The translations under genes were made by a program, and so were the position numbers. DNA of 64,000 nt from Candidatus Woesearchaeota archaeon. GTDB lineage: Archaea > Nanobdellota > Nanobdellia > SCGC-AAA011-G17 > PNOQ01. The stretch lies in contig JBDRML010000016.1 in the NCBI GenBank assembly GCA_043812195.1, positions 22,093 through 86,092 on the forward strand, written 5' to 3'. Each line of letters starts with the position of its first letter. The first letter of the stretch is position 1. Under the pieces are notes generated by a model. That model was given only the letters and a program-made list of their open reading frames with translations. It was not told the origin of the DNA and made no database searches. Positions 1 to 64,000 of the stretch are shown here, piece after piece.

Positions 1-321
1 AAATGTATAGAGGGAGATTTAGAATTAATTATTTCAAAGGAACAGCTTAAAGAATTAAATAAAGTAATGAATTATCCTAAATTCAAATTTAGTGATGAAC
101 AAAAAGAAACTTTTATTTCAATTATATTAGAAATTGCTAAAGTTGTTGAAATTAAAAATAGCTTAAAAGTTATCAAGGATGATCCAGATGATAATATGAT
201 TTTAGAGACTGCTTTAGCATCGAATGTAGATTACATTATTTCAGGAGACCCGCATTTATTAAATCTTGAAGAATTTAAAGGGATAAAAATTTTAAAAGCA
301 TCTGACTTTTTAGATTTGTAG
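1..321 (+). CDS. PIN-domain protein, C-terminal part (VapC-like toxin); 5' end lies outside the window
   Basis: Frame is open from base 1 into ORF 67..321. C-terminal sequence DPDDNMILETALASNVDYIISGDPHLL is typical of PIN-family toxin components. Confidence 0.55.
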   Translation, partial: KCIEGDLELIISKEQLKELNKVMNYPKFKFSDEQKETFISIILEIAKVVEIKNSLKVIKDDPDDNMILETALASNVDYIISGDPHLLNLEEFKGIKILKASDFLDL

Positions 322-397
322 TAATTTTTTTGTAGTTCAAAATCTGGAGAATAGGAAATCTGTATAAAAATTACCAAAAAATAACAAAAACCAAAAA

Positions 398-441
398 CTA
401 TATAAACCCATAGTTTACATATATAAACTGTGAGTTTATAT
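398..441 (+). promoter_or_regulatory. TATA-like AT box plus two tandem palindromes with TAAAC/GTTTA half-sites overlapping the start of the HTH-nucleotidyltransferase gene; putative autoregulatory operator
   Basis: Seen directly: ataaacccatagtttac (402-418) and perfect 9-bp inverted repeat atataaact-gtg-agtttatat (421-441); acatatataaa lies ~20 nt upstream of the ATG at 440. Confidence 0.3.
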
Positions 442-1024
442 GAAAGATGTAACTAAAAATGAGATGTCTCTCATTCTAACTATTTTTAAAAGCCCTGAAA
501 AAGACTATAATGCAAGAACGATAGCCAAAGAAATAAAGATAACCCACATGGGAGCATTAAAAATAGTCAAAAGATTAGAAAACGAAGGAATTTTAAAATC
601 TAAAGAACTAGGCAAAGCTAAATTTTATACATTAAACTTTGATAATGATTATGTAGAACAATATCTAAAGTTTTTGCTAAAAAGGGAAGTTGAACAATCT
701 AATCCTTATGTAAAAAGATGGATTAAAGAAATTAAAAAAATAAAGAATGCTGACTCTGCAATTTTATTCGGATCTATATTAATAAAACATAAAAAAGCTA
801 AAGATATAGACATTCTATTTATTATAGATAGCAAAAAATTTTCAAAGCTAAAAGATGAAATAACAAAAATAAACTCAATTAACATTAAGAAATTACATCC
901 AATATACCAAACAAAACAGGATATAAAAGACAATATTAAAGAAGAAGATAAACCATTATTAAATGCTATTAAAGGAATAATTATATTTGGAGATAACACA
1001 ATTATAAATCTATTAAGAAAATAA
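440..1024 (+). CDS. winged-helix HTH + minimal nucleotidyltransferase (MNT-type) protein
   Basis: N-terminal HTH-like segment; nucleotidyltransferase motif ILFGSILIKHKKAKDIDILFII (G-S...D-x-D). Confidence 0.55.
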   Translation: MKDVTKNEMSLILTIFKSPEKDYNARTIAKEIKITHMGALKIVKRLENEGILKSKELGKAKFYTLNFDNDYVEQYLKFLLKREVEQSNPYVKRWIKEIKKIKNADSAILFGSILIKHKKAKDIDILFIIDSKKFSKLKDEITKINSINIKKLHPIYQTKQDIKDNIKEEDKPLLNAIKGIIIFGDNTIINLLRK

Positions 1025-1101
1025 CACATGCTAAAAATAAAGTTGATTGGTGTATTAAAAAGGCTGAGAAAGAATTACAAAAATTAAATAGGCACAGAGG
1101 A

Positions 1102-1530
1102 TTGATTAAAACCAGCTCAAATAAAGGAAAATCTAATAATTTTATAGAAAAGGCAGAACATAACTTAAATGCAGCAATAGAGTTTGAAAAAGGAAATTAT
1201 TCTGATTGGTCACCAATTGCCTTTTTCTATTCTATGTATCATTGTTTATTAGCTATAAGTGCAAAATTTGGATATGAATCAAGAAACCAAGAATGTACTC
1301 TTGCACTAATATATAACTTAATTGAAGATAAAAAGATAGATTTTAATAAAAGATTATTAGATGAGATATCAATGTTAGGCATTCCTAAAGATAAAGAAAG
1401 AAGCATTGTAGATATTAGAGAATTTTATCAGTATGGAACTTCACTTTCTATTAAAAAAGATGTATACAAAGATTTATTAAAACTAGCAAAAGAGGTTCTC
1501 TCAAGAACCAAGGATTTATTGGAAGAATGA
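1102..1530 (+). CDS. HEPN-domain protein, likely partner of the upstream nucleotidyltransferase (MNT-HEPN toxin-antitoxin-like pair)
   Basis: AEHNLNAAIEFEKGNY...FFYSMYHCLLAISAKFGYESRNQEC resembles the HEPN fold; stop overlaps next start (ATGA). Confidence 0.5.
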   Translation: MIKTSSNKGKSNNFIEKAEHNLNAAIEFEKGNYSDWSPIAFFYSMYHCLLAISAKFGYESRNQECTLALIYNLIEDKKIDFNKRLLDEISMLGIPKDKERSIVDIREFYQYGTSLSIKKDVYKDLLKLAKEVLSRTKDLLEE

Positions 1531-1859
1531 AAATAAAAGAAAATAAAAGTCTGTTTTTAAAACAGTTTGGGGATACTCCTCAATTAAGAGTATTAGACTT
1601 CCTTATAGATAACCATATGTTTGATTTCCCTATGACAGAGATAGCAAGAGAAAGCAATGTTAGTTATAACTCTATCAAAATCTTTTTTCCTAACCTCGTA
1701 AAATCCAAAGTACTAATCAAAACTAGAAAAATAGGAAAGTCTGACTATTACAAATTAAACATGGAAAACCATTTTATTAAGAACCTTATAAAACTTGATT
1801 GGACGCTAACCAAAGAAAGTATTCCACCAAAAAAGGAAAAACCATTGATTCCTGCCTAA
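1527..1859 (+). CDS. small putative winged-helix DNA-binding protein
   Basis: 110-aa ORF translationally coupled to the HEPN gene; basic helix-turn-helix-like segment. Weak. Confidence 0.3.
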   Translation: MKIKENKSLFLKQFGDTPQLRVLDFLIDNHMFDFPMTEIARESNVSYNSIKIFFPNLVKSKVLIKTRKIGKSDYYKLNMENHFIKNLIKLDWTLTKESIPPKKEKPLIPA

Positions 1860-1907
1860 ACCTCAAAAAAGAATACTTTTATTAAATAAAACAAAGTTCT
1901 CACCTTA

Positions 1908-3527
1908 ATGACCAGTATATCTAAAAAACATATAGTTTACTTCTTAATTCTAATCTTATTTCTAACAGGATTATTCTTTAGAGTATCATTAGATGGCTTG
2001 CCTGAAAATCACCCAGGAAATCTAAAAGCTGCAAATGCATTCTATCACACAATAGCAGCAGATCATATAGCAGAAACAGGGAAAATATTCAATCATCCTT
2101 GGTGGGATGCAGAAGGTCATGATGACATAATAAGCACAGTATCACAACACGAAGCAGTATTAATAGCTCCTTTAATAAAACTCACAGGAATTCCAGATTG
2201 GAACGCAGCATACTTAATTGTCTGTATATTATCAGCATTAGCTATTCCCCTAATGTACATGTTAACAAGAAAACTATTTAATTCTCATCTTATCGGAATC
2301 ATAGCAGCAGGCGTTTTAGTTTTACCTTTAGACTTATCAAACTGGCTTTATTACCAATATATTGGAATTTGGCTACAATCAAGTGTAACACCTTTCATGT
2401 TATTATCCTTCATATTAATAATTGATATCCTTAAAAAACCAGAAACTTGGAAAATTCTAGCACTAGGAATAAACATAGCAGCAGTATTCCTAATGTTCCC
2501 TCCAGTATTAATTTTCTTATTCCCATTATTACTAATAGTTTTATGGAAATTAGCATTCAAAGAAAAAAAGAAAGCAAAAAGATTAGCAGCATACATCATA
2601 ATCCCATTAATCGCAATTATAATCTTCATGCCTAGTTTATTAGTAGGAGATATTGGAGCAAGAATAAACAATGAAGAATCTCCATTTTATTTTGCAACTC
2701 CAAACTATGATAGCACTCCATTCGCAAAAGGATTTGAAGGCACACCAATCATTTTACTAATCTTATTCGGATTAGGAATAATACAATTATTGTTAAACTA
2801 TAAAAAGTATAGACCATTAATAGCTTATTCAATATACTTTGTAGCTGTAGTATATTTATTCCCATTTTTCATACACAATATGGAATACTATCTAATGAGA
2901 ATGAAAGGATTCTTAATTTACTTAATGGCTCCAATAATAGCTTACGGGATATATTATTTCATAATTAAAAATATAGCAAAATATTTCAACAAAAAAACAT
3001 TAATCACAATAGTAATATTAATCTTATTAGTACTTGGAGGAATATCTCAATTTAACACACTAAAAAGTCAATTAAATTATGAACACATCCCAGCAGACAA
3101 ATATGTAGTAGCTAAATGGATACAAGAAAACATACCAGAAGATGAACATTTATTCATGCTTGAAGGAGATTATCAATTAGAAGCAACTTATTTCCAAAGA
3201 GTTAGATTTACATTATACCAAGAAGAATTCGCTAACTACATAAAACAATTACAAGAAACAGGAGACCCAACAGAAGTAACAGGCCATTGGTCAGGATACA
3301 TAGATTGGAGTAAATGGAAAACAAGAACTGGATATCTAAGTTTTGAAGAATACGAACCACTAAGTAAAACTCAAAAAATAACAGACTTCAATTACATTTA
3401 TCTAGAATCATTAAACCAACAATTACTAGAACTAAACCAATATATCGCATCTTGGCTAGTACAAGAAAATAACTATGAACCAATATATGAACAAGGAAGG
3501 TTCCTAATATTAAAGAAAAATGAATAA
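1908..3527 (+). CDS. polytopic integral membrane protein, putative GT-C fold glycosyltransferase (ArnT/PMT/Gtr-type)
   Basis: 539 aa, about 12 predicted TM helices followed by a ~140-aa hydrophilic C-terminal domain; sits in a three-gene overlap with a small membrane protein and a GT2 dolichyl-phosphate sugar synthase. Confidence 0.4.
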   Translation: MTSISKKHIVYFLILILFLTGLFFRVSLDGLPENHPGNLKAANAFYHTIAADHIAETGKIFNHPWWDAEGHDDIISTVSQHEAVLIAPLIKLTGIPDWNAAYLIVCILSALAIPLMYMLTRKLFNSHLIGIIAAGVLVLPLDLSNWLYYQYIGIWLQSSVTPFMLLSFILIIDILKKPETWKILALGINIAAVFLMFPPVLIFLFPLLLIVLWKLAFKEKKKAKRLAAYIIIPLIAIIIFMPSLLVGDIGARINNEESPFYFATPNYDSTPFAKGFEGTPIILLILFGLGIIQLLLNYKKYRPLIAYSIYFVAVVYLFPFFIHNMEYYLMRMKGFLIYLMAPIIAYGIYYFIIKNIAKYFNKKTLITIVILILLVLGGISQFNTLKSQLNYEHIPADKYVVAKWIQENIPEDEHLFMLEGDYQLEATYFQRVRFTLYQEEFANYIKQLQETGDPTEVTGHWSGYIDWSKWKTRTGYLSFEEYEPLSKTQKITDFNYIYLESLNQQLLELNQYIASWLVQENNYEPIYEQGRFLILKKNE

Positions 3528-3849
3528 ATCAATAAAATTATTAATAATAGAAATAATAATCGTTTTCATAATCAGTATTGTATTAAATAACTTCATAGAT
3601 ATGATAAAATTCACAACCTTTTTCATACTCTTATACTTTATCCCAATTCTTCCATGGGTATCAAAAATAAAAATGAACCTTTTAGAAAAAATGATAATAA
3701 TCAACACAATAGGTTTAGCTTTAATACCAATAGTATACATAATAATAGGATCTTTCACAAAACTATCAACAATCTTATATATTTTAGGAGCAGCAGCAAT
3801 ATTTATAGTTGGGATATTAAAAAATAGAAAAGAAAATGAAAAACATTAG
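3520..3849 (+). CDS. small 3-4 TM membrane protein, GtrA-like (putative lipid-linked sugar translocation helper)
   Basis: 109 aa, entirely hydrophobic helices; start overlaps the upstream gene end and its end overlaps the GT2 start. Confidence 0.35.
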   Translation: MNKSIKLLIIEIIIVFIISIVLNNFIDMIKFTTFFILLYFIPILPWVSKIKMNLLEKMIIINTIGLALIPIVYIIIGSFTKLSTILYILGAAAIFIVGILKNRKENEKH

Positions 3850-4561
3850 TCTATCAGTATTCTTTCCATTCTACAATGATGAAGGAAGTATAAGAAAAAT
3901 AGTTAATGATACTTTAGAAACTCTAAAAGAAATTACAGAAGATTATGAAATAATTCTAGTAGATGATCACAGCCCAGACAAAGTAGGAGAAATAGCAGAT
4001 GAATTAGCCAAAGAAAATCCAAAAATAAAAGTTATTCACCATGAAAAAAACAGAGGTTACGGAGGAGCATTAAAATCCGGTTTTTCAAACTCAACAAAAG
4101 AATACATTTTCTACACAGATGGTGATAATCAATACGATGTAAAAGAACTAAAACTATTAGTAGACAAATTAGATGAAGACACAGACTTAGTAAATGGCTA
4201 TAAATTAAGTAGAGGAGATCCTTGGTATAGAAAATTAATAGGAAGAACATATCACTGGACTGTAAAAATATTATTCAATTTAAAAATAAGAGATGTAGAT
4301 TGTGATTTTAGATTAATAAGAAGAAAATTATTTGATCAATTTGATTTGGAGTCTAATTCTGGCGTTATATGTGTAGAACTAATGAAAAAAATTCATATGC
4401 AAAAAGCTAAAATTAAAGAAGTCCCTGTTCATCATTATCCAAGATATTATGGCAAGTCTCAATTTTTTAATTTTAAAAGAATTTTTAAAGTTGGAATAGG
4501 AATTCTAAACCAATGGTATAAATTAATTTTATTAAAAAAAAATGGAAAAAGAAGCATATAA
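3836..4561 (+). CDS. GT2 family glycosyltransferase, dolichyl-phosphate mannose/glucose synthase-like
   Basis: YEIILVDDHSPD ... NRGYGGALKSGF ... YTDGDNQYD motifs of GT-A/GT2 polyprenyl-phosphate sugar synthases. Confidence 0.8.
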   Translation: MKNISLSVFFPFYNDEGSIRKIVNDTLETLKEITEDYEIILVDDHSPDKVGEIADELAKENPKIKVIHHEKNRGYGGALKSGFSNSTKEYIFYTDGDNQYDVKELKLLVDKLDEDTDLVNGYKLSRGDPWYRKLIGRTYHWTVKILFNLKIRDVDCDFRLIRRKLFDQFDLESNSGVICVELMKKIHMQKAKIKEVPVHHYPRYYGKSQFFNFKRIFKVGIGILNQWYKLILLKKNGKRSI

Positions 4562-5264
4562 ACAAACATATGAAGCTGAGGAAAATCACTGGTGGTTTAA
4601 AGGAATCAGAAAAATAATATTTTCAATTTTAGACAAAAAAATAAAAAGAAATGATTTAAAGATATTAGATTCTGGATGTGGAACAGGAATTCTTTTGACT
4701 AAATTAAAAAAATATGGTGAGCCTTCTGGAGTAGATATATCTGAAGAAGCACTAAAATACTGCAAAGAAAGAGGTTTAAAAAAGTTATACAAATCTTCTG
4801 TAGAAAACCTGCCTTTCAAAGAAAACACATTTGATTTAGTGACATCCATAGATGTAATCTACCATAAAGAAGTTCAATCAGATATAAAAGCATTAAAAGA
4901 AATAAATAGGGTATTAAAAAAAGATGGCCTTGCCTTAATTCAGGTTGCAGCTTACAATTTCATGCTTAGTAATCATGATAAGTTTGTTCACACTCAAAGA
5001 AGATACACAAAAAAAGAATTAGAAAAAAAATTAAGAGAGATGGGCTTTAAAATTGAAAAAATAACATATATTAACACATTTTTATTTCCAATAGCATTAA
5101 TTAAAAGACTAACAGAATCAAAAAATACAAAATCAGAACTAAAACCACTTCCAAAAATAATTAATGATTTATTTATAAATATTCTATATTTAGAATCAAA
5201 AATAATAAATATCATAAACCTGCCTTTTGGCCTTTCAATTATTTGTTTAGCTAGAAAACAATAA
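4542..5264 (+). CDS. class I SAM-dependent methyltransferase
   Basis: Motif I ILDSGCGTGILL; acidic loop and VLKKDGLALI motif. Confidence 0.7.
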   Translation: MEKEAYKQTYEAEENHWWFKGIRKIIFSILDKKIKRNDLKILDSGCGTGILLTKLKKYGEPSGVDISEEALKYCKERGLKKLYKSSVENLPFKENTFDLVTSIDVIYHKEVQSDIKALKEINRVLKKDGLALIQVAAYNFMLSNHDKFVHTQRRYTKKELEKKLREMGFKIEKITYINTFLFPIALIKRLTESKNTKSELKPLPKIINDLFINILYLESKIINIINLPFGLSIICLARKQ

Positions 5265-5297
5265 TTTTAAATAACCAGCTTAAATAATCAACATATT

Positions 5298-6248
5298 ATG
5301 TTAAGTTATTTCCAAGAAAAAATTAAAAATAAACAAACCTTAATTTCGTTTATAATTGTAGCAATAATTCTAATCTTTTTGGTTCTCAATGCAAATATAA
5401 ATGAATTAATAAAACATATTTCTCAAATAAACCTAATATATTTCATATTAGCTATAATTGTATTTTACTTATCAATATTTCCAAGAGCATTAAGATACAA
5501 TATATTATTAAAAAATATAGGAATAAATCAAAGATTAAAGAATATCACAGAAATTTATTTTCTTTCCTGGTTTGCAAATTTAATAGCTCCTGCAAAGCTT
5601 GGGGATTTATACAGGAGTTATTTAATAAAAAAGAATTATGGCAATTCAAAATCTGAAACCCTAGGAACAACCTTTGTAGAGAGATTAATGGATTTGATTT
5701 TATTAATTATCTTAATAAGTATAGCTGGCTTTTTAATAATAGAAGAAGCAGTTTCAGGACAAATAAAAAATTTCTTAATAATAGCATACTTAATACTGAT
5801 CATTCTTATAATTTCAATTTTCATTCTAAAAGGATTTAGAGCAAAGCTAACAAGACTACTACCAGAAAGATTCCAACACATAGTACCAAACTTTGAAAAT
5901 AGTATGTCAACATGTTTAACCAAAAAAACAATATTACAAATAGTATTATTAACTATAATTTATTGGGCATTAGAAATTGGAACTCTTTATTTTGTTACTT
6001 TAGCACTAAACACAAATTTATCCTTAATGTTAATAATATTTGTAACTCTGATTTCAGCTTTAACAAGTGTAATTCCACTAACACCATCAGGAGCCGGAGC
6101 AGCAGAAGCAGGAGTAACAGCTACATTAGTAATATTTGGAATACCTTACAGCTTAGCATTCGCAATAGCAATCGTTCATAGAAGCATAGATTATTATTCA
6201 GGTTTAATCATAGGTACAATTGTTTATATTAAATCAAAATTAAAATAG
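5298..6248 (+). CDS. flippase-like / lysylphosphatidylglycerol-synthase TM-region family membrane protein (UPF0104-like)
   Basis: 316 aa, ~8 TM helices; C-terminal PLTPSGAGAAEAGVTATLV motif typical of this family, which often accompanies archaeal GT2 genes. Confidence 0.45.
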   Translation: MLSYFQEKIKNKQTLISFIIVAIILIFLVLNANINELIKHISQINLIYFILAIIVFYLSIFPRALRYNILLKNIGINQRLKNITEIYFLSWFANLIAPAKLGDLYRSYLIKKNYGNSKSETLGTTFVERLMDLILLIILISIAGFLIIEEAVSGQIKNFLIIAYLILIILIISIFILKGFRAKLTRLLPERFQHIVPNFENSMSTCLTKKTILQIVLLTIIYWALEIGTLYFVTLALNTNLSLMLIIFVTLISALTSVIPLTPSGAGAAEAGVTATLVIFGIPYSLAFAIAIVHRSIDYYSGLIIGTIVYIKSKLK

Positions 6249-6440
6249 ATTAAAACTGTGGAGAATTAATCTTTTTTTCAAGACCTGCCTCTATATCATA
6301 CTCAATCCATACATCATTTGATTTAAAATAAACAACAGCTTCTTCTTTAAAAATAATTGGTTCACCCATATCATTTAGATCTTTTAACCCATACCCATAT
6401 CTTCTTCCAATCTCTCTTTCCATAATAAAAAGCAGCAGTA

Positions 6441-7058
6441 TTAAACTTTTAAATCTTTCTTTTTCAAAACAAAAACAGAATAAAACCATAAACCACTTTT
6501 CATAGGATAAAACTTCTCTACATTAAACTTACTCTTTAACATTGAAAGATACTCATTCCCGTTCCTAATATTAGCTCCAACATCATATTTTTGAAGTCTT
6601 TTACTAATAAAATTCTTTGCGGGAGCATCTTCAATTAATAAAAAAACACCATTCTTCTTTAAAACTCTATGGACTTCATCAATAACTTTTCCAGTCTCTT
6701 CTTCACTCAAATGATGAAAAAATCCACTAACTAAAACAGAATCAAAATATTCATCTCCAAAATCCAAATTCAAAGCATCACCAACCACCATATTTTTACC
6801 ATACTTCTCTTTTCCATAATTAACATAGGCCTCAGATAAATCCACACCAGTATAGTTTTCCTTATCAAAAAACACAGAAAATTCACCAACACCGCAAGGA
6901 ATATCTAAAACCAGTCCATGCTTAGGCAATTCATTAGCAATTATCTTTCTTTGACTTTTAAAATTTGCCTCTATAACTTTTCTCAAAAAAGTATAAATTC
7001 CAGGATACTCCGATAATTTATTAGATAACCTCTTTAACATAAAAGAAGTCAATTTCAA
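6441..7058 (-). CDS. class I SAM-dependent methyltransferase (type 11-like)
   Basis: VLDIPCGVGEFS motif I; LKKNGVFLLIE motif. Confidence 0.7.
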   Translation of the reverse strand: MKLTSFMLKRLSNKLSEYPGIYTFLRKVIEANFKSQRKIIANELPKHGLVLDIPCGVGEFSVFFDKENYTGVDLSEAYVNYGKEKYGKNMVVGDALNLDFGDEYFDSVLVSGFFHHLSEEETGKVIDEVHRVLKKNGVFLLIEDAPAKNFISKRLQKYDVGANIRNGNEYLSMLKSKFNVEKFYPMKSGLWFYSVFVLKKKDLKV

Positions 7059-7092
7059 TATATATTTAAGGTTTTACCTTTTTCAAAATAAT

Positions 7093-8307
7093 ATGAAAGC
7101 TCTATTAATAACTGAATACTTTCCACCAATAATACATGGGGGAGGTGAAATAAGCGCATATTCCCTAGCACAAGCTTTAGCAAAAAATAATATAGAAGTT
7201 CATGTTCTTACTTCTTACTTTCCAAACCTCAAAAAATATGAAGAAAAAGATAATATAAAAATATACAGGCTCTTAGAAACAGGATTAAATCCAAGAAAAC
7301 TAACAGATAATATAAAAAGAAACATTCTATTAAAAAGATCTATAAAAAAATACGCCACAGAACTAAATAAAAAAGAAAATTTTGATATAATACACTTTCT
7401 AAATACAACTTCAATAACAAACTTACCAGAGATAAAAGCAAAAAAAATAGCAACAATAAACAATTACACAAACTTCTGTCCCAAATCAGATTTATATTAT
7501 ACAAAAACAAACTTTTCACCAGGAGAAAAAAATTTCAGAAAATATATAATAGAAATGCTTAATACAAACTACATAGGAAAACAAAAATTAAGATTCTATT
7601 TAAAATACAACCCAGCGTTTTTAACATGGCTATATTTAAATTATCTTCAAAGAAGAAAACAAATAAATTATGTAGATAAATTAATAGTCTTAAATGATCT
7701 CATAAAAAGAAAAAACACAGAAAAAATATACAACATAGCAAATATAGAAACAAAAATAACATTCTATCCAATAAAATCAGAAAACAAAAACCCAATAATT
7801 ACATTTATAGGAACTTTAGAAAAAATAAAGGGGGTAGATCTATTAATAAAAGCTTTCTCAAAAACAAAAGAAGCAAATCTATTAATAGTTGGTTCAGGCT
7901 CAGAAGAAAATAATCTCAAACAACTCTGCAAAGAGCTTAATATAGAAAATAAAGTAGAGTTCACAGGAAAACTAAACCAAAAATACTTACCATATATTTA
8001 TTCAAAAACAGACATAGTAGTATTACCAACAAGATGGCCAGAACCATTTGCTAGAGTTCTATTAGAAGCCACATTTTTCAAAAAACCAATAATAGCTACA
8101 AACACAGGTGGAAATCCAGAAGCAGTAATAGAAAATCTAAACGGGTTCCTAATAAACACAGAACAAGAACTAGCAAACAAGCTAAATATACTAATTAACA
8201 ATAAAAATCTAAGGGAAAAAATGGCTATAGAATCAGGAAATATATACAAAACTAAATTCATAACAGAAAAAATTATAAAGCAAATAATACACCTCTATCA
8301 AAAATGA
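7093..8307 (+). CDS. GT4 family (group 1) glycosyltransferase
   Basis: N-terminal ITEYFPPIIHGGGE; C-terminal EPFARVLLEATFFKKPIIATNTGGNPE (E-x7-E GT4 signature). Confidence 0.8.
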   Translation: MKALLITEYFPPIIHGGGEISAYSLAQALAKNNIEVHVLTSYFPNLKKYEEKDNIKIYRLLETGLNPRKLTDNIKRNILLKRSIKKYATELNKKENFDIIHFLNTTSITNLPEIKAKKIATINNYTNFCPKSDLYYTKTNFSPGEKNFRKYIIEMLNTNYIGKQKLRFYLKYNPAFLTWLYLNYLQRRKQINYVDKLIVLNDLIKRKNTEKIYNIANIETKITFYPIKSENKNPIITFIGTLEKIKGVDLLIKAFSKTKEANLLIVGSGSEENNLKQLCKELNIENKVEFTGKLNQKYLPYIYSKTDIVVLPTRWPEPFARVLLEATFFKKPIIATNTGGNPEAVIENLNGFLINTEQELANKLNILINNKNLREKMAIESGNIYKTKFITEKIIKQIIHLYQK

Positions 8308-8849
8308 ATAAGAAACTCAATATGGGATGTAATAGAAAAAAATTAAATGGTTATCTAAACGCAGATATAAATAATAATACAAATCCAGATATGGTAGTTC
8401 CACCATTACCTCAAAGACAACCATTTAAAGATAAAGAATTTGATGAAGTATTATTTGATAATTGCATGCAATATGTCCCTGTAATAGATATAGTTCCTAG
8501 TTTAAAAGAAATGTGTAGAATAGGTAAAAAAGTTATAGTCAGTTTTAGTCCTAAAAATATGGTTGGTAGTACTATATTTGAAAGAGGGATAAATATGATT
8601 GGTTATTCTATATTAAGTTTTTATTATTTGGATGAAGAAAATAGAAAAAGTAAATCATGGAGAGATTGGGATTATGATTTTAAGATAAATAAAATTTGGT
8701 TTGAATTAAATTTTAGAAGGTTTTGGCATGTTAGATTATTGGAATGGTGGGTAAATAAATCTAAAAGAAATCAGCAACTGTATGAAAACTCATGTTTATT
8801 TTATTTATTTCCTGCCAGATGGATATGGATAGAATTTAAAGGAGTTTAA
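8304..8849 (+). CDS. small putative SAM-dependent methyltransferase-like protein
   Basis: LNMGCNRKKLNGYLNADI N-terminus and later FDEVLFDNCMQYV...EMCRIGKKVIVSF resemble class I methyltransferases. Weak. Confidence 0.35.
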   Translation: MNKKLNMGCNRKKLNGYLNADINNNTNPDMVVPPLPQRQPFKDKEFDEVLFDNCMQYVPVIDIVPSLKEMCRIGKKVIVSFSPKNMVGSTIFERGINMIGYSILSFYYLDEENRKSKSWRDWDYDFKINKIWFELNFRRFWHVRLLEWWVNKSKRNQQLYENSCLFYLFPARWIWIEFKGV

Positions 8850-8899
8850 AAAGAACCAGATGAAAATGATGATTTTGAGAATTTAAAATAAGTTAAAAA

Positions 8900-9382
8900 A
8901 TGGAAACGAAGAAAATAAATTTCGGCTGTGGAAAAGATATAAAAAAGGGTTTTTTAAATGTCGATTACCCAGAGATTAATTTGAATAAACCATTACATTA
9001 TCAAGATAATGAATTTGATTATGGTTTGTGTAAATCAGTTATACCTTACTTAAAAAATTTGCATTTTTCATTAAAAGAAATGAAAAGAATATGTAAAAAA
9101 TTAGAAGTTGCATTTCCACATTTCTCTGTTGGGACCCCTAATCAAATATCTTATGGTAAGGTCTATTACTTGGGATTTAGTATTAACAATATGTTTCTAT
9201 TAAAACCTGATGAGATTATAGTTAAAAATTCTTTCTTTAAAATAAAATTAAAGAAGAAGAATTGGAAAGGGAAATTAATGATTTATTTTGAGCAGTATCT
9301 TAGTGCTATAATTAAAATAAGAGAAATGTATTTAATATGGAATAAAAAATCTAATAATTCGCAGGAGAAAACAGGGAGTTGA
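8900..9382 (+). CDS. small putative SAM-dependent methyltransferase-like protein, paralog of 8304..8849
   Basis: INFGCGKDIKKGFLNVD N-terminus; similar layout to the upstream gene. Confidence 0.35.
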   Translation: METKKINFGCGKDIKKGFLNVDYPEINLNKPLHYQDNEFDYGLCKSVIPYLKNLHFSLKEMKRICKKLEVAFPHFSVGTPNQISYGKVYYLGFSINNMFLLKPDEIIVKNSFFKIKLKKKNWKGKLMIYFEQYLSAIIKIREMYLIWNKKSNNSQEKTGS

Positions 9383-9478
9383 TTAAGAATGGAAAACCAA
9401 AACAATCAAGAAAAATATATGAAACAAAATTCAATCCTCAAAAACTAATAAAGCAAATAATAACCCTATACCAAAATG
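9383..9478 (+). repeat. degenerate copy of the 3' end of the GT4 gene 7093..8307
   Basis: Seen directly: ~75% identity to 8235..8310, including the ...aaagcaaataata...ccaaaATGA stop/start overlap arrangement. Confidence 0.5.
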
Positions 9479-9850
9479 AAAATAGCATTACTAATACCAT
9501 CTTTTCTTCCAATGAATGAAGGAGCAAAAAATGGATTTTTAGTTCCTTCTCAAGATTTAGAATTATTTACAGAAAAAGTAACCGTTTAGCTACCTTTTGC
9601 TTTATCGACGATAAACATGATTTTTCACAAAAATGGCCAAAATTGGCTCAGTGACGTTTTTATTCTCGATAAATTAGTTTTTCACTTTCTTTCAGTGGGC
9701 GATCAGCTAAACGGTTACCAGAAAAACAAACATTTTAATACAAAATAAAGACTTAAGAGAAAAATGTCTTTAGAATCAGAAAATATATACAAAACTAAAT
9801 TCATAACAGAAAAAATTATAAAGCAAATAATTGATCTTTATAGTAAATGA
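9477..9850 (+). pseudogene. remnant glycosyltransferase gene: ~34 N-terminal codons (MKIALLIPSFLPMNEGAKNGF...) and ~37 C-terminal codons (near-identical to the GT4 7093..8307 C-terminus) separated by a 141-bp inverted-repeat element
   Basis: Seen directly: 9735..9850 matches 8193..8307 (…ESENIYKTKFITEKIIKQII…*); 9477..9577 encodes a GT4-like N-terminus with no downstream body. Confidence 0.5.
9578..9718. repeat. inverted-repeat element: 14-bp perfect terminal inverted repeats (GTAACCGTTTAGCT / AGCTAAACGGTTAC) around a 113-bp core with internal imperfect direct repeats (CGATAAAc.tgaTTTTTCAC); MITE-like or recombination scar
   Basis: Seen directly in sequence; the same 14-20 nt motif recurs at 39831..39881 and 55901..55918. 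Confidence 0.6.
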
Positions 9851-9891
9851 GTTCATAAGTTTTATAAAACAAATCTCGATTATTTCTGATA

Positions 9892-10869
9892 ATGAAAAAA
9901 GCACTTATTACAGGTATTACTGGTCAAGATGGTTCTTACTTAGCAGAATTATTATTAAATAAGGAATATGAAGTTCACGGAATCGTAAGAAGAGCAGCAA
10001 TAGAAGATTCCAATCATAGATTAAGTAGAATTAAACATATAGAAGACAGCATAGAACTACATCCGGGATCTCTCGAAGCATATCCTACCATATTCAATAT
10101 TTTTCAAGAAGTCAAACCAGATGAATGTTATCATCTGGCATCACAGAGTTTTGTTTTTGAATCATTTAAAGATCCATTCACAACATTCAATACAAACATT
10201 TATGGAACACTTCATGTTTTAGAAGCATTAAAAAGAGTAACACCAAATTGTAGATTCTATTTTGCAGGCACATCTGAAATGTTCGGAAATATAAAAGAAT
10301 CACCACAAAATGAAAAAACCCCTTTCCACCCAAGATCTCCATATGGAATATCTAAAAACACTGGATTTGATTTAACTAGAAATTATAGGGAAGGTCACAA
10401 TATATTTGGAGCTTCTGGAATATTATTCAACCATGAATCGCCGAGAAGAGGCCTAGAATTTGTTACAAGAAAAATAACAGATGGAGTTGCAAAAATAAAA
10501 CATGGTTTAGAAAGTGAATTAAGATTAGGAAACTTAGACGCTAAAAGAGATTGGGGGTTTGCTAAAGACTATGTAGAAGCCATGTGGATGATGTTACAAG
10601 CTGAAGAACCATCAGATTATGTGGTTTCCTCAGGAAGATCGCACTCCATAAGAGATTTCTTAGATATCGCATTCAACCATGTTGGTTTAGAATTTAGGGA
10701 TTATGTCAAAGTTGATCCAAAATTCTTAAGACCAGCAGAGGTACACACACTACAAGGAGATTCATCAAAAATAAAAACAGAACTTGGATGGGAACCCAAA
10801 ACAGAATTTGGGGATCTAATAAAAATGATGGTAGATCATGATATGGAAAGAGTCAAAAAAGAATTGTAA
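9892..10869 (+). CDS. gmd: GDP-mannose 4,6-dehydratase
   Basis: MKKALITGITGQDGSYLAELLLNKEYEVHGIVRR N-terminus and overall length are characteristic of Gmd. Confidence 0.9.
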   Translation: MKKALITGITGQDGSYLAELLLNKEYEVHGIVRRAAIEDSNHRLSRIKHIEDSIELHPGSLEAYPTIFNIFQEVKPDECYHLASQSFVFESFKDPFTTFNTNIYGTLHVLEALKRVTPNCRFYFAGTSEMFGNIKESPQNEKTPFHPRSPYGISKNTGFDLTRNYREGHNIFGASGILFNHESPRRGLEFVTRKITDGVAKIKHGLESELRLGNLDAKRDWGFAKDYVEAMWMMLQAEEPSDYVVSSGRSHSIRDFLDIAFNHVGLEFRDYVKVDPKFLRPAEVHTLQGDSSKIKTELGWEPKTEFGDLIKMMVDHDMERVKKEL

Positions 10870-10870
10870 A

Positions 10871-12025
10871 ATGAATATTTGTTTGATAAACCCTTCTTTC
10901 TTTCCAGTTAGAGGGGGAGGAGAACAATTAACATATGACGTTGCAAAGGAATTATCAAATTCAAACAAAGTAGTAATCGCAACAGAACAGTTACCAAACA
11001 CAAAACCTATAGAAATAATAAACAACATAAAGGTATACAGAGCAAAAACTTCAAAAATTCCATTCTTAAGATTATTTTTAAATCAAATATATTTCTACAA
11101 AATGTTGCTAAAAATAATCGATAAAGAAAAAATAAATTTGCTTCATATGTTTCACCTTTTCAATTTGGGAGGTGCGGCAGTTTTAGCCAAAAGAAAGAAA
11201 AAATTAAAACTAATAACTAGTCTAATTGGATGGGACACATATGATCCAATAAAACCTGTTCCAAAATACGCATTTCCATACATGGCATGGGTAATGAACA
11301 ACTCAGACACTGTATTAACTAGCTCTAAACACTTATTAAAATCTGCAAGAAAACAAGGTGCAAGAAAACAAATTCCAATAATCTCACATGGAACAAATTT
11401 GCATAGAATAAAGCAAAAAACAATAGATATAAAAAAAAAATATAACATAAAAAAAGATGAAAAAATTGTTTTCTCTCTTCAAAGACTTCACAAAAGAAAA
11501 GGTTTAGAATATTTAATTCTTGCAGCCAAAAAAGTTCTGGCAAACAAACCAAATATAAAATTCATAATCGGAGGAAAGGGTCCTGAACTAAATAATTTAA
11601 AAGTACTTGCCAAAAGACTAAGACTAGAAAAAAATATTATATTCGCTGGATTCATACCAGACGAAGAATTAAACAATTACTATCAAACTGCAGATCTCTT
11701 CTCATTGCCAAGTCTTTACGAAGGGTTTGGAATAGTTTATGTGGATGCTCTAATCAATGGATTACCAATAGCAACAACAAAATGTGGCGGTTCAGAAGAA
11801 ATGGTAAACAAATCAAATGGAATTTTAGTAAAACCAAAAAGTAGCGAACAATTAGCCAATGCAATCTTAGAAGTATTAAACAAAACATGGAATAAAAAAG
11901 AAATCAAGAAAAATGCTGAAAAATATAAATGGGAAAATATAATAAAAAAATACGAAGAAATTTATGAAAAACTATCTTTTTCTGTATCTAATAACCCAAA
12001 ACAACACATTCTTAATCCAAGCTAA
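10871..12025 (+). CDS. GT4 family glycosyltransferase
   Basis: Start moved to in-frame ATG at 10871 (MNICLINPSFFPVRGGGEQ), just after the gmd stop; C-terminal EGFGIVYVDALINGLPIATTKCGG GT4 signature. Confidence 0.8.
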   Translation: MNICLINPSFFPVRGGGEQLTYDVAKELSNSNKVVIATEQLPNTKPIEIINNIKVYRAKTSKIPFLRLFLNQIYFYKMLLKIIDKEKINLLHMFHLFNLGGAAVLAKRKKKLKLITSLIGWDTYDPIKPVPKYAFPYMAWVMNNSDTVLTSSKHLLKSARKQGARKQIPIISHGTNLHRIKQKTIDIKKKYNIKKDEKIVFSLQRLHKRKGLEYLILAAKKVLANKPNIKFIIGGKGPELNNLKVLAKRLRLEKNIIFAGFIPDEELNNYYQTADLFSLPSLYEGFGIVYVDALINGLPIATTKCGGSEEMVNKSNGILVKPKSSEQLANAILEVLNKTWNKKEIKKNAEKYKWENIIKKYEEIYEKLSFSVSNNPKQHILNPS

Positions 12026-12619
12026 ATTAAACAAAACTGCAAACAACAACAACAAAACCACTAATTGATTAAAAATAATCAAAACAGATATAACTAAATT
12101 CTGTATTGCAACATCTACTTCAATTGGTTTCTGATCTTTTGGTTTTGAATCTTCAACATTAAATTTAACTTTAGTAAATAATGCACTATGTCTCCAAAAC
12201 AAGGTGCTTATAATAGCCAAAATAGATAAAACCATAACAAAAAGAGAGGGTTCATTAATATAAATCACAACAGAAATTGCTATAAGAATTATCAATTCCC
12301 TTATTCTATCTAATATTCCATCAAGCCATGCTCCAAATTGAGAAGCTTTTCCTTTAAGTCTAGCAAGTTCTCCATCAACCAAATCAAAAACCCAAGAAAA
12401 CCAATAAACTATTCCTGCAAATACATAATTCCCATTTAATAAGAGAAAAGCAGAAAAGACACCAATTAAAAAACTGAGAACCGTCACAAAATTTGGAGAA
12501 ATAAATCTAAGCTTATAAAAAAGCACAGTAAAGGGATATGAAAACAACCTACTAAACTCGAACAAATAAGATTCCTTAAAAGATTTTCTTCTCCTTCTCC
12601 ATAAAGATTGCATTCTCAA
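11972..12619 (-). CDS. CDP-alcohol phosphatidyltransferase family membrane protein
   Basis: DLVDGELARLKGKASQFGAWLDGILDRIRE matches D-G-x2-A-R-x8-G-x3-D-x3-D. Confidence 0.7.
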   Translation of the reverse strand: MRMQSLWRRRRKSFKESYLFEFSRLFSYPFTVLFYKLRFISPNFVTVLSFLIGVFSAFLLLNGNYVFAGIVYWFSWVFDLVDGELARLKGKASQFGAWLDGILDRIRELIILIAISVVIYINEPSLFVMVLSILAIISTLFWRHSALFTKVKFNVEDSKPKDQKPIEVDVAIQNLVISVLIIFNQLVVLLLLFAVLFNLAWIKNVLFWVIRYRKR

Positions 12620-12709
12620 AAACTACAAAACCTCGTATATAAAGTTTATTAAAATTAATTTAGAATCCACAAAGCTTAAGAATAGTATAACATTCCAAAT
12701 CATGTTTAA

Positions 12710-13471
12710 ATGAATTTAAAAGAGAGATACAATAAAATAAAAGAGCACTCATTCAGCAGAGCCAGAAAATACAAAGGATTTGACAAAATCTACGATACAT
12801 TTATGAGAGTTATAACATTTATACCAGTATTCATTTTATCCTTTTTTCCTATAACAGGTAACGCTGTATCAATATTAGCCATTTTAGGTAATTTTCTAGC
12901 ATTCTATTTATTTATAACTCAACAATTTATTTTAGGTATAATAATCATTTTTGCTACTGAAGTATTAGATTACATGGATGGAACTGTAGCAAGGATAAGA
13001 AATGAAAAAAATCCAATAATGGGTAGCTTTTTAGGAAGGTTATATCATGTAGTTAGTTTTGGGATAATTTTTATCGGTATTTGTATAGGAATTGGTATTT
13101 GGGAGATGGGTATAGTATTAGGGATTAGTTATTATATCAGAGTATATATGATAGAATTAAGAAATAGTCTATTAAACATAGTCCACAAAGATATTCAAAA
13201 ACCAGAAGAAACAAAAAAACAAAACAAATTATATAAATTTATCAAAAATCTTATAGTATTTCCAATAAGTGATGGAAAGGTTATTATTCTAATAATTTTA
13301 ATTAGCATAATATTGGGCATTTTAAAAGAAGTTATGATATTTTATGCAATTCATTCAGTAATTTTAGCTTTAGCAGTATTTGTAATAACATATAGACAAT
13401 TAATAGCAAAAAAGAAGGAACCTACAGAAAATAGTAACATAAACATTAAAAAAGAAGAAGAGGTAAATTAA
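12710..13471 (+). CDS. CDP-alcohol phosphatidyltransferase family membrane protein (second copy)
   Basis: EVLDYMDGTVARIRNEKNPIMGSFLGRLYH; multi-TM. Confidence 0.6.
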   Translation: MNLKERYNKIKEHSFSRARKYKGFDKIYDTFMRVITFIPVFILSFFPITGNAVSILAILGNFLAFYLFITQQFILGIIIIFATEVLDYMDGTVARIRNEKNPIMGSFLGRLYHVVSFGIIFIGICIGIGIWEMGIVLGISYYIRVYMIELRNSLLNIVHKDIQKPEETKKQNKLYKFIKNLIVFPISDGKVIILIILISIILGILKEVMIFYAIHSVILALAVFVITYRQLIAKKKEPTENSNINIKKEEEVN

Positions 13472-13506
13472 AAAATCGTTTCAAAAAACAAAGGAGGAAA
13501 TAAAAA

Positions 13507-13941
13507 ATGAAAATAGTTTATTCATATTATGTATTAGATTTGGTACATAAAGGACACATTCTTCAAATGAGAAATTCTAAAAACTTTGCAGGTGAAGATG
13601 GAAAACTAGTTGTTGGGATTTTAACAGATGAAGCCGCAATGGAAAAAAAACCAAAACCAATTATGCCATTTGACGAGAGGGTAATTCTCGCTAAAGCCAT
13701 AAAATATGCAGATGTAGTTATTCCGCAAGAAACTTATTCTCCAATAGATAATATAAGAAGAATAAAACCAGATATTTTAATGGAATCAGTAAGCCACAAT
13801 GAAAAAGATATAAAAGAAGCGATTGAAGTAATGAAAGAATGGGGTGGTAAAGTCATAATAACTCCAAATTACCCACAACAATCTTCAACAAATTTAAAAA
13901 AAGAATTAAGAAGAACTAACGCTAAAAGGGAGGAAATATAA
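13507..13941 (+). CDS. small cytidylyltransferase, TagD / glycerol-3-phosphate (or ethanolamine-phosphate) cytidylyltransferase-like
   Basis: 144 aa with HxGH motif (VHKGH) near the N-terminus and the TagD-like size. Confidence 0.6.
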   Translation: MKIVYSYYVLDLVHKGHILQMRNSKNFAGEDGKLVVGILTDEAAMEKKPKPIMPFDERVILAKAIKYADVVIPQETYSPIDNIRRIKPDILMESVSHNEKDIKEAIEVMKEWGGKVIITPNYPQQSSTNLKKELRRTNAKREEI

Positions 13942-14876
13942 TGAAAAAAACAAATTTGGCAATCGGAGCGTTAGTAATACTCTTAGGAATAGTATTAATT
14001 TTTCCAATTATATCTGGAGAAGAAAAATTACAGGAAGAGATAACAGGAGACATTGTTAAAAATACAAATGAAATAAAAGTCTTAAAGATGGGTTTAATCC
14101 CTGCAGATGACGCAGCAGAAATGCTAAGAAATTATGAACCTATTAAAGAATACCTATCTGAAAAATTAGGAATTCCAGTAGAAATTCAAGTAACTTCAGA
14201 TTATACTGCTGCAATTGAAGCAATGAGAGCAAAACATATTGATATGGCATGGTTTGGACCATTCTCATACATAATAGCAGCCAATGTTGCAGACGCAGAA
14301 GCAATAGTTAATGGAGTTAAAGAAGATGGAAAATCTACCTACAAATCAATAATAGTAGTTAATGCAAATAGTGGAATAAAAACATTAGAAGATTTAAAAG
14401 GCAAAAGTTTCGCTTTTGTAGATCCAGCATCAACGTCAGGAAATTTAATACCTAGAAAGATGTTAATTGAAAATGGAATAGATCCAGACAACGATTTTAG
14501 CACTCAATATTATGCTGGCACACACAATGCAGTACAATATGCAATAGCAAACGGAAAAGTAGATGCAGGAGCAGATAGTGATAATTCATATTACAGAATG
14601 TTAGAAGCTGGAGAAATAGATTCTGAAGTTAATATAATCATTTACGAATCTGAACCAATTCCGGGATCTCCAATAGCAGTTAGGGGAGGCTTACCTAAAG
14701 ATTTCAAAAAAGCCATCCAAGATGCTTTAATAGCAATGGAAGAACAGACAATCCATAAAGTAGATGGTTGGGGTGGAATTATAAGGTATCAAGCAGTCAC
14801 AGATAGTGATTACGACATTATTAGAGATACTGCAAAAATATTAGGAATGGATGTAACAAACCCAGACGCTACTTAA
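13941..14876 (+). CDS. phnD: phosphonate/phosphite/phosphate ABC transporter substrate-binding protein (PhnD family)
   Basis: Signal/anchor N-terminus; LKMGLIPADDAAEMLRNYEPIKEYLSEKLGIPVEIQVTSDYTAAIEAMRAKHIDMAWFGPFSY matches PhnD-family binding proteins. Confidence 0.7.
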   Translation: MKKTNLAIGALVILLGIVLIFPIISGEEKLQEEITGDIVKNTNEIKVLKMGLIPADDAAEMLRNYEPIKEYLSEKLGIPVEIQVTSDYTAAIEAMRAKHIDMAWFGPFSYIIAANVADAEAIVNGVKEDGKSTYKSIIVVNANSGIKTLEDLKGKSFAFVDPASTSGNLIPRKMLIENGIDPDNDFSTQYYAGTHNAVQYAIANGKVDAGADSDNSYYRMLEAGEIDSEVNIIIYESEPIPGSPIAVRGGLPKDFKKAIQDALIAMEEQTIHKVDGWGGIIRYQAVTDSDYDIIRDTAKILGMDVTNPDAT

Positions 14877-14929
14877 ATAAATTATTTTTTATTTTTTTAT
14901 AATTCTAAAATAAGAAAAATAAAATAAAA

Positions 14930-15676
14930 ATGATAAAAATAGAAAACCTAACCCATACTTACAAAAATAGAAATGAAGAAGCAATTAAATGTATTAATTT
15001 GCACATCAAAAAAGGAGAAAGTATAGTTATAATAGGATCAAGTGGATCTGGAAAATCAACATTACTAAGATGTATCAATAAATTAATAGAACCTAATTCT
15101 GGAAAAATATTAATAGAAGATGAAGATATTATAAATTGTTCAGCTAAAAAAGCAGAAAAAATACGTGGAAAAATTGCAATGATTTTCCAGAATTTCAACC
15201 TTATAGAAAGAGAGAGTGTTCTTAAAAACGTTTTAAATGGAAGATTAAAATATAATAGCACAATCAAAACTTTATTCGGAAAGTTTTCTAAAGAAGATTA
15301 TAATATTGTAAAAGAAAACATCAAAATAGTTGGATTGGAAGGATACGAAGAAGAAAGAATCAATAATTTAAGTGGCGGACAAAAACAAAGAGTCGCTATA
15401 GCAAGAGCATTGTCACAAAAACCAGATATCATTCTAGCTGATGAACCAGTATCAAACTTAGATCCAATGCTAATGACAGAAATAATGGATTTACTTAAAA
15501 GTATTTGTGATAAAAAAAATATAACACTTATAACAAGTTTGCATTTTCTTGAATTTGCAAAAAGATATGGTACAAGAATAATAGGAATGCGAAACGGGCA
15601 GATTGTTTTTAATGGGACCCCAGAAGAACTTACAGAAAGAGACATAGTAGAAATATACCAAAAAACTCAAAACTAA
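14930..15676 (+). CDS. phnC: ABC transporter ATP-binding protein, phosphonate type (PhnC-like)
   Basis: Walker A GSSGSGKST, ABC signature LSGGQKQRVAIARAL, Walker B ILADEP. Confidence 0.8.
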   Translation: MIKIENLTHTYKNRNEEAIKCINLHIKKGESIVIIGSSGSGKSTLLRCINKLIEPNSGKILIEDEDIINCSAKKAEKIRGKIAMIFQNFNLIERESVLKNVLNGRLKYNSTIKTLFGKFSKEDYNIVKENIKIVGLEGYEEERINNLSGGQKQRVAIARALSQKPDIILADEPVSNLDPMLMTEIMDLLKSICDKKNITLITSLHFLEFAKRYGTRIIGMRNGQIVFNGTPEELTERDIVEIYQKTQN

Positions 15677-15677
15677 C

Positions 15678-16478
15678 TTGCCAAAAATGACTAAACTAAA
15701 ACTCCCAAAAAATAAGTATAAAGGAATTATTATAGGTATATTAATAGTCATAATCTATTACTGGGCCATTACTGGAACTGAAACAAGCCCTATTAATTTT
15801 GTCAAAGGTCTTCCAAATATGGCAGATTTCATCAGTAGAATGTTCCCACCAGACATAACTAACTTAGAAAGATTTCTATTAAAAGCTGTAGAAACTCTAC
15901 AAATGGCTATAGTAGGATCAACATTAGGAGCATTAATAGCACTACCATTATCATTTTTGGCTGCAAGAAATATAATGCACAATAAATTAATATATCATAC
16001 AACAAGAACTATATTTGATGCTTTAAGAGGAATTAACGAAATAGTATGGGGTCTAATTTTTGTTTCAATGGTAGGACTAGGACCATTTCCAGGAGTATTA
16101 GCATTAACAGCGCACGTTACAGGTGCGTTAGGAAGATATTTTTCAGAAGCAATAGAAACAGTAGATCCAGAATCAATAAGAGCTATTGTCTCAACAGGAG
16201 CAAGCAAAATTCAAGTAATAGCTAGAGGAATTTTCCCACAAGTTAAACCACTATTTGCCAATTATTCCTTGTACTATTTAGAAAATAATTTCAGAGCTGC
16301 AACAGTCTTAGGATTGGTAGGAGCAGGAGGAATAGGTATGGAGCTCATCACAAGTATGAGACTATTCAAAAACCAAGAAGTTCTAACTATTCTAATAATA
16401 ATGGTATTAATGGTTATAATGATAGATCGATTAAGTGCATTCGTTAGAAAAAAGATAATTAAAATTGAAAATGTTTAA
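15678..16478 (+). CDS. phnE: ABC transporter permease, phosphonate type (PhnE-like)
   Basis: 266 aa, 6 TM helices; position after the PhnD/PhnC genes. Confidence 0.65.
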   Translation: MPKMTKLKLPKNKYKGIIIGILIVIIYYWAITGTETSPINFVKGLPNMADFISRMFPPDITNLERFLLKAVETLQMAIVGSTLGALIALPLSFLAARNIMHNKLIYHTTRTIFDALRGINEIVWGLIFVSMVGLGPFPGVLALTAHVTGALGRYFSEAIETVDPESIRAIVSTGASKIQVIARGIFPQVKPLFANYSLYYLENNFRAATVLGLVGAGGIGMELITSMRLFKNQEVLTILIIMVLMVIMIDRLSAFVRKKIIKIENV

Positions 16479-16723
16479 CAAAAATTAAATAAGACTTTAT
16501 TGCATAATTGCTTCTTCACTCAATTTACCTTCTTTTAAAGCTTGTACCCTTTCACAAACCTCAAAAATTCTTGACAATCCAATATTCATTGCTTTAACCA
16601 AAGTAGGATTAAATTTAGAAAGAACAGAATCTTCATAATACCTTGATTTAATATCAGCTATTCTTTATCTAAAAAACATTCTCGCACCATTTACATTACA
16701 TGCATAGCCCACTTATAATCTCA

Positions 16724-17386
16724 TTATGCATCAATCTTTGATACAGCCTTATAACTATTCTTAAATGAATAAATAACCATTAAACTTGTTATCAACAAAT
16801 AACCTAAATTTAATACCATCATTAAACCAAGTATTTTACCAATAATTATCATAGGCAAATAACCTTCAAAACTTAAAGCAATTCTTATTACTTCGTTCTG
16901 TTTTCCACCGACTTTCTTACTTTTTTTGTTTGTAGTTTTTAGTAGATTATCTTTGTATCTAAAAGAAATCTGACTAAGCAAATAAAATATTGCAGATGTT
17001 ACACCAACCACTAAATAACCACTTCCAATTCCAACACCTATTAAAAGCGTTATTAAAGATACAATATGAAACATGTGGTCTAAATATGCATATGTCTTAT
17101 TGTTTAAGTTATTTGTTGAGTGTGCTATTGCACCATCTACGCAATCTAAAATATGGCCCAAAATTAAGAACAACATTCCAATCCAAAACTCATTAGATAA
17201 AAAGAAAATTATTGCAGGTATTCTACTTAAGATTGCTAACCAAGTGATTGTATCTGGCTTTATCTTTAACCATTTAAATGAATAATAGAATGGAATTGAA
17301 AGTATTATTAAACAACAATATACTATCTTCCATATTAAAGGATTATTCTTAAACTTCCTTTTTATGGTTACTTCGTATAGTTCCAA
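16724..17386 (-). CDS. CDP-alcohol phosphatidyltransferase-like membrane protein (third, divergent copy)
   Basis: DCVDGAIAHSTNN...GVGIGSG is a D-x2-D-G-x2-A-[RH] variant; multi-TM. Confidence 0.4.
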   Translation of the reverse strand: MELYEVTIKRKFKNNPLIWKIVYCCLIILSIPFYYSFKWLKIKPDTITWLAILSRIPAIIFFLSNEFWIGMLFLILGHILDCVDGAIAHSTNNLNNKTYAYLDHMFHIVSLITLLIGVGIGSGYLVVGVTSAIFYLLSQISFRYKDNLLKTTNKKSKKVGGKQNEVIRIALSFEGYLPMIIIGKILGLMMVLNLGYLLITSLMVIYSFKNSYKAVSKIDA

Positions 17387-19292
17387 GTATCACATCTCCT
17401 GATTTTTTTGAAGAATCAAATAAATTTTCCCTTATGGATAAATTCCTCTTCTTTATGCTTTCTAATATTCTTAAAAAATGTTCAATACTAACATTTCTAA
17501 TATCAACTTCTAATAACTCGTGTTTCCCCAAACATTTTTCTGAAAATCCTTCCGTATCTTTATATTTTATTATTATTATTGGTCTATCTACGTATATTGC
17601 TTCTAACACTATTGATGAAAAAAATGTTATTACTAAATCATATTTTTTTAGAAAATCATATTTATCACCCACATTTTTATCTTCATAAACTTTATTAGAA
17701 ATTTTATTATAGATTTCTTTATTTTCTTCAGATGGATGCATCTTTATATCTAACTCAAAATCTCCCTTCAATTTTTCACTTAATTCTTTTATATAACTCT
17801 CATACTCTTTGATTGTTGATGTTCCTTCTTCCACAAAAGCATTTGTGCATAACAAAACTTTCTTCTTTGGTTTCTTTACAAAACTATATCCCACCAAATG
17901 TAAGTTTTCTTTCTTCGCCCCATTCTTTAATAACATATCTTTTAATAAATGATTATAACACAATACATGGCAATTATCTGGGTATGTATATTCTACATCG
18001 GGAATAAGGAAACCATGTGTCAATCTAAAACAAGGTATATTCATAGACTTACCCGCAATAATCATACACTTTTCAACAAGGTTTCCAAATCCATCTAACA
18101 AAACACATTTACAATCGTACTTTTTTATTATATCCAAACAAATTTTATAATAAATGTTTATTAATCGTATTACTTCTTTTGAATATATAAAATCTTCTGG
18201 AGGAATCTTTGTTTTTTTATATTTAATATTATTCGATTGAAAAATAGAGTCAAAATAATTGTATATCATATCCTCCCTATACCTAATTCTTTTACTTGAT
18301 AACTTATCGAAATAGATTACTTTTTGTGCATGTCCCAAACTTTTTATGTAATTATAAATATCGCCAACTCTTTCTAGTTCATCACCTTTCTTTCTTATTA
18401 ATGGCAGTAAGTATAGTATATCATACTTATTATTATCTTTTATTTTTTTAGACGCAATCAGCTTTGTTATTTGAGAGATATACATTGCTTTTCTATATAT
18501 ATTTCTTTTTTCACCGTATACCCATTTTGGCATTTCACCAACTAATATTTTCTGTTTAAAAAACAATCCAATGTTATAATCGCCGATTTTATAATTCTCA
18601 TCTATACTAAAATTGCCAGATTTTTTATTGATAGATGAACCTTGCATAAGATCTTGCCCCTCCATTATTTTTACTCTTTTTTCTTTTTTCTTTTCAATAA
18701 TTAAATTCATCCATTTTTTTTGGTATTTTATGTTATAATCTTCATAAAATTCAATTACATCAAACCCATTTTCATTAAACATCTCAATAAACTCATCTTT
18801 AACAAATCGCCTTCTAAATCTTTTAGTTACATTTTTATAATCTTCTTTAATAAAATACCCTTCTTCTGATTTTTCATTTATAGTGGTACAAACAAAAATA
18901 CATCCATTCGGCATTAATAATGATTTTAATTTGTTTAATATTATTTTTGTTTCATCTTTTGGAAATAAGTGTATAAAAGCATCTAAAATTATTCCATCAT
19001 ATTTTCTATCAAATTCCTTTTTTAAGAAATCTATAACTTCTAATTTTGCTTCTGGAACATTCTTTTTAGCAAATTTAATCATCTCTTTTGAACAATCAAT
19101 ACCATAGGTTTTAAATCCAAAATTATTTAAAATATGTAAATCAAGACCAACGCCGCAACCAATATCTAAAACTTCTGGTTTCTTGAATCTTTTTGCTAAT
19201 ATTTTTTTAAAGGGTAATAATACTTTTGTTTGATACAAAATATTATTTTTATTTCTTTCATTATATTCTTTAGCAACAGAATCATAGTTCAT
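17349..19292 (-). CDS. fusion protein: N-terminal class I SAM methyltransferase + C-terminal CDP-glycerol glycerophosphotransferase (TagB/TagF, Glyphos_transf)-like domain
   Basis: N-terminal VLDIGCGVGLDL motif I. C-terminal KKVLLCTNAFVEEG...DIKMHPSEEN...YDLVITFFSSIVLEAIYVDRPIII resembles TagF (HP motif, DYSS-like motif). Confidence 0.55.
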   Translation of the reverse strand: MNYDSVAKEYNERNKNNILYQTKVLLPFKKILAKRFKKPEVLDIGCGVGLDLHILNNFGFKTYGIDCSKEMIKFAKKNVPEAKLEVIDFLKKEFDRKYDGIILDAFIHLFPKDETKIILNKLKSLLMPNGCIFVCTTINEKSEEGYFIKEDYKNVTKRFRRRFVKDEFIEMFNENGFDVIEFYEDYNIKYQKKWMNLIIEKKKEKRVKIMEGQDLMQGSSINKKSGNFSIDENYKIGDYNIGLFFKQKILVGEMPKWVYGEKRNIYRKAMYISQITKLIASKKIKDNNKYDILYLLPLIRKKGDELERVGDIYNYIKSLGHAQKVIYFDKLSSKRIRYREDMIYNYFDSIFQSNNIKYKKTKIPPEDFIYSKEVIRLINIYYKICLDIIKKYDCKCVLLDGFGNLVEKCMIIAGKSMNIPCFRLTHGFLIPDVEYTYPDNCHVLCYNHLLKDMLLKNGAKKENLHLVGYSFVKKPKKKVLLCTNAFVEEGTSTIKEYESYIKELSEKLKGDFELDIKMHPSEENKEIYNKISNKVYEDKNVGDKYDFLKKYDLVITFFSSIVLEAIYVDRPIIIIKYKDTEGFSEKCLGKHELLEVDIRNVSIEHFLRILESIKKRNLSIRENLFDSSKKSGDVILGTIRSNHKKEV

Positions 19293-19626
19293 TTATCTAT
19301 TTCCTTCCTAATTTTTATCAATAAATATTCTTATTATTCTTTTTAGGCATACTAAAAATTCTAGCTCTTGCCTTAACATACACAAAAAGATATTTACCCC
19401 TCTTTATAAATTTTATTAAAAAAGAAACCCATAAAACTTAAAAAGACAAATATATTTTAAAATCTAAAAGAAATACTGCAAAAACACAGCATATATTAAA
19501 AAGTTAATCTATATATTAATTATAATTACTACCTTAAAAACTACTTAGAAAGATAATAGAACCTATCAGTAAAAATAAATTCATTTTTAATAAAATTTAT
19601 AAGGTATAAAAAAAACACTTAATTTA

Positions 19627-21120
19627 ATGACTGATTATTCTAAAACTTTGATAAAAGGAACAAGTGTTATTTTCATTGCAACAATAAGCACAAGTCTAAT
19701 TGGTTATTTTCTAAAATTATTATTAGCAAAAAACTTAACTATAACGGAATTTGGATTAGTTTATTCAATAATAGCATTATTCGGAGTTTTTCTAATATTG
19801 CCTGGAATAGGATCAGGCAAAGCATTAGTTAGATTTATAACAGAATACAAGACCAAAAATAAATTAAAAGAAATTAAAACAACCATACTAACAAGTTTCT
19901 TAATCAACATGTGTTTATCTCTAACAATAGGCCTTATATTAATTATATTTTCAGAACCAATAGCTCTAAATTATTTACATGATATAACCAAATCATCTTA
20001 CATAAGATTATATGCTATAGCATTTATTCTTACCCCTACAATAAGTATATTTAAATCTATTTTTGCAGGATTCAAAAAAAGTAAATATTATTCAATAATA
20101 GACTTATCAAAAATGTTAACAATCCTAATTTTCGCTTATATCTTCCTAAAATTAAACTTGGGTGTAACAGGGGTATTTTTAGCCTACATTTTAGTATATA
20201 TTCTACCAATAATATTCTATTTCCCATTACTAATAAAAAAAGTATTTCCAACTTTCTTAAAGGTAAAAGCAGGAATCAAATCACAAAAAGCAAAAAGATT
20301 AATAAAATTTGGGATACCCCTCACAATAGCAAGTACAGCAGGTATGATATTTGGATACATGGACACAGTGATAATCACTTTCTTTAGATCTCTAGAAGAA
20401 GTAGCACTATACAATGTAGGATTGCCAACTATAAGAATTGTATGGAACTTTGAAAGGGCTCTAACTGTAATACTTTTTCCAATAGCAGTAGAATTATGGC
20501 TCCAAAAAGATAAAACCAGATTCAGAAACGGAATAAAAAATCTCTACAAATACATTTTAATTATAATAATACCATTTACTATGGTCTTATTCATATTTCC
20601 TGAATTAATCCTCAAAGTATTATTTGGCCAAGCATTTGTGGGGGCTGCTAGTGTAGTGAGAATTCTTGCAATCACATCGCTAATTATAGTTTTAGCAAGA
20701 ATAAATATAGCCATAATAACCAGCATAGGAAAACCAAGCATTATAACTAAAGTAATGGTAATAGGCGCGCTGATAAATATTATAATAAACCTAATTTTAA
20801 TCCCGATAATAGGTATAAATGGTGCTGCGATATCCACAGCAGCCGCCTTTTCATTTATATTGATTTACACACATAATAATCTAAAAAAATTAGCACAAAT
20901 AAATTTCCCAGTAGGAAAAATAATCAAAATATTATTAATCAGCACAATTATAACTATTACAGCTTACATTTTAAAAGAAATTATTCAAATAAATATCTAT
21001 TTAGAATCTATAATTATAATATTAATAGGAATGATAATCTACACAACTCTGATTTTTGTATTCAAAGTCTTAACTCCAAAAGAAGTTAAAAATCTGCTTA
21101 ACAAGCTTAAAAATAAATAA
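19627..21120 (+). CDS. Wzx-type oligosaccharide/polysaccharide flippase (MOP superfamily)
   Basis: 497 aa, ~14 TM helices; Wzx-like N-terminus. Confidence 0.7.
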   Translation: MTDYSKTLIKGTSVIFIATISTSLIGYFLKLLLAKNLTITEFGLVYSIIALFGVFLILPGIGSGKALVRFITEYKTKNKLKEIKTTILTSFLINMCLSLTIGLILIIFSEPIALNYLHDITKSSYIRLYAIAFILTPTISIFKSIFAGFKKSKYYSIIDLSKMLTILIFAYIFLKLNLGVTGVFLAYILVYILPIIFYFPLLIKKVFPTFLKVKAGIKSQKAKRLIKFGIPLTIASTAGMIFGYMDTVIITFFRSLEEVALYNVGLPTIRIVWNFERALTVILFPIAVELWLQKDKTRFRNGIKNLYKYILIIIIPFTMVLFIFPELILKVLFGQAFVGAASVVRILAITSLIIVLARINIAIITSIGKPSIITKVMVIGALINIIINLILIPIIGINGAAISTAAAFSFILIYTHNNLKKLAQINFPVGKIIKILLISTIITITAYILKEIIQINIYLESIIIILIGMIIYTTLIFVFKVLTPKEVKNLLNKLKNK

Positions 21121-21146
21121 TAAATCTGACAAAACTAAAAAGATAA

Positions 21147-21920
21147 TTAATATTCAACTTTGAAAGTATTTTCTAAAGCTGTGGGCCCATGAGAAAACAC
21201 ACGAGTCCCTTCAGCCATTGTTTCGAGTATTATTCTATCCATAAATTCTCTTTGTGAAGGTAAGGTTCTACCAGTTTCACCTAATTTAGGTTTATAAAAA
21301 TAATTACCACCATAATAACTAGAATCACTAGAAACCTCATTACTAAATTCAACACCATACAAATGAATTGAAGATGCACCCATGACATGAGCGACTTGTA
21401 GAGCCATACATGCACTTGTACCCCCAACATTAATCGCCTTTTGATGTCTTCTAGAAACTGGAACAGGATTCTTAGATCCAGCAATATAATGCATTAATAA
21501 ATGTGGCTCAGAAGGGCTAGGTAATTGTAAAAAAAGATTATTGATATGTTCATCTCTGCTAGAAACCCATCTTAATCCTAATTCAGTAGTTTTAACTAAA
21601 CTAGGTTTCTCATCCATATATTTTTCATATTCATTAATAAATTTATTCCTAATCTTTTCATCAGGATAAAATTTGGGAGAGTAAATAGCTGAATGTGGTT
21701 TAATTATACATTGCACATCCTCATCCAAATCCAAAAACCAACTTCTAGTATGTGCAGCTTGGTCTCCAGAAAGAAAAATATCTCTTCCATGAAGTAAATA
21801 ACCCGCACCATTAACACCAATAACAATGTCTTCCCCTCTATTAAAAATCATAACAGAAGGAGCAGAACCTAAAACAGCAATTTCAGTACCATAATAAATA
21901 TTTCTTACTTTATCAAGCAT
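21147..21920 (-). CDS. GT42-like sialyltransferase-fold protein (Cst-II / DUF115 / Maf-like); candidate nonulosonic-acid transferase
   Basis: IAVLGSAPS (compare GNGPSL) and INVGGTSACMALQVAHVMGASSIHLYGVEF (compare Cst-II ITSGVYMCAVAIALGYKEIYLSGIDF). Visibly more GC-rich than its neighbours. Confidence 0.45.
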   Translation of the reverse strand: MLDKVRNIYYGTEIAVLGSAPSVMIFNRGEDIVIGVNGAGYLLHGRDIFLSGDQAAHTRSWFLDLDEDVQCIIKPHSAIYSPKFYPDEKIRNKFINEYEKYMDEKPSLVKTTELGLRWVSSRDEHINNLFLQLPSPSEPHLLMHYIAGSKNPVPVSRRHQKAINVGGTSACMALQVAHVMGASSIHLYGVEFSNEVSSDSSYYGGNYFYKPKLGETGRTLPSQREFMDRIILETMAEGTRVFSHGPTALENTFKVEY

Positions 21921-22947
21921 TTTTTAACGTTTTAATCAGTTTTTTCTCTAATCCTAAAGCAATTTCTGTTCTATTATTGAAAAAATCATATCTTCTACTA
22001 AAATAATCTCTCTCAGCATCTGAAGACGTAGGTAAATATCCTTCACCCCACGTAACTATTAAACTATTTAACCCAACATCAGCAAGCATTAAGGGTAAGC
22101 TCTCAATCTGATCTCTAATAGAAGGATCAAATTTCCTATATTCAGAAAAACATTCTTTTAATTTATCCCAATCAACCCTATCATCAAGAGCAATATCTTT
22201 TGTTTCTTTATCAAAACAATATAAATCAGAGGTATGTATCGCATCAGTCCCTCTAAAATCCATTCTAACTAAATCATAATCAACAACAGCAACCAATTTG
22301 CCATTGTTTATCAACGCGCACCCTAAATTAAAGTCGCCATGAATCAATTGCTTAGGTTTACCTAATTTAGGTAATCTTTCTTCAACTGTACTTATCATCT
22401 CTCTAACTCTACTAACCTGAGAAAGAACATATTCATCCGTATCATTACATGCACTTCTGGGCAAATGTGGTTCTAATTCTTCAAGCAATCTTCTATGGGA
22501 TTTAAAAAATCTTGGCAAAGCTTCATATTCTTCTAAATTCTCAAATTGGCCCAATGCTAAATTAAATCTAGCTAAACCATGAAATGCTAAATTTATTTCT
22601 GATTGAACAGATTCTCTTGGATGTCTCCCTTCAACAAATGTCATCAAGGAATAAAGGTTATTTTCAAAAGTCGTTAAGTTTTCTCCATTTATACTCTTCA
22701 AAATCTTTGGTGTAGGCACTCCACAAGCATAAACAAAATCATTTAACCTTAGTTGAAATTCTGCTATTTGGGGTGTAAAATCATAAGAATATTTCTTAAC
22801 AACATACTTAGATGCATTAGAATCAGTCAAAAAAACGACTTGGTTTTTGTCTCCTTTTTCAGGAAATTCTTGATTTGGGGTAAAATCTAAATCATATGCA
22901 CGTGATAAAAAATCAATCTCTTCCGGTGTAAATTTTTCCCTTAACAT
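21913..22947 (-). CDS. phosphotransferase of the aminoglycoside-phosphotransferase / choline-kinase family
   Basis: Brenner motif HGDFNLGCALINNGK and VVDYD (D-x-E/D) motif. Confidence 0.6.
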   Translation of the reverse strand: MLREKFTPEEIDFLSRAYDLDFTPNQEFPEKGDKNQVVFLTDSNASKYVVKKYSYDFTPQIAEFQLRLNDFVYACGVPTPKILKSINGENLTTFENNLYSLMTFVEGRHPRESVQSEINLAFHGLARFNLALGQFENLEEYEALPRFFKSHRRLLEELEPHLPRSACNDTDEYVLSQVSRVREMISTVEERLPKLGKPKQLIHGDFNLGCALINNGKLVAVVDYDLVRMDFRGTDAIHTSDLYCFDKETKDIALDDRVDWDKLKECFSEYRKFDPSIRDQIESLPLMLADVGLNSLIVTWGEGYLPTSSDAERDYFSRRYDFFNNRTEIALGLEKKLIKTLKNA

Positions 22948-23045
22948 AAAAAAAGAATTTAACGACTACTTATAAAGTTTACTAATATTAAAAAAATTAG
23001 AAATTATTCCACAAGCTTTTTAAACAAATATCATTTCTCAAACTC

Positions 23046-23795
23046 ATGCAAAACAATAAAGTATTAGCTATAATCCCTGCAAGAGGTGGTTCTAAAGGAA
23101 TTCCAAGAAAAAACATAAAACCATTTCTAGGCAAACCATTAATAACATACACAATTAAATTAGCATTATCTTGTCCAGAAATAGACAAAGTAATTGTTTC
23201 TACAGATGACGAAGAAATAGCTCAAATTTCTAAAGAAGCTGGAGCAGAAATACCTTTCATAAGACCTGAAGAATTGGCAAGAGATGATACACCAGCCATT
23301 CCTGTATTCAGACATGTTATAAAATTCTTAGAAGAAAAAAACGAACATTATGAAAATATATTAATTCTAGAACCAACAGCACCACTAAGAACAAAAGAAC
23401 ACATTTTACAAACAATAAAAACACTAAAAGAAGAAGATGTTGAAACAGTAGTAAGCGTCAGAAAATTTGATATAGATTTCACAGATGTACTTGAAAAAAA
23501 TGAAAACAATTATCTAACACCTTTTTTAGGAACTAAAACAACAATCAGAAGACAAGATACAAAAGATGTCTACATAATGGATGCAGCAATCTACGGAGTC
23601 AAAAGAGATGCATTAATGGATGAATCATTAATCATGCTTAACCCATACAAAGGAAGAAATCCACAATTAAAAACAAAAATGGTATTATCAAATCCAAATC
23701 TATCTTGTGAGATTGATAATGAAGAAGATTGGGAATATGCTGAATTTTTATACAACAAATACAAAAAAGAAATAGAAAGAGAAAAAAATGATTAA
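23046..23795 (+). CDS. neuA: CMP-nonulosonic acid synthetase (acylneuraminate cytidylyltransferase family)
   Basis: LAIIPARGGSKGIPRKNIKPFLGKPLITYTI N-terminal motif of CMP-NeuAc/CMP-Kdo synthetases. Confidence 0.8.
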   Translation: MQNNKVLAIIPARGGSKGIPRKNIKPFLGKPLITYTIKLALSCPEIDKVIVSTDDEEIAQISKEAGAEIPFIRPEELARDDTPAIPVFRHVIKFLEEKNEHYENILILEPTAPLRTKEHILQTIKTLKEEDVETVVSVRKFDIDFTDVLEKNENNYLTPFLGTKTTIRRQDTKDVYIMDAAIYGVKRDALMDESLIMLNPYKGRNPQLKTKMVLSNPNLSCEIDNEEDWEYAEFLYNKYKKEIEREKND

Positions 23796-24501
23796 CATAA
23801 TAGGTCCATCTACTGGATGGTTATACGCAATTGGAACAAATACATTAGAAGAACAAGAAAAAATAATAAAAGAAGCAAATGCAAACGCATTTGAAATTTC
23901 ATTCGAGCCAGAAGTACCAAGAATTAGATCTTTATTAAATGGAAGCTTTAATGGTTTCAAATATAGATCAATGCATCTACCTGAAATAGATCCAGCAAAA
24001 CCTCTAGAAGCACAATTAGGAGCAATGAAATCAGTAATAAGCAAACATAAAATAGAAACAGGAGTAATTCATCCTTGTGATGTCTCTTCAAGAGATTACT
24101 GGAGAAGAATGGTTACTTACACAATTCCTGTAGCAGCAGAAAATATGGACAAAAATAAACCAAGCGGATTCAAATTAGAAGAACTAAGAGAATTAAACGA
24201 AATTTATGGAGTAAATTTTGTATTAGATGTTCAACACGCATATGAACATGATCCAACTATGAATTATGCTAAAGAATTATTAAATATGATGGAACCTAAT
24301 TTAAAACACCTACATGTTAGTGGAGAAACAGAAGACAACTGTCATTCATTAGTATATAAAGCAAGAAACGCAGATACAATAACAGATTTCATAGGAACAG
24401 TATTATCAAGAAAGGAAGTTCCGATAATACTTGAAGGACAGTATTCAAATGCAGAAGAATTAAAAACAGAAATAGATTTCCTAAATGGTGAATTAAAATG
24501 A
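23788..24501 (+). CDS. hypothetical protein, possibly TIM-barrel sugar-phosphate isomerase/epimerase-like
   Basis: Lies within the sugar-modification operon; His/Glu-containing segments (HLHVSGETED). Weak. Confidence 0.25.
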   Translation: MINIIGPSTGWLYAIGTNTLEEQEKIIKEANANAFEISFEPEVPRIRSLLNGSFNGFKYRSMHLPEIDPAKPLEAQLGAMKSVISKHKIETGVIHPCDVSSRDYWRRMVTYTIPVAAENMDKNKPSGFKLEELRELNEIYGVNFVLDVQHAYEHDPTMNYAKELLNMMEPNLKHLHVSGETEDNCHSLVYKARNADTITDFIGTVLSRKEVPIILEGQYSNAEELKTEIDFLNGELK

Positions 24502-25808
24502 TAGAACCTAAAAAATTAACATTAACAAAATCTTATGATTATTGGAAAAGAGCCGTAGAAGTAATTCCAAATGGTTGCATGACCATAAGCAATGGACCAA
24601 TAAGTTACATAACAAATGTTTCACCAATATACATTCAAAAAGGAAAGGGATGTAATGTATGGGATGTAGATGGAAATAAATTTTTAGATTTAGCTCCAGG
24701 AGGTTATTTAAAAATATTAGGCCATAACTACAAACCATTAACAAAAGCCATAATAAAACAAGTAAAAGATGATTCAATTTTCCAAATGCCACATCCGCTA
24801 GAAGTAGAAACAGCAGAAACAATAGTAAAGACAATTCCTAGTGCAGAAATGGTTAAATTTGCAAAAAACGGTGCAGATGTTTTAACTATGGGTGTAAGAG
24901 CAGCTAGAGCATACACAAACAGAGACATGATAGCTTCAGAAGGTTACCATGGAATACACGATTGGTATATCGGAACCACAGAAAGAAACAAAGGAGTTCC
25001 AGAAGCAGTCAAAAGATTAACAGCCACATTTAATTACAATGATATAGATTCACTTAAAAAAATATTCGAAAAATATCCAGACCAGATAGCATGCGTAACT
25101 TTAGAACCAGTTCAATTATCAGAGCCAAAAAATAACTTTTTACATCAAGTTAAAAAAATCACACATGAAAATGGCGCAGTATTAATGTTTGACGAGATAA
25201 TAACTGGATTCAGATTTTCACTCGCTGGAGCACAAGGTTATTTTGATATAAAACCAGATTTGTCAGCATTTGGCAAAGCAATGTCAAACGGATTCTCCTG
25301 TTCAGCTTTAGTTGGAAAATCAGATATAATGATGGAATTTGAAAAAGGTGCATTTTTCTCAACAACATACGGTGGAGAAACAACTGGACTAATAGCAGCA
25401 AAGAAAACAATAGAAATAATGAAAGAAAAAAATGTTCACGACCATCTTTGGAAAATGGGATCCATACTAAAAAATGGAATAAATAAAATCATAAAACAAA
25501 ATAATCTACAAGACCATTATTATATTCATGGATATCCTGTTTGGACAGTAATAAAAGCAAAAGGTGATGATAAAATAGGAACAGAAAACGAAAAAACTGG
25601 CTTATTGCAACAAGAAGCAATGCAAAGAGGAATGTTAGCAGGATTATTCCATGGATTATGCTACGCACATAAAGAAAAAGATATTCAAAAAGGATTAGAG
25701 ATTTACGAAGATTCTTTCAAAAAAGTTAAAAAGTACATTAATGAAGGGGATATCAAAAAACATCTAAAGGGAGAATACGGAGGAAAAGTATTCAGAAAAG
25801 TAGGTTAA
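24498..25808 (+). CDS. class III PLP-dependent aminotransferase (glutamate-1-semialdehyde aminomutase-like)
   Basis: FDEIITGFRFSLAGAQGYF ... AFGKAMSNG (PLP-lysine region) motifs. Confidence 0.65.
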   Translation: MIEPKKLTLTKSYDYWKRAVEVIPNGCMTISNGPISYITNVSPIYIQKGKGCNVWDVDGNKFLDLAPGGYLKILGHNYKPLTKAIIKQVKDDSIFQMPHPLEVETAETIVKTIPSAEMVKFAKNGADVLTMGVRAARAYTNRDMIASEGYHGIHDWYIGTTERNKGVPEAVKRLTATFNYNDIDSLKKIFEKYPDQIACVTLEPVQLSEPKNNFLHQVKKITHENGAVLMFDEIITGFRFSLAGAQGYFDIKPDLSAFGKAMSNGFSCSALVGKSDIMMEFEKGAFFSTTYGGETTGLIAAKKTIEIMKEKNVHDHLWKMGSILKNGINKIIKQNNLQDHYYIHGYPVWTVIKAKGDDKIGTENEKTGLLQQEAMQRGMLAGLFHGLCYAHKEKDIQKGLEIYEDSFKKVKKYINEGDIKKHLKGEYGGKVFRKVG

Positions 25809-25809
25809 T

Positions 25810-26613
25810 ATGAAATCAATAAAAGAACTATCAGATTTAAATAAAAAAGTAGCTATAATAACTGGAGCAGTCGGCAATCTGGGAATAGTTCATGCAGAAG
25901 CTCTAGCAGAATTAGGTTGTAATTTAGCACTAATAGATATTTTAGAAGATAAAGCAAGAGAATTAGCTCAAGACATTTCAAATAGATTTGGAGTTAAAGC
26001 TATAGGTCTAAAAATAGATTTATTCAAAAAAGAATCAATTGAAGAAACATTTCAAAAAATACATAATGAGATGGGAAGGATAGACATTCTAATTAACAGC
26101 GCGCAATATTCACCACCAGAAGATATAGAACCTGTAGAAACTTTTGATAAAGATGTTTGGGATAAAGTAATGGCAATAAATGTGACTGGAACTTTCTTGT
26201 GTTGTCAACAAGCATTAAAATATATGAAAGAAGGTGGATCAATTCTAAACATGGGCTCAATAATGGGAGTGATTGCACCAGACAGAAGAATCTATGAGGG
26301 TTCAACTTATGATGGAAAACAAATGAACAGCCCATTAGTATATTCAACTAGTAAAGCAGCCATAATTGGATTAACAAGATATTTAGCAGTAGATTTCGCA
26401 AAGAAAAATATCAGAGTAAACTGCATATCAGCAGCAGGCTTTGAAAGCGGCCAAACAGATTTATTCAAATCAAAATATAAAGACAAAATTCCAATGGCTA
26501 GAATGGCAAACAAAGAAGAACTTAAAGGAGCTATAGCCTATTTATGTTCAGATAATTCATCTTTCGTAACAGGTCATAATTTAATTTTAGATGGCGGCAT
26601 GTCTAGCTGGTAG
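25810..26613 (+). CDS. short-chain dehydrogenase/reductase (SDR)
   Basis: Gly-rich NAD(P) motif ITGAVGNLG; YSTSK catalytic Y-x3-K. Confidence 0.8.
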   Translation: MKSIKELSDLNKKVAIITGAVGNLGIVHAEALAELGCNLALIDILEDKARELAQDISNRFGVKAIGLKIDLFKKESIEETFQKIHNEMGRIDILINSAQYSPPEDIEPVETFDKDVWDKVMAINVTGTFLCCQQALKYMKEGGSILNMGSIMGVIAPDRRIYEGSTYDGKQMNSPLVYSTSKAAIIGLTRYLAVDFAKKNIRVNCISAAGFESGQTDLFKSKYKDKIPMARMANKEELKGAIAYLCSDNSSFVTGHNLILDGGMSSW

Positions 26614-27748
26614 ATTTTTTCAGTCTATAACTTTTATCATAATCTCCAGCCGAAAAATATCCTTTATACGCAGGGAAGAATTTATCATTAAATTCAATAT
26701 TATTCTCTTTACAGTAATTTCTTCTTAAATCAACAAATTTACCATAAACTTCTTGGTTAAAAATAATACCAGCACCTCTAAACATTCCTCTATCATCAGA
26801 AAACCCATATTTAAAATGATACAAAGAATCTCCAGGAGAATTTCCAGCACCTAAATGCAACCTTTTAACTCCTTTTTCCTTTAGATACTTAAAAGCCTCC
26901 CATAAAATAAGATTAGCAGGAGATAACGTCCAATAATCTTTATCTGAACCAGAGAAATGATAATGTGCGTAATCATTTCTATGAATAAAAAAAGAGCCAG
27001 CTATTACTTTCCCATCATATTTAGCAATAAACAAAGAAGCATCATCACCTAAAAAATCCATTGTATTTTTATAAAACTCAAATGGAAAAAAATACTTCTT
27101 TCCAGTATTAACAGCACGCATTCTTCCCAAATATAAATCAACAAAAGATTCAAGATCTCTCATATCTTTACTTTTATAAACTTGAATGCCACTTTTTTCA
27201 GCTTTTCTTATTTGATTTCTTGTTTTCTTCTTCATACTCATCAATATTTCATCAAGACTTTTAGTCAAATCAACATAAACCACATCTCTCTCATCAATAA
27301 GATTAACATGATCTTTAAAATCAAGATAATTATCAGTCATTGGGTGAAATCTAACAAATCCAGAAACTATATTATTCTTTAAACAATATTTATTCAAACT
27401 GGCCATAGATTCTTCAATAAGATCTTCTTTTTTACTTTGATTAGAACATTTTACAATTGGTCCATTGTATCCATAAACAGAAATTAAATCATAAAAATCA
27501 GAATTTTCAATGTAGGGCAAATCAATTTTTCTTTTCATAAAAGGAATTAAAACATAATCATTTTCATCCCCATAAACAAACATAAACGCCTCACCATTAA
27601 AAGCATCATCAATGTCTTTTCCATAACTCTGCTCATAAATTTTATTGTATCCACAAGAATAATACACATCACAGCCACAAGAACCATCTATTAAAGAATT
27701 CCACTCTTTTTCATCCTTTGTAGTTAAAACTCTGTTAGTGTAAACCAT
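26603..27748 (-). CDS. FemAB-like / GNAT-fold acyl- or aminoacyl-transferase
   Basis: 381 aa, size and pattern of FemAB-family transferases. Weak motif evidence. Confidence 0.35.
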   Translation of the reverse strand: MVYTNRVLTTKDEKEWNSLIDGSCGCDVYYSCGYNKIYEQSYGKDIDDAFNGEAFMFVYGDENDYVLIPFMKRKIDLPYIENSDFYDLISVYGYNGPIVKCSNQSKKEDLIEESMASLNKYCLKNNIVSGFVRFHPMTDNYLDFKDHVNLIDERDVVYVDLTKSLDEILMSMKKKTRNQIRKAEKSGIQVYKSKDMRDLESFVDLYLGRMRAVNTGKKYFFPFEFYKNTMDFLGDDASLFIAKYDGKVIAGSFFIHRNDYAHYHFSGSDKDYWTLSPANLILWEAFKYLKEKGVKRLHLGAGNSPGDSLYHFKYGFSDDRGMFRGAGIIFNQEVYGKFVDLRRNYCKENNIEFNDKFFPAYKGYFSAGDYDKSYRLKKSTS

Positions 27749-28775
27749 TTATCACCCCAACAATTCTATACATATCTCTCAAATTATACCTTTGATCTAT
27801 AGGGATAGTTAAAATATTATCTGAAACATCCCACGACTCTGAAAATTCTTCTTTACTAACATCTTTAGGCAAGATCCAATGAATAGAGGGATAAATCTTA
27901 TTCTGTATCAAAAACTTTCTAATTTTATCTCTATCTTTAACTATAATAGGACATCCTAAAGGACAAACATTCTTAGAAATCTTAGGAAATAAAACCTTAA
28001 CATTTTTCATAGTTTTTAGTTTATTAACTAAGTATAAATAATTTCTTCTTCTCTTAAAAATAATCTCTCTCAAATCTATTCTATTCAATAAAAACTTAGA
28101 AATTCCAGACATTGCAACAGGCCTATCATAACTATCAATAGATCTATCTTCAGCTTCAACAAAAAATTTCCTATAATGTTTCTTAAGAAAAATAAAATTC
28201 TTTAACAAACCACCAATTAACCTATTAGAAACAAAATCAGTTTTAGTATGATTAACCTTAACTCTCTTATTAAAATTGCCTAAAAGAAATGCACCATCTG
28301 GCAAAGGTAAAAACTTTCTATAACTATTAAATACATAATCTCCAACAAAAGGATAGCCAGATAAAAATGATTGAACATAATCCTCAACTAATTTAATTTC
28401 ATTTTTTTCACAAATTTCTTTTATTTTATTTATTTCAGGCTGAATAAACCCAAAGTAATGAATAACTAAAACAAATTTAGGTTTTTTCTTTAAAACTTTC
28501 TTCTTTAAATCAACAATATCAACATTCAAATTCTTATCAATTTTATAAAATCCACAATCTAACCCCCATTTCTTTAATGGATCTAAAATAGAATCACAAA
28601 AATAAGAAGGCAAAAGAATATAAGAATCTTTATTTAATCCAAGATCTTTAATAATATAATCTATACAATCCCTTCCGCTAGTTAAAAGAATAGAATTTCT
28701 TAAAATATTATTCCTCTTACTATTAAAAAACAATTCAAATCCTATTTCAAAATCACTACCAATTTCTCTAATCAT
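27735..28775 (-). CDS. divergent DegT/DnrJ/EryC1-like PLP-dependent sugar aminotransferase (or dehydratase)
   Basis: 346 aa; N-terminal GSDFE...LTSGRDCIDY resembles the DegT family. Confidence 0.35.
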   Translation of the reverse strand: MIREIGSDFEIGFELFFNSKRNNILRNSILLTSGRDCIDYIIKDLGLNKDSYILLPSYFCDSILDPLKKWGLDCGFYKIDKNLNVDIVDLKKKVLKKKPKFVLVIHYFGFIQPEINKIKEICEKNEIKLVEDYVQSFLSGYPFVGDYVFNSYRKFLPLPDGAFLLGNFNKRVKVNHTKTDFVSNRLIGGLLKNFIFLKKHYRKFFVEAEDRSIDSYDRPVAMSGISKFLLNRIDLREIIFKRRRNYLYLVNKLKTMKNVKVLFPKISKNVCPLGCPIIVKDRDKIRKFLIQNKIYPSIHWILPKDVSKEEFSESWDVSDNILTIPIDQRYNLRDMYRIVGVINGLH

Positions 28776-28777
28776 TT

Positions 28778-29908
28778 TTAATAGGTCATTTTTTTATTTA
28801 ATAGCTTCTCACCTAATTCTATCTCTTCTAATACTTCACAAATATTTTTTTCTACATTCTCAGAATGATAAGGATTAACCATATCTTTTAACTTTTCTTT
28901 AAATTCATTAGACAAAGCCAAAGAAATAGCTTCTCTAATCTTTTCTTCATCATGTGGAACATCAATAACATTGCCAGCTCTTTCACGTCCTTCTTCCCTA
29001 ATACCTATATTAATACAAGGCAATTTAAACATAGGGGTTTCAACAATACCTGAACTAGAATTTCCAACCATTAAAGAAACATTTCTCAAAATCCCCATAT
29101 AAACTTCCGGACTCAGATTTTTGAATACATGAAAATTAGGTAAATATTCATATCTTTTAATAGCCTCTATTATCTTATCAGAACCAGGATCATTACTTGG
29201 ATAAATAACAACAACCTGTTTATTTAAATCTCTAACAACTTTAAGGGTTAATTCCATGTATTCTCCTGCTTTCTCAAACTCAGTACTAACAGGGTGTTGC
29301 AAAACCAATATAGTCTCCTTAGAAAAATCTACTCCAATTTTCCTTTCTAACTCTTCTTTTGAATCATATTCTTTATACAAAGGTGTTCCAGTCATAAAAA
29401 CTCTCCAAGGTTCTTCACCCATTTTAATTATTCTTTCAGCGCTTTGATAAGAACCAGGTAAATGGATATGTGCAAATTTAGTTATAGAATGTCTAGTAGA
29501 ATCATCAATAGATTTAGAAACATCACCACCACAAGCATGAGCTACAGGAATATTCAAATGTGCAGCAGCAATAGCAGCAGGTAATTTCTCAAAACGATCT
29601 CCTTCTATTAATAATATATCTGGCTTAATTTCATCTAATGCTTTAGTAATTTCAATTAAAAATTTACCAAAAAAAATCGGTGTATTTAGATTACTTTCTT
29701 GGGTATCAACTCCTATATCAATTACCTTAGCAATCTTCAATCCAGTTTCCCTAACAAAATCCAAAGTATATCCATGTTCTCTAGATAAATGCATACCAGT
29801 AACAATTAAAGATAATTCTAAATTAGAATTTTCATCAATAGCTTTTAAGGTAGAATAGAGTAATCCAAACTCAGATCTAGATCCTGTAACACAAACAATC
29901 TTTCTCAT
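28778..29908 (-). CDS. neuC: UDP-N-acetylglucosamine 2-epimerase (hydrolysing), NeuC-like
   Basis: KIVCVTGSRSEFGLL N-terminus; IEGDRFE...PVAHACGGDVSKSIDDSTRHSITKFAHIHL core motifs. Confidence 0.8.
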   Translation of the reverse strand: MRKIVCVTGSRSEFGLLYSTLKAIDENSNLELSLIVTGMHLSREHGYTLDFVRETGLKIAKVIDIGVDTQESNLNTPIFFGKFLIEITKALDEIKPDILLIEGDRFEKLPAAIAAAHLNIPVAHACGGDVSKSIDDSTRHSITKFAHIHLPGSYQSAERIIKMGEEPWRVFMTGTPLYKEYDSKEELERKIGVDFSKETILVLQHPVSTEFEKAGEYMELTLKVVRDLNKQVVVIYPSNDPGSDKIIEAIKRYEYLPNFHVFKNLSPEVYMGILRNVSLMVGNSSSGIVETPMFKLPCINIGIREEGRERAGNVIDVPHDEEKIREAISLALSNEFKEKLKDMVNPYHSENVEKNICEVLEEIELGEKLLNKKMTY

Positions 29909-31080
29909 TCAAAATCATCATAAGAAGCAAGCTGGTCTTTATTAACATTATGCTTCAATTTTCTACCAATAACTTCTTCATATTTATTTGCTGTAATTCC
30001 CCTAGCATCTGCTCTTTTCATAACTAAATGAGCCTCATTCAAAACAGTCCCAGCAACCAATCCATCTCTAAAAACAACAGATTTTTGTACAACTGGTTTA
30101 ATAGTAATTTCTCTTTCACAAGGTTTTTTTTCAAAAGATCCAGCAATCAAATCAAAATATTTCGCACCAATTTTCTCTTTAAGATAATCTACTCTTTTAT
30201 TAATTGGTATCTTTTCCATCTCCTTTATTTCTTGGATCATTTCTTTCAGTTGGTCTACTGATAATGACGCTTTATGATCTGGGCCATATGCCATTCTATC
30301 ATACGTAAAATGTTTTTCAATAAGCTGCGCACCTAATGCAACTGCAACTAAAGAAACATGTATTCCAATTGTATGATCAGAATACCCAAATAAAGTTCCT
30401 AATTCATCTTTCATAGTTAACATAGCATTTATGTTAGAATCTTCATAACGAGCAGGATAATCGGTAGTACAATGTAAAAATATAACATCTTTATTACCTT
30501 GGCTATATATTGCTTCTTGAGCAGCTTTAATCTCTTTGATATTTCCCATACCTGTAGAGACAACTAATGGTTTCCCTAAAGATGCTAAAAATTTCAAATA
30601 AGAAATATTAGTTAATTCCCCAGAACCAACTTTAATAGCAGGAACCTTAGTTTCATTTACTAAAAACCTAGCACTCTTTTCCTCATCAGGAGTTGACATA
30701 AAAATTATTCCTTTTTCATCACAATATTTTTTTAATCCAACAAAATCATCATAACTTAATTCTAATTTTTTAATCATATCAAACTGAGTTTCACCAGCAC
30801 CCGTCTGTTCCTCTTGATAAGAAGCCTTAGCTGTATCTGGTAAACAAAGTTCTTCAGTTATCCATGTTTGAAACTTAACAGCATCAGCGCCAGCATCTTT
30901 AGCAATATCTATTAACTGTTTAGCCTTCTCAACATCTGCATCATGGCAAACTCCAGCCTCAGCAATTATAAAAACAGGATTTCCAGGACCTATTTTTTTC
31001 CCAGTTATGTTTAACTCCATTAAATATAGAAACAAATAACTCCTTATAAAAATTATGTAAAGATGTTCTAAAACTAACAA
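29905..31080 (-). CDS. neuB: N-acetylneuraminate (nonulosonic acid) synthase, NeuB-like, with C-terminal SAF domain
   Basis: GPGNPVFIIAEAGVCHDADVEKAKQLIDIAKDAGADAVKFQT. Confidence 0.85.
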   Translation of the reverse strand: MLVLEHLYIIFIRSYLFLYLMELNITGKKIGPGNPVFIIAEAGVCHDADVEKAKQLIDIAKDAGADAVKFQTWITEELCLPDTAKASYQEEQTGAGETQFDMIKKLELSYDDFVGLKKYCDEKGIIFMSTPDEEKSARFLVNETKVPAIKVGSGELTNISYLKFLASLGKPLVVSTGMGNIKEIKAAQEAIYSQGNKDVIFLHCTTDYPARYEDSNINAMLTMKDELGTLFGYSDHTIGIHVSLVAVALGAQLIEKHFTYDRMAYGPDHKASLSVDQLKEMIQEIKEMEKIPINKRVDYLKEKIGAKYFDLIAGSFEKKPCEREITIKPVVQKSVVFRDGLVAGTVLNEAHLVMKRADARGITANKYEEVIGRKLKHNVNKDQLASYDDFE

Positions 31081-31089
31081 AAATAATAC

Positions 31090-31887
31090 TCAAAGAGCAA
31101 TAGAATATCCACAATCTACTAGAATATTTTGTCCAGTTATTGCACTACTTCTATCAGAAAGCAAAAATAAAACAGAGTCAGCAACTTCCTCAGGCCTAAC
31201 ACCTCTGTGCAAAGGAGCCCTTTCATTAAAACGATCAATCAAATCCTTCTTCTCTTTACTACTAGAACAAGCTTCTAAAACCTTACGTGTTTCAACATTT
31301 CCAGGAGAGACCGTATTAACCCTTATTCTTTTCTCTCCAAAAGTATTTGCATAAGCTCGAGTCATAGCTCCAAGACCTCCTTTAGAAATTGCATATAAAA
31401 CAGTATTAGGATTTTGCATATCTGCATTAATAGAACTTATGTTAACAATAGATCCACCTTCAGACATTTTAGGATACAATAATTCTATCAAATTGAATGG
31501 TGCTCTAGTGTTCACTGAAATAACTCTATCAAAAGATTCAATAGATCTTCCACCATGAGAGTCATCCTTTCCTAAAATAGCAGCATTATTCACTAAGCCA
31601 TAAATAGTATCAAATCTATCACTATCAAAAATTTCTTTCATTCTATCAAAATCAGAAACATCGCCTTGAAAATAATCAATTTTTTGGTGAGGAACCAATA
31701 AATTACTAAGTTCTGATTTATCAAATTCCAAAGAATCTATTCCAATAACATAAGCATTTTCTTGCACCAATTCACTAGAGATTATTGCACCTATTCCACT
31801 TCCAGCACCAGTAACTACAACCTTTTTTCCTTTTAAATTTAAATTCATTTTAAAATAATCTCTCAATAACTTTATGTTCAAGCCCAT
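31090..31887 (-). CDS. short-chain dehydrogenase/reductase (SDR)
   Basis: KKVVVTGAGSGIGA; YAISKGG Y-x3-K. Confidence 0.75.
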   Translation of the reverse strand: MGLNIKLLRDYFKMNLNLKGKKVVVTGAGSGIGAIISSELVQENAYVIGIDSLEFDKSELSNLLVPHQKIDYFQGDVSDFDRMKEIFDSDRFDTIYGLVNNAAILGKDDSHGGRSIESFDRVISVNTRAPFNLIELLYPKMSEGGSIVNISSINADMQNPNTVLYAISKGGLGAMTRAYANTFGEKRIRVNTVSPGNVETRKVLEACSSSKEKKDLIDRFNERAPLHRGVRPEEVADSVLFLLSDRSSAITGQNILVDCGYSIAL

Positions 31888-32602
31888 TTAACCCCTCTTG
31901 AACCCTTGGTTCTTTTAAGGGAAGCATCCATAATCTACCATTATTCACATGTTCATTATTTTCATCCAACATAGGAAACTTAGCTATATATTTTAAACCT
32001 ACTAACTCTTGCATTTTTTCTGCAAATTTAGTAGATGCTAAATCATCAGACTCTATAGAAGTATATGTAGTAATATGTTCAGCACCTTCTTGTTCAGAAA
32101 GCCTCACTGCAGCCAAATAAGCAAATGTTCCAAATCCTTTTCTTCTTACACTCTCCAAAAAAGCCATTTCCCAACAATGTGCTTGATTAGACCATTCTCC
32201 ATGAATCTCTAATTCAGAATCTCCATTTTTATCTTTTCCAGCCTTATAATGATAACCATCTGTAGGTTTAGCATGAACCCTAACACCCACAATCTCATCA
32301 TTAGAATCATAACACATTACAACACTATTTCCTACTTTATCTTCAAACTCCCTACTCCTAATATAAAACTCGTCTCTTAAATGAACATCTCCTCTTCTAA
32401 CTAAATCAATAACACGTTTAGGCAAGGGATTCCCTTCACAATCAGTCAAATCCATTTCAGTAATTACACAATTATAAAGAGTGTCATTATAAACGTTCTT
32501 AGACAATCTCAAAAGATCATTAGCAAGCCCATCAACACTACCTTGTCTAAAAACATGACCATCTTTGGTAGGTTGGCCCAAATAATCTAAAACTTTTTTC
32601 AT
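31850..32602 (-). CDS. hypothetical protein, possible GNAT-type N-acetyltransferase
   Basis: RRKGFGTFAYLAAVR resembles the acetyl-CoA binding motif; context in a nonulosonic acid operon. Weak. Confidence 0.3.
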   Translation of the reverse strand: MKKVLDYLGQPTKDGHVFRQGSVDGLANDLLRLSKNVYNDTLYNCVITEMDLTDCEGNPLPKRVIDLVRRGDVHLRDEFYIRSREFEDKVGNSVVMCYDSNDEIVGVRVHAKPTDGYHYKAGKDKNGDSELEIHGEWSNQAHCWEMAFLESVRRKGFGTFAYLAAVRLSEQEGAEHITTYTSIESDDLASTKFAEKMQELVGLKYIAKFPMLDENNEHVNNGRLWMLPLKEPRVQEGLNGLEHKVIERLF

Positions 32603-32723
32603 AATTTAAAGAAATTTACAACCGTTTTTAAAGCTTATGGTGGCATTTTAAAGTGTATAAAAACCGAACATATAGTCTTTAATTACACATTATTTATAAA
32701 CAAAACCACTTTTCCAAAAATGA

Positions 32724-33830
32724 ATGATACCAATTACAAAACCAACATTACCAAAATATGAAGAGGTAGAAAAAGAGCTAAGAAATATAATTGAAAGTGG
32801 CATGATTACAAATGCCAAATATGTAAGAGAATTAGAAAAAAATGCAGCAGAATATATTCAAATCCCAGACACTGCGGCACTCTCATCATGCACATCTGGT
32901 TTAATCCTAACACAAAAACTATTAAATCTAAAAGGAGAAGTAATACTTCCAAGTTTCACATTTCATGCAACTGCACATTCATTAGTTTGGAACAATTTAA
33001 AACCTAAATTCGTAGACATAGAAGAAAATCACTACAATATAGATCCACAAAAAGTAAATGAAGCCATAACTCCAAACACATCAGCAATTCTAGCAGTACA
33101 CATGTTTGGTCATCCAGCAGATACAAAAGCACTTCAAGAAATAGCAAAAGATAACAACTTAAAATTAATTTTTGATGCTGCACACGCCTTCGGCTCTAAA
33201 ATAAACAATTTAAACATAGGTAGATTTGGAGATGCAGAGGTCTTCAGTCTATCACCAACAAAATTATTAACCGCAGGTGAAGGAGGAATAGTATCTTCCA
33301 ATAATAAAGTGTTAATAAAAAAATTAAAAATAGCAAGAAATTACGGAGATGATGGAAGTTATAATTGTGAATATTCTGGATTAAATGCAAGAATGTCTGA
33401 ATTAAATGGAATTTTAGGCATTAAAACATTACAACAATTAGACCAAAATATAGAAAATAGAAACAAGCTAGCAGAATTCTACAAACAAAAATTATCAAAA
33501 TTAAAGATAGGTTTTCAAAAAATAGCTCCAAATGTAAAAACTACTTACAAAGATTTCTCTTTATATATTAACCCAGAAGAAATAGGCATTAACAGAGATG
33601 AATTATGTAATCAATTGGAAAAGAAAGGGATTATATCTAAAAAATACTTTTACCCTCCAGTCCACAAACAAACAGCATTTAAAGAATTCAACAATTTAAG
33701 GTATCCAATTACAGAAAAAGTTTCCACAAACGTTTTAAGTGTACCACTTTACTCCCACATGAAAAAAACAGAGGTAGAAAAGGTGTGTGATGCTATTTCT
33801 ACTATAATTCAAGAAAATGGAAGAAAATAA
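32724..33830 (+). CDS. DegT/DnrJ/EryC1/StrS family PLP-dependent sugar aminotransferase
   Basis: 368 aa; FDAAHAFGSK and SLSPTKLLTAGEGG (PLP-lysine region). Confidence 0.8.
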   Translation: MIPITKPTLPKYEEVEKELRNIIESGMITNAKYVRELEKNAAEYIQIPDTAALSSCTSGLILTQKLLNLKGEVILPSFTFHATAHSLVWNNLKPKFVDIEENHYNIDPQKVNEAITPNTSAILAVHMFGHPADTKALQEIAKDNNLKLIFDAAHAFGSKINNLNIGRFGDAEVFSLSPTKLLTAGEGGIVSSNNKVLIKKLKIARNYGDDGSYNCEYSGLNARMSELNGILGIKTLQQLDQNIENRNKLAEFYKQKLSKLKIGFQKIAPNVKTTYKDFSLYINPEEIGINRDELCNQLEKKGIISKKYFYPPVHKQTAFKEFNNLRYPITEKVSTNVLSVPLYSHMKKTEVEKVCDAISTIIQENGRK

Positions 33831-35238
33831 CAAGATAGACATGATACTTATACAAGAAAATGCAACTTTAAGAGATGTAATGAACAATATTGATAATTCT
33901 GGATTAGGCATATGCATAATAATAAACAATGAAAAGAAAATAAAGGGAATATTATCTGATGGAGATATAAGAAGAGCAATTCTAACAGGACACTCAATAG
34001 AAGATTCCGCATCTAAAATAATGAATAAAAATCCAACTATAGTTACAGGAAACTTCTCACTAAAAGAATTAGAAAAAACAATAAAAGAAAAAAAAATAAA
34101 CGGAAAAATACCAATAATAGATGAAGATGGGAAAATTATAGATTTAGCAATAATACCAGAACAAAAAATTAGATTCTTATCAAAACATAACGTAGCTGAA
34201 ATGCCAATGAAAAAAATACTGATCACAGGTGGTGCCGGTTATTTAGGATCAATCCTTTGTAGAAAGTTGTTAGAAAGGGGTTATGAAGTAAGAGTTTTAG
34301 ACAATTTAACATATGGAGATGATTCAATAAAAGATCTTTATGATAATCCAAATTTCGAACTAAAAATAGGAGACATTAGGCATATTGAAAACATAAGTAA
34401 AAATATACAAGACGTAAATGCAGTTGTTCATTTAGCAGGCATAGTAGGAGATCCTGCATGTGGGTTAGATCCACAACAAACCATAGAACAAAATCTTTTA
34501 GCAACTATGGCATTAGCACAAACTTGCAAGCATTTCCAAGTAAACAGATTTTTATTCGCATCAAGCTGTTCAGTTTACGGAGAAAATAATGATGTTCTTA
34601 CAGAAGAATCAAAATTAAATCCAATATCAGTTTATGGAAAAGATAAAATAGAAAGTGAAAAAGCTATCTTAAATTTAGCAAATGAAAACTTTTCCCCAAC
34701 AATACTAAGAATGGGAACACTATATGGTCCTTCTTATAGGATGAGATTTGATTTAGTATTGAACACAATAACTACATTAGCAATAAAAGAAGGAAAATTC
34801 TGCATATTCGGTGGAAACCAATGGAGACCTATGTTACATGTAAACGATGCGGCAGATGCTTACATAAAAGTTCTTGAAGCCCCGCTAAACAAAATAGGAA
34901 GAGAAATATTTAATATTGGTTCTGACGAAGGAAACCACAAAATCATAGATATTGGGAAAAAAGTAAAAGAAATTATTCCAGAAGCAATAATGGAAATAAA
35001 TGCAGAAGAAGTAGACGAAAGAAACTATAGAGTAAGTTTCAAAAAACTAAGAGAAACTCTAAGTTTTGAACCAAAAAAAACTATAAAAGATGGAATAATT
35101 GAAATTAAAACTATGACAGAAAGAGGAGAACATATAGACTTCAGAAATCCAAAATATAATAATTATATTTTTCTTAAAAATAAAAATTTAAAAGAATATA
35201 GGAGTAATATAAACTTCCAAGAAAGCAGCAAACAATAG
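33817..35238 (+). CDS. CBS-domain pair fused to NAD-dependent nucleotide-sugar epimerase/dehydratase (extended SDR)
   Basis: N-terminal CBS pair; KKILITGGAGYLGSILCRKL Rossmann motif; YGKDK catalytic Y-x3-K. Confidence 0.75.
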   Translation: MEENNKIDMILIQENATLRDVMNNIDNSGLGICIIINNEKKIKGILSDGDIRRAILTGHSIEDSASKIMNKNPTIVTGNFSLKELEKTIKEKKINGKIPIIDEDGKIIDLAIIPEQKIRFLSKHNVAEMPMKKILITGGAGYLGSILCRKLLERGYEVRVLDNLTYGDDSIKDLYDNPNFELKIGDIRHIENISKNIQDVNAVVHLAGIVGDPACGLDPQQTIEQNLLATMALAQTCKHFQVNRFLFASSCSVYGENNDVLTEESKLNPISVYGKDKIESEKAILNLANENFSPTILRMGTLYGPSYRMRFDLVLNTITTLAIKEGKFCIFGGNQWRPMLHVNDAADAYIKVLEAPLNKIGREIFNIGSDEGNHKIIDIGKKVKEIIPEAIMEINAEEVDERNYRVSFKKLRETLSFEPKKTIKDGIIEIKTMTERGEHIDFRNPKYNNYIFLKNKNLKEYRSNINFQESSKQ

Positions 35239-36036
35239 CATCGCCACAGCAATCAAAACTAAATCAATAGCATCTATCATTATATTCTTAAATCTGCCAG
35301 TTTCTAAATCCTTATTTATCATAGCAACAGAAATTATTCCGCCAGCTAATCCACCAACAAAATAAGCAGCAATCTCTGGAACACCATGAATAATATATCT
35401 CAATAACCCTAAAGAAAAAGCATGGAAATAACTAACAGCTCCAACACCACCAGCAGCTGCCCACATAGCTAACTTATCTTTAATGAAACTACCCATCGCA
35501 GCAGATATCACAGAAGCATTCCAAGTCAAAATAAATATAGCTCCAGCTCCAAAAAAGAACGCAAAGAATAATGAAAATAATAAGACTTTAAAATTATTCA
35601 AAAATATATGTAAAAAAATAGCGCCAGAACCAACAGCATCACCAACAATTTTACTATTAATCGCGCCAATAGTTTCTAATTGACTAGAAAATAAAGATTG
35701 AACTATAGTTGTAGGCAACACAACAAACCATACTGCAAATGCCAATAAAAACCCAACAAACATAAACAATAAATAACGCAAAGTCTTTCCATGATGGCTC
35801 AATAAATCTACTTGATCTTTAGACTTAGCAGCCTCTTCCTCTTCAGATTTCATAGATTTGTACATTAAAGGAACACTAACTAAAACAGTCAACAAAACCA
35901 TAATTAAACTAGAATAAGCTCTAAATATCCATGTAGCCAAAAACACAGCCACAGTAGCATATAAAAAACCTATAAACAAAAGTTCCCAAGGTCTTTTTAT
36001 TGCCCTTATCGGCGTTGACAAAGATTCTAAAGCCAT
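35188..36036 (-). CDS. SpoIIM/DUF95-like integral membrane protein
   Basis: 282 aa, 6 TM helices, Gly/Ala-rich helices resembling the stage II sporulation protein M family. Confidence 0.35.
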   Translation of the reverse strand: MALESLSTPIRAIKRPWELLFIGFLYATVAVFLATWIFRAYSSLIMVLLTVLVSVPLMYKSMKSEEEEAAKSKDQVDLLSHHGKTLRYLLFMFVGFLLAFAVWFVVLPTTIVQSLFSSQLETIGAINSKIVGDAVGSGAIFLHIFLNNFKVLLFSLFFAFFFGAGAIFILTWNASVISAAMGSFIKDKLAMWAAAGGVGAVSYFHAFSLGLLRYIIHGVPEIAAYFVGGLAGGIISVAMINKDLETGRFKNIMIDAIDLVLIAVAMLLFAAFLEVYITPIFF

Positions 36037-36069
36037 AACTAAAAGTACTCTACTTTATTTATATAGCTT

Positions 36070-36441
36070 TTGGAAAACAATATAACTTTAGAGGTTTTTA
36101 CATCAAAAAAACAAACAAATATTACAAATGATGGTGAAAGGGAATTCGATTTAATAGAACAATCAATTTCTGTTAAAAGTGACTTTTCTAGTTTAGAAAG
36201 TTTCAACTTAGACAATAAAAAATATTATATGCAATATGTTGGTAAAAACTTGCTTGGAGCACATTTAATTAGAATAGCAACTACAAAAAATAGAAAATAT
36301 CCAGACTTAAACAAAAAAACTGCAGTTTTACAACCAAGCTTAAATGAAGGTAGTTTTGAATTAGATGGATACACAGTAGACTACAATATTAAAGAAGGTA
36401 AAAGAAGAAGCGCTAAGATATATTTGAATAAAGCTAAATAA
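36070..36441 (+). CDS. hypothetical protein
   Basis: 123-aa ORF; no recognisable motif. Confidence 0.3.
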   Translation: MENNITLEVFTSKKQTNITNDGEREFDLIEQSISVKSDFSSLESFNLDNKKYYMQYVGKNLLGAHLIRIATTKNRKYPDLNKKTAVLQPSLNEGSFELDGYTVDYNIKEGKRRSAKIYLNKAK

Positions 36442-36471
36442 TACAAACAACAATATTTTTCTTTTTTATTT

Positions 36472-37506
36472 TTAATTTAATAATTCTTTCTGACTAATAT
36501 GTATATTCTTTTCTTCATATATCTTGTATATAACTAATAATATAGATAAAATCAAAGGACCAACTATAATTCCAACCATTCCAAATAAAGATATTCCTCC
36601 AACTATCCCTAACAAAATTATTACTGGATCTATTTTGGATCTTTTTCCTATAAAAATAGGTTTAAGGAAAGTATCTACATAAGTCAACAAAATTCCAGAA
36701 TAAATTATCAAAAGAATCCCATTTGTTACTTGGTTATTAATTAAAAGATATATAGCAGCAAATGGCCATACTAATAAAGGTCCAACAACAGGAATCATTG
36801 CAAACAAAGCTATAACAAGTGCCCATATAATTGGATTAGGAACTCCAAATAAAGAAAAACCAATCCACGCTATTACACCTTCTAAAATAGCAATTAAAAA
36901 TAAGCCCTTGAACAAACCTTTAATTATGCTATTTATTTCAGAGAATAATTTATCTTTATCCTCTTTTTTCATTGGAAACAATTTCTTAATTTTTGAAATT
37001 ATTTCAGTGCCTCTAATTAAAAGAAGATAAATTAGAAAAAACATTATTAAAAGACTAATTGTTCCCTTAGCCAAAAATTCTATTATTTTAGAACTTGATA
37101 GCAAGAAGAACTTTGATACTTCTTCTAAATTTTCCCTTATATGTCTCTCAAAATTTATGTTTAACCCAGTTACTTCTTTAAGAGTTTCTGAAACAGATGT
37201 CAACTCTAAATTATTAGCAGAATTAAAGGTATTTATAGCCTGATTAAATAAAGTATTTGCAAAAAAGATTAGTGGAATTATTATAAAAACAACTATAAGT
37301 ACTATAATAATAAGAGATGATAATCCTTTCTTTTTAATCTTTTTATTTATCCTTAAGTATACTGGATGTAATAATATAGTAAAGATTATTGCCCCTAAAA
37401 GAGCTGGCAACAAAGGTTCTATTACTTTATATGATAAATATATTAGTAATAATACTATTATTAGCAAAATATATCTACTATAATCTTTAAGATTTACTGA
37501 AACCAT
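36472..37506 (-). CDS. AI-2E family transporter (PerM/UPF0118-like membrane protein)
   Basis: 344 aa, 7-8 TM helices; family-typical segment GLFKGLFLIAILEGVIAWIGFSLFGVPNPIIWALVIALFAMIPVVGPLL. Confidence 0.6.
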   Translation of the reverse strand: MVSVNLKDYSRYILLIIVLLLIYLSYKVIEPLLPALLGAIIFTILLHPVYLRINKKIKKKGLSSLIIIVLIVVFIIIPLIFFANTLFNQAINTFNSANNLELTSVSETLKEVTGLNINFERHIRENLEEVSKFFLLSSSKIIEFLAKGTISLLIMFFLIYLLLIRGTEIISKIKKLFPMKKEDKDKLFSEINSIIKGLFKGLFLIAILEGVIAWIGFSLFGVPNPIIWALVIALFAMIPVVGPLLVWPFAAIYLLINNQVTNGILLIIYSGILLTYVDTFLKPIFIGKRSKIDPVIILLGIVGGISLFGMVGIIVGPLILSILLVIYKIYEEKNIHISQKELLN

Positions 37507-37583
37507 TAATAAAATACTCTTGTTTTAGTTTATAAATATTATCATTAGTTAGAATTATTTAAAAATAAAGAAGAAGAAAAAAA

Positions 37584-39593
37584 TTATTTTTTCTTTTTCA
37601 ACACACTGAATAATATTATTGCTATTATAACTATCGCAACAATAACTATTATCCATACATAGCCTGTCGTACTTGGCACAGTAGATGTATCTCCAGCCGT
37701 AGTTGTAGTATCTGATTCATCATCACCTGACGTAGTCTGAGTTTCAACAAGACCTGTTATCCTAAAGTCGGCTTCATTATTCACATTTATTCTCAATAAT
37801 TTAACCATGGTATCGTCAATTCCGTTATCATTCAAATCAAATTGTTTTTCCTGTCCGACTGTAAATGTCGATGTAACAGGTGCAGATCTAATTGTTATTG
37901 TTGCTGTACCAGTAACAGAATCAGCTGAATCTACAGTAATTGAATGTCCAATTCCACTTAATCTAAAGCTATGGCTTTCTCCAGCTCCTAATCCTCTTGC
38001 AGTAGTGCTTCCACCATCTTCTATATCAACTAATTCCTCTGTTTCTGTTTCATCTCCAGTATCACTAGCTCCACCACCAGTATCTGTATCACCACTACCT
38101 CCAGACGCAGCTATCGCAACTGTAATTTGTCTCGTTCCGGATGCTCCTCGTCTTCCAGATTTGTCGTAACAATAAATATACCAATCGACATTTTCACCTT
38201 CTAGGTTACTATTATCTGTAGTAGTTATTGTGAAATTAACCACAGTATCTGTAATCGTAGTTGTATTAGAAAATAACACATTATTAAGACTTAGTGTACA
38301 ATTATTCACAATACCATTCTCACCCGTCACATCACTAACAACATATATAAAAGTCGTAGAACCATCTATATCAGAATCGCCATCTACTGGAGATAATGAA
38401 GTTATATTTGGATCCCAAGTATCAATAGCAAATGTTCTATTACTCGTCACATTAAACATTGCATTTGAATTGTTATCATAAGCTAAGCAATTCCACTTAT
38501 ATGTAACATTAGTTCCATTATCAGTGCTCTGATCACTTGCATTAGTCAAATTAGTGTAACCAGTTATGTTAAATAATTCAGACCAAGTTCCATTTTCTGC
38601 TCCGCTAACATTAATACTATAATTAAATGCCTGTGCCCCACTAGTAGCATTCCAAACCATAAAGACCATACTTGATATATTAGCTGCACGATTAACACTA
38701 TTGGGTGTTGTAGGTGTCGCACTACAATTAAATCCATTAGGACTAGTATTGGTAAACCATGTATCATTGTTAACTCCCGCGTGTGTTGTAGCTATAGTCA
38801 AAGTATCAAAGATAAATGTGCTACTTACATTACTATTACTAGCATTGTCAAAACACTGCACATACCATTCTAATGTATCATCAAAAATATCCAACGATGT
38901 AATTGAAAAATTAGTCATTGATCCGTTTCTATGTGTTGATGTATTAGTTTCATTTATTGCACCATTCAAATACAAACTACAATTCTTCTCAACCCTTACA
39001 GCACCAGATAAAGCACCTATAGAATCTGATACGTTAAATGAAAATTGGAACGCTCTACTATTAGTAGGTCCACTAAATATTGTTCTGTTCAGTGTATCGC
39101 CATGCCAATTCATAGTAATGGCTGGAGCTACAGAATCTAAACCAAACGTACGGTTAGATGTATTATAACTATAATTACCATCTTTAAATGCAGCATAACA
39201 ATTCCATGACCAATTAAGTCCTCCATCCATCTCAGTTAAATTTGTAACAGTAAAATTTACAGTTAAAGTTCCATTAACCGCGCTCTCATTACTATAACCA
39301 TAATCTGCACTAGTTGAATTTACTAATACTTGCAAAGCAGTAGAATTTCCACTTGTATTTGTAGTATTCCAAACCAAAAGAGTTATACTAGTAACATTAG
39401 TATCTCCTGTAGCTGTTGCAGAACAATTAAAAGTCATATTATTTCCTGAAGTGGTCCAATAATTATCAGCTGGTGAATTAAAAGTAACAGGCCCTACATC
39501 ACCCTTAGCCATAAAAGCCATAACAATAATAATTAAAATATATATAAAGATTCTCCCGTAATTAAAATTTTTCTTCAATAAAAACACCTCCAT
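37584..39593 (-). CDS. cell-surface glycoprotein: N-terminal signal/anchor, ~600-aa ectodomain saturated with N-x-S/T sequons, Thr/Ser-rich linker, C-terminal TM anchor + KKKK
   Basis: Seen directly: dozens of N-x-T/S sequons (NMTFNCSATATGDTNVTSITLLVWNTTNTSGNSTALQVLVNSTS...); C-terminus ...TTTTAGDTSTVPSTTGYVWIIVIVAIVIIAIILFSVLKKKK. Confidence 0.6.
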   Translation of the reverse strand: MEVFLLKKNFNYGRIFIYILIIIVMAFMAKGDVGPVTFNSPADNYWTTSGNNMTFNCSATATGDTNVTSITLLVWNTTNTSGNSTALQVLVNSTSADYGYSNESAVNGTLTVNFTVTNLTEMDGGLNWSWNCYAAFKDGNYSYNTSNRTFGLDSVAPAITMNWHGDTLNRTIFSGPTNSRAFQFSFNVSDSIGALSGAVRVEKNCSLYLNGAINETNTSTHRNGSMTNFSITSLDIFDDTLEWYVQCFDNASNSNVSSTFIFDTLTIATTHAGVNNDTWFTNTSPNGFNCSATPTTPNSVNRAANISSMVFMVWNATSGAQAFNYSINVSGAENGTWSELFNITGYTNLTNASDQSTDNGTNVTYKWNCLAYDNNSNAMFNVTSNRTFAIDTWDPNITSLSPVDGDSDIDGSTTFIYVVSDVTGENGIVNNCTLSLNNVLFSNTTTITDTVVNFTITTTDNSNLEGENVDWYIYCYDKSGRRGASGTRQITVAIAASGGSGDTDTGGGASDTGDETETEELVDIEDGGSTTARGLGAGESHSFRLSGIGHSITVDSADSVTGTATITIRSAPVTSTFTVGQEKQFDLNDNGIDDTMVKLLRINVNNEADFRITGLVETQTTSGDDESDTTTTAGDTSTVPSTTGYVWIIVIVAIVIIAIILFSVLKKKK

Positions 39594-39728
39594 ATTTTTA
39601 TAGTAGTTTTTATAATAGTATTATATCCTATTTTTTAGTATCATAATCCTTATATATAAAACTTTTGATTTTTGCAGAATTTTTTTAAATACTTTATTTG
39701 TTTGGTATAAAATATCAAATAAAAAAAA

Positions 39729-39741
39729 CGCCGCGACTGGG
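39729..39741. repeat. 13-bp copy of the 3' end of the tRNA gene at 40446..40560 (att-like direct repeat)
   Basis: Seen directly: CGCCGCGACTGGG at 39729..39741 equals 40446..40458. Confidence 0.55.
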
Positions 39742-39830
39742 CTTGAGGAGTTTAGGTAGAAATCCGTATTGTTATTTCTACTTTATTTTTATTACTATTA
39801 ATTTAAAGATATATAAATATTTGTTAACTT

Positions 39831-39881
39831 CGTAACCATTTAGTATGCTTAGGCAAACCCTAAGCAGCTAAACGGTTACCG
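39831..39881. repeat. long near-perfect hairpin (22-bp stem, 5-nt loop) whose arms carry the GTAACC(A/G)TTTAG...AGCTAAACGGTTACC motif
   Basis: Seen directly: cgtaaccatttagtatgcttagg-caaac-cctaagcagctaaacggttaccg. Confidence 0.6.
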
Positions 39882-39922
39882 GAAACAGAAATCTTTAAAA
39901 ACAATCATAATAACACTAAAAT

Positions 39923-40072
39923 ATGGAAACTGTAACAATACCAAAGGAAGAGTATGAATGCTTAAAAGAGAAAGCAGAATTAGATGAAGATTTATTAATT
40001 TCATTAGTCAGAGGTTTAGAAGATATAAAATCCGGCAGAATAAAACCATGGAAAAGCAAAATTAAAGATTAA
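39923..40072 (+). CDS. small ORF (49 aa) with antitoxin-like C-terminus (…GLEDIKSGRIKPW), convergent with and overlapping the RelE-like gene
   Basis: Not in the supplied ORF track (<60 aa); ATG at 39923, TAA at 40070. Weak. Confidence 0.25.
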   Translation: METVTIPKEEYECLKEKAELDEDLLISLVRGLEDIKSGRIKPWKSKIKD

Positions 40073-40373
40073 GTTTTCTTTTGATTTCTTCTTTATAGGT
40101 GGGTATTAAACTTTTTATTTTATCGATTGCTTTTTGTTGATCCCTTTTAGTGCTTATAGCAATTAAAAAAACTACAACATGTTCTTCATAAATTAGATAG
40201 TATATTCTATGGTTTTTAATTTTCTTCTCTCTGAAGAATTTATAACCTAAAGATCTACCAACGTAGGGATTCATTTCTAATTGTTCAATTTCGTTATCGA
40301 TCATTATTTGAAGAGATTTATCTAATCTATCAAAATACTTATCATATTCATCTGTAGTGAATATATTGTACAT
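40062..40373 (-). CDS. RelE/ParE-family type II toxin
   Basis: 103 aa; ...KKIKNHRIYYLIYEEHVVVFLIAISTKRDQ matches the RelE/StbE family C-terminal pattern. Confidence 0.55.
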   Translation of the reverse strand: MYNIFTTDEYDKYFDRLDKSLQIMIDNEIEQLEMNPYVGRSLGYKFFREKKIKNHRIYYLIYEEHVVVFLIAISTKRDQQKAIDKIKSLIPTYKEEIKRKLNL

Positions 40374-40445
40374 ATGAAATCAGTAATGGCTTATTGTTTT
40401 TAAATTATTTGATTTCAGTGGTGGGATTTCGACCTAAACATAGGA

Positions 40446-40560
40446 CGCCGCGACTGGGATTCGAACCCAGATATCCTTTCGGAAACAGGTTTTCAAGACT
40501 TACGCTTCAAAGATATTAAATCACTTGAATCTGCGCGATACCAGATTACGCGATCGCGGC
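40446..40560 (-). tRNA. tRNA gene (~115 nt, probably intron-containing and/or with long variable arm); anticodon not confidently assigned (candidate CAA/Leu from loop UUCAAGU)
   Basis: Perfect 7-bp acceptor stem GCCGCGA/UCGCGGC, discriminator G, T-arm CUGGG-UUCGAAU-CCCAG, D-loop with GG. Too long for an intron-less type I tRNA; anticodon-stem partner strand is not contiguous. Confidence 0.65.
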
Positions 40561-41208
40561 ATAAACTTTGTAAAACCATGTTGCTTTCAGCCATATTTAA
40601 ATTTAACTGATATGAAAAATATTTGTTTTTTTGTATAACAGCTTTAACAGGTTTATTAAATCCCAATAAACTTTCAGTTATCTTGCCTATATCCAATAAT
40701 AAACCCCTACTAGCCATATGAAATAATACTCTCCCTCTTTTATTTATCACTCTATCTGTTAATAATAATCCAAGGAAAAAATATTTTTTAACTTTCCTAC
40801 ATGAATTCAATATTAAATTCGGAACCCTTACAATAGATGCTTTCTTTCCTGAAGGAATATTCAATTCATTTACTAAATAATCAAACATTGATCTTGAGTA
40901 TTTAAAAAATTCATAGATAGTCTTTCTATTTGACCTAGTTCTATTTATTATCTTTCCTTTCTCACCAAATAAATCAAAGTATAAATTATAAAATAAGTCA
41001 ACTAAAGATTAGAAGTATTATAGAACATAATTGAATAAGTAAGATAACCAGATCCATTCATTACGGTTAGAAATACTACCATCTCCGATTACCATCCCCA
41101 AAAAAAGAGCTAATTTATTAATATTTATATCTTCCACGCCATCCTATAGATTTACAGATTTATAAATTCTGAACCAACATATGATAAAATTTCGGAAAAT
41201 CTTTTTAT

Positions 41209-41892
41209 TTAAAATATTCCAACTAAATGGTAAACTAACTTAGTAGAAACAGCAATTGCATCATCATAATCAATAAATTCTAAGATAATACAGTCATTAT
41301 CTGTTAAATAAATCTGATTCTCATCCCCTTTCTCAAATAATATTATGGTTCTCCCATTACCAGAATCATCACATGTTCTTACAGGAATATCTATATCTTG
41401 TGTAAACTCATTCTCTTCAGTCAACGCACTAATAGTATTTATCTTAAAAACAGCAGGCTCAACACCAGTACTTAATATTCTCTGAGCAGTCAATATAGCA
41501 ATTGCCATTTTTCCATCTGATTCAATATCAAGATCAACATCTCTAGTAATATAAATATTCTTAGTTTTAGACTTATTAAATATTAAATCATTTATAGTAT
41601 CATCTAAAGGGATACCTTCTAACTCTTCAGGACCATATTCAAAGGGAACCTTATACTCCTTTCTAAATTGAGGTACATTATTAACTGTTCTATAATCAAT
41701 CCAAAAAGATACTATATGTATCGGTTTTCCAGTATGTTTATCTACACTTATATTATATTCAATCCCATCAGCCCCAAGATAGCTATACTCATAGGAAATT
41801 CTAGATAAAGTAGGCACAAAAATAACTATTAAAAGTAAAACAACTAAAACAATAATACCTATTGTTATATTTCTTCCCTGTTTTTTATCCAT
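41209..41892 (-). CDS. membrane-anchored extracellular protein (N-terminal TM), paralog of 41895..42395 in its C-terminal Cys-loop region
   Basis: N-terminal MDKKQGRNITIGIIVLVVLLLIVIF; C-terminal CDDSGNGRTIILFEKGDENQIYLTDNDCIILEF similar to DCDGDNFVVVLDSSADEDFYLEDNCIFING. Confidence 0.4.
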   Translation of the reverse strand: MDKKQGRNITIGIIVLVVLLLIVIFVPTLSRISYEYSYLGADGIEYNISVDKHTGKPIHIVSFWIDYRTVNNVPQFRKEYKVPFEYGPEELEGIPLDDTINDLIFNKSKTKNIYITRDVDLDIESDGKMAIAILTAQRILSTGVEPAVFKINTISALTEENEFTQDIDIPVRTCDDSGNGRTIILFEKGDENQIYLTDNDCIILEFIDYDDAIAVSTKLVYHLVGIF

Positions 41893-41894
41893 TT

Positions 41895-42395
41895 TTAAAC
41901 AATAATCCCGAATACAACGTAAGCGAGAAAGTCTATTCCTTTATTAAGATTTCCATTAATAAAAATACAATTATCTTCCAAATAAAAATCTTCATCAGCA
42001 GACGAATCTAATACAACCACAAAATTATCCCCATCACAATCAATAATAGGTAATGTGCTGTTATCATCCAAACTACCAAATTGACTAATTATACCAGCAG
42101 AAGTAAAAACATCTCTCAATCTGGCTCCCTGATACCCATTACTTTTATCAACAACATAAATCAAATTGCCTTTAATATCTATAGGACCCATATCTTCTAC
42201 TTCACTTGGCAAATATGTAAAAGTTTGATAAGAATTAGTTCTTGAAACAAAAGTGGCCCATCCTTGATCAGTTTGTTGAAATTTATATCCGTTGTATTTT
42301 TCAGAACCACCCCCACTATAAATAAATCCCAAAGTACTCATTACCATTATAAATATAATAAAAAGAGCTGCAAACAGATTTTTAGATTTTTTCAT
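41895..42395 (-). CDS. secreted/membrane-anchored small protein with C-terminal Cys-x(~20)-Cys loop
   Basis: Signal peptide MKKSKNLFAALFIIFIMVMS; downstream of the S-layer-like gene in the same orientation. Confidence 0.4.
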   Translation of the reverse strand: MKKSKNLFAALFIIFIMVMSTLGFIYSGGGSEKYNGYKFQQTDQGWATFVSRTNSYQTFTYLPSEVEDMGPIDIKGNLIYVVDKSNGYQGARLRDVFTSAGIISQFGSLDDNSTLPIIDCDGDNFVVVLDSSADEDFYLEDNCIFINGNLNKGIDFLAYVVFGIIV

Positions 42396-42477
42396 AAATA
42401 ATTAGAATTTAATCTTAATTAAAAAGGTTTCGTAAAAAATTAAAAAGAAAAAAAGAAAGAAAAAGTGTAAAATTTAT

Positions 42478-44685
42478 TTACACTATTTGTTCTGTTCCAG
42501 TTAGGCCACTAGCTGCTACACTACTTGCTGCTCTTGCAGTATCTGCTTTCTCCCATCCAGCTACAATCAATGCCATCTTATCGCCATCTTCCATTAACTT
42601 AATAACGGCTGTATCTGCTGCGATTCCAGAAGCACTTTCACAAGCTGGGTAAGTTAAGCTCATCCATTCTGCAGTTAAGCTATTAACACATGGTCCACCA
42701 ACAAGGATTAAATTGTTATAACCAGCTGCTCCAGATTCAGTTACAAGTACTGCTTCAACATTTGTTGCTGCTCCACCTTCATAAACTCCTACATTAGCTT
42801 TTACCTGATCACCAGGAATTTGTAATGTAAACAAGTCGTTGTCTCCAGAAGAATCAGTTTCATCTGCCCTGATACCATATCCAGTTAACAAGTCATATTT
42901 CTTAGCTCCAACCATTACTCTTTCTACAGCAGTTGCAGTTGCACTTGGTGCCAATGTTGCTCCCCATACAACTTCAGTACTTTCAGAGTTATCTGTAGTT
43001 CCAAATCCTAGATAGTTACCAGCTGTAGCGTTTGTAGATTGTATTCTCCACCATAAGTTATCATTCACATCAGTTGCGTTATCTGGAATAATCCCTAAAT
43101 ACCATGCGTCATCTGCACCAATATCTCCGTATGATCCAAAAACCATATCTGTAGATTTAGTATTTCTGTAGTTCACATATCCCCATGCAGTATAATTAGC
43201 ATTATTAGATATATTTCCTGCGTGTTGCACCTTGTTATCTGAGTCTGTATAGAAGATTAAAGTTCTTCCTACATCCCTATCTGCTGTAGCAGAATTATTT
43301 CCAGCAAAAGTGGTATTAGTCCATAAAAAAATCTCGTCTGTTTTTATATCAGATGTTATCTTTGCTGTACCTGCAGCCTCTATTGCACTTTGATCAAGCA
43401 CCAATCCCTCATTTTCATCAGACACTATAGAAATAACAATAGCTGCGCTTGGGAAAAGTCCTGCATTGGTAAGATCTTCTGTATTTTGACTATCTGTATA
43501 AATTTGTACCTGCATATAGTCATCATCAGCCACATTGAAGTCTTTAACTCCTATGTAAGCATATCCCTCTGGCAATCCATAATACTCTCCAGTTCCAGCA
43601 GGGTCTTTATTATAGTTATATGCTTCAAAGTCGTTTTCTATACAAACCTCATTAAAAGATCCAGATGCTCCAGATGTCAAAGCTCCTGCTTGCAATCCCT
43701 TAATATCCCAAACCCAATCAGGATTATTCTTATCACAATCAGGATCACCATGTGCGTCACTTGGAGAACAATATGTAGGATACTTATCTCCATCTTTATA
43801 AGTTACTCTAGCGTCTTCACCAATCACGAATGTTGCAACTGCTTCAGCTGCAGTACCAACACCAGCTATAGCAGAGTCCAAATAAACATCGATTTCTCCT
43901 TCAGAAACTGTAGAACCTTCACTAATTGTTCTCTGGTCATTTCCAAAATCAATAATAGCACTAGTTCCATCTACAGCAACTACTTCCATTGTTATTCCAT
44001 TACCAGAGTATACTTCTCCTGTGTGTCCAACCCAAGTATCACCAACTTGTGCAGTAAAAGATGAGTTGCTTGCAATAGCGTCAACTCTTAATGTCTTTCC
44101 TAAAAACATCATATCAAATGGATTTGAAGTACTAACTATTCCACTCACATTAATATGTTCATCAAAAGTATAACAATACTTAATTGCATCTTTTCTAATC
44201 TCTAACTTAGGATCCCATTCATACTTATCATCACTACTTGTTAGACTAGTTTCCATATCAAAGTTATTAGCAGTAGCTGTTATTTGAAGTTCATGATGGT
44301 AATCATAACTTGTTCCAGCAATACTCACTTCTGCATCATCAAAGATAGCAGAATCTGAGTCATCATAAATTGTATCCAAACCAGTACTTGTTGCAATGTT
44401 ATCTTGTAATTTAATTTCTTCTATCTGAATTAAATCCCCTAGACCTGCAGCTTCAGCTGTAGCTAAACCATCAAAATATGTTTTCAAAGTGCTTCTTGCA
44501 GCGTCATCATTTGTTCCAGCAGCGCTACCTACAACCATTGCAGTATCTACATAAGAATCACTTACAATAAATGGCGCAGGTAAATCAGCTAAAGTTTCTC
44601 CAGCTGCGAATGCGCCCCCGAAAGCAGACAATAACATTAGTCCACCAGCACCAGCTGCTGCTACTTTTTTAATTATTCGTTTCAT
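42478..44685 (-). CDS. large secreted acidic Thr/Ser/Ala/Gly/Asp-rich protein, candidate S-layer or major surface protein
   Basis: Signal peptide MKRIIKKVAAAGAGGLMLLSAFGGAFAAGE; 735 aa, no TM, low-complexity acidic composition; gene visibly more GC-rich than its surroundings. Confidence 0.5.
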   Translation of the reverse strand: MKRIIKKVAAAGAGGLMLLSAFGGAFAAGETLADLPAPFIVSDSYVDTAMVVGSAAGTNDDAARSTLKTYFDGLATAEAAGLGDLIQIEEIKLQDNIATSTGLDTIYDDSDSAIFDDAEVSIAGTSYDYHHELQITATANNFDMETSLTSSDDKYEWDPKLEIRKDAIKYCYTFDEHINVSGIVSTSNPFDMMFLGKTLRVDAIASNSSFTAQVGDTWVGHTGEVYSGNGITMEVVAVDGTSAIIDFGNDQRTISEGSTVSEGEIDVYLDSAIAGVGTAAEAVATFVIGEDARVTYKDGDKYPTYCSPSDAHGDPDCDKNNPDWVWDIKGLQAGALTSGASGSFNEVCIENDFEAYNYNKDPAGTGEYYGLPEGYAYIGVKDFNVADDDYMQVQIYTDSQNTEDLTNAGLFPSAAIVISIVSDENEGLVLDQSAIEAAGTAKITSDIKTDEIFLWTNTTFAGNNSATADRDVGRTLIFYTDSDNKVQHAGNISNNANYTAWGYVNYRNTKSTDMVFGSYGDIGADDAWYLGIIPDNATDVNDNLWWRIQSTNATAGNYLGFGTTDNSESTEVVWGATLAPSATATAVERVMVGAKKYDLLTGYGIRADETDSSGDNDLFTLQIPGDQVKANVGVYEGGAATNVEAVLVTESGAAGYNNLILVGGPCVNSLTAEWMSLTYPACESASGIAADTAVIKLMEDGDKMALIVAGWEKADTARAASSVAASGLTGTEQIV

Positions 44686-44910
44686 TTAATCTAAACACCT
44701 CCTCGTGTTCATTTTTTCATTGTATCAAGAACACTGTCACCTCTACAAATGTCATACTGTCGTCTTATTAATCTTAATTAAATCTAACGCATTTCGTCTA
44801 TTTATAAACATTTATACACTATAGTAAACAAAATAATGTCAATTCCTTATAATTTAGCAATTTCAAGCCCCAATTCCTTATAATTTCAATTATAGAAGAT
44901 ACTTCTATAA

Positions 44911-44945
44911 AAAACATCATTTCTCACAAATTACAACATAAAATA
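44911..44945 (+). repeat. copy 1 of a 33-35 bp intergenic direct-repeat family (AAACaTyaTTTyTCACAAATTACAACATAAAA)
   Basis: Seen directly; near-identical copies at 46009, 47378, 47535. Confidence 0.6.
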
Positions 44946-45016
44946 TCTTTCATCAAAAATTTGAAAAGCTTTTTATATTGATAGTAATTCCCACCCAACA
45001 ATAGAAAAACTTATAA

Positions 45017-45029
45017 ATGTAGTCACCCA
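45017..45029 (+). repeat. 13-bp direct repeat ATGTAGTCACCCA bracketing the Fic gene (left copy)
   Basis: Seen directly; identical copy at 45993..46005, immediately after the Fic stop codon. Confidence 0.55.
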
Positions 45030-45039
45030 TATATTAAAT

Positions 45040-45990
45040 ATGAATTTAGAAGTAAGAAATGTTGGGAAAAAGAAAAAGTATTATTTAGCTCACTCATTCA
45101 GAGAAGGAAAAAAAGTAAAGAAAATAAGAAGATATTTAGGCTCAAATCTAAATAAAATTCAACTAGAAAAACTAAAAGAAAGATCAGAAGAAATCATAAA
45201 GCAACAAATAGAAAACTATAAGATCATAGCAGATCCATTAAAACACGAATTAACAGAAAAAGAATTAGAATTCCTAAAAAATTTAGAAACAAAAGGAAAA
45301 ATAGAAATAAAACATCTTTCCAAAGAGCAATGGACTAAATTCACAGAGCTTTTTACATATAACACAAATGCCATTGAAGGCTCTGAAGTAAATCAAAAAG
45401 AAGTTAAAGAAATTTTAGAAGAAAACAAATGGCCAAAAGAAGTAGATAGGGAAGATATTTCAGAAACATACGGGGTAGCAGAAGCAATTGAATTCATAAG
45501 AAAAACAAAAGAACATATATCCCTTTCCTTGATTAAAAAAATACACCAAATAATTTTCAAAAATTCCAAATCATTTGCAGGGAAATTTAGAACCAAAGGT
45601 ATTGAAGTAGCTATTAGGGATAAATTAGGAAATATAGCCCATATAGGGGCTCCTGCCAATAGAATTAGAGGATTATTAGAAGAACTAATAGATTGGCATA
45701 ATAAAAATAAGAATAAATATCCCCCAATACTATTAGCCGCTGTTGTTCATAATCAATTTGAAAATATCCACCCTTTTCAAGATGGCAATGGGAGAGTGGG
45801 AAGGCTATTGTTAAATAATATTTTATTAAAAAATAACCTGCCTCCAGTAAATATAAGTCTTGGAAATAGAAGAGAATATTATTCAACTCTACAATCTTAT
45901 CAAAAAAAAGGAGACATAAAACCCACAATTAAATTGATTTTAAAAGAATATAAAGAATTAAAGAAAGAATTAGGTGTCTACAAAAATTAA
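45040..45990 (+). CDS. Fic/Doc family protein (AMPylation/phosphocholination-type)
   Basis: Canonical Fic motif HPFQDGNGRVGRLL. Confidence 0.85.
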   Translation: MNLEVRNVGKKKKYYLAHSFREGKKVKKIRRYLGSNLNKIQLEKLKERSEEIIKQQIENYKIIADPLKHELTEKELEFLKNLETKGKIEIKHLSKEQWTKFTELFTYNTNAIEGSEVNQKEVKEILEENKWPKEVDREDISETYGVAEAIEFIRKTKEHISLSLIKKIHQIIFKNSKSFAGKFRTKGIEVAIRDKLGNIAHIGAPANRIRGLLEELIDWHNKNKNKYPPILLAAVVHNQFENIHPFQDGNGRVGRLLLNNILLKNNLPPVNISLGNRREYYSTLQSYQKKGDIKPTIKLILKEYKELKKELGVYKN

Positions 45991-45992
45991 TG

Positions 45993-46005
45993 ATGTAGTC
46001 ACCCA
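45993..46005 (+). repeat. 13-bp direct repeat ATGTAGTCACCCA (right copy)
   Basis: Seen directly. Confidence 0.55.
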
Positions 46006-46008
46006 ACA

Positions 46009-46043
46009 TCAAAACATTATTTTTTACAAATTACAACATAAAA
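46009..46043 (+). repeat. copy 2 of the 33-35 bp repeat family
   Basis: caaaacattattttttacaaattacaacataaaac. Confidence 0.6.
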
Positions 46044-46052
46044 CTCAAATGC

Positions 46053-47330
46053 CTATAACAACCATTTCCACAAAGAAATATATTTTATCTTTTTACCATT
46101 AATTCTCTCTTCACCATCCTTATCATTGGTTATAATAACTAAATTATTGCATTTAAGCTCTATACTCGCTTTCAATAATGATTTAATCTCTCTGCTTTTC
46201 GTATTTTCACTTTCAATATCATAGCATACCTGAATTAGTTCTTTAATCTTTAATCCTTCCTTAACAACAAAATCAACTTCATTTTGTTGATGGTCCTTCC
46301 AATAATAAACTTCAGTATTAATTTTATCGTTTTTGAACTTTCTTCTTAATAATTCTATAACGACTATATTTTCGAATAATTTACCATTATCTTTCGACAA
46401 CCTAAAACTAACAAAATTGCAGAATCCATGATCAACAGAATAAACCTTTTTAGGAGCAATTATTTGCTGTTTCAATTTATTTGAATATCTTTCCAAAACT
46501 ATTATCAAAAAAGCTTCCTTTAAATAATTAACATAGTTTTTAATCGTATGAGGATCTTTTATATTAAATATTTTAGAAAGTTTTGAATATGTAAATTCAC
46601 TAGAAAAATTGCTTATGAGATAGCTAGAAAGTTCTCTAAAAGTGCCTTTTTTTTCAATAGCATATCTTCTCAAACAATCTTTGTTTATTATATCCTCGTA
46701 AATTCTCACAACCATATTTGAGCCAAACTTTGCAAATTCAGGAAATCCGCTGCCATGAAGATACTTATTAAACTCCCGCCTTATTTTGGCGCGATCTTCA
46801 GTTGCATAAATATTAGGCTTAAAGCTTAATGTTTCTTTAAATGAAAACGGATATAAAACAAAATCTATGTATCTGCCAGTTAAATGAGTAGCTAACTCAC
46901 CGGATAATAATTTAGAATTACTGCCGGTTATAATAACTTTCTTGCTTCTTCTAAGCCTTGTCGCAAATAATTCCCAGCCAGTTACATTTTGAATTTCATC
47001 CAAAACTACAAGGTCTATATCACCATACATTTCATAAAATGCTTCCAATATTTTATTCAAATCAGATGTCTTGACATTAATCAGCCTTTCATCGTCAAAG
47101 TTTATATAAGCAAAATTTTGTTTTAATTCTTTTGATAAAATCAGAGAAAAAATAGACTTTCCGCTTCTTCTAACACCAAGTATAGCAAGTATATTAGGAT
47201 ACTTAAGATATTTTTTCTCGTAGTCTATGAGCTCTCTTTCTACTATTTTCTCTTCACTAAATTTCTTTTCCAGCTCTCTCCTTTGGTCTTCTATTATCCT
47301 TTTTAGTATCTCTAATTGCATAGGAATCAA
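46053..47330 (-). CDS. AAA+ superfamily ATPase with DUF4143-like C-terminus (COG1373-type predicted archaeal ATPase)
   Basis: P-loop GVRRSGKS; Walker B LVVLDEIQ; 425 aa. Confidence 0.7.
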   Translation of the reverse strand: MIPMQLEILKRIIEDQRRELEKKFSEEKIVERELIDYEKKYLKYPNILAILGVRRSGKSIFSLILSKELKQNFAYINFDDERLINVKTSDLNKILEAFYEMYGDIDLVVLDEIQNVTGWELFATRLRRSKKVIITGSNSKLLSGELATHLTGRYIDFVLYPFSFKETLSFKPNIYATEDRAKIRREFNKYLHGSGFPEFAKFGSNMVVRIYEDIINKDCLRRYAIEKKGTFRELSSYLISNFSSEFTYSKLSKIFNIKDPHTIKNYVNYLKEAFLIIVLERYSNKLKQQIIAPKKVYSVDHGFCNFVSFRLSKDNGKLFENIVVIELLRRKFKNDKINTEVYYWKDHQQNEVDFVVKEGLKIKELIQVCYDIESENTKSREIKSLLKASIELKCNNLVIITNDKDGEERINGKKIKYISLWKWLL

Positions 47331-47377
47331 AACACAAACATCTTTATAAAGTTTGCGGTTACGAACTACATACTTTT

Positions 47378-47470
47378 AAACCTTTATTTTTCACAAATTA
47401 CAACATAAAATTCAAATTCCCAAGATCTCCTAAAAGATTCAGAATTAATGCCTAAAAAACAATCTCCAAC
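47378..47470 (+). repeat. copy 3 of the 33-bp repeat plus ~60 bp duplicate of the 3' end of the pilin-like gene 47541..47951 (93-bp segment ~90% identical to 47535..47628)
   Basis: Seen directly: ...cacaaattacaacataaaattcaaattcccaagatctcctaaaagattcagaattaatgcctaaaaaacaatctccaact versus 47535 onward. Confidence 0.6.
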
Positions 47471-47534
47471 TACGCTCAAACTATGCCATTATTCACAAAA
47501 AGTTTAGTATTCTTAAATAAAAAGTGAATAATAG

Positions 47535-47569
47535 AAACATTTATTTTTCACAAATTACAACATAAAATT
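47535..47569 (+). repeat. copy 4 of the 33-bp repeat, overlapping the true 3' end of pilin-like gene 47541..47951
   Basis: aaacatttatttttcacaaattacaacataaaatt. Confidence 0.6.
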
Positions 47570-47951
47570 CAAACTCTCCAGACCTTCTAAAAGATTCAGA
47601 ATTAATGCCTAAAAAACAATCTCCAACTCTAATTTCTTCACCACTACTGCATTCCATTACAAATCCAGAATCCTCATCAACAAAATTCATATTCCCAGAT
47701 ACAAAATTTCTCAATGTATTACAATCAACTTCTTCACCCAAACAACAACTAGTTGCTAAATCTCCAAAATTAGTTCCGCTAACATCAGCTTTAGCCAAAG
47801 CATTAGCAAAATTATACGCTTTATTATTCAAATAAACATTCCTATCATCTCCTCCACTCCTAGAAAACAATAAAGCAAACAACCCAATAAACACAACTAA
47901 CAAAACAATAATAACCAATCCAAATGTTTCTATTTGTCCTTTTTTAAACAT
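47541..47951 (-). CDS. class III signal peptide (archaeal type IV pilin-like) protein
   Basis: N-terminus MFKKGQIETFGLVIIVLLVVFIGLFALLF: basic residues, G-Q processing motif, hydrophobic helix. Confidence 0.5.
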   Translation of the reverse strand: MFKKGQIETFGLVIIVLLVVFIGLFALLFSRSGGDDRNVYLNNKAYNFANALAKADVSGTNFGDLATSCCLGEEVDCNTLRNFVSGNMNFVDEDSGFVMECSSGEEIRVGDCFLGINSESFRRSGEFEFYVVICEK

Positions 47952-48396
47952 ACCTCTCTACCTCCAGAACACCAACATAATACTTCTCATCCCATGCATT
48001 ATACACACTAACAGGACTAGTTATTTTTCTTATTCCAGTATAACTTGATAATTTATTATCATACAAAACTAAAGTATCAGCAGAAACTTTCAATGTAATT
48101 TTCTTATAACCGAACAAATTCTTATAATATTCATTATCACTCACATCAGCAAAAGCTCTTGCCTTATAAAAATCAATACTTCCTTTTTGATCTCCTCTAA
48201 CAGAATAACTCAATTCAGGCATACTAGGAACAAAACTAATCATATCTTCAAATTTATCTTCTTGATACTTCTCATTTAGATTCTCAATAGATCTAATTTG
48301 AAATTGATAAAACAAAACAAAACCAATCAATAAAATAACCACAACTATAAATATAACAAATCCTGTTTCCTGTATTTGTAATTGTCCTTTTTTCAT
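47944..48396 (-). CDS. class III signal peptide (pilin-like) protein
   Basis: MKKGQLQIQETGFVIFIVVVILLIGFVLFY. Confidence 0.5.
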   Translation of the reverse strand: MKKGQLQIQETGFVIFIVVVILLIGFVLFYQFQIRSIENLNEKYQEDKFEDMISFVPSMPELSYSVRGDQKGSIDFYKARAFADVSDNEYYKNLFGYKKITLKVSADTLVLYDNKLSSYTGIRKITSPVSVYNAWDEKYYVGVLEVERYV

Positions 48397-49217
48397 TAAT
48401 AAATTACCTCACAACCATGATTATCCAAAGCCTCATTCAAACTAATAATTGAATTAATATTATCATCTCTTAAAGCACCTATAATTTGTCCATATTCAGC
48501 ACATTTACTTCCAAAATATTGTGCCTTCTTGATATAAAGTTCTTTCAAACTATTCTTCCTTTCTTCTAAATAATTCTTACTACATTCAAAAACATCCGGA
48601 CTTGAAAACATCGCACCATAAACAAAAACATTATCTCCATTATAATTAAAATATTTATCTTCATTAACATACCAAATCTGATTTCCATTAAAAGCTATAA
48701 CTTTTTTATTAGGATTAGGTTCAGCACCTCCAAAATAAACCAAAACATCAGCATTCCCTTCACTAGTTATTTTCAATTCATTAGGTATCTCATCCATAAA
48801 TTCTTCATTAACACCAGAAAAATAAAATTTCAAATCAGAATTCCATAAATAAACCACAGTATCAATCAAATAAGGTTTTTCATAATTCTGACTCCACATA
48901 CTAAAAGGACCTTCGCTTTTATCTTCAACAAAGATTACACTACTAGATTCAATAGACTGATCTTCATTAATATACATCCTCTCACAATTATATTCTAAAA
49001 CAAAATCTGAAAAATCTTCTCCAAAAACTTTATACTGAGAAATTCCTTTAGCACCCAAAATAGAACTATCCAAAGCCCTTACAATCTTACCATTTTCTTT
49101 ACTCTGCTCTAAATCAATATATCTTACACTAAAGAATGCAAAAAATATTAAAAACAACGCACCAGCAATAATAACAAAAATCCAATTAAACTGAATGCCC
49201 TGACCTCTTTTTTCCAT
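48396..49217 (-). CDS. class III signal peptide (pilin-like) protein, larger (273 aa), possible minor pilin or adhesin
   Basis: MEKRGQGIQFNWIFVIIAGALFLIFFAF. Confidence 0.45.
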   Translation of the reverse strand: MEKRGQGIQFNWIFVIIAGALFLIFFAFFSVRYIDLEQSKENGKIVRALDSSILGAKGISQYKVFGEDFSDFVLEYNCERMYINEDQSIESSSVIFVEDKSEGPFSMWSQNYEKPYLIDTVVYLWNSDLKFYFSGVNEEFMDEIPNELKITSEGNADVLVYFGGAEPNPNKKVIAFNGNQIWYVNEDKYFNYNGDNVFVYGAMFSSPDVFECSKNYLEERKNSLKELYIKKAQYFGSKCAEYGQIIGALRDDNINSIISLNEALDNHGCEVIY

Positions 49218-49322
49218 AACCTAAATTCAGAATTATTATTTAAATAGATTGTGTTAAGGTAAAAACCCAAAGGTTTATATATATTAACGTATTTATGTTT
49301 TTTAACGTAAGGAGGTTTAAAA

Positions 49323-49565
49323 ATGGTGAGCATCACATTATCTGTCCCAGAAGAAATTAAAAAAAGCATGGAAACATTTTCAGAAATAAACTGGTCTGGA
49401 TTTGTCAGAAAATCCATCATAGAAAAAACACAAGAACTAACAAAAAAAGAAGAGTTATTAAAAGAATTAGAAAAAGAAAAAGATATAATAGATTGGTCTG
49501 TAAAACTTCAAAGAGTATCAAGGAAAGGAAGATTCCAAGATTTAAAAAAGAAGGGATTAATATGA
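49323..49565 (+). CDS. ribbon-helix-helix (CopG-like) antitoxin
   Basis: MVSITLSVPEEIKKSMETFSE... beta-strand/helix pattern of RHH antitoxins; stop overlaps the PIN gene start (ATGA). Confidence 0.45.
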   Translation: MVSITLSVPEEIKKSMETFSEINWSGFVRKSIIEKTQELTKKEELLKELEKEKDIIDWSVKLQRVSRKGRFQDLKKKGLI

Positions 49566-49990
49566 AATTGGTAACTGATACAAACATATTATTCACTTTT
49601 TTCTGGAAAAACTCCTATACAAGAAAATTATTCATAAATCAAGATTTAGAATTAATATCTCCAGAATTCGCTTTAGAAGAAATAAAAAAATATTCCGAAG
49701 AAATAATTAGAAGAGCAAAAATATCAAAAAAAGAATTTCAGGATATCAGAAAAGAACTCGCTCTTATGGTTGAATTTATACCTTTAAAAGAATATTCAGA
49801 ATATTTAAAAAAAGCATCAGAAATTTCTTATGATAAAGATGATGTTGATTTTATTGCTTTAGCTTTAAAACTAAAATCCCCCATATGGTCTAATGATAAA
49901 GAATTTAAGAAACAAAATAAAATTAAAGTTTACTCTACTCTAGAAGTTTTAAAAGAATTAAACTATGGATCAATTAATAATGAAAAGTAA
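49562..49990 (+). CDS. PIN-domain toxin (VapC-like)
   Basis: Start moved to in-frame ATG at 49562: MKLVTDTNILF ... DFIALALKLKSPIWSNDKEF (PIN acidic residues). Confidence 0.55.
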   Translation: MKLVTDTNILFTFFWKNSYTRKLFINQDLELISPEFALEEIKKYSEEIIRRAKISKKEFQDIRKELALMVEFIPLKEYSEYLKKASEISYDKDDVDFIALALKLKSPIWSNDKEFKKQNKIKVYSTLEVLKELNYGSINNEK

Positions 49991-50121
49991 AAAAATGCCA
50001 GAAAATCCTTTAAAAGATTGTTTAGGAATTCTAAAAAAAGATAAAGAATGGGAAGAATTAGAAAAAAATCTAAAAATAGATTGGAAAAATTTTAACGAAA
50101 AATTAAAAAGGACTTAAAGGA

Positions 50122-50613
50122 TTAAATATGTTCCGCTAATACTAATTCTCCTTTATTAGTAAATCTAATGTCAATTTTATTATCAATTAAGTTATCACAT
50201 AATGGATTCAAACCTTCAATATAAATTCTTTCGAATTCTTTAGATCTTAATTTCTCATCAGCAAAAAACACATTTTCATCTTGAAAACCAGAATAAGACA
50301 AATTAATAAATTCTCTCAAATTAAAATTATTAACCAAACTTAAATCAATTTCACTATTTCTATCAATAATACAAATTTCAGAAATACTATTTGGAATATT
50401 AATATTTTCTAAAGACATTATACTTCCAAAACTATCATGATAAACCTTACTTTCAACTTCCTCTATATCACTAACAAATCTTTGATACTCAACTTCCTGT
50501 CCAGTATTTATAACATTAATAATAGCTTTCACTCCAAAAAATAAAATAATAGCAGCAACTATCAAAAGAAAAATATACACAAAAGGTTGCCCCATTAATT
50601 GTCCTTTTCTCAT
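50122..50613 (-). CDS. class III signal peptide (pilin-like) protein
   Basis: MRKGQLMGQPFVYIFLLIVAAIILFFGV; start overlaps the end of the giant gene. Confidence 0.5.
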   Translation of the reverse strand: MRKGQLMGQPFVYIFLLIVAAIILFFGVKAIINVINTGQEVEYQRFVSDIEEVESKVYHDSFGSIMSLENINIPNSISEICIIDRNSEIDLSLVNNFNLREFINLSYSGFQDENVFFADEKLRSKEFERIYIEGLNPLCDNLIDNKIDIRFTNKGELVLAEHI

Positions 50614-53600
50614 CTTGGATAAACTGTAAATGGATTAGTATTCTTATTGTCCCATTTATCTAAACACTTAATATAATAAACATCTTCACCTAAAGAAGCA
50701 TAGTGTTCTTTCTCGTTTCTAGCAGAAATCATAGTAAAGACTGTATCTTCATTTTCATCCTGCACATCAAAGTTATCTTTCTCACTACTATATTTACATA
50801 CACTTTCTTCATTCATCAAAACATGTAATTGCTGACTTGTTGTCCAAACTCTTAATAAAATAGGAGCATCTAAGTCCTTGAATATAACTATAGTTCTTTC
50901 TTCCTGCACCACATTACCAGCAAAATCAGTACACTCATATAAAACAGGATAATGCAGACCTTCAGGAGTTCCTTCAATATCTTCATGTAAAGTCTTATGT
51001 GTTCTTGAAAACAAAGTAGTTACATTATACCAATTATCTCCTATCTGATATTTACATATAGCATCATTTCCTGTTTCAATCTCAATTTCAAATTTATCAT
51101 CATATGTTTCAAATGTTGCATTAGGCTCAATAATATCCATTTCAAATGTTGGCCAAATCATTGCAGTCCATAAGTAAGGATCTTCCATAACATTAGATTC
51201 CTCCCCAATATCAGGTACATCTCCACATTTAATCCATAATGGACAGAAAGTACTATTAAATGGTTTTGTAATTCCATTACCTTCAGGTATATTAATTTCT
51301 TCACACCAGCCAGCTTCTCCTAAATTAAACTCAGTTTGGAATTTCTGGCAAGTTTCATCAGTCTGACTACATGGAGTATTTCCTTTACCACCAAAGCTTG
51401 TCATATCTCCATAATTCAAAGTATCATTATCCTTAGAATATTTACAATCTTGAACATTATTCTTATCATAAGCATACAATATAAATGGAATATTTGTAGT
51501 TCCTTCAGGTACATTAATATTCACAGGATTAATATAATCAATAATTGGAGGCAATTCATCAGGAGCCTCTTTAAAACTAAAACTCACATAATCTTTATCT
51601 TCTTTATTAGTATTTCCAGCTATATCTTGGCATTTAATATAAATATAAGTTTTGTCTCTAACTTTATCTTCAGCTCTAAATGTAATATTCACTCCATGAT
51701 CAGCAGATGCACCCCATGGGAATGAAGTCATATCATCATATTCAGTACTTCTAGCAAAACTATATTTACAATGTCCTATTTCACTAGTATTTATTTTTAG
51801 AAGAGTATAAGAAGTTTCCCATTCAATTTTATCACTAATTTCTAATTTTCTTCCTTCACCCTTAAATTCTTGTATTGTTAAATTATCTTCACCCTTAAAT
51901 TCAATCTCTATAGATTCTAAATAAGGGGAACTATGATCATCAGGCTCAGAAGGCAAACACAATCCTCCAACAACCCCATTTTCTTCAAAAGGAACATAAC
52001 TACACCAATCACTCTCAGCTCCTAAAATCTTACATCTCTTTTCAGTGCAATCCCATTGTCCTTCTAATCCACACTCAGCACAATGAATATTATCAGTATA
52101 TGGTTTCTCCGGAATACATTCTCCTGTTTTAAATGAGGTTGTTACAGTATAAATTGAAGCTATATATGATGCTATAATCAAAATCTTACTAACAGCCTGA
52201 GAAGAAATTTTACCAAATAAACCACCACTAGAAACTTCACCACCTTCAAGAGTATAAGCAACCCCTTCAACACTTTGTGTCACTTGTAAATTAAATTTTA
52301 CTAATGGAGAAATCATATTAGGAGCAATCTTAGAAAATACAATAGTTAAAACATTAGCAGCAGCAGAATAATAGAATGAATTAGGAAATTTTCTATCAGA
52401 ATCAATACCACTAGCCTCAAATATTTCATTTTTTTCTTCTTCGCTCAAAATCTTATCTAAATGGTTAGCCCAAGATAAGATATAAGATAATCTCAATTTA
52501 TCATTATAATATAAATCTCCAGCATCTTTCGGAGTATCGTGTGTACCTGTAGCAGCAGTATAACCATAAACAATAGATAAAACACCCCAATATATTACCG
52601 CACCAAGCGACATAAATCCACCAACAACACCAGACGCACATGCAGCCCACCCTGGGAACCCAACACCAGGAAGTGCAGCAACAACACCACAAACTGCAAT
52701 CATAGATCCCATTGTACCTACAGCAATTGCTCCAGTAGTTGCAAGCCCTGCTGTTGAAAAACCATCAGCTTCGAACTGGCAATCTCCTAAAGCATTACAC
52801 TCAAAATCAGTACAAACATTTACAGAACCATCGCCACCTTTTCCACACTGGCTACATCTATTTCCTGAATCACCATATCCTTCAGCTCCTTCACCAGGAG
52901 GATACAAAGCATTACAACTTCCAATTGGTGCCCAAACATCCCTATCATAACCTTCCTCTTGCATTAAAGGTCCACCACCACAATTACCAAAATCAGAACA
53001 TTTATCTTGATTATTAAACCACCCATTATCATCAGTACATTGTTTGCCAACAACATTAGCTAAAAATTGTCCAACACCTGGCGCATAATTAAAAAAATCA
53101 ATCACAGAACGCCCATCTCCACAATCCTTATGACATTTTTCCCAGGCATTATCAACCAAATCAGCCTCTACCCTTGTTAAATTTCCAATCTTAGTTACAG
53201 ATTCTTCACATCTCATTCCCCTATTTTTATCATCATAATCAGGTTCTATTTCTCTATTCTGGCATGTTAACACATAATTATGCAATCCAGTACTTTTTCT
53301 ATCATTCAAAAAATGTCCAGAAAGAACATTCATACAAATAGACTCTCCACTTTTAAAAGTATTTGGCCATGTATTAGGAGAATCTTCAACACAATCAGTA
53401 CTTAAACAAACCGCATCTTCACCACCAACCACATTATCAGGGTCATCACACATTCCACCAGGCCTGCATTCATCAAATATTTCTTCTCTATTTCCATCAG
53501 AATCATAATAATAAACATCCCACTTATCATCATCAGTAGTTCCATCGCCGCAGCTTTTAAACTTATGACCTTCTCTATAACTAGGACACCCAACAACTTC

Positions 53601-54221
53601 AGAACATAAAGTACTTTCAAAGAAATTAGCCCTTTCAAATCCAGGAGCATCTTTAAATCTATCTAAAGGACCATATTCACAAACTCCACCACCCGCACTC
53701 TTATAACATCCAGTTACAGAACCAGAACATTCTAAATTACAATCTTGTCTATTTGTAATTCCACCAATAAATTGTTCGCCACCTAAATCAGTTCTACAAA
53801 CTTTTTCTTCTTGAACACTACAAGAACCAAATTGTATGCAACATCCAGATTGACAAGCACTAACAGATTCCTTAGAAGCACCTAAATGAAAAGTGCCGCC
53901 ATCTGTTTTACATCTAACTTCTTCAACATTATCTAAACAACCACCAACATCAGAAGGGACACATGCACCTTTTTGACACTCATTTATTTCTCCTTTAGTC
54001 TGAAAATTCCATTCATGCCCTCCTGCACATCCACCATAAGCATCCCAACCTTGTCCATTAGAAACTTCAACACAATAATCTCCATTATTAGTTAAACCGC
54101 AAGTATCAACATTAGCAGCTGAAACTTCTTCAGTATTTAAAACCAAAGCAAAATTAATAACAGCTACAATCATTATAACTGAGAAAAATACAGCAATTGA
54201 TTTTCTAATAGCATATTTCAT
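50610..54221 (-). CDS. giant (1203 aa) cysteine-rich secreted/polytopic surface protein of unknown function
   Basis: Signal peptide MKYAIRKSIAVFFSVIMIVAVINFALVLNTEEVSAA; ~480-aa Cys-rich ectodomain; central Gly/Ala-rich hydrophobic block (~aa 490-690, 2-4 TM helices); ~500-aa C-terminal domain with further Cys pairs. Confidence 0.6.
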   Translation of the reverse strand: MKYAIRKSIAVFFSVIMIVAVINFALVLNTEEVSAANVDTCGLTNNGDYCVEVSNGQGWDAYGGCAGGHEWNFQTKGEINECQKGACVPSDVGGCLDNVEEVRCKTDGGTFHLGASKESVSACQSGCCIQFGSCSVQEEKVCRTDLGGEQFIGGITNRQDCNLECSGSVTGCYKSAGGGVCEYGPLDRFKDAPGFERANFFESTLCSEVVGCPSYREGHKFKSCGDGTTDDDKWDVYYYDSDGNREEIFDECRPGGMCDDPDNVVGGEDAVCLSTDCVEDSPNTWPNTFKSGESICMNVLSGHFLNDRKSTGLHNYVLTCQNREIEPDYDDKNRGMRCEESVTKIGNLTRVEADLVDNAWEKCHKDCGDGRSVIDFFNYAPGVGQFLANVVGKQCTDDNGWFNNQDKCSDFGNCGGGPLMQEEGYDRDVWAPIGSCNALYPPGEGAEGYGDSGNRCSQCGKGGDGSVNVCTDFECNALGDCQFEADGFSTAGLATTGAIAVGTMGSMIAVCGVVAALPGVGFPGWAACASGVVGGFMSLGAVIYWGVLSIVYGYTAATGTHDTPKDAGDLYYNDKLRLSYILSWANHLDKILSEEEKNEIFEASGIDSDRKFPNSFYYSAAANVLTIVFSKIAPNMISPLVKFNLQVTQSVEGVAYTLEGGEVSSGGLFGKISSQAVSKILIIASYIASIYTVTTSFKTGECIPEKPYTDNIHCAECGLEGQWDCTEKRCKILGAESDWCSYVPFEENGVVGGLCLPSEPDDHSSPYLESIEIEFKGEDNLTIQEFKGEGRKLEISDKIEWETSYTLLKINTSEIGHCKYSFARSTEYDDMTSFPWGASADHGVNITFRAEDKVRDKTYIYIKCQDIAGNTNKEDKDYVSFSFKEAPDELPPIIDYINPVNINVPEGTTNIPFILYAYDKNNVQDCKYSKDNDTLNYGDMTSFGGKGNTPCSQTDETCQKFQTEFNLGEAGWCEEINIPEGNGITKPFNSTFCPLWIKCGDVPDIGEESNVMEDPYLWTAMIWPTFEMDIIEPNATFETYDDKFEIEIETGNDAICKYQIGDNWYNVTTLFSRTHKTLHEDIEGTPEGLHYPVLYECTDFAGNVVQEERTIVIFKDLDAPILLRVWTTSQQLHVLMNEESVCKYSSEKDNFDVQDENEDTVFTMISARNEKEHYASLGEDVYYIKCLDKWDNKNTNPFTVYPR

Positions 54222-55054
54222 TCTTCAATTATAAAGTGAAATCTTAAAGCTTCACCATCCTCCTCATCTTCATATCCTTCTAAATACCACGGCTTAAATC
54301 CTTCATCATTAGGACCATTTGCAATTGAAGCAGCTAAAATATCTCCCCCTTGCTCATGATCCCACACATAATCATCAATTTCAAATCCTTCTCCACCACA
54401 TTCTCCATTCACAACATCAATAGCAATCATATAAATGTCAAACAAATTAGAATCCAAATCAATAGATAAATCTCTAAAATCAGTGCTATAACCAGATTTA
54501 CTTATTTTAACTGGAAAACTAACATCCTGTCTTATTTTTTTAGGTAAAATATCAGGAGCATCTAAATTCAATTTTAAAAATTCATAATCTAAATCCAAAC
54601 CTTCTCTTTCAAATTCTACAAAAGAACTACCAATACAATTCTCCAAATCTTCTCTCTGCTCAGCACTATTCATAAATAACTTTATCTGTTTAGCAACATT
54701 AAAAAGCAAAGGCAATGTATTTGCATCACCTTTACAAGCATAACCAATACTTATATTTTCAAAACATTCTTCAGAATTTAAATCATAATCAACACACACA
54801 TTTTCATAATAAACAGGATTGTAAAATCCACCTTGCCAAGAAACTAATCTAACACCTTCCATCAGCTTAGAACTCACACAATTTCTAACAACATTCTTAA
54901 TAGGTTCAACTCTAGCAGAAACAAATCTCTCAGCTTCTTCATCATCTAAATCTCCTTTAAATATAGTATCTCTAAAAAAGAATAAAAGCCCAACTATAAT
55001 TAAAACAACAATACCCAGAATAATAAAAATTGTTACTTGACCTCTTTTATTCAT
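54218..55054 (-). CDS. class III signal peptide (pilin-like) protein, 278 aa
   Basis: MNKRGQVTIFIILGIVVLIIVGLLFF; end overlaps the giant gene start. Confidence 0.5.
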   Translation of the reverse strand: MNKRGQVTIFIILGIVVLIIVGLLFFFRDTIFKGDLDDEEAERFVSARVEPIKNVVRNCVSSKLMEGVRLVSWQGGFYNPVYYENVCVDYDLNSEECFENISIGYACKGDANTLPLLFNVAKQIKLFMNSAEQREDLENCIGSSFVEFEREGLDLDYEFLKLNLDAPDILPKKIRQDVSFPVKISKSGYSTDFRDLSIDLDSNLFDIYMIAIDVVNGECGGEGFEIDDYVWDHEQGGDILAASIANGPNDEGFKPWYLEGYEDEEDGEALRFHFIIEE

Positions 55055-55267
55055 TATTAACTTAAAAACAAGATAGAAACTTATAAACTTTTCCTTTTAT
55101 TAGTTTACGACATAAATAAAATATAAAAACTATTAAAGATTTTTCCATTATTTAACACCTTAAGCTATTTCTAAGATATATTAATATAACTTACTTTTGT
55201 CCAGTAACTATATCAATCTTGAAACTATTAATAATTAGAAAAAACAAGATTTATAATATTTAATTAT

Positions 55268-55609
55268 TCACCTACCTTCTGCCCCTATCACAATTTTATT
55301 TCCAATTTTTGTTATAGATATTTCAGTATGCTCATCCAATTTAAGTTGTTTTTCTAAGTCACTGGGTATTCTAAATGTTAAACCACCCCCGCTTTTTGAC
55401 AGATGTCTATAAAGCTTTAACGGCTCAGGCCAAACACCTAATTTTCTTGCTACTTCAATTGTTTTTTGTGTTTCTTCTTCAAAAGGGAACTCTTCATTAC
55501 AATTAATACATCTCTCCCCCTTAACTATAAACACATAACCTTCAATTTCTAATACTATATCCTCTACTTTTATTAAATTTCCTTTCTCACATGTTAGACA
55601 TTTTCTCAT
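55268..55609 (-). CDS. putative antitoxin: YgiT/MqsA-type zinc ribbon + AbrB/SpoVT-like C-terminal domain
   Basis: CLTCEKG...CINCNEE zinc-ribbon pattern; C-terminal GGGLTFRIPSDLEKQLKL...ISITKIGNKIVI swapped-hairpin-like. Confidence 0.4.
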   Translation of the reverse strand: MRKCLTCEKGNLIKVEDIVLEIEGYVFIVKGERCINCNEEFPFEEETQKTIEVARKLGVWPEPLKLYRHLSKSGGGLTFRIPSDLEKQLKLDEHTEISITKIGNKIVIGAEGR

Positions 55610-55848
55610 TTTCCTTCAGCTCCAGTTATTATGAAAATTTCTTTATAATCCTCATCCTTTATAAATATTAATTTCCTACTTTTTCTTTTTGTCCTCATAT
55701 ATGCCTCATATTTATTTTTGCCAACTTTGTCAATCTTATACGCATTCTCCAATGCATTTTTTAGTGAATAAATATCATAATCCCACTTTCTCATCCATGT
55801 TAAAATAAAATGCTTGCTTGGTCTAATTTTGTAGTTACTTATGTCCAT
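55606..55848 (-). CDS. putative toxin, DUF4258-like (RelE/BrnT fold)
   Basis: 80 aa; HFILTWMRKWDYDIYSLKNALENA...KLIFIKDEDYKEIFIITGAE resembles DUF4258; 4-nt overlap with the downstream gene. Confidence 0.35.
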   Translation of the reverse strand: MDISNYKIRPSKHFILTWMRKWDYDIYSLKNALENAYKIDKVGKNKYEAYMRTKRKSRKLIFIKDEDYKEIFIITGAEGK

Positions 55849-55900
55849 ACTTTTTCACTACTTTTTGTGGTATTTTTGATATATATAAATCTTTCTTTTT

Positions 55901-55918
55901 TAGTAGCTAAACGGTTAC
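55901..55918. repeat. single copy of the AAAAAGTAACCGTTTAGCTAC motif (reverse orientation) between the toxin-antitoxin pair and PCNA
   Basis: Seen directly: tagtagctaaacggttac; reverse complement matches 9572..9592 over 21 nt. Confidence 0.55.
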
Positions 55919-55954
55919 TTTTTTAGAACCCTCATTTCACTTGTCTATCAACTA

Positions 55955-56728
55955 CTATTTGTTCTCAACTCTCGGAGCCAAGATAGTCATCAAATGTAAT
56001 TTATCAGTAACTCTGTACTCAACTTGTAATGGATAGTCATCAGAAAACTTTATAGAAACATTATCAGCCAATCTAGCACCTTTTACAATTTTTTTCAAAT
56101 ACTCTGCAGAATATTTTGCTTTTGTAATTTTATCATTATCAAACTTAAACTTATTTTCCTCACTTCTTCTAACTTCAAATCTTGCATCACTAACATTTCC
56201 ACTAGATTCTAAAACAAAAATATCACCATCTGCAACTAAAGAAATAGAATCCGCAACAATTCCCATATCATCTACAGCATCACTAAAGAAATGTGCAGCT
56301 ATTTCAACACTAGCAGCAAAATTCAAATCTGGAACATTCTGGGCTTTATCCTGTAAATCAATTAAACCTATATTAAAACTTCTATTAATCTCTCCTTTCA
56401 AATCAACTTTTAATTTATTCTTGCCTTCATCTAATTCCATTATAATACTATCAGAAGGTTTAGCTCTGCCTAAAATCTGTCTAAACAAATCTAAATTAAT
56501 AGCAAAACTTTCTTCATCCTTAACATCATACTCGACAAAAGCGCTACTTAACAAATTAAAAACAACCATGGCAACATTAGCAGGATCCATAGCAACTATC
56601 TCTAATTTATTAGAATCCAATTTAATCCGAACATCATTAACAAGTTCAGAAATGATATTTATACCTTCTTTCAAAAGTCGTGGTTCAGCTAATACTAATT
56701 TCATCAAAAAAAGAGATGGGTATCTCAT
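55955..56728 (-). CDS. pcn: DNA polymerase sliding clamp (PCNA)
   Basis: …LVLAEPRLLKEGINIISELVNDVRIKLDSNKLEIVAMDPANVAMVVFNLLSSAFVEYDV matches the archaeal PCNA N-terminal domain; true start probably the second Met (56704). Confidence 0.8.
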   Translation of the reverse strand: MRYPSLFLMKLVLAEPRLLKEGINIISELVNDVRIKLDSNKLEIVAMDPANVAMVVFNLLSSAFVEYDVKDEESFAINLDLFRQILGRAKPSDSIIMELDEGKNKLKVDLKGEINRSFNIGLIDLQDKAQNVPDLNFAASVEIAAHFFSDAVDDMGIVADSISLVADGDIFVLESSGNVSDARFEVRRSEENKFKFDNDKITKAKYSAEYLKKIVKGARLADNVSIKFSDDYPLQVEYRVTDKLHLMTILAPRVENK

Positions 56729-56750
56729 TTAAATCTATTTCGATTCTGTA

Positions 56751-57077
56751 CTAATACACTCGCCATCTATATCCGCATTTAGTACACTCATAAAATTGGG
56801 TTTCAGACTCATCACTTGACCTTGTTTGTAATGTCCAGTAATATGCTTGTTTATTTCCACATTTCTTACAATCTTCTTTAACTTTTGGTAAAGTCTCTAC
56901 TTTTTTATCACTAACCTCAATTTCTTGACTTTTAGTTAAAGCAACTTTTTCTTTTAAAATTATATTCTCGCTCTTTCCTCTAGGAGAATAATTACAACTA
57001 GGACATTTCATTTTTTTCTTATCACTATCAAGAATCATTATGGTCCCACACTTTTGACAAAATAGATTCGCCATCAT
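56751..57077 (-). CDS. tfs: transcription factor S (TFS) / RNAP subunit M-like
   Basis: N-terminal zinc ribbon CQKCG...CPSCNY; C-terminal TFIIS-type ribbon CKKCG...QTRSSDESETQFYECTKCGYRW with acidic hairpin. Confidence 0.85.
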   Translation of the reverse strand: MMANLFCQKCGTIMILDSDKKKMKCPSCNYSPRGKSENIILKEKVALTKSQEIEVSDKKVETLPKVKEDCKKCGNKQAYYWTLQTRSSDESETQFYECTKCGYRWRVY

Positions 57078-57078
57078 T

Positions 57079-57663
57079 TTATATCAACTCCGAAAACGCA
57101 ATTTTTAACCAGCCAAGATAAGGCACCTTAAAAACGGCCCTCCCAACAACTCTATCTTCTGTAATATCTAATTCATTTAATCCTTGGCCACTATCCACAT
57201 TATTATCTCCTTTTGTCTGGAAATGATACTCTCCATCTACATCCCAAACCTTTACAACCCTATGTATGATTGGATTGTCTAAATTTGATTGAAATACTAG
57301 TATATCCCCTATATTTATATTTTGTGGAGATTCACCAACTAGTATCATAATATCTCCTTTATTAAATCCATTCTTAAATTCAAAGTTTTCAAAGTCTTCT
57401 ATTTTTATATTATTACTCTCGTACCATTCTTTATTATCTTCCCACCAAGCAAAAAAATCATTATTATCATGCTCCATACTCCCAGAAACAACAGCCACAA
57501 TAGGAAACCCAGTTCCCAATAGTAAACCTAATCCAGGATATATTAAAAATTTAACAATTATAAATGCTAATACAAAAGATACTAACCAACTCCAAACTGA
57601 ATCACTTTTCCATAAAAAATTCCAAGTCTTTTTTAAAGTACTAACCATAAGAATATATGACAA
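57079..57663 (-). CDS. signal peptidase I, archaeal/eukaryotic Sec11-type
   Basis: N-terminal TM; VAVVSGSMEH catalytic Ser box. Confidence 0.75.
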   Translation of the reverse strand: MSYILMVSTLKKTWNFLWKSDSVWSWLVSFVLAFIIVKFLIYPGLGLLLGTGFPIVAVVSGSMEHDNNDFFAWWEDNKEWYESNNIKIEDFENFEFKNGFNKGDIMILVGESPQNINIGDILVFQSNLDNPIIHRVVKVWDVDGEYHFQTKGDNNVDSGQGLNELDITEDRVVGRAVFKVPYLGWLKIAFSELI

Positions 57664-57675
57664 AAATAACCCTTT

Positions 57676-57948
57676 TTAAATCTTTTGAATTTTCTGAAGA
57701 ATTTCGTTGTTTTTTTTCTTAAGTCTATCAACAGCATCAAATAAAGCTTTTCTAGCTTCTTTCTTGCCAGAAGTCTCTACAGTCAAAACAGGATTACTAA
57801 CTAATGGATGTTCTATATTATAACCAGAAATAGTTACATCAGCCTCATTCCACAACTCTTGTCTCAAAGCATCAGCTAAAGTATGATCTTCTCCAATTAT
57901 CTCAACATTAATTAATTTCTTATCCTCTTCTAAAACTTTAACTTCCAT
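57676..57948 (-). CDS. rpoL: DNA-directed RNA polymerase subunit L (Rpo11)
   Basis: MEVKVLEEDKKLINVEIIGEDHTLADALRQELW...GYNIEHPL typical of Rpo11. Confidence 0.8.
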   Translation of the reverse strand: MEVKVLEEDKKLINVEIIGEDHTLADALRQELWNEADVTISGYNIEHPLVSNPVLTVETSGKKEARKALFDAVDRLKKKNNEILQKIQKI

Positions 57949-57994
57949 TTTATAAATGGAAAAAATATAGTCTTTTAAACCTTTCGTTTTTCAA

Positions 57995-58360
57995 TTATTT
58001 AACAAATTCAACATTATCAAGATTTTCAAACTCTTTATCTCCTGTAACAAACTTCCATTTCCTATTTATTGATATAGCATATCCCAAACAATCTATATAA
58101 CTAAATTTTTTTGGTTTAAATTTAGATTTTAATTTTGAAGCAAGTTTTATATCTTCTATGTCAAATGATATTAAAAGTTCTTTAAATTTTTCAGTTATTT
58201 CATCCGCTTTTCCCTCTCCAAAAGATTTAAGAATAGCATTATGTAACTCTAAAAGATTAAGTAATGATGTAAAATTTATAGTGTCCTTAAACTTTTCATA
58301 ATTATTATTTTCCTTAACAATTTCAATTAATGCATAAGTGTCTAAGAGATATTCTTCCAT
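57995..58360 (-). CDS. vapC: PIN-domain toxin VapC
   Basis: MEEYLLDTYALIEIVKEN... N-terminal Asp; 121 aa; overlaps the upstream AbrB-type antitoxin gene by 19 nt. Confidence 0.5.
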   Translation of the reverse strand: MEEYLLDTYALIEIVKENNNYEKFKDTINFTSLLNLLELHNAILKSFGEGKADEITEKFKELLISFDIEDIKLASKLKSKFKPKKFSYIDCLGYAISINRKWKFVTGDKEFENLDNVEFVK

Positions 58361-58596
58361 TTCCTTTTTTCAGCTTCATACTCCTCTTTTCTAATCTCAT
58401 CCTTAAATTTCTGTGTATCTATTTTCCAATTCTTTAAAGTCCCAAAAGTCTCTCTTAAAACATTCCTGCCTTCTCTTTTAACCAAAACTGTAACTTCATC
58501 TCCTTCTTTTATATTCTCATCTTTAACTTCACCAATAGGTATAATTACACCAAACGAATTTCCCCATTTCCTTAATTTAGATTTGATTTCTATCAT
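58342..58596 (-). CDS. vapB: AbrB/MazE/SpoVT-type antitoxin VapB
   Basis: MIEIKSKLRKWGNSFGVIIPIGEVKDENIKEGDEVTV swapped-hairpin signature (WGNS..IP). Confidence 0.6.
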   Translation of the reverse strand: MIEIKSKLRKWGNSFGVIIPIGEVKDENIKEGDEVTVLVKREGRNVLRETFGTLKNWKIDTQKFKDEIRKEEYEAEKRKWKNIS

Positions 58597-58641
58597 GTAT
58601 AAACAGTATAATTATTTATATAAAAACCTTTCGTTTTTCAA

Positions 58642-59106
58642 TTATTCTACTTTTTTGAGTATATCACCAATAGTCACAGCCTTATCCCCAAAATTCACAG
58701 ATTTTTCTTTTTTAGACATACTTTGCTCAACACTCTCAACCAAATCTATTGCTAAAAACACAGAAATTTTTTTAGCTAATTTAAAACTAGGTTTTAATCT
58801 TCCAGTCTCTAACTGATGTATCACAGATTCTTTCTCAGCAATAGCTTTAGCCAAATCTTCTTGTTTCATTCCTCTTCTCTCTCTAGCTCTTTTAATTCTA
58901 TCTGGAAAATCCTCTTTAATAATATCCACATATTGAAAAGTAGCTTCTTCCTCTCGTCTCCTCTCTAATTGTTTTTCAACAACAGGTTGATTAACCGCAA
59001 TTACATTGCCATGTTTAGAACAATCAAGACAAATTCTCATCATCGCACCTTCAACAATAGCATCAACTAATTCACCACCTTTTCCACACATTTCGCAACC
59101 AACCAT
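58642..59106 (-). CDS. mbf1: multiprotein bridging factor 1 (MBF1)-type HTH protein
   Basis: N-terminal zinc ribbon CEMCGKGG...CLDCSKHG; C-terminal XRE-type HTH (MKQEDLAKAIAEKESVIHQLE). Confidence 0.7.
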   Translation of the reverse strand: MVGCEMCGKGGELVDAIVEGAMMRICLDCSKHGNVIAVNQPVVEKQLERRREEEATFQYVDIIKEDFPDRIKRARERRGMKQEDLAKAIAEKESVIHQLETGRLKPSFKLAKKISVFLAIDLVESVEQSMSKKEKSVNFGDKAVTIGDILKKVE

Positions 59107-59143
59107 ACAAAAGGTAATCTACTTAAAATTAAAAAGATTGTGG

Positions 59144-59800
59144 TTATAAAAAACTCTCAATATCTTCAAAACTATGCAATCCATGCAAAACAACAGATTC
59201 ATCAATCATCACAGCAGGTGTTTCTTTAACATTATAAGTGCTAACAAATATATCAATCACACTAACATCCAAATCAATAGGTAATGGAATCAACATTATA
59301 TCTCTACCATATTTTTCTTTTAAATCTCCTAAAATACCAGATTGAACTTTCTGTTCCTGTTTTTCAAAATCAGAATTAGGATCATCCTTATAAAAATAAA
59401 CAACATTATGATAATCAGCATTACACCTCTCTTTCAATAAAATAGCATTCATAAAAAACTCAGTCTTCAACAAAGCATACTTTCTTTTTTCTTTAAGCAA
59501 TTTTTCATCAAATTTATTAGCTTGCTCATTCAACTCTATCTGTCTTCCTCTAGCATAAATAGCATCTGAAAACTCTAAATTTTCTTCAATTGCATATTCA
59601 CAAAAATCTCTTCCCAATAACTGATAAAAATCAGTCCTTAATTTAGAATCTTGCCATCTCAACTCCAAATCCTCATAACCATCTTGAATACCCTCGGTTC
59701 TAATGCTTTCTATATAAACACCCAATAAAAGCCCAACTATAAAAATAACCAAAGTAGCTATTGCAGCTTTCCAAAATACACTCTTTTGATTCTCTACCAT
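59144..59800 (-). CDS. membrane-anchored hypothetical protein, translationally coupled downstream of the processive GT2 synthase
   Basis: N-terminal TM (AAIATLVIFIVGLLLGVYI); 218 aa; start overlaps the GT2 stop. Confidence 0.3.
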   Translation of the reverse strand: MVENQKSVFWKAAIATLVIFIVGLLLGVYIESIRTEGIQDGYEDLELRWQDSKLRTDFYQLLGRDFCEYAIEENLEFSDAIYARGRQIELNEQANKFDEKLLKEKRKYALLKTEFFMNAILLKERCNADYHNVVYFYKDDPNSDFEKQEQKVQSGILGDLKEKYGRDIMLIPLPIDLDVSVIDIFVSTYNVKETPAVMIDESVVLHGLHSFEDIESFL

Positions 59801-61014
59801 TCACTATACCCCTTAATCCATTTAAAAAATGAAACTATCAAAATAACAGGAAACGTAGTTAAATAAAACAAAGCATATATAATAAATGAAAACCTAATTT
59901 TCACTTCAGCTTTCTTCAAAGTTCTTAAAGAAATTATAATTCCAACCAAAAAAATAAGAACTAATAAAATACCAAAAACAGTCAACACATTAGGCAAAAG
60001 ATTAATTTCCGGCATCCTGGCTAATCCTTCCCCTGCTTTCACACTATAACTAGCAAGTATGACCCAATTAAAAAGTCTATGCAAAATCACACCTAAAAAC
60101 ACTGAAAACCCTGCAAAAGATAAAATTATATGCGTTAAAAAGAAAGGAATCACAAATACACCAAACATTGCGTAGTTTGTCTTAAACATATACTTCCTAT
60201 GCTTCCAAAAAGTCTGAAAACCTCCAACACTCCACCGTATTCTCTGTCTCCACCAAACCTTAAGTTTACTAGGAGCTAAAGTAAAAGAATGTGCAATAGA
60301 TTCCATCCTTATCTTATATTTATATCTTAACAAATTCCACGCTATTTCAATGTCTTCAGTCATAACATTTTTATCAAAACCTCCAACTTCATTCAAAGCA
60401 GATTTTCTATACATGCTTAAAGATCCTGGAGTAACAAACACACTATCTAAAAAATCTAAAATCCTTCTTGTCCATGCAATTAAAGCATATTCCATAGCCT
60501 GCATTTTTTCCATAAGATTATTTTTATTCTTAACTAAAGCAGTTCCAGTAACAGCACCAACTCTTTCATCCTTAAAATGTCTAGACATCTTCCTAAATGC
60601 TATCGATTCAGGGTGAGAATCACTATCAATAATTCCAATTAATTCACCTTTAGCTATTTTAGTAGCTTGATTAATAGAATCTGGTTTTCCACTATTTGGC
60701 TTTGTAAAAACTTTAACTCCCCTATCTTCAAATGTCTTAGCAATTTCTTCAGTTCGGTCAGTACTGCCATCATTCACCACAATAACTTCAAATTTATCTT
60801 TAGGATAATCACTAGCTAAAACAGATTCCAGAGTATCTGCTATTGTATCTTCTTCATTATACGCAGGGATTAAAACAGTCAGACTAGGAGTATAATCTTC
60901 AGGAGTATCATCAAAATATTTAGACCTATTCTTAAAAAATACCATCAATGTGACTAATGAAAAGTACAGAGATGTCAAAATATAAAACAAATATACAATA
61001 GTTAAAGCGTTCAT
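59794..61014 (-). CDS. processive GT2 beta-glycosyltransferase (NodC / chitin / hyaluronan / cellulose-synthase-like)
   Basis: LIPAYNEE; DxD VVNDGSTD; TED motif MTEDIEIAW; QRIRW (QxxRW); TM helices at both ends. Confidence 0.75.
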   Translation of the reverse strand: MNALTIVYLFYILTSLYFSLVTLMVFFKNRSKYFDDTPEDYTPSLTVLIPAYNEEDTIADTLESVLASDYPKDKFEVIVVNDGSTDRTEEIAKTFEDRGVKVFTKPNSGKPDSINQATKIAKGELIGIIDSDSHPESIAFRKMSRHFKDERVGAVTGTALVKNKNNLMEKMQAMEYALIAWTRRILDFLDSVFVTPGSLSMYRKSALNEVGGFDKNVMTEDIEIAWNLLRYKYKIRMESIAHSFTLAPSKLKVWWRQRIRWSVGGFQTFWKHRKYMFKTNYAMFGVFVIPFFLTHIILSFAGFSVFLGVILHRLFNWVILASYSVKAGEGLARMPEINLLPNVLTVFGILLVLIFLVGIIISLRTLKKAEVKIRFSFIIYALFYLTTFPVILIVSFFKWIKGYSEW

Positions 61015-61063
61015 TCTACCTCAAAAACAGAAACCCCAGAATTATTATAAAGATTGTGATTAA

Positions 61064-61588
61064 TTATAAAGTTTTCAAACCTTCTAAACTAATTTCATTT
61101 CCACCATCTAATCTCTCTTTTAATTTATCTTCAACTACATCAAAATAATCATAAAATTTAGGAGTCAACTTCAACAACCTAGTTCTTCCAAATTTCTCAG
61201 TCACTATAAAATTTTCTTCCTTCAACTTCCTAACATGATCATAAGCCTTATTTCCCCTAATTCCAATAATATCTGCCTGGATTGCTGGTTGTCTATAAGC
61301 AATAATAGCCAAAGTCTCCTGAGTAGGTTTATCTAACTCAGCATCGCTTAATAATTGTTCAGTTAAATAAATATATTCTTTCCTTAAATTTAATTTCCAT
61401 CTATTATTCTCAAAAACAACCTCTAAAGCCCCTTCCTTTTTCCCATATTCCTCTTTTAATTCTCCCAAAATCTGTTTTAAGTATCCCACACTACCAATCC
61501 CTGCTAATTTAGATATTTCATCAATAGTCAGAAATCTCCCTGTAGTAAACAATACAGCTTCAACTCTATGCTTAGGATTATCTTCCAT
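61064..61588 (-). CDS. scpB: segregation and condensation protein B (ScpB)
   Basis: VEAVLFTTGRFLTIDEISKLAG ... ETLAIIAYRQPAIQADIIGIRG are two ScpB winged-helix signatures. Confidence 0.75.
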   Translation of the reverse strand: MEDNPKHRVEAVLFTTGRFLTIDEISKLAGIGSVGYLKQILGELKEEYGKKEGALEVVFENNRWKLNLRKEYIYLTEQLLSDAELDKPTQETLAIIAYRQPAIQADIIGIRGNKAYDHVRKLKEENFIVTEKFGRTRLLKLTPKFYDYFDVVEDKLKERLDGGNEISLEGLKTL

Positions 61589-61667
61589 AAATACATATGT
61601 GTTTTCTTAATTTATAAATCTAATGCTAAAAAGAAAGATTTAAAACAAATCCAATAAATTTAGATTT

Positions 61668-62249
61668 ATGAGAGAATTCATATATTTTTCAAGAGATGCA
61701 AGAACTTCTGGTAATTTTCAAGATTTAATGAAAGCAGGTAGAATGGATATAGCCTGCCACACAATAATAGCAGCCTTTTTCCTATCTCATAATTTAAGAG
61801 AAGACGTAAAATTGCATTTAATTTTTTACGGTCCTCCAGATCCACCAAAACATTTAGAAATTATAAGCTCAGAAAGGTTGCACGAATTCTTAAGTAAAAA
61901 AGACGTAGCAGGACTAATAAAAAGAATGTTATTCAAATATAAAAAAGGAAAGAAAACAGAACCATTTCCATCCTGTTTCATAGAAAAAAAGCCATTATTA
62001 AATTTAATAGAAGAATTAAAAAAAGAAGGTAAAGAAATATACATTCTAGACAAAAAAGGAAATTCATTAAGAAACCAAAAACTATCAAATAAATCTGTAT
62101 TTTTATTAGGAGATCACAAAGGAATACCACAAAAAGAAAAAAAGAGAATATCAAAAATCGCAGAAAAAGTTTCAATAGGTCCACAAATGTATTTTGCTAG
62201 TCACACCTTAACTATTCTACAAAATGAATTAGATATAAGAAATCTTTAA
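61668..62249 (+). CDS. trmY: tRNA (pseudouridine54-N1)-methyltransferase TrmY (Mja_1640/DUF358 SPOUT family)
   Basis: MREFIYFSRDARTSGNF...FFLSH...FLLGDHKGIPQKE closely resembles methanogen TrmY. Confidence 0.8.
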   Translation: MREFIYFSRDARTSGNFQDLMKAGRMDIACHTIIAAFFLSHNLREDVKLHLIFYGPPDPPKHLEIISSERLHEFLSKKDVAGLIKRMLFKYKKGKKTEPFPSCFIEKKPLLNLIEELKKEGKEIYILDKKGNSLRNQKLSNKSVFLLGDHKGIPQKEKKRISKIAEKVSIGPQMYFASHTLTILQNELDIRNL

Positions 62250-63346
62250 ATCTTAAACCTTAAAATTGCACCCATGCCACCAATTTTTCCCAATTGTTGA
62301 CCTTCAGCACTATCAATAGAAATCATTACAACACTAGCACCTATATCTTCTGCTTTCTTCTCCAACTCTTCAACTATTTTATCATCTAAATCTTCAGACA
62401 ACAATAATACATCAACAGCACCCATTTCTAAAGCCTTCCTAACATCTTTCTCTTTGTAAACACCTTTATTGCCACCCTTAGTAGACATAGAATTAAAAAA
62501 CCTCTCCATAATTTTCTTTTCTTCTATAATTCCTTCTTTACCCAAAACATCGTGACTCTTATCCACAAGCTCATTCAAACCAAACTCTCCAGTATAACTT
62601 AAATCCTTTACACCAATTATTTTTTCTTTAATTCTAGCATGCAAATAATCACCATCTAAAAAAGTATCTTTAGTAGGACCAGGACCTCCGACTATAATTC
62701 CTTTTAAATCTTCCATCTCAATAAATTCTTTATTACAAGCACTTCCAACTTTCTTAAAAAAATTATGAGCAGCCTCTTCTCTTAATCTAGCATACCTGGC
62801 TTGTGATTGTCCGCCTTTAGTAGTTTTTCCAGGAACATCAGATGTAAAATTAGCAATCTTAGCAATATAATTTCCTTTCAAATATCCCAAAGTTCCTTCT
62901 CTCCTATCAACAACAAGTAAACCATAAACACCTTTATGAACCATCATATCTTTCAAAATATCAACCACAAAAGTCTGATCACATCTATAAAGACGAATAT
63001 TCAAAGGATGTGAAGGTTCAATACTAAACACTTGAATATCAATCTGGTTCTCTTTATCACTAATATTACCACCAAAAACAGCTAAACCATTTTCAGGTGT
63101 TTTCTTAAATAATCTCAAATGTCTAATAACTTTCTCCAAAGCATCAATAACATTAGTTCTAGTTCTTTTATCTTTAATATTAGAAGCAGTTCCTTGTTCT
63201 TCCATTAAATGATGAATAATTTTAATCAAATCATAACCAGCAGGAACATAAACACTAACTAATTCAGTATGTCTACCTCTATACTGTTCCAAATTCTCAA
63301 TAAATTTCCTTAACTCTCTCTTTTGTTTTACTTCCATATCATTCAA
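62246..63346 (-). CDS. prf1: peptide chain release factor aRF1
   Basis: GGQ motif (KTTKGGQSQARYARLREE); NIKS-region reads TASNIKD; YRCDQTF (YxCxxxF). Confidence 0.85.
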   Translation of the reverse strand: MNDMEVKQKRELRKFIENLEQYRGRHTELVSVYVPAGYDLIKIIHHLMEEQGTASNIKDKRTRTNVIDALEKVIRHLRLFKKTPENGLAVFGGNISDKENQIDIQVFSIEPSHPLNIRLYRCDQTFVVDILKDMMVHKGVYGLLVVDRREGTLGYLKGNYIAKIANFTSDVPGKTTKGGQSQARYARLREEAAHNFFKKVGSACNKEFIEMEDLKGIIVGGPGPTKDTFLDGDYLHARIKEKIIGVKDLSYTGEFGLNELVDKSHDVLGKEGIIEEKKIMERFFNSMSTKGGNKGVYKEKDVRKALEMGAVDVLLLSEDLDDKIVEELEKKAEDIGASVVMISIDSAEGQQLGKIGGMGAILRFKI

Positions 63347-63379
63347 AATTCAAAGCCCCTGGAACGTATTTAAACCTTT

Positions 63380-64000
63380 CTAATGAATATTTTTAATGTG
63401 CCCAACTAACTTTCTCTTCTTATGATAATGGGTAATCTTAACTTTAGTTAACTTTTTTCTCTTTTTCTCTAATCCAAATAAGATAAAGAATCCAACCAAT
63501 GCCATCAGACCTACAAAAATAAAAGTATAACTAAATCCAATAAATTCTGCAATTAAAGCTCCAATTAAAGCCGTTACTGCAGTTCCTATCCCTGCTAAAG
63601 TGGAATATAAACTCCACTCAAAACTTTCATGCTTTTTATCCAAATGAGTACTCCATAATCCCAACCAAGTAGGATGAGCAAATCCTGCTCCAATACCATT
63701 CAAAATTTGAGCTAAATAAATATGCCAGATATTGGTAGAAAAAATATAAATAAACGGAACTATAGAAATCAACAAAGTTCCAAAAATCAGCCATTTTACT
63801 TTATTATCATGTGAGTCTACATATTTAGAAAAAGGAAGTTGAATAACACTTCTAGTAAGGATAAATAAAGCACTAGCCAATCCAGCAGCAAATATTGTTC
63901 CACCAATTAAATTTTCTTTTATAAAAATAGATAATATTGGAGCTATTAACCCAAAACCAGTAATCAAAAAAATATCAGAAAGCATCAACAATCTAATTGT
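63380..64000 (-). CDS. C-terminal half of an MFS-type transporter (5' part of the gene lies beyond the window end)
   Basis: Six TM helices; AGFAHPTWLGLWS-like motif. Confidence 0.45.
   Translation of the reverse strand, partial: TIRLLMLSDIFLITGFGLIAPILSIFIKENLIGGTIFAAGLASALFILTRSVIQLPFSKYVDSHDNKVKWLIFGTLLISIVPFIYIFSTNIWHIYLAQILNGIGAGFAHPTWLGLWSTHLDKKHESFEWSLYSTLAGIGTAVTALIGALIAEFIGFSYTFIFVGLMALVGFFILFGLEKKRKKLTKVKITHYHKKRKLVGHIKNIH

Follow-up and report, generated by a model that had tools for sequence, protein, structure and literature searches.

In bacteria, the GtrA/GtrB/GtrC, ArnC/ArnE-F/ArnT, CsbB/GtcA/YfhO and GacI/J/K/L systems each combine a GT2 polyprenyl-phosphate sugar synthase with a GT-C protein that carries an extracytoplasmic domain. 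Such three-component periplasmic glycosylation (PMC11127046; for GacI/J/K/L see 10.1101/180810) provided the model for the logic of the archaeal operon described here, which is alike in its pathway logic and in co-encoding small membrane proteins and a flippase candidate. In the AglD/AglR/AglS branch of Haloferax volcanii a GT2 loads a sugar on a separate dolichyl phosphate (Dol-P), translocation follows, and AglS adds the sugar outside the cell to a protein-bound glycan, with the methyltransferase AglP also acting in the pathway (PMC3871713). Pathway logic of this kind is already well known from bacteria and haloarchaea, and the AglD/AglR/AglS branch is the archaeal precedent for the operon; a methyltransferase is common to both, whereas AglR is Wzx-like and the flippase candidate of the operon is MprF-like. 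We know of no small obligate partner described for AglS, and to our knowledge surface glycosylation in DPANN archaea, whose cells depend on host surface contacts, is essentially uncharacterised.

Several components of the operon depart from the bacterial systems. It has no GtrA, SMR, Wzx or MATE flippase and encodes an MprF-type flippase domain instead; its GT-C protein lies outside the Gtr, ArnT and YfhO families; and its small protein is tied to the GT-C protein rather than to the GT2. The carrier, unlike that of the bacterial systems, is presumably dolichol, as expected of an archaeal host. The first-pass annotation of this DNA had described a Gtr-like module, of which the functional analogy stands in part and Gtr family membership does not (no GtrA match, an unnamed GT-C family and a GT2 without the TM helices of GtrB). 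That description was to be given up if the small protein lacked GtrA similarity and the large one belonged with transporters; the small protein does lack it, and the large protein is modelled with a GT-C fold and not as a transporter. The course that had been suggested, in which a lipid-phosphate sugar is made inside, flipped and transferred outside, is still the best reading of the pathway.

Gene organisation and genomic context

The window (the whole stretch of 64,000 nucleotides analysed here) has a GC content of approximately 26%, which makes stop codons frequent, and the large, small and GT2 open reading frames (539, 109 and 241 aa, all three with an ATG start in the ORF listing) are therefore not chance occurrences. 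Conserved homologues of each of the three proteins occur in other archaeal MAGs, and the NCBI hypothetical proteins ABIH25_01625 and ABIH25_01630 match the large and the small protein, respectively, with 100% identity. The genes are indeed chained by overlapping stop and start codons, with overlaps of 8 nt (ATGAATAA) between the large and the small gene and of 14 nt between the small and the GT2 gene. The chain does not stop at 4561, as a three-gene unit would, but runs through five genes to 6248: a methyltransferase gene, translationally coupled to the GT2 gene, shares 20 nt with the end of the latter and is followed after a gap of 33 nt by a flippase-like gene. Positions 1908-6248 most likely represent a single co-directional five-gene operon of a Woesearchaeota (DPANN) genome, with the following features:

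1877..1888, + strand: TATA-like box TTTTATTAAATA, read directly from the sequence, its centre approximately 26 nt before the first ATG (1908)
1908..3527, + strand: GT-C-fold membrane protein, 539 aa, modelled with 11 TM helices and a C-terminal extracytoplasmic alpha/beta domain
3520..3849, + strand: four-TM protein of an unnamed family, 109 aa, proposed partner subunit of the GT-C protein
3836..4561, + strand: GT2 of the polyprenyl-phosphate sugar synthase type, 241 aa (PF00535, E=7e-32)
4542..5264, + strand: class I SAM-dependent methyltransferase, 240 aa (Methyltransf_11, E=2e-20)
5298..6248, + strand: MprF-type flippase-domain protein (LPG_synthase_TM), 316 aa (PF03706, E=1.3e-52)

The TATA-like box is a possible archaeal promoter, and its position suggests a leaderless operon transcript. 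An Rfam scan of the window found no RNA families.

The operon is the opening of a surface-glycan island of approximately 35 kb that encodes GT4 enzymes, a GDP-mannose dehydratase, CDP-alcohol phosphatidyltransferases, a TagF-like enzyme, a phosphonate ABC transporter, a Wzx-like protein and a set of NeuB, CMP-sugar synthetase and 2-epimerase. The gene of an S-layer-like protein lies at 42478-44685, and the window also holds an aRF1 gene, which confirms its archaeal source. In related Woesearchaeota loci the module adjoins a bona fide STT3 (approximately 850 aa), a PMT-family GT-C protein and GT2+DUF2304 pairs.

The large GT-C-fold protein and its family

A polytopic membrane protein with a C-terminal soluble domain had been expected for the 539-aa product, and this is what a hydropathy scan and an AF2 model (9 homologues, pLDDT 73, pTM 0.75) gave: 11 TM helices followed by a soluble alpha/beta domain of approximately 150 aa (residues 390-539). 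In the model the first external loop (EL1, residues 28-96) is long and contains two helices, with pLDDT below 50 in the stretch that carries residue 43. By structural similarity to solved GT-C enzymes the modelled protein has a GT-C fold and not the fold of a transporter. The family profiles that had been put forward for it, PMT_2 and ArnT, failed to identify it; no Pfam entry matched, STT3 included, nor was there a usable NCBIfam match, and the sole faint trace was TIGR04154 (archaeo_STT3; E=0.079, 11 bits against a cut-off of 450).

A word-indexed homologue search with the 539-aa protein returned 10 relatives only, whereas an exhaustive profile search revealed a family of 466 clusters (50% identity) at E<=1e-3, 258 of them at E<=1e-10, with a full length of 530-580 aa for nearly all matches listed. 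The family alignment and profile comprise 99 representatives; the search for related loci was run with a 9-sequence alignment. A. fulgidus AglB-L was the only solved protein that the 99-member profile matched significantly (E=6e-9), a value that implies relatedness rather than membership of STT3/AglB, and the motif W..W(I/M)xxNTP is common to the family and AglB-L at the junction between the last TM helix and the external domain. When ten members were scanned against Pfam, distant ones gave sub-threshold matches to PMT_2, PMT, DUF6541 and PTPS_related, and one family member is labelled GT39 by NCBI. No member tested reaches the Pfam gathering thresholds of PMT/PMT_2 (GT39) or DUF6541/PTPS_related, the window protein does not match them, and the family differs from both groups in having no MIR domain and a different C-terminal domain. 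By these comparisons the family of the 539-aa protein is an unnamed one, nearest to AglB/STT3 and PMT.

Conserved polar residues and their replacement in the window clade

D43, in the EL1 motif A-x-D-x-F-x-H, is found in 96 of the 99 family representatives. Three other polar columns are nearly invariant (H197, 92/99; E/D200, 88/99; R333, 88/99), and the complete D43/H197/(E/D)200/R333 tetrad is present in 81 representatives. The D43 site lies directly after TM1 in EL1, the place at which GT-C enzymes have their catalytic or metal-binding carboxylate; the AglB counterpart is presumably D47. D56 of PglB and the DE motif of PMT are precedents for an EL1 carboxylate. We infer that the four tetrad residues form a putative active site.

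In the window protein these residues are N43, F197, V200 and K333, and a variable acidic residue persists in EL1 at position 72/73. The window forms a clade with the related loci L001, L002, L005, L006 and L008 (clade A, all Woesearchaeota), which has N43, F197, V/A200 and K/W333, the N/F/V/K pattern being limited to this clade; positions 79-80 are SQ in clade A and PP in the family. The nearest outgroup, clade B (L004 and L009-L013), which takes in MAGs labelled Methanosarcinales, keeps D, H, D/E and R. The lineage of the window has thus lost the conserved putative catalytic residues of its family. Clade A is not decaying. Identity within the clade is 41-60%, its invariant features are an HPGN(L/M)(K/H)(A/S)xNA(F/L)YH loop, WLY..YIGxWxQ, R331 and E392-H393, and orthologous GT2, methyltransferase and flippase-like genes are retained (E about 1e-90). 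Because D43, H197, E200 and R333 have been replaced by N, F, V and K, the chemistry of clade A is probably altered, and with the EL1 aspartate and the other three residues missing the window protein may not be an active transferase.

The small membrane protein

Three to four TM helices had been claimed for the 109-aa protein, and four were found (hydropathy scan); by the positive-inside rule its N- and C-termini are both predicted to lie in the cytoplasm. The protein has nothing usable in Pfam or NCBIfam and no match to GtrA (PF04138) at E<=1. Extending the GtrA comparison, which had been named as the way to check the Gtr-like reading, to 15 members of the small family gave no match to PF04138, EamA/SMR or DUF2304 at E<=10. 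In the model, for which 6 sequences were used, the fold did not clearly or specifically match that of the TM domain of DPMS/GtrA (P. furiosus DPMS, 5mlz).

The small gene lies directly 3′ of the GT-C gene in 19/19 distinct loci, usually with overlapping stop and start codons, and the pairing holds even where GT-C identity is 17-25%. In two loci the small ORF had been missed by the original annotators, and seven of the nine distant small ORFs are detectably homologous. Where gene order has changed (L001, L004, L008-L013, L016, L018 and L019) the small gene stays with the GT-C gene and not with the GT2 gene, and every copy of a duplicated GT-C gene is accompanied by a small gene of its own, with one GT2 only; the order in L014, for example, is GT2-[GTC-small]-MT-[GTC-small]. 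In L017 and L018 second GT-C/small pairs are encoded on the opposite strand, and in one of these pairs the GT-C is DUF6541-like. No fusion of the small protein with GT-C or GT2 was seen among the 5 short proteins returned by a word-filtered search with a 19-sequence profile. A subunit role is favoured over a flippase because the small gene duplicates together with the GT-C gene, and the genomic pattern makes the 109-aa protein more likely to be a dedicated GT-C subunit than a shared flippase or a GT2 anchor. We also considered that an aspartate of the small protein, placed where TM3 ends on the outer side, apparently co-varies with D43 of the GT-C protein, and downgraded this since the aspartate is not family-wide, occurring only in clade B and in one of the L014 copies.

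The GT2, the methyltransferase and a candidate flippase

Assignment of the GT2 to the dolichyl-phosphate sugar-synthase type was borne out. It has a GT-A domain with a DXD motif (DGD) and R-x-x-G-x-S, and ArnC, DPMS and GtrB are its closest relatives. Its top relatives in NCBIfam and the PDB are without exception polyprenyl-phosphate glycosyltransferases. In NCBIfam they include ArnC (1e-25), PgfS, AglJ, PpgS and a Dol-P-hexose transferase of haloarchaea, and the PDB relatives are ArnC (9hwj, 5e-24), PfDPMS (5mlz, 7e-16) and GtrB (sll0501, 4e-15), to which residues 6-218 align, including D96-G-D98 and R203-x-x-G206-K-S208. The hydropathy scan found no hydrophobic stretch that could be a C-terminal TM helix up to the last residue, 241, and the ArnC alignment ends at ArnC residue 219 of 322. 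Two C-terminal TM helices are present in GtrB and ArnC, and four in PfDPMS; the GT2 of the operon differs from GtrB/ArnC in having neither of the two and, since it stops at 241 before any TM helix, belongs with TM-less types such as DPM1, PpgS and GacI. In the window clade such a short GT2 comes immediately 3′ of the small gene, in clade B and L014 immediately 5′ of the GT-C gene.

The methyltransferase gene recurs beside the module in L004, L009, L012, L013, L014 and L019 and has orthologues in L001, L002, L006, L007 and L008; its role is presumed to be modification of the sugar or glycan. The 5298-6248 protein matches PF03706 with 179.6 bits (cut-off 33.4) across positions 2-302 of the 302-position profile, TIGR00374 (flippase-like; 6e-42, 144 bits against a cut-off of 43.2) and a GlcN-PG flippase (1e-12), and flippase-like orthologues occur in the related clusters L001 and L002. 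The PF03706 gene is not beside the module in every locus; within the locus set it occurs only with clade A and L013. From its family membership we regard its product as the best candidate for a lipid-linked sugar flippase, better than the 109-aa protein. Documentation for the PF03706 family concerns lipids of the phospholipid type and not dolichyl-P-sugars. Stand-alone MprF-like flippases acting with glycosyltransferases have been proposed earlier, HexSDF being one example (PMC10128005). The first-pass annotation had passed over this gene, two genes downstream of the module, as well as the missing EL1 aspartate of the clade.

Proposed pathway and alternative explanations

With modest confidence, we interpret the operon as an extracytoplasmic lipid-linked glycosylation branch with five steps. 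At the cytoplasmic face the TM-less GT2 would move a sugar from a nucleotide sugar to dolichyl or polyprenyl phosphate, the methyltransferase would modify the sugar or the final glycan, and the MprF-type flippase-domain protein would carry the lipid-P-sugar to the outer leaflet. There the GT-C-fold protein would pass the sugar to a cell-surface acceptor, candidates for which are a lipid, a polymer or the glycan of a glycoprotein such as that of an S-layer. The 109-aa four-TM protein would act as a dedicated subunit in a stoichiometric complex with the GT-C protein and not as a flippase. More tentatively, we suggest the possibility of a so far undescribed two-subunit GT-C, made up of an AglB/PMT-related transferase of approximately 540 aa and an obligate four-TM partner, that is widespread in archaea and in which clade A has swapped the tetrad wholesale while keeping the rest of the pathway.

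Two other places in the pathway were weighed for the small protein. In a three-gene Gtr-type unit it would resemble GtrA (or ArnE/F) and flip the Dol-P-sugar that the GT2 makes, as its GtrA-like size and four-TM topology and the position of its gene between GT-C and GT2 in the window clade might indicate. We think this quite unlikely given that the small gene is duplicated along with GT-C; as the flippase role of GtrA itself has only been proposed (PMC11127046), the 109-aa protein might play an analogous role in spite of its dissimilar sequence. The TM-less GT2, and the overlap of the small gene with the GT2 start in the window clade, would also fit a membrane anchor or activator of the GT2, in the manner of GacJ/Rv3632 (DUF2304) with GacI/PpgS or DPM3 with DPM1. 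The small (113 aa) membrane protein GacJ is a binding partner of GacI and increases the Vmax of that enzyme by several hundred-fold (10.1101/180810). Such an anchor is very improbable here: hhalign of the small family against five DUF2304 proteins of related loci gave a probability of only 0.2%, related genomes already hold separate GT2+DUF2304 pairs, and the small gene tracks GT-C rather than GT2 when gene order changes.

The large protein could in principle be a short AglB-like oligosaccharyltransferase paralogue that transfers a short Dol-P-linked glycan, started by the AglJ-like GT2 and extended by the GT4 nearby, en bloc to protein, but there is little to recommend this. AglB/STT3 proteins (PF02516; PDB 3waj, 6s7t) have 13 TM helices and 850-875 aa, compared with 11 TM helices and 539 aa in the window protein. 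In place of their WWDYG motif there is F-x-Y-G-D in the family and L-E-G-D in the window protein, and the DxD/DxH motif is lacking as well, because the region corresponding to AglB N160-D161-H162-H163 is an insertion that is missing family-wide; the EL1 aspartate is asparagine in the window clade, and a bona fide STT3 of approximately 850 aa is already present in the same cluster of related loci. A different explanation of the altered tetrad is that the clade A protein is a non-catalytic pseudo-enzyme serving as a binder of lipid-linked glycans, a scaffold or a chaperone, for which PIG-U/GAB1 in the GPI transamidase offers a non-catalytic GT-C precedent. This too seems unlikely to us, since the clade is well conserved, with its invariant motifs, and the acidic residue at 72/73 persists; furthermore, a pathway that keeps its GT2, methyltransferase and flippase-like orthologues would still need a final transferase.

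Significance of the GT-C family

The family described here is a sizeable, unnamed group of GT-C proteins (approximately 466 clusters at 50% identity) that is missed by current domain libraries, and its strictly co-inherited small membrane partner could represent a new kind of GT-C subunit. The swap of all conserved polar residues in clade A amounts to a natural experiment on which residues a GT-C protein needs. If the two-subunit reading is true, the GT-C of clade A would either function in spite of lacking the canonical carboxylate of the first loop, for instance on a phosphate or carboxylate acceptor needing no general base, or be a GT-C fold employed as a non-catalytic binder of lipid-linked glycans.

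Annotation and spread of the small four-TM partner

At locus L002, one of the loci from other genomes that carry the GT-C gene and its small partner, the partner gene (9605-9922) is missing from the contig's public annotation; the 326-nt "gap" between the GT-C and GT2 genes encodes a clear 105-aa homologue of the small four-TM protein. The same situation was found at L003 (3768-4085) and L007 (7536-7853), and the small-partner family is therefore probably under-annotated. We also identified other GT-C-like genes, at L017 (6125-8156, minus strand) and L018 (2567-4667, minus strand), that have a homologue of the small four-TM gene next downstream, one of these GT-C-like genes having weak DUF6541/PMT_2 matches and the other no Pfam match, and thus the cassette may reach beyond the GT-C family studied here.

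Putative sugar-synthesis genes and operon surroundings

In the related Woesearchaeota loci L001 (10810-17554) and L002 (9934-16846), epimerase/dehydratase, DegT aminotransferase and nucleotidyltransferase genes come next after the orthologous GT2 gene; the methyltransferase and the PF03706 (MprF-type flippase-domain) gene lie beyond them. This gene order recalls the Arn (Ara4N) pathway and gives a hint that an amino-deoxy hexose, possibly methylated, is the sugar transferred.

Directly upstream of the operon in the window lie genes that look like toxin-antitoxin or regulator genes:

67-321, PIN_3 fragment
440-1024, 194-aa ORF, no Pfam match
1102-1530, HEPN-domain protein
1527-1859, 110-aa ORF overlapping the HEPN-domain gene, no Pfam match

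At the equivalent position in related genomes this set is replaced by GT2, DUF2304 and GT4 genes.

Candidate surface-related genes of the window

A gene set of nonulosonic-acid type occupies 23046-31080 and includes UDP-GlcNAc 2-epimerase and NeuB, a member of the CMP-sugar synthetase family (CTP_transf_3), aminotransferases and a FemAB-like acyltransferase; a Wzx-like Polysacc_synt protein is encoded at 19627-21120.

Three large ORFs encode candidate surface proteins, which are possible acceptors for the glycosylation module:

37584-39593, 669 aa, no Pfam match
42478-44685, 735 aa, weak S_layer_C match
50610-54221, 1203 aa, no Pfam match

The region 11972-19292 contains:

11972-19292 (within), three CDP-alcohol phosphatidyltransferase genes and a cytidylyltransferase gene
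13941-16478, complete phosphonate-type ABC transporter
17349-19292, methyltransferase/TagF-like glycerophosphotransferase fusion, 647 aa

Taken jointly, these genes suggest a surface polymer with polyol-phosphate or phosphonate decoration in a DPANN archaeon.

Follow-up and report, generated by a model that had tools for sequence, protein, structure and literature searches.

Bacterial O-antigen and capsule loci are hypervariable clusters with conserved flanks, in which cassettes are replaced, gene fragments are left behind, and insertion sequences and MITEs insert. The locus described here, from a Woesearchaeota (DPANN archaeon) genome, is alike in being a hypervariable polysaccharide cluster with conserved flanks, cassette swaps, leftover fragments and insertions of the insertion-sequence or MITE kind. 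It differs from these loci in its host, an archaeon whose genome is reduced, and in its repeated unit, specifically the 3´ end of a single GT4 glycosyltransferase gene.

In Rhs/T6SS effector-immunity loci, strings of orphaned 3´ ends arise via displacement, an outcome attributed to homology-facilitated illegitimate recombination (PMC5361080). As in the Rhs, CDI and T6SS loci (PMC5361080), an intact upstream gene, here GT4a, is followed by direct-orientation fragments of its own 3´ end. Each of them also appears still to lie beside the genes that formerly followed it, orphan 1 beside a GT4b start as in the related locus L012 and orphan 2 beside a GDP-mannose 4,6-dehydratase gene (GMD) as in the related locus L100, with this linkage judged against distant relatives (50-73% identical). 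Further likenesses are that the junctions are without evident homology and that the locus lies at a variable junction, where relatives have other haplotypes. There are differences too. In those loci a polymorphic toxin gene is displaced, here a glycosyltransferase gene of an archaeal glycan island; retaining the former downstream genes brings no evident immunity-like advantage; a 5´ stub of the gene downstream also remained after one of the displacements; and the mechanism is one that we infer. The fragments are best explained as scars at a cassette boundary in a hypervariable glycan-biosynthesis island. They are a fresh instance of known processes (cassette-displacement remnants, gene conversion and MITE insertion), with no new mechanism or function.

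Features of the glycan island

The window (the whole stretch of DNA that was analysed, 64 kb) has a GC content of 29%. By Pfam domain scan, glycan biosynthesis occupies one large block at 3.8-35 kb, with GT2, several methyltransferases, an LPG_synthase_TM protein, two GT4 genes and GMD, as well as CDP-alcohol phosphatidyltransferases, a Wzx-type flippase, NeuB, a UDP-GlcNAc 2-epimerase and aminotransferases. A tRNA scan found no tRNA genes in the window and thus no tRNA attachment site, and zero Rfam families matched the window at gathering thresholds, so that it holds no known RNA gene. A bacterial promoter and terminator scan, whose models are unsuited to an archaeal host, did not rise above shuffled background. 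The features of the locus are as follows.

7093..8307, + strand: GT4a, an intact GT4 glycosyltransferase of 404 aa and the reference for the orphaned 3´ ends (Pfam Glycos_transf_1, 3.4e-41, and Glyco_transf_4)
8228..8288, + strand: 61-nt tract in GT4a nearly identical to 9771-9831 (1 mismatch), a putative gene-conversion or mosaic tract
8304..8849, + strand: MT1, small methyltransferase-like, first gene of a two-gene cassette (weak MetW match)
8900..9382, + strand: MT2, small methyltransferase-like, with a native part to ~9346 and the last 11 codons (9347-9382) apparently from junction or remnant DNA
9347..9478, + strand: orphan 1 ('stub3'), assigned as a GT4a-type 3´ end (~aa 365-404), solid from ~9395 (tblastn, profile)
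9476..9526, + strand: 5´ stub ('psiN', MKIALLIPSFLP(MNEGA)), assigned as a GT4b-type start (N-terminal profiles, nucleotide identity), with the junction to orphan 2 within 9511-9530
9527..9577, + strand: orphan 2 part 1, GT4 C-terminal-domain sequence KNGFLVPSQDLELFTEK (~GT4a aa 350-362) in frame with psiN (profile alignment)
9570..9577, no strand: target-site duplication, left copy CAGAAAAA (sequence)
9578..9718, no strand: MITE of 141 bp with perfect 14-bp terminal inverted repeats GTAACCGTTTAGCT / AGCTAAACGGTTAC (inverted-repeat search)
9719..9726, no strand: target-site duplication, right copy CAGAAAAA (sequence)
9727..9850, + strand: orphan 2 part 2, assigned as a GT4a-type 3´ end (~aa 363-404), ending ...TNILIQNKDLREKMSLESENIYKTKFITEKIIKQIIDLYSK and a stop (frames colinear with the profile)
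9892..10869, + strand: GMD, GDP-mannose 4,6-dehydratase, which travels with orphan 2 (Pfam GDP_Man_Dehyd, 1e-121)
10871..12025, + strand: GT4b, a second intact glycosyltransferase, starting MNICLINPSFFP... (Pfam GT4 domains and synteny)

The order is thus GT4a, MT1-MT2, a GT4a 3´ end (orphan 1), a GT4b 5´ stub, a GT4a 3´ end (orphan 2 with the MITE), GMD and GT4b, with joins between MT2 and orphan 1 and between the stub and orphan 2. GT4a is 100% identical to P0001, the NCBI glycosyltransferase labelled 'MAG: Candidatus Woesearchaeota archaeon', which lies on a 139,779-bp contig. A TATA-like TTTATAAAA lies at ~9862-9870, ahead of GMD.

The ATG of MT1 overlaps the GT4a stop codon (ATGA), and MT1 is 33% identical to MT2. 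The sole other MT2 homologue in 5.8 billion proteins, P0122, is 74% identical and stops at MT2 residue 149. The contig that carries P0122 (L098) matches the window over 8671-9349 only, at 72% identity, so that the 3´ end of MT1 and MT2 recur together there. Because the homology is confined to this stretch, MT1-MT2 is a portable two-gene unit with its right edge at ~9347. As read from its sequence, MT2 is without a stop codon of its own and reads into junction DNA. Viral contigs searched with MT1 and MT2 yielded nothing.

Orphaned 3´ ends, a 5´ stub and an inserted element

A GT4a-family profile, built from 60 GT4a homologues, matched only GT4a, GT4b and the two orphans across the 64-kb window. 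Orphan 1, which adjoins the MT1-MT2 cassette, scored 20.3 bits on this profile (positions 381-405) vs 8.5 bits on the GT4b profile. Its region 9383-9478 is a more diverged copy of the GT4a end (tblastn, E = 5e-7) and is 57-60% identical to the C-termini of the relatives P0003 and P0004. The similarity may reach back to 9347, within the last 11 codons of MT2, in an AT-rich alignment of low confidence. The stop of orphan 1 has been shifted by a 1-nt indel, yet it abuts ATGA.

Orphan 2 as a whole scored 46.9 bits on the GT4a-family profile (positions 350-406), and its part 2 scored 33.7 bits vs 20.7 on the GT4b profile. It carries two 1-nt frameshifts, at ~9727 and ~9760, and the three reading frames are colinear with profile positions 350-406; once the frameshifts are corrected, the peptide and GT4a aa 350-404 are 67% identical (blastp, E = 1e-19). 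At the nucleotide level, the alignment of 9716-9850 with GT4a 8171-8307 spans 137 nt, contains two 1-nt indels and is 81% identical, and an ungapped repeat comparison of the GT4a 3´ end with orphan 2 gave 85% over 104 nt. Outside the 61-nt tract, the remainder of the 200-column alignment of GT4a with orphan 2 is ~59% identical, and such a clustered run was reached in 0 of 20000 permutations (p < 5e-5).

The assignment of orphan 2 part 1 required several lines of evidence. Codons 18-34 of ORF 9476-9589 (KNGFLVPSQDLELFTEK) are colinear with GT4a-family profile positions 350-361, scoring above 2000 of 2000 shuffles, and joining part 1 to part 2 adds 13 bits on that profile. Part 1 alone, however, scored 6.6 bits on the GT4b-family profile vs 0.9 on the GT4a profile, because its NGxLVP is a generic GT4 motif. 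Part 1 could instead be a continuation of the stub, in which case the junction would lie elsewhere. We assigned it to GT4a because of this colinearity, an EL(x)TEK motif common to P0003-P0006 and its contiguity with the GT4a-type part 2, which is proven by the target duplication.

The similarity of both orphans to the GT4a-family C-terminus is significant and colinear, and the profiles identify both as GT4a-type 3´ ends. Their coding integrity is lost: each is without at least 345 of the 404 codons, and orphan 2 has in addition two frameshifts and a 141-bp insertion. When the frameshift-corrected 75-aa peptide was searched against 5.8 billion proteins, no candidate had enough common 5-residue words and no intact orthologue was found.

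ORF 9476-9589 begins MKIALLIPSFLP and ends at a TAG codon (9587-9589) that the MITE supplies from within its left inverted repeat. The N-terminal character of this ORF is limited to its first 12-17 codons. On the GT4b-family N-terminal profile the stub scored 12.3 bits (12 aa) and 15.3 bits (17 aa), and on the GT4a-family N-terminal profile 0.2 bits (12 aa) and 1.8 bits (17 aa), a gap of ~12-13 bits in favour of the GT4b type. The motif [ST][ED]x[FYW] after the N-terminal strand, typically TEYFPP, is present in 112 of 115 full-length GT4a-family proteins and missing from the stub. The stub has the motif P[ST][FYLW].P, which occurs in 0 of 115 GT4a-family proteins and in 23 of 63 GT4b-family representatives, in some of them exactly as PSFLP. 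Between the stub and the 5´ end of GT4b in the window, 24 of 36 nt and 7 of 12 aa are identical; for 69 other ORF starts, the nucleotide match had a mean of 14/36 and a maximum of 22/36. The boundary of orphan 1 with the stub reads ...CCAAAATGAAAATA..., an ATGA overlap of the same kind as ...AAAAAATGAATATT... in L012. These data identify the stub as GT4b type and not GT4a type, where, given the broad GT4b-family profile and a stub of 12-17 codons, 'GT4b-type' strictly means a generic PSFxP-type GT4 that is not GT4a. With a GT4b-type stub followed by a GT4a-type C-terminal part, the fused ORF is a chimera of two gene types, not one internally deleted gene.

The insertion in orphan 2 has terminal repeats (9578-9591 and 9705-9718) that are complementary at 14 of 14 bp, and the chance of an 8-nt match at the spacing of the target duplication is ~5e-5 per site in the window. 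Its DNA fold consists mostly of terminal-repeat pairing (z = -3.1). There is no transposase gene inside, and the sole ORF, of 43 aa, extends beyond the element. Removing the element and one CAGAAAAA restores a sequence colinear with GT4a 350-406. The intact 8-bp duplication and the colinearity after excision point to a simple insertion into a remnant that was already there, and the intact duplication further indicates that the element caused no deletion at its own borders. The join of N- and C-terminal parts at ~9511-9530 is ~50-65 bp upstream of the element, which lies inside orphan 2.

JGI metagenome contigs were scanned for the two arms 95-125 nt apart, which gave five stretches, on the window's own contig and four others. 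A 142-bp copy in L093/L094, from a 31% GC organism, is 83% identical overall and 79% in the interior (in inverted orientation as fetched), with unrelated flanks and its own 8-bp duplication TAAACCAG. Elements of 124-126 bp in L096/L097 (53-56% GC) have the same 14-bp ends and a different interior. The window itself contains one full copy, a 48-bp variant and a solo end. Nothing was found when viral contigs were scanned for the pattern, BLAST searches of plasmids and phages with MITE variants were likewise negative, and no transposase domain was present among the ORFs of at least 110 aa scanned in the window at 0.4-55 kb. Inverted ends, a target duplication, a copy elsewhere and a short non-coding body were all found, and on these sequence features the insertion is a MITE.

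Published IS66-family ends start GTAA(C/G)CG or GTAAC; the end of ISDge4 is GTAACTGCTCAGCA, with an 8-bp direct repeat (PMC12898284), and other IS66 members have the end GTAACCGTCCGGGCA (PMC12888890). The MITE repeats (GTAACCGTTTAGCT) begin GTAAC and, with the 8-bp target duplication, fit the published ends of this family (ISBst12-group-like). Like IS66-derived MITEs, the element is short and non-coding and has a copy at an unrelated site. It departs from the IS66 family in that the analysis found no transposase partner carrying such ends, and in its host, a DPANN archaeon. The IS66 assignment is a resemblance between ends, the part of the element that was compared. A quite doubtful reading is that the 14-bp end common to ~30% GC and 53-56% GC genomes marks one IS66-like transposase lineage moving among very different lineages.

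These results bear on a sequence-only reading of the same DNA, which had reported three GT4 similarities here. All three lie at about the positions it gave and are far above chance rather than AT-rich coincidence (tblastn, profiles), including a third, more diverged copy of the 3´ end at 9383..9478 (tblastn E = 5e-7, profile 20.3 bits). The statement that 9735..9850 reproduces the GT4a 3´ end almost exactly is right for the 61-nt tract 9771-9831 only, the remainder of the 200-column alignment being ~59% identical. Similarly, 9477..9577 does have the start of a GT4 N-terminus and the stop at the element, but codons 18-34 are C-terminal. The stubs had been described as joined by the inverted-repeat element; the join is instead ~50-65 bp upstream, with the element inside the C-terminal remnant. 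The intact 8-bp target duplication and the distance from the junction also contradict the proposal of a deletion or recombination mediated by the element.

Loci of relatives and a proposed history

We compared nine loci of relatives (L003, L005, L008, L012, L099, L100, L101, L102 and L103). The genes upstream of GT4a (methyltransferase, LPG_synthase_TM and reverse-strand methyltransferase) are kept in L003, L005, L008, L012 and L100, where GT4a is 56-73% identical to that of the window; L101-L103 have a GT4a ~50% identical and other upstream genes. In L012, the stop codon of GT4a and the start codon of a GT4b orthologue overlap (...AAAAAATGAATATT...), and a CDP-alcohol phosphatidyltransferase gene is next, the same as in the window. 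In L005, GT4a is likewise followed directly by a GT4b orthologue. GMD lies 23 nt after GT4a in L100 and is 55% identical to GMD of the window; with an identity of only 55%, this adjacency could be convergent. GT4a is followed by an epimerase gene in L099, an EamA gene in L008 and an unrelated reverse-strand gene in L003. The DNA downstream of GT4a differs in L003, L008, L099, L101, L102 and L103, which indicates a variable junction. The second GT4 of L102 was considered as a further case of GT4a next to GT4b and rejected, as it is 31% identical to GT4b and not an orthologue. Each neighbour pair of the locus is intact elsewhere: GT4a next to GT4b with the ATGA overlap (L012), GT4a next to GMD (L100) and MT1-MT2 (L098).

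A tandem GT4a pair was found in 0 of the nine relatives' loci, and no extra GT4a fragments were found in them, which suggests that the scar array is specific to this lineage. With GMD as a synteny anchor in GTDB genomes, among whose species representatives the MAG of the window does not figure, the best matches were 64-66% identical (Omnitrophota, Pacearchaeota) and had no nearby GT4a orthologue. Since the search turned up no differently arranged locus in a close relative (>75% nucleotide identity), we infer the order and nature of the events only from relatives that are 50-73% identical. The view of the sequence-only reading that decayed glycosyltransferase fragments record remodelling of the glycan locus agrees with their homology to the GT4a family and lost coding integrity. 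It had also invoked tandem GT4 paralogs, with an intact second GT4 to be looked for in orthologous loci of related genomes; the stub, however, is GT4b-type and not of the same family as the C-terminal part, and none of the nine loci compared has two GT4a genes.

The segment 9347-9850 very probably consists of non-functional remnants. We consider it reasonably likely, though by no means assured, that these form a mosaic of three haplotypes from two successive displacement events, in an order and by a mechanism that we have reconstructed as follows. The resident haplotype would have been GT4a''-GMD-GT4b. An incoming segment with GT4a' next to GT4b' would have entered by homologous recombination upstream and an illegitimate join downstream, the latter linking GT4b' codon ~13-17 to GT4a'' at ~aa 346-350 and giving rise to the fusion of the stub with orphan 2. 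A second incoming segment, GT4a with MT1-MT2, would have taken the same route, its MT2 end becoming joined to GT4a' at ~aa 362-375 and leaving orphan 1. Gene conversion would have evened out the 61-nt tract common to the live GT4a and orphan 2, with a timing relative to the displacements that the data do not fix. The IS66-like MITE would have inserted into orphan 2 after both flanking sequences were contiguous; the data do not fix its order relative to the displacements either.

Alternative explanations and what the scars mean

We also considered whether two extra tandem GT4a paralogs after MT2 decayed in place, one being reduced to its last ~100-130 nt and the other losing ~1 kb internally such that its own N-terminus meets its own C-terminus. 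This would account for three GT4a-like 3´ ends in direct orientation and for a stub and C-terminal piece that form one ORF, and, if one gap is allowed, the stub does agree with the GT4a N-terminus in 7 of 12 residues and in 22 of 36 nt, a better match than the ORF-start background gives. We nevertheless regard it as unlikely, given that the stub is without the [ST][ED]x[FYW] motif (present in 112/115 GT4a-family proteins) and fits the GT4b-type profile ~12-13 bits better, that tandem GT4a genes occur in 0/9 relatives' loci while adjacency of GT4a with GT4b and with GMD does occur, and that, with 59-69% identity outside the converted tract, dead DNA would have had to persist for a long time in a small genome. 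A decidedly improbable course is a ~200-bp tandem duplication across the GT4a-GT4b junction, or a Campbell-type single-crossover integration of circular cassettes, with MT1-MT2 and GMD inserted later. The order A'-B' joined to A''...B is indeed the product of a junction-spanning tandem duplication, and both inserts are flanked by direct repeats. However, at least three events and a long divergence would be needed to arrive at 59-69% identity, and neither the position of orphan 2 beside GMD, as in L100, nor the MT2 homology that ends exactly at the junction would be explained.

That the fragments are functional, as small proteins (46, 37 or 28 aa), a regulatory RNA or homology cassettes for glycan switching, is highly improbable. 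The 37-aa ORF was annotated by a gene caller, and the 61-nt repeats could mediate deletion of 8289-9831 to give GT4a-GMD-GT4b, but the frameshifts and the MITE-supplied stop codon argue against function, as do the lack of an Rfam match in the window at gathering thresholds, the lack of a candidate for the reconstructed 75-aa peptide in 5.8 billion proteins and the lack of such fragments in the relatives' loci. An assembly or binning chimera, in which strain variants were merged at the repeated GT4a 3´ end, is scarcely credible. Several related Woesearchaeota occur in the same samples, and the ENA contig L002, which agrees with the window from 9781 onward, begins inside the repeated tract at that position. 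The feature structure was reproduced, however, in an independent JGI assembly, where contig L001 covers 9186-13282 at 99.9% identity, spans MT2 through GT4b with the feature unchanged and shows zero differences in 9186-10382; the orphans (59-69%) are also too diverged for collapsed strain variants. We retain the two displacement events as the preferred reading.

For annotation, the small ORFs 9379-9519, 9476-9589 and 9764-9850 should be labelled pseudogene fragments, and the MT2 C-terminal tail a junction artefact. The inserted element indicates that MITEs are present in genome-reduced DPANN archaea. A broader and quite doubtful proposal is that the GT4a 3´ end is a recurrent recombination anchor for stacking and swapping sugar-modification cassettes (methyltransferase, GMD, GT4b) in DPANN archaea. 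If true, it would be the archaeal glycan-locus counterpart of Rhs/T6SS C-terminal displacement, and the 61-nt direct repeats would be poised to delete MT1-MT2, switching the glycan type within a population. The locus gives a base-level example of how a surface-glycan island is rebuilt in an uncultured, genome-reduced DPANN archaeon, in which whole cassettes would be swapped in beside a conserved glycosyltransferase and datable scars remain.

Further copies of the transposon end

The 141-bp MITE inserted in the GT4a-type 3´ remnant is bounded by 14-bp terminal inverted repeats, and its ends recur elsewhere in the window and in two JGI metagenome contigs (L096 and L097):

39832-39879, near-perfect 48-bp palindrome with the termini of the MITE (GTAACCATTTAGT...AGCTAAACGGTTAC)
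55905-55918, right terminal repeat on its own in intergenic DNA (AGCTAAACGGTTAC)
L096:1272-1397 and L097:5362-5485, elements of 124-126 bp, with 14-bp ends identical to those of the window MITE

With both MITE arms counted, the 14-mer is present in four exact copies in the 64-kb window; allowing up to two mismatches, five matches were found in 64 kb, compared with 0.16 expected. The palindrome, which has an inner hairpin of GCTTAGG/CCTAAGC and no target duplication, lies between a small ORF and the gene for a putative surface protein of 669 aa with many NxS/T sequons. The solo repeat adjoins a minus-strand ORF of 257 aa (55955-56728) that resembles a PCNA sliding clamp. The interior of the L096 and L097 elements is a GC-rich hairpin unrelated to the interior of the window MITE, and the GC content of these contigs is 53-56%. 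Given the identical 14-bp ends in contigs of this composition, one transposon end is therefore present in very different organisms.

Genes outside the glycan island

Two large putative surface proteins are encoded directly outside the island of glycan-biosynthesis genes (37584-39593 and 42478-44685). One, of 669 aa, carries dense N-glycosylation sequons and a C-terminal membrane anchor; the other, of 735 aa, has an S_layer_C match. Three further genes are possibly toxin-antitoxin or defence genes:

45040-45990, Fic/DOC domain protein
49562-49990, PIN_2 domain protein
40062-40373, 103-aa ORF resembling RelE/ParE toxins by eye, with no Pfam match

Genes of the GT4 locus

The small methyltransferase-like pair MT1-MT2 (8304-9346) was found again in a single Logan contig (L098:9-638, 72% nucleotide identity), where it is flanked by a small membrane ORF and by a gene in the opposite orientation that, on inspection by eye, may contain a helix-turn-helix motif. 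This contig also supplied the only MT2 homologue among 5.8 billion proteins. A frameshift in the GT4a glycosyltransferase orthologue of a related NCBI MAG (L100:7457-8675) was rejected, as the two-ORF call is due only to a masked N run, which reads as XXXX.

For the second glycosyltransferase gene, GT4b, the mechanical ORF start (10838) falls within the GDP-mannose 4,6-dehydratase gene GMD, while homologues place it at MNICLINPSFFP (10871), one base past the GMD stop codon. Among GTDB species representatives, the closest relatives of GMD (9892-10869) are just 64-66% identical and for the most part bacterial (Omnitrophota), together with one from Pacearchaeota. The distribution of GMD looks patchy, and the gene may have been acquired by horizontal transfer.

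What the first reader, a model, noticed from the sequence alone, without database searches (positions are those of the whole stretch)
9578..9718. Recurring ~20-nt motif (core AGCTAAACGGTTAC) forming inverted repeats or hairpins at three rearrangement-associated sites
The same motif occurs in three places. At 9578/9705 it forms 14-bp perfect inverted repeats around a 113-bp core. At 39831..39881 its two halves pair into a 22-bp-stem hairpin. At 55901..55918 it is a single copy whose reverse complement matches 9572..9592 over 21 nt. Each copy lies at a site with signs of genome plasticity: the glycosyltransferase gene remnant, the tRNA-3'-duplicate islet with a RelE toxin, and beside a toxin-antitoxin pair. 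A GC-containing 14-mer is very unlikely to recur by chance in ~30% GC DNA. Candidate roles are a MITE-like miniature element, a site for a site-specific recombinase, or a structured small RNA or regulatory hairpin.
Basis: seen in the sequence. Interest (0 to 1): 0.65.

Follow-up and report, generated by a model that had tools for sequence, protein, structure and literature searches.

The report
IS66-type miniature transposon ends (MITE)
The recurring 14-base motif is the terminal inverted repeat of a small non-coding transposon (a MITE) related to IS66-family insertion sequences; this is an ordinary kind of mobile DNA, found here in a Woesearchaeota genome, and every copy sits right next to a promoter-like TATA box.

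Summary
The exact 14-mer occurs four times, and a fifth degenerate copy forms the hairpin's left arm; 0.29 matches were expected by chance. The motif is the terminal inverted repeat (TIR) of a MITE family.

- **Site 1 (9578-9718)** is an intact 141-bp MITE with perfect 14-bp TIRs and a perfect 8-bp target-site duplication (TSD), CAGAAAAA. Removing it restores a colinear glycosyltransferase remnant.
- **Wider family:** a two-TIR pattern found 92 metagenome and 99 genome stretches, in Betaproteobacteria, Planctomycetota, Nitrosopumilaceae and Woesearchaeota. Of these, 84 of 184 have perfect 8-bp TSDs; a shifted control gave 0 of 183.
- **Autonomous partners:** elements with the same ends are single-ORF IS66-family insertion sequences. 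One is 1751 bp in a metagenome. Another is an intact 1676-bp IS on a Methylotuvimicrobium plasmid, with an 8-bp TSD.
- **Site 2** is a 48-bp two-TIR hairpin without a TSD, lying exactly at a strain-level homology breakpoint.
- **Site 3** is a solo TIR flanked by an 8-bp repeat, inside a cassette of about 860 bp that is absent from relatives.

No transposase lies in the window. The kind of element is known, so this is a new member.

One extra lead: in AT-rich archaeal hosts, every insertion has a TATA-like box exactly 14 bp from a TIR end.

The parts
9578..9718 (.). Intact 141-bp MITE (non-autonomous transposon), 113-bp non-coding core
   Evidence: Perfect 14-bp TIRs. It is 84% identical over its whole length to a 142-bp copy in a Woesearchaeota MAG (L235 = L166 = L153) that has different flanks and its own TSD. 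The internal 43-aa ORF has no Pfam hit. DNA fold -20.9 kcal/mol, z = -4.4.
9578..9591 (+). Left terminal inverted repeat GTAACCGTTTAGCT
   Evidence: It matches the family TIR consensus GTAACCGTTTAG(A/C)C and the IS ends in L325 and L333.
9705..9718 (-). Right terminal inverted repeat (reverse complement of the left)
9570..9577 (+). Left copy of the 8-bp target-site duplication CAGAAAAA
   Evidence: Read directly from the sequence. The chance of an exact 8-bp repeat at this spacing is about 5e-5.
9719..9726 (+). Right copy of the 8-bp target-site duplication CAGAAAAA
   Evidence: Deleting 9578-9726 restores colinearity with the intact paralogue 7093-8307.
9476..9853 (+). Glycosyltransferase C-terminal pseudogene remnant that received the insertion
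   Evidence: Alignment to the paralogue's 3' end...ELFTEK | NILIQNKDLREKM... against ...ELANKL NILINNKNLREKM....
39832..39879 (.). 48-bp mini-element made of two TIR-derived arms (39832-39853 and 39859-39879) around a 5-nt loop, with no TSD
   Evidence: The flanks TTAACTTC and CGGAAACA do not match. Strain contig L123 is 99.3% identical to window 40893-39880 and diverges exactly at the outer end of the right TIR.
55904..55918 (-). Solo TIR remnant GTAACCGTTTAGCTA
   Evidence: It is conserved in 6 strain-level contigs, with one SNP (GTAATCG...) in L125 and L126.
55896..55903 (+). 8-bp direct repeat TTTTTTAG, inner copy, flanking the solo TIR
   Evidence: The chance of an exact 8-bp repeat at spacing 15 is about 8e-5.
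55919..55926 (+). 8-bp direct repeat TTTTTTAG, outer copy, flanking the solo TIR
55093..55953 (-). Cassette of about 860 bp (solo TIR plus two overlapping small genes, 55606-55848 and 55268-55609), absent from related genomes
   Evidence: In relatives L335 (PCNA 75% identical) and L336 (79%), PCNA is followed after 39-50 nt by the 278-aa gene and its conserved promoter.
9733..9740 (+). TATA-like octamer TTTTAATA, 14 bp beyond the right TIR (TSD + CAAACA + TATA)
   Evidence: It derives from glycosyltransferase codons (NILI) that are homologous to the paralogue.
39894..39901 (+). TATA-like octamer TTTAAAAA, 14 bp beyond the right arm and 21 nt before ATG 39923
39810..39817 (-). TATA-like octamer TTTATATA, 14 bp beyond the left arm
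55882..55889 (-). TATA-like octamer TTTATATA, 6 bp beyond the inner direct-repeat copy and 33 nt before ATG 55848

Best explanation
[quoted passage not shown] These are non-autonomous derivatives of a single-ORF (ISBst12-like) clade of IS66-family insertion sequences.

How it works: a DDE transposase of that clade binds the GTAACCGTTTAG... ends and joins them to staggered cuts 8 bp apart in the target. Repair of the gaps produces the 8-bp target-site duplication.

- Site 1 is an intact 141-bp copy that inserted into an already decayed glycosyltransferase remnant (shown).
- Site 2 is a copy reduced to its two ends. It now sits at a rearrangement junction inside a tRNA-linked islet, having lost its target duplication through an adjacent deletion or through recombination between copies (inferred).
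- Site 3 is one end of a copy that lost the rest of the element but kept both target-duplication copies, a nearly precise internal deletion (inferred).

The host is a Woesearchaeota (DPANN) archaeon. The window encodes no transposase. Mobilisation must therefore come in trans from elsewhere in the genome or from a past resident (inferred).
For: - **Motif statistics:**
- **Site 1 anatomy:** 14-bp perfect TIRs plus an 8-bp TSD. Excising the element restores a colinear glycosyltransferase remnant. The chance of such a repeat is about 5e-5.
- **Family size:** the two-TIR pattern (24 fixed or semi-fixed bases, gap 87-147) hit 92 metagenome stretches and 99 genome stretches. About one hit was expected on my own arithmetic, and there were 0 in viral contigs.
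- **Target duplications:** 84 of 184 elements have a perfect 8-bp TSD and 18 more have one mismatch. In a control shifted by 8 bp, 0 of 183 had one mismatch or fewer.
- **Second copy of the same subfamily:** L235 (Woesearchaeota) is 84% identical over the full length, with unrelated flanks and TSD CTGGTTTA.
- **Autonomous partners:**
  - L325 3638-5388 is a 1751-bp IS with TIR GTAACCGTTTAGCC, perfect TSD GATCAAAC and a frameshifted PF03050 transposase.
  - L333 1176-2851 (Methylotuvimicrobium alcaliphilum 20Z plasmid) is an intact 1676-bp IS with TIR GTAATCGTTTAGCCCCC and TSD GTCGAGCT. Its single 526-aa ORF hits NF033517 IS66 family transposase at 224 bits (cutoff 180) and PF03050 at 128 bits.
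  - L151 and L326 have the TIR 10-26 nt after the stop codon of an IS66 C-terminal domain.
- **Published parallel:** the ISBst12-group element ISDge4 has TIR GTAACTGCTCAGCA, an 8-bp direct repeat and a single ORF (PMC12898284).
- **Site 2:** the homology breakpoint falls exactly at the TIR end.
- **Site 3:** the flanking 8-bp direct repeat has a chance of about 8e-5, and the cassette is absent in relatives.
Against: - No IS66-type transposase is in the 64-kb window or in the fetched archaeal loci that carry this TIR. The only archaeal IS66-family element seen, in L228, has different ends.
- Only one window copy (site 1) has the full MITE anatomy.
- Site 2 has no TSD.
- The structure at site 3 cannot be derived from a full copy by a simple microhomology deletion; every model I tried is off by one base.
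- About 45% of the two-TIR elements elsewhere lack an 8-bp TSD. Some have 9-bp TSDs; others are probably nested or rearranged.
- No empty-site allele of site 1 was found among strains. L001 and L180 are identical to the window.
Confidence: 0.9

Rival explanations
1. The motif is a cis-regulatory operator or hairpin, or it encodes a small structured RNA that controls the adjacent toxin-antitoxin-like genes. Its recurrence would then reflect a shared regulator, not transposition.
For: At sites 2 and 3 the motif lies 14-15 nt upstream of BRE/TATA-like promoter modules of small genes. The site 2 hairpin is unusually stable (z = -6.0).
Against: There is no Rfam family at gathering score, and only noise at E-values up to 10. 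The same ends bound about 190 elements with 8-bp TSDs in unrelated bacteria and archaea, and also bound IS66-family transposase genes. Site 1 lies in a pseudogene. The motif's orientation relative to the TATA box differs between site 3 and sites 1 and 2.
Confidence: 0.04
2. The motif is the core or arm site of a site-specific (tyrosine or serine) recombinase that integrates and excises the islets at the three sites.
For: Site 2 lies in an islet bounded by a duplicated tRNA 3' end. Site 3 lies in a cassette absent from relatives. The homology with L123 ends exactly at the motif.
Against: The att-like repeat at site 2 (CGCCGCGACTGGG) is a different sequence. No integrase gene lies nearby. The 8-bp duplications of arbitrary sequence at about 100 sites are the signature of a DDE transposase, not of site-specific recombination. 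At site 3 the motif lies 36 nt inside the cassette, not at its edge.
Confidence: 0.03
3. Sites 2 and 3 are not decayed insertions. They are transposon ends that have been retained (domesticated) because they serve the neighbouring promoters or cassette mobility, for example as binding sites for a transposase-derived regulator.
For: The site 3 solo TIR is conserved in six strain-level contigs with only one SNP. Both sites sit immediately upstream of BRE/TATA modules of mobile small-gene cassettes.
Against: The strains are nearly identical throughout, so this conservation says nothing about selection. No transposase-derived gene is nearby. The 8-bp repeat at site 3 is explained by ordinary insertion.
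Confidence: 0.08
4. The 14-mer at site 1 is a fragment of glycosyltransferase coding sequence (codons for ...QLNGY..., resembling ...ENLNGF... of the paralogue), and the other copies are chance.
For: The paralogue has ATCTAAACGGGTTCC at 8133-8147, a 3-mismatch match. The ORF through the right TIR reads SVGDQLNGY against AVIENLNGF.
Against: The remnant already contains its own NGF segment upstream (GAKNGFLVPSQDLELFTEK) and becomes colinear once the element is removed. Four exact copies cannot be chance, and the family exists in about 190 unrelated loci.
Confidence: 0.01

Closest known systems
ISBst12-like single-ORF group of the IS66 family (for example ISDge4 of Deinococcus geothermalis; the intact IS on Methylotuvimicrobium alcaliphilum 20Z plasmid NC_016108.1, 16407-18082)
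   Same: The ends begin 5'-GTAAC, the target duplication is 8 bp, and the partner elements are 1.68-1.75 kb with one IS66-family DDE transposase gene. The ISDge4 TIR GTAACTGCTCAGCA matches the window motif at 10 of 14 positions.
   Different: The window elements encode no transposase and are 15-141 bp long. They are derivatives, not members. Classical IS66 elements (three ORFs tnpA/B/C, 2.5-2.7 kb; from memory of ISfinder and Han et al. 2001) are larger.
Prokaryotic MITEs in general, including those counted in archaeal and DPANN genomes (PMC11602168)
   Same: Small, non-coding, bounded by TIRs, flanked by TSDs, multi-copy, and sharing ends with an autonomous IS. That census reports a Woesearchaea genome among the archaea richest in MITEs.
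   Different: That census reports MITEs as largely taxon-specific. Here the terminal 12 bp are identical across Betaproteobacteria, Planctomycetota, Elusimicrobia, Nitrosopumilaceae and Woesearchaeota, while the internal sequences are unrelated. I found no paper that prints this TIR in a transposon context.
Nearly precise excision remnants and IS-mediated adjacent deletions (Tn10/Tn5 literature; from memory)
   Same: Site 3 keeps both target-duplication copies around a short terminal remnant. Site 2 sits at a junction where one flank has been replaced and the TSD lost.
   Different: The mechanism was not tested here. The site 3 remnant does not fit a simple microhomology deletion of a site 1-type copy.
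Promoter-targeted integration such as yeast Ty3 at TFIIIB-bound Pol III promoters (from memory)
   Same: In AT-rich archaeal hosts the insertions lie at a fixed distance from a TATA box. That box is the binding site of TBP/TFB, the archaeal counterparts of TBP/Brf1.
   Different: This is a resemblance only. Ty3 is a retroelement with an integrase-TFIIIB contact. Here there are five events, no protein evidence, and no such bias in bacterial hosts.

Membership tests
MITE (miniature inverted-repeat transposable element) | Short (under about 300 bp) with no transposase gene | tested here: met
   141 bp. The only internal ORF (43 aa) has no Pfam hit, and tblastn with IS66 transposases finds nothing in the window.
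MITE (miniature inverted-repeat transposable element) | Terminal inverted repeats | tested here: met
   Perfect 14-bp TIRs at 9578-9591 and 9705-9718.
MITE (miniature inverted-repeat transposable element) | Target-site duplication directly abutting both ends | tested here: met
   CAGAAAAA at 9570-9577 and 9719-9726, with a chance of about 5e-5. Across the family, 84 of 184 are perfect against 0 of 183 in the control. Not met at site 2; met at site 3 around a solo end.
MITE (miniature inverted-repeat transposable element) | Multiple copies at unrelated loci, and evidence of insertion (an empty site) | tested here: met
   There is a second copy of the same subfamily in L235 with different flanks and about 190 family members. 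A pseudo-empty site comes from the paralogue alignment. No true empty-site allele was found.
MITE (miniature inverted-repeat transposable element) | Ends shared with an autonomous IS | tested here: met
   L325, L326, L151, L333 and L334.
MITE (miniature inverted-repeat transposable element) | Cognate transposase available in the same genome | tested here: inconclusive
   None in the 64-kb window. The rest of the 139.8-kb contig and the MAG could not be read, because the look-ups failed or were exhausted.
IS66 family, ISBst12-like group (the partner IS, not the window element) | IS66-type DDE transposase | tested here: met
   NF033517 at 224 bits (cutoff 180) and PF03050 at 128 bits (cutoff 23.1) for L333. 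PF03050 for the fragments in L318, L325 and others.
IS66 family, ISBst12-like group (the partner IS, not the window element) | Ends beginning 5'-GTAA and an 8-bp direct repeat | tested here: met
   L325 has GTAACCGTTTAGCC with GATCAAAC. L333 has GTAATCGTTTAGCCCCC with GTCGAGCT. The published ISDge4 has GTAACTGCTCAGCA with an 8-bp repeat.
IS66 family, ISBst12-like group (the partner IS, not the window element) | Single ORF (no tnpA/tnpB), about 1.4-1.9 kb | tested here: met
   L333 is 1676 bp with one annotated CDS of 1581 bp. L325 is 1751 bp.
IS66 family (the window element itself as an autonomous member) | Encodes its own transposase | tested here: not met
   There is no transposase in or near any of the three sites. 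It is a derivative, not a member.
IS200/IS605-derived palindrome-associated elements | Subterminal hairpins, no TIRs, no target duplication | tested here: not met
   TIRs and 8-bp TSDs are present.
Described RNA families (Rfam 15) | Match to a covariance model at gathering score | tested here: not met
   There are 0 matches in the window. Around site 2 there are only sub-threshold noise hits.

The most novel reading that the evidence does not exclude
In AT-rich archaeal hosts this MITE subfamily inserts at a fixed position immediately upstream of BRE/TATA promoter modules. The layout is an 8-bp target, then 6 bp of the form SAAANN, then TTTAWATA.

All five insertion events that could be examined show it: window sites 1, 2 and 3, L235 and L143. 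At site 1 the TATA-like box is merely decayed coding sequence, which points to target choice and not to selection or cargo. Among 187 insertions in hosts with 36% GC or more, only 2 show it.

If real, this would be promoter-directed integration in Archaea. The transposase might sense TBP/TFB-bent DNA, or a sequence that mimics it. The element would then be systematically placed to rewire upstream regulatory DNA in very compact genomes.
Probability: 0.3. Interest if true: 0.65.

Novelty: new member of a known kind. Interest (0 to 1): 0.33.

Why it matters
- **Annotation:** three puzzling repeats in a DPANN genome are explained as one ordinary process, a non-autonomous IS66-type transposon. One copy marks a strain-level rearrangement breakpoint, another a recently acquired cassette and the third a decaying glycosyltransferase remnant.
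- **Mobile-element biology:** a 12-bp end sequence is kept unchanged while the cognate transposases diverge to 41-59% identity. The same ends occur on MITEs in several bacterial phyla and two archaeal phyla. This clade is therefore a candidate for cross-domain spread.
- **The fixed spacing to TATA-like boxes in archaeal hosts:** if confirmed on more genomes, this would be a new and testable example of promoter-directed insertion.

Tried and rejected
- **Scanning with the 14-mer alone:** The motif is too short, so I replaced it with a two-TIR pattern.
- **Pattern syntax:** Using H as the separator solved it.
- **Right flank as part of the repeat unit:** family D14 is 83% identical over 40 nt between sites 1 and 2. 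I rejected this reading. At site 1 the flank is homologous to the glycosyltransferase paralogue, and the first 8 bp are the target duplication. The similarity is the shared BRE/TATA-like context.
- **Coding origin of the motif (LNGY codons):** rejected.
- **Strain variants for empty sites:**
  - Site 1 contigs are identical to the window.
  - Site 3 is present in all six contigs.
  - Contigs anchored on the permease gene do not reach site 2.
  - Three exact-protein look-ups failed, probably because of start-codon choice.
- **Nitrosopumilaceae IS66-family element in L228 as the archaeal partner:** its ends are different, GTATGAGTTCACG....
- **Other examples of a solo TIR flanked by a short repeat:** none among 49 solo ends in the fetched loci.
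- **Microhomology models for site 3:** each is off by one base.
- **Similarity between the MITE core and the intergenic repeat family at 44911-47577:** at chance level.
- **Literature:** a search for the TIR string found only an unrelated primer. Han et al. 2001 is not held in the library.

Full report
**Observation.** The exact 14-mer AGCTAAACGGTTAC occurs at 9578-9591 (minus strand), 9705-9718, 39866-39879 and 55905-55918. At up to two mismatches there are five matches against 0.29 expected, and none of 100 shuffles reached five. The fifth match, at 3110, lies inside ORF 1908-3527 and is chance. At up to three mismatches the only further meaningful match is the left arm of the site 2 hairpin; the other six are in line with the 3.2 expected. 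The hairpin stem has 19 base pairs with interruptions, not a clean 22. The window is 29% G+C and archaeal (PCNA, TFS, RpoL). Its PCNA is 100% identical to a protein of an NCBI Candidatus Woesearchaeota MAG on a 139,779-nt contig.

**Site 1 is an insertion.** The 141-bp unit 9578-9718 has perfect 14-bp terminal inverted repeats. It is directly flanked on both sides by CAGAAAAA, at 9570-9577 and 9719-9726. An exact 8-bp repeat at that spacing occurs at about 5e-5 of window positions. The unit interrupts a decayed C-terminal remnant of a glycosyltransferase. When the unit and one repeat copy are removed, the remnant (...NGFLVPSQDLELFTEK / NILIQNKDLREKMSLESENIYKTKF...) aligns colinearly with the 3' end of the intact paralogue 7093-8307. 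One resemblance looked suspicious: the right repeat reads QLNGY, close to the paralogue's ENLNGF codons. It is coincidental, because the remnant already contains its own NGF segment upstream.

**The motif is the end of a widespread transposon family.** I therefore searched for two ends in inverted orientation, 87-147 bp apart (GTAACCRTTTAG...CTAAAYGGTTAC).

- By my arithmetic about one chance hit is expected per collection.
- The metagenome collection gave 92 stretches and the species-representative genomes gave 99.
- The viral collection gave none for either the long or the short spacing.
- Of 184 elements with readable flanks, 84 have a perfect 8-bp direct repeat abutting both ends and 18 more have one mismatch. 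When the right flank is shifted by 8 bp, none of 183 has one mismatch or fewer.
- The elements fall into several length and sequence clusters that share only the ends, with consensus GTAACCGTTTAGACCCC.
- Hosts named in the records include several betaproteobacterial lake MAGs (tens of copies each), Planctomycetota, Elusimicrobia, Methylococcales, Accumulibacter, Thiosymbion, a Nitrosopumilaceae MAG (about 15 loci) and a Woesearchaeota MAG.
- The window's element has exactly one relative in these data. It is a 142-bp copy in Woesearchaeota RIFCSPLOWO2_02_FULL_32_17 (L235, also seen as L166 and L153). It is 84% identical over its whole length, with unrelated flanks and its own duplication CTGGTTTA.

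**The autonomous partner is an IS66-family insertion sequence.** Several lines of evidence agree:

- In L151 the same end lies 10 nt after the stop codon of an IS66 C-terminal domain.
- Homologues of that fragment are all annotated or precomputed as PF03050.
- One homologue, L325 3638-5388, is a 1751-bp element. It has ends GTAACCGTTTAGCC, a perfect duplication GATCAAAC and a frameshifted IS66-type transposase.
- A tblastn search of plasmids found an intact copy in a cultured organism, Methylotuvimicrobium alcaliphilum 20Z plasmid NC_016108.1 (L333 1176-2851). It is 1676 bp, with ends GTAATCGTTTAGCCCCC and duplication GTCGAGCT. Its single 526-aa ORF passes the NCBIfam IS66 equivalog (224 bits against a cutoff of 180) and PF03050.
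- These transposases are only 41-59% identical to one another, yet the terminal 12 bp are the same or differ at one base.
- A single ORF, ends beginning GTAAC and an 8-bp repeat match what is published for the ISBst12 group of the IS66 family (ISDge4: GTAACTGCTCAGCA, 8-bp repeat, one 449-aa ORF; PMC12898284).
- That IS66 ends generally begin GTAA with 8-bp duplications is my recollection of ISfinder and Han et al. 2001, which I could not read.

**Sites 2 and 3.**

*Site 2* (39832-39879) consists of two TIR-derived arms of 22 and 21 nt around a 5-nt loop, and it has no target duplication. It lies in an islet of about 700 bp between an intron-containing tRNA-like gene and a 13-14-nt copy of that gene's 3' end. 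The tRNA-like gene (40447-40560, minus strand) is not called by ARAGORN and gets only a weak Rfam hit. The islet carries a ParE/RelE-family toxin gene. A contig from another metagenome (L123) is 99.3% identical to window 40893-39880 and then diverges completely, exactly at the outer base of the right TIR. So the element sits at a rearrangement junction. An insertion followed by an adjacent deletion, or recombination between two copies, would explain both the junction and the missing duplication. This is inferred, not shown.

*Site 3* is one end only (GTAACCGTTTAGCTA), flanked by the 8-bp repeat CTAAAAAA on both sides; the chance of that is about 8e-5. It is present in all six strain-level contigs, with one SNP in two of them. 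In two relatives whose PCNA is 75% and 79% identical, PCNA is followed within 39-50 nt by the conserved promoter and the 278-aa gene. In the window, about 860 bp lie between them, comprising the solo end plus two small overlapping genes. The solo end lies 36 nt inside that cassette, so it does not bound the cassette. I read it as the remnant of a copy that lost its interior. No simple microhomology deletion reproduces it exactly, and no second example was found among 49 solo ends elsewhere.

**What was excluded.**

- No Rfam family matches.
- No integrase or transposase lies in the window.
- The att-like tRNA repeat is a different sequence from the motif.
- The only archaeal IS66-family element seen (L228, Nitrosopumilaceae, 515-aa transposase) has different ends, GTATGAGTTCACG..., and its own 8-bp duplication CTGCAAAG. 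The archaeal partner of these MITEs is therefore still unidentified.

**An unplanned observation.** In the AT-rich archaeal hosts, every insertion event has a TATA-like octamer exactly 14 bp beyond a TIR end. I counted a match to TTTAWATA with at most one mismatch. The layout is the 8-bp duplication, then a 6-bp BRE-like SAAANN, then the octamer.

- Site 1 right: CAGAAAAA CAAACA TTTTAATA.
- Site 2 right: CGGAAACA GAAATC TTTAAAAA, 21 nt before ATG 39923.
- Site 2 left: GAAGTTAA CAAATA TTTATATA.
- Site 3, beyond the inner repeat copy: CTAAAAAA GAAAGA TTTATATA, 33 nt before ATG 55848.
- L235: CTGGTTTA AAAAAG TTTAAATA.
- L143: TTAAAAAA GAAACT ATTAAATA, 21 nt before an ATG.

The background rate of such octamers is 0.0056 per position per strand in the window and 0.012 in its intergenic parts. 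Five of five events is therefore far beyond chance, even after allowing for the post hoc choice of offset and pattern. Among 187 unique insertions in hosts with 36% G+C or more, only 2 show it. In those hosts the target shows a palindromic preference instead: C W | G W W N N W W C | W G. At site 1 the octamer is made of glycosyltransferase codons (NILI) that are homologous to the paralogue, so it was part of the target and not carried by the element. Targeted insertion next to promoter-like DNA is the simplest reading, but it rests on only five events.

**Comparison and verdict.** This is a MITE in every tested respect and a derivative of the ISBst12-like group of IS66. It is not itself an IS66 member, since it encodes nothing. 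MITEs are well known in prokaryotes. A 2024 census already lists a Woesearchaea genome among the archaea richest in MITEs (PMC11602168). I therefore rate it a new member of a known kind, with modest interest.

What remains open:
- where the transposase is;
- how sites 2 and 3 were reduced;
- whether the fixed spacing to TATA-like boxes reflects real promoter targeting.

Noticed in passing
window 9733-9740, 39810-39817, 39894-39901, 55882-55889; L235 5843-5850; L143 9451-9458: Every insertion of this MITE subfamily in AT-rich archaeal hosts has a TATA-like octamer exactly 14 bp from a TIR end (8-bp TSD + SAAANN + TTTAWATA). Only 2 of 187 insertions in hosts with 36% GC or more show this.
   Followed up: partly
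window 40447-40560 (-), with repeats at 39728-39741 and 40445-40458: A tRNA-like gene with a long insert (intron or variable arm) is missed by ARAGORN and gets only a weak Rfam tRNA-Sec hit (E = 0.7). A 13-14-nt copy of its 3' end lies about 700 bp away. The two repeats bracket a ParE/RelE toxin gene, which looks like the remnant of an integrated element.
   Followed up: partly
L123 1015-1116 (ENA ERZ928008): Beyond the site 2 junction this strain contig continues with 102 nt of about 47% G+C carrying one open frame. It is unlike the 29% G+C host. It may be foreign cargo of a larger integrated element or an assembly chimera.
   Followed up: no
window 8204-8307, 9377-9480, 9747-9850: There are three tandem copies of the 3' end of the glycosyltransferase gene: one intact gene and two remnants. 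They are separated by two small methyltransferase-like ORFs, so this is a locally rearranging glycosylation cluster.
   Followed up: partly
window 44911-44953, 46011-46053, 47378-47471, 47535-47628: An intergenic repeat family (core TTATTTTTCACAAATTACAACATAAAAT) has four copies, two of them 94 nt long and 94% identical. Its similarity to the MITE core is at chance level.
   Followed up: partly
L300 161-1376 (betaproteobacterial MAG KTt_bin-1310): A 1216-bp element is bounded by the same TIRs with a perfect 8-bp TSD, GCTGGATC. It carries no transposase but has a 159-aa ORF with weak CCHC zinc-knuckle and MUG113-like hits. This is a cargo-carrying non-autonomous relative.
   Followed up: partly
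L228 about 2045-3745 (Nitrosopumilaceae MAG CBDATR01): An intact archaeal IS66-family IS has a 515-aa transposase, different ends (GTATGAGTTCACGTGTTTTGATC) and an 8-bp TSD, CTGCAAAG. In the same MAG, three GTAACCGTTTAG-ended MITEs have 9-bp rather than 8-bp duplications: L302, L317 and L255.
   Followed up: partly
L151 127-7661 (JGI Ga0194057): An IS66-type element with these TIRs is split by about 5.8 kb of nested insertions, which include IS630-like transposase fragments and further MITE copies.
   Followed up: no
Their function is unverified, but the cassette is absent from related genomes.
   Followed up: partly
window 40493-40888 (-): A 131-aa ORF overlaps the 5' part of the tRNA-like gene. 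Its motif ...YFFLGLLLTDR... is reminiscent of LAGLIDADG endonucleases (my impression only), and it has no family hit.
   Followed up: no
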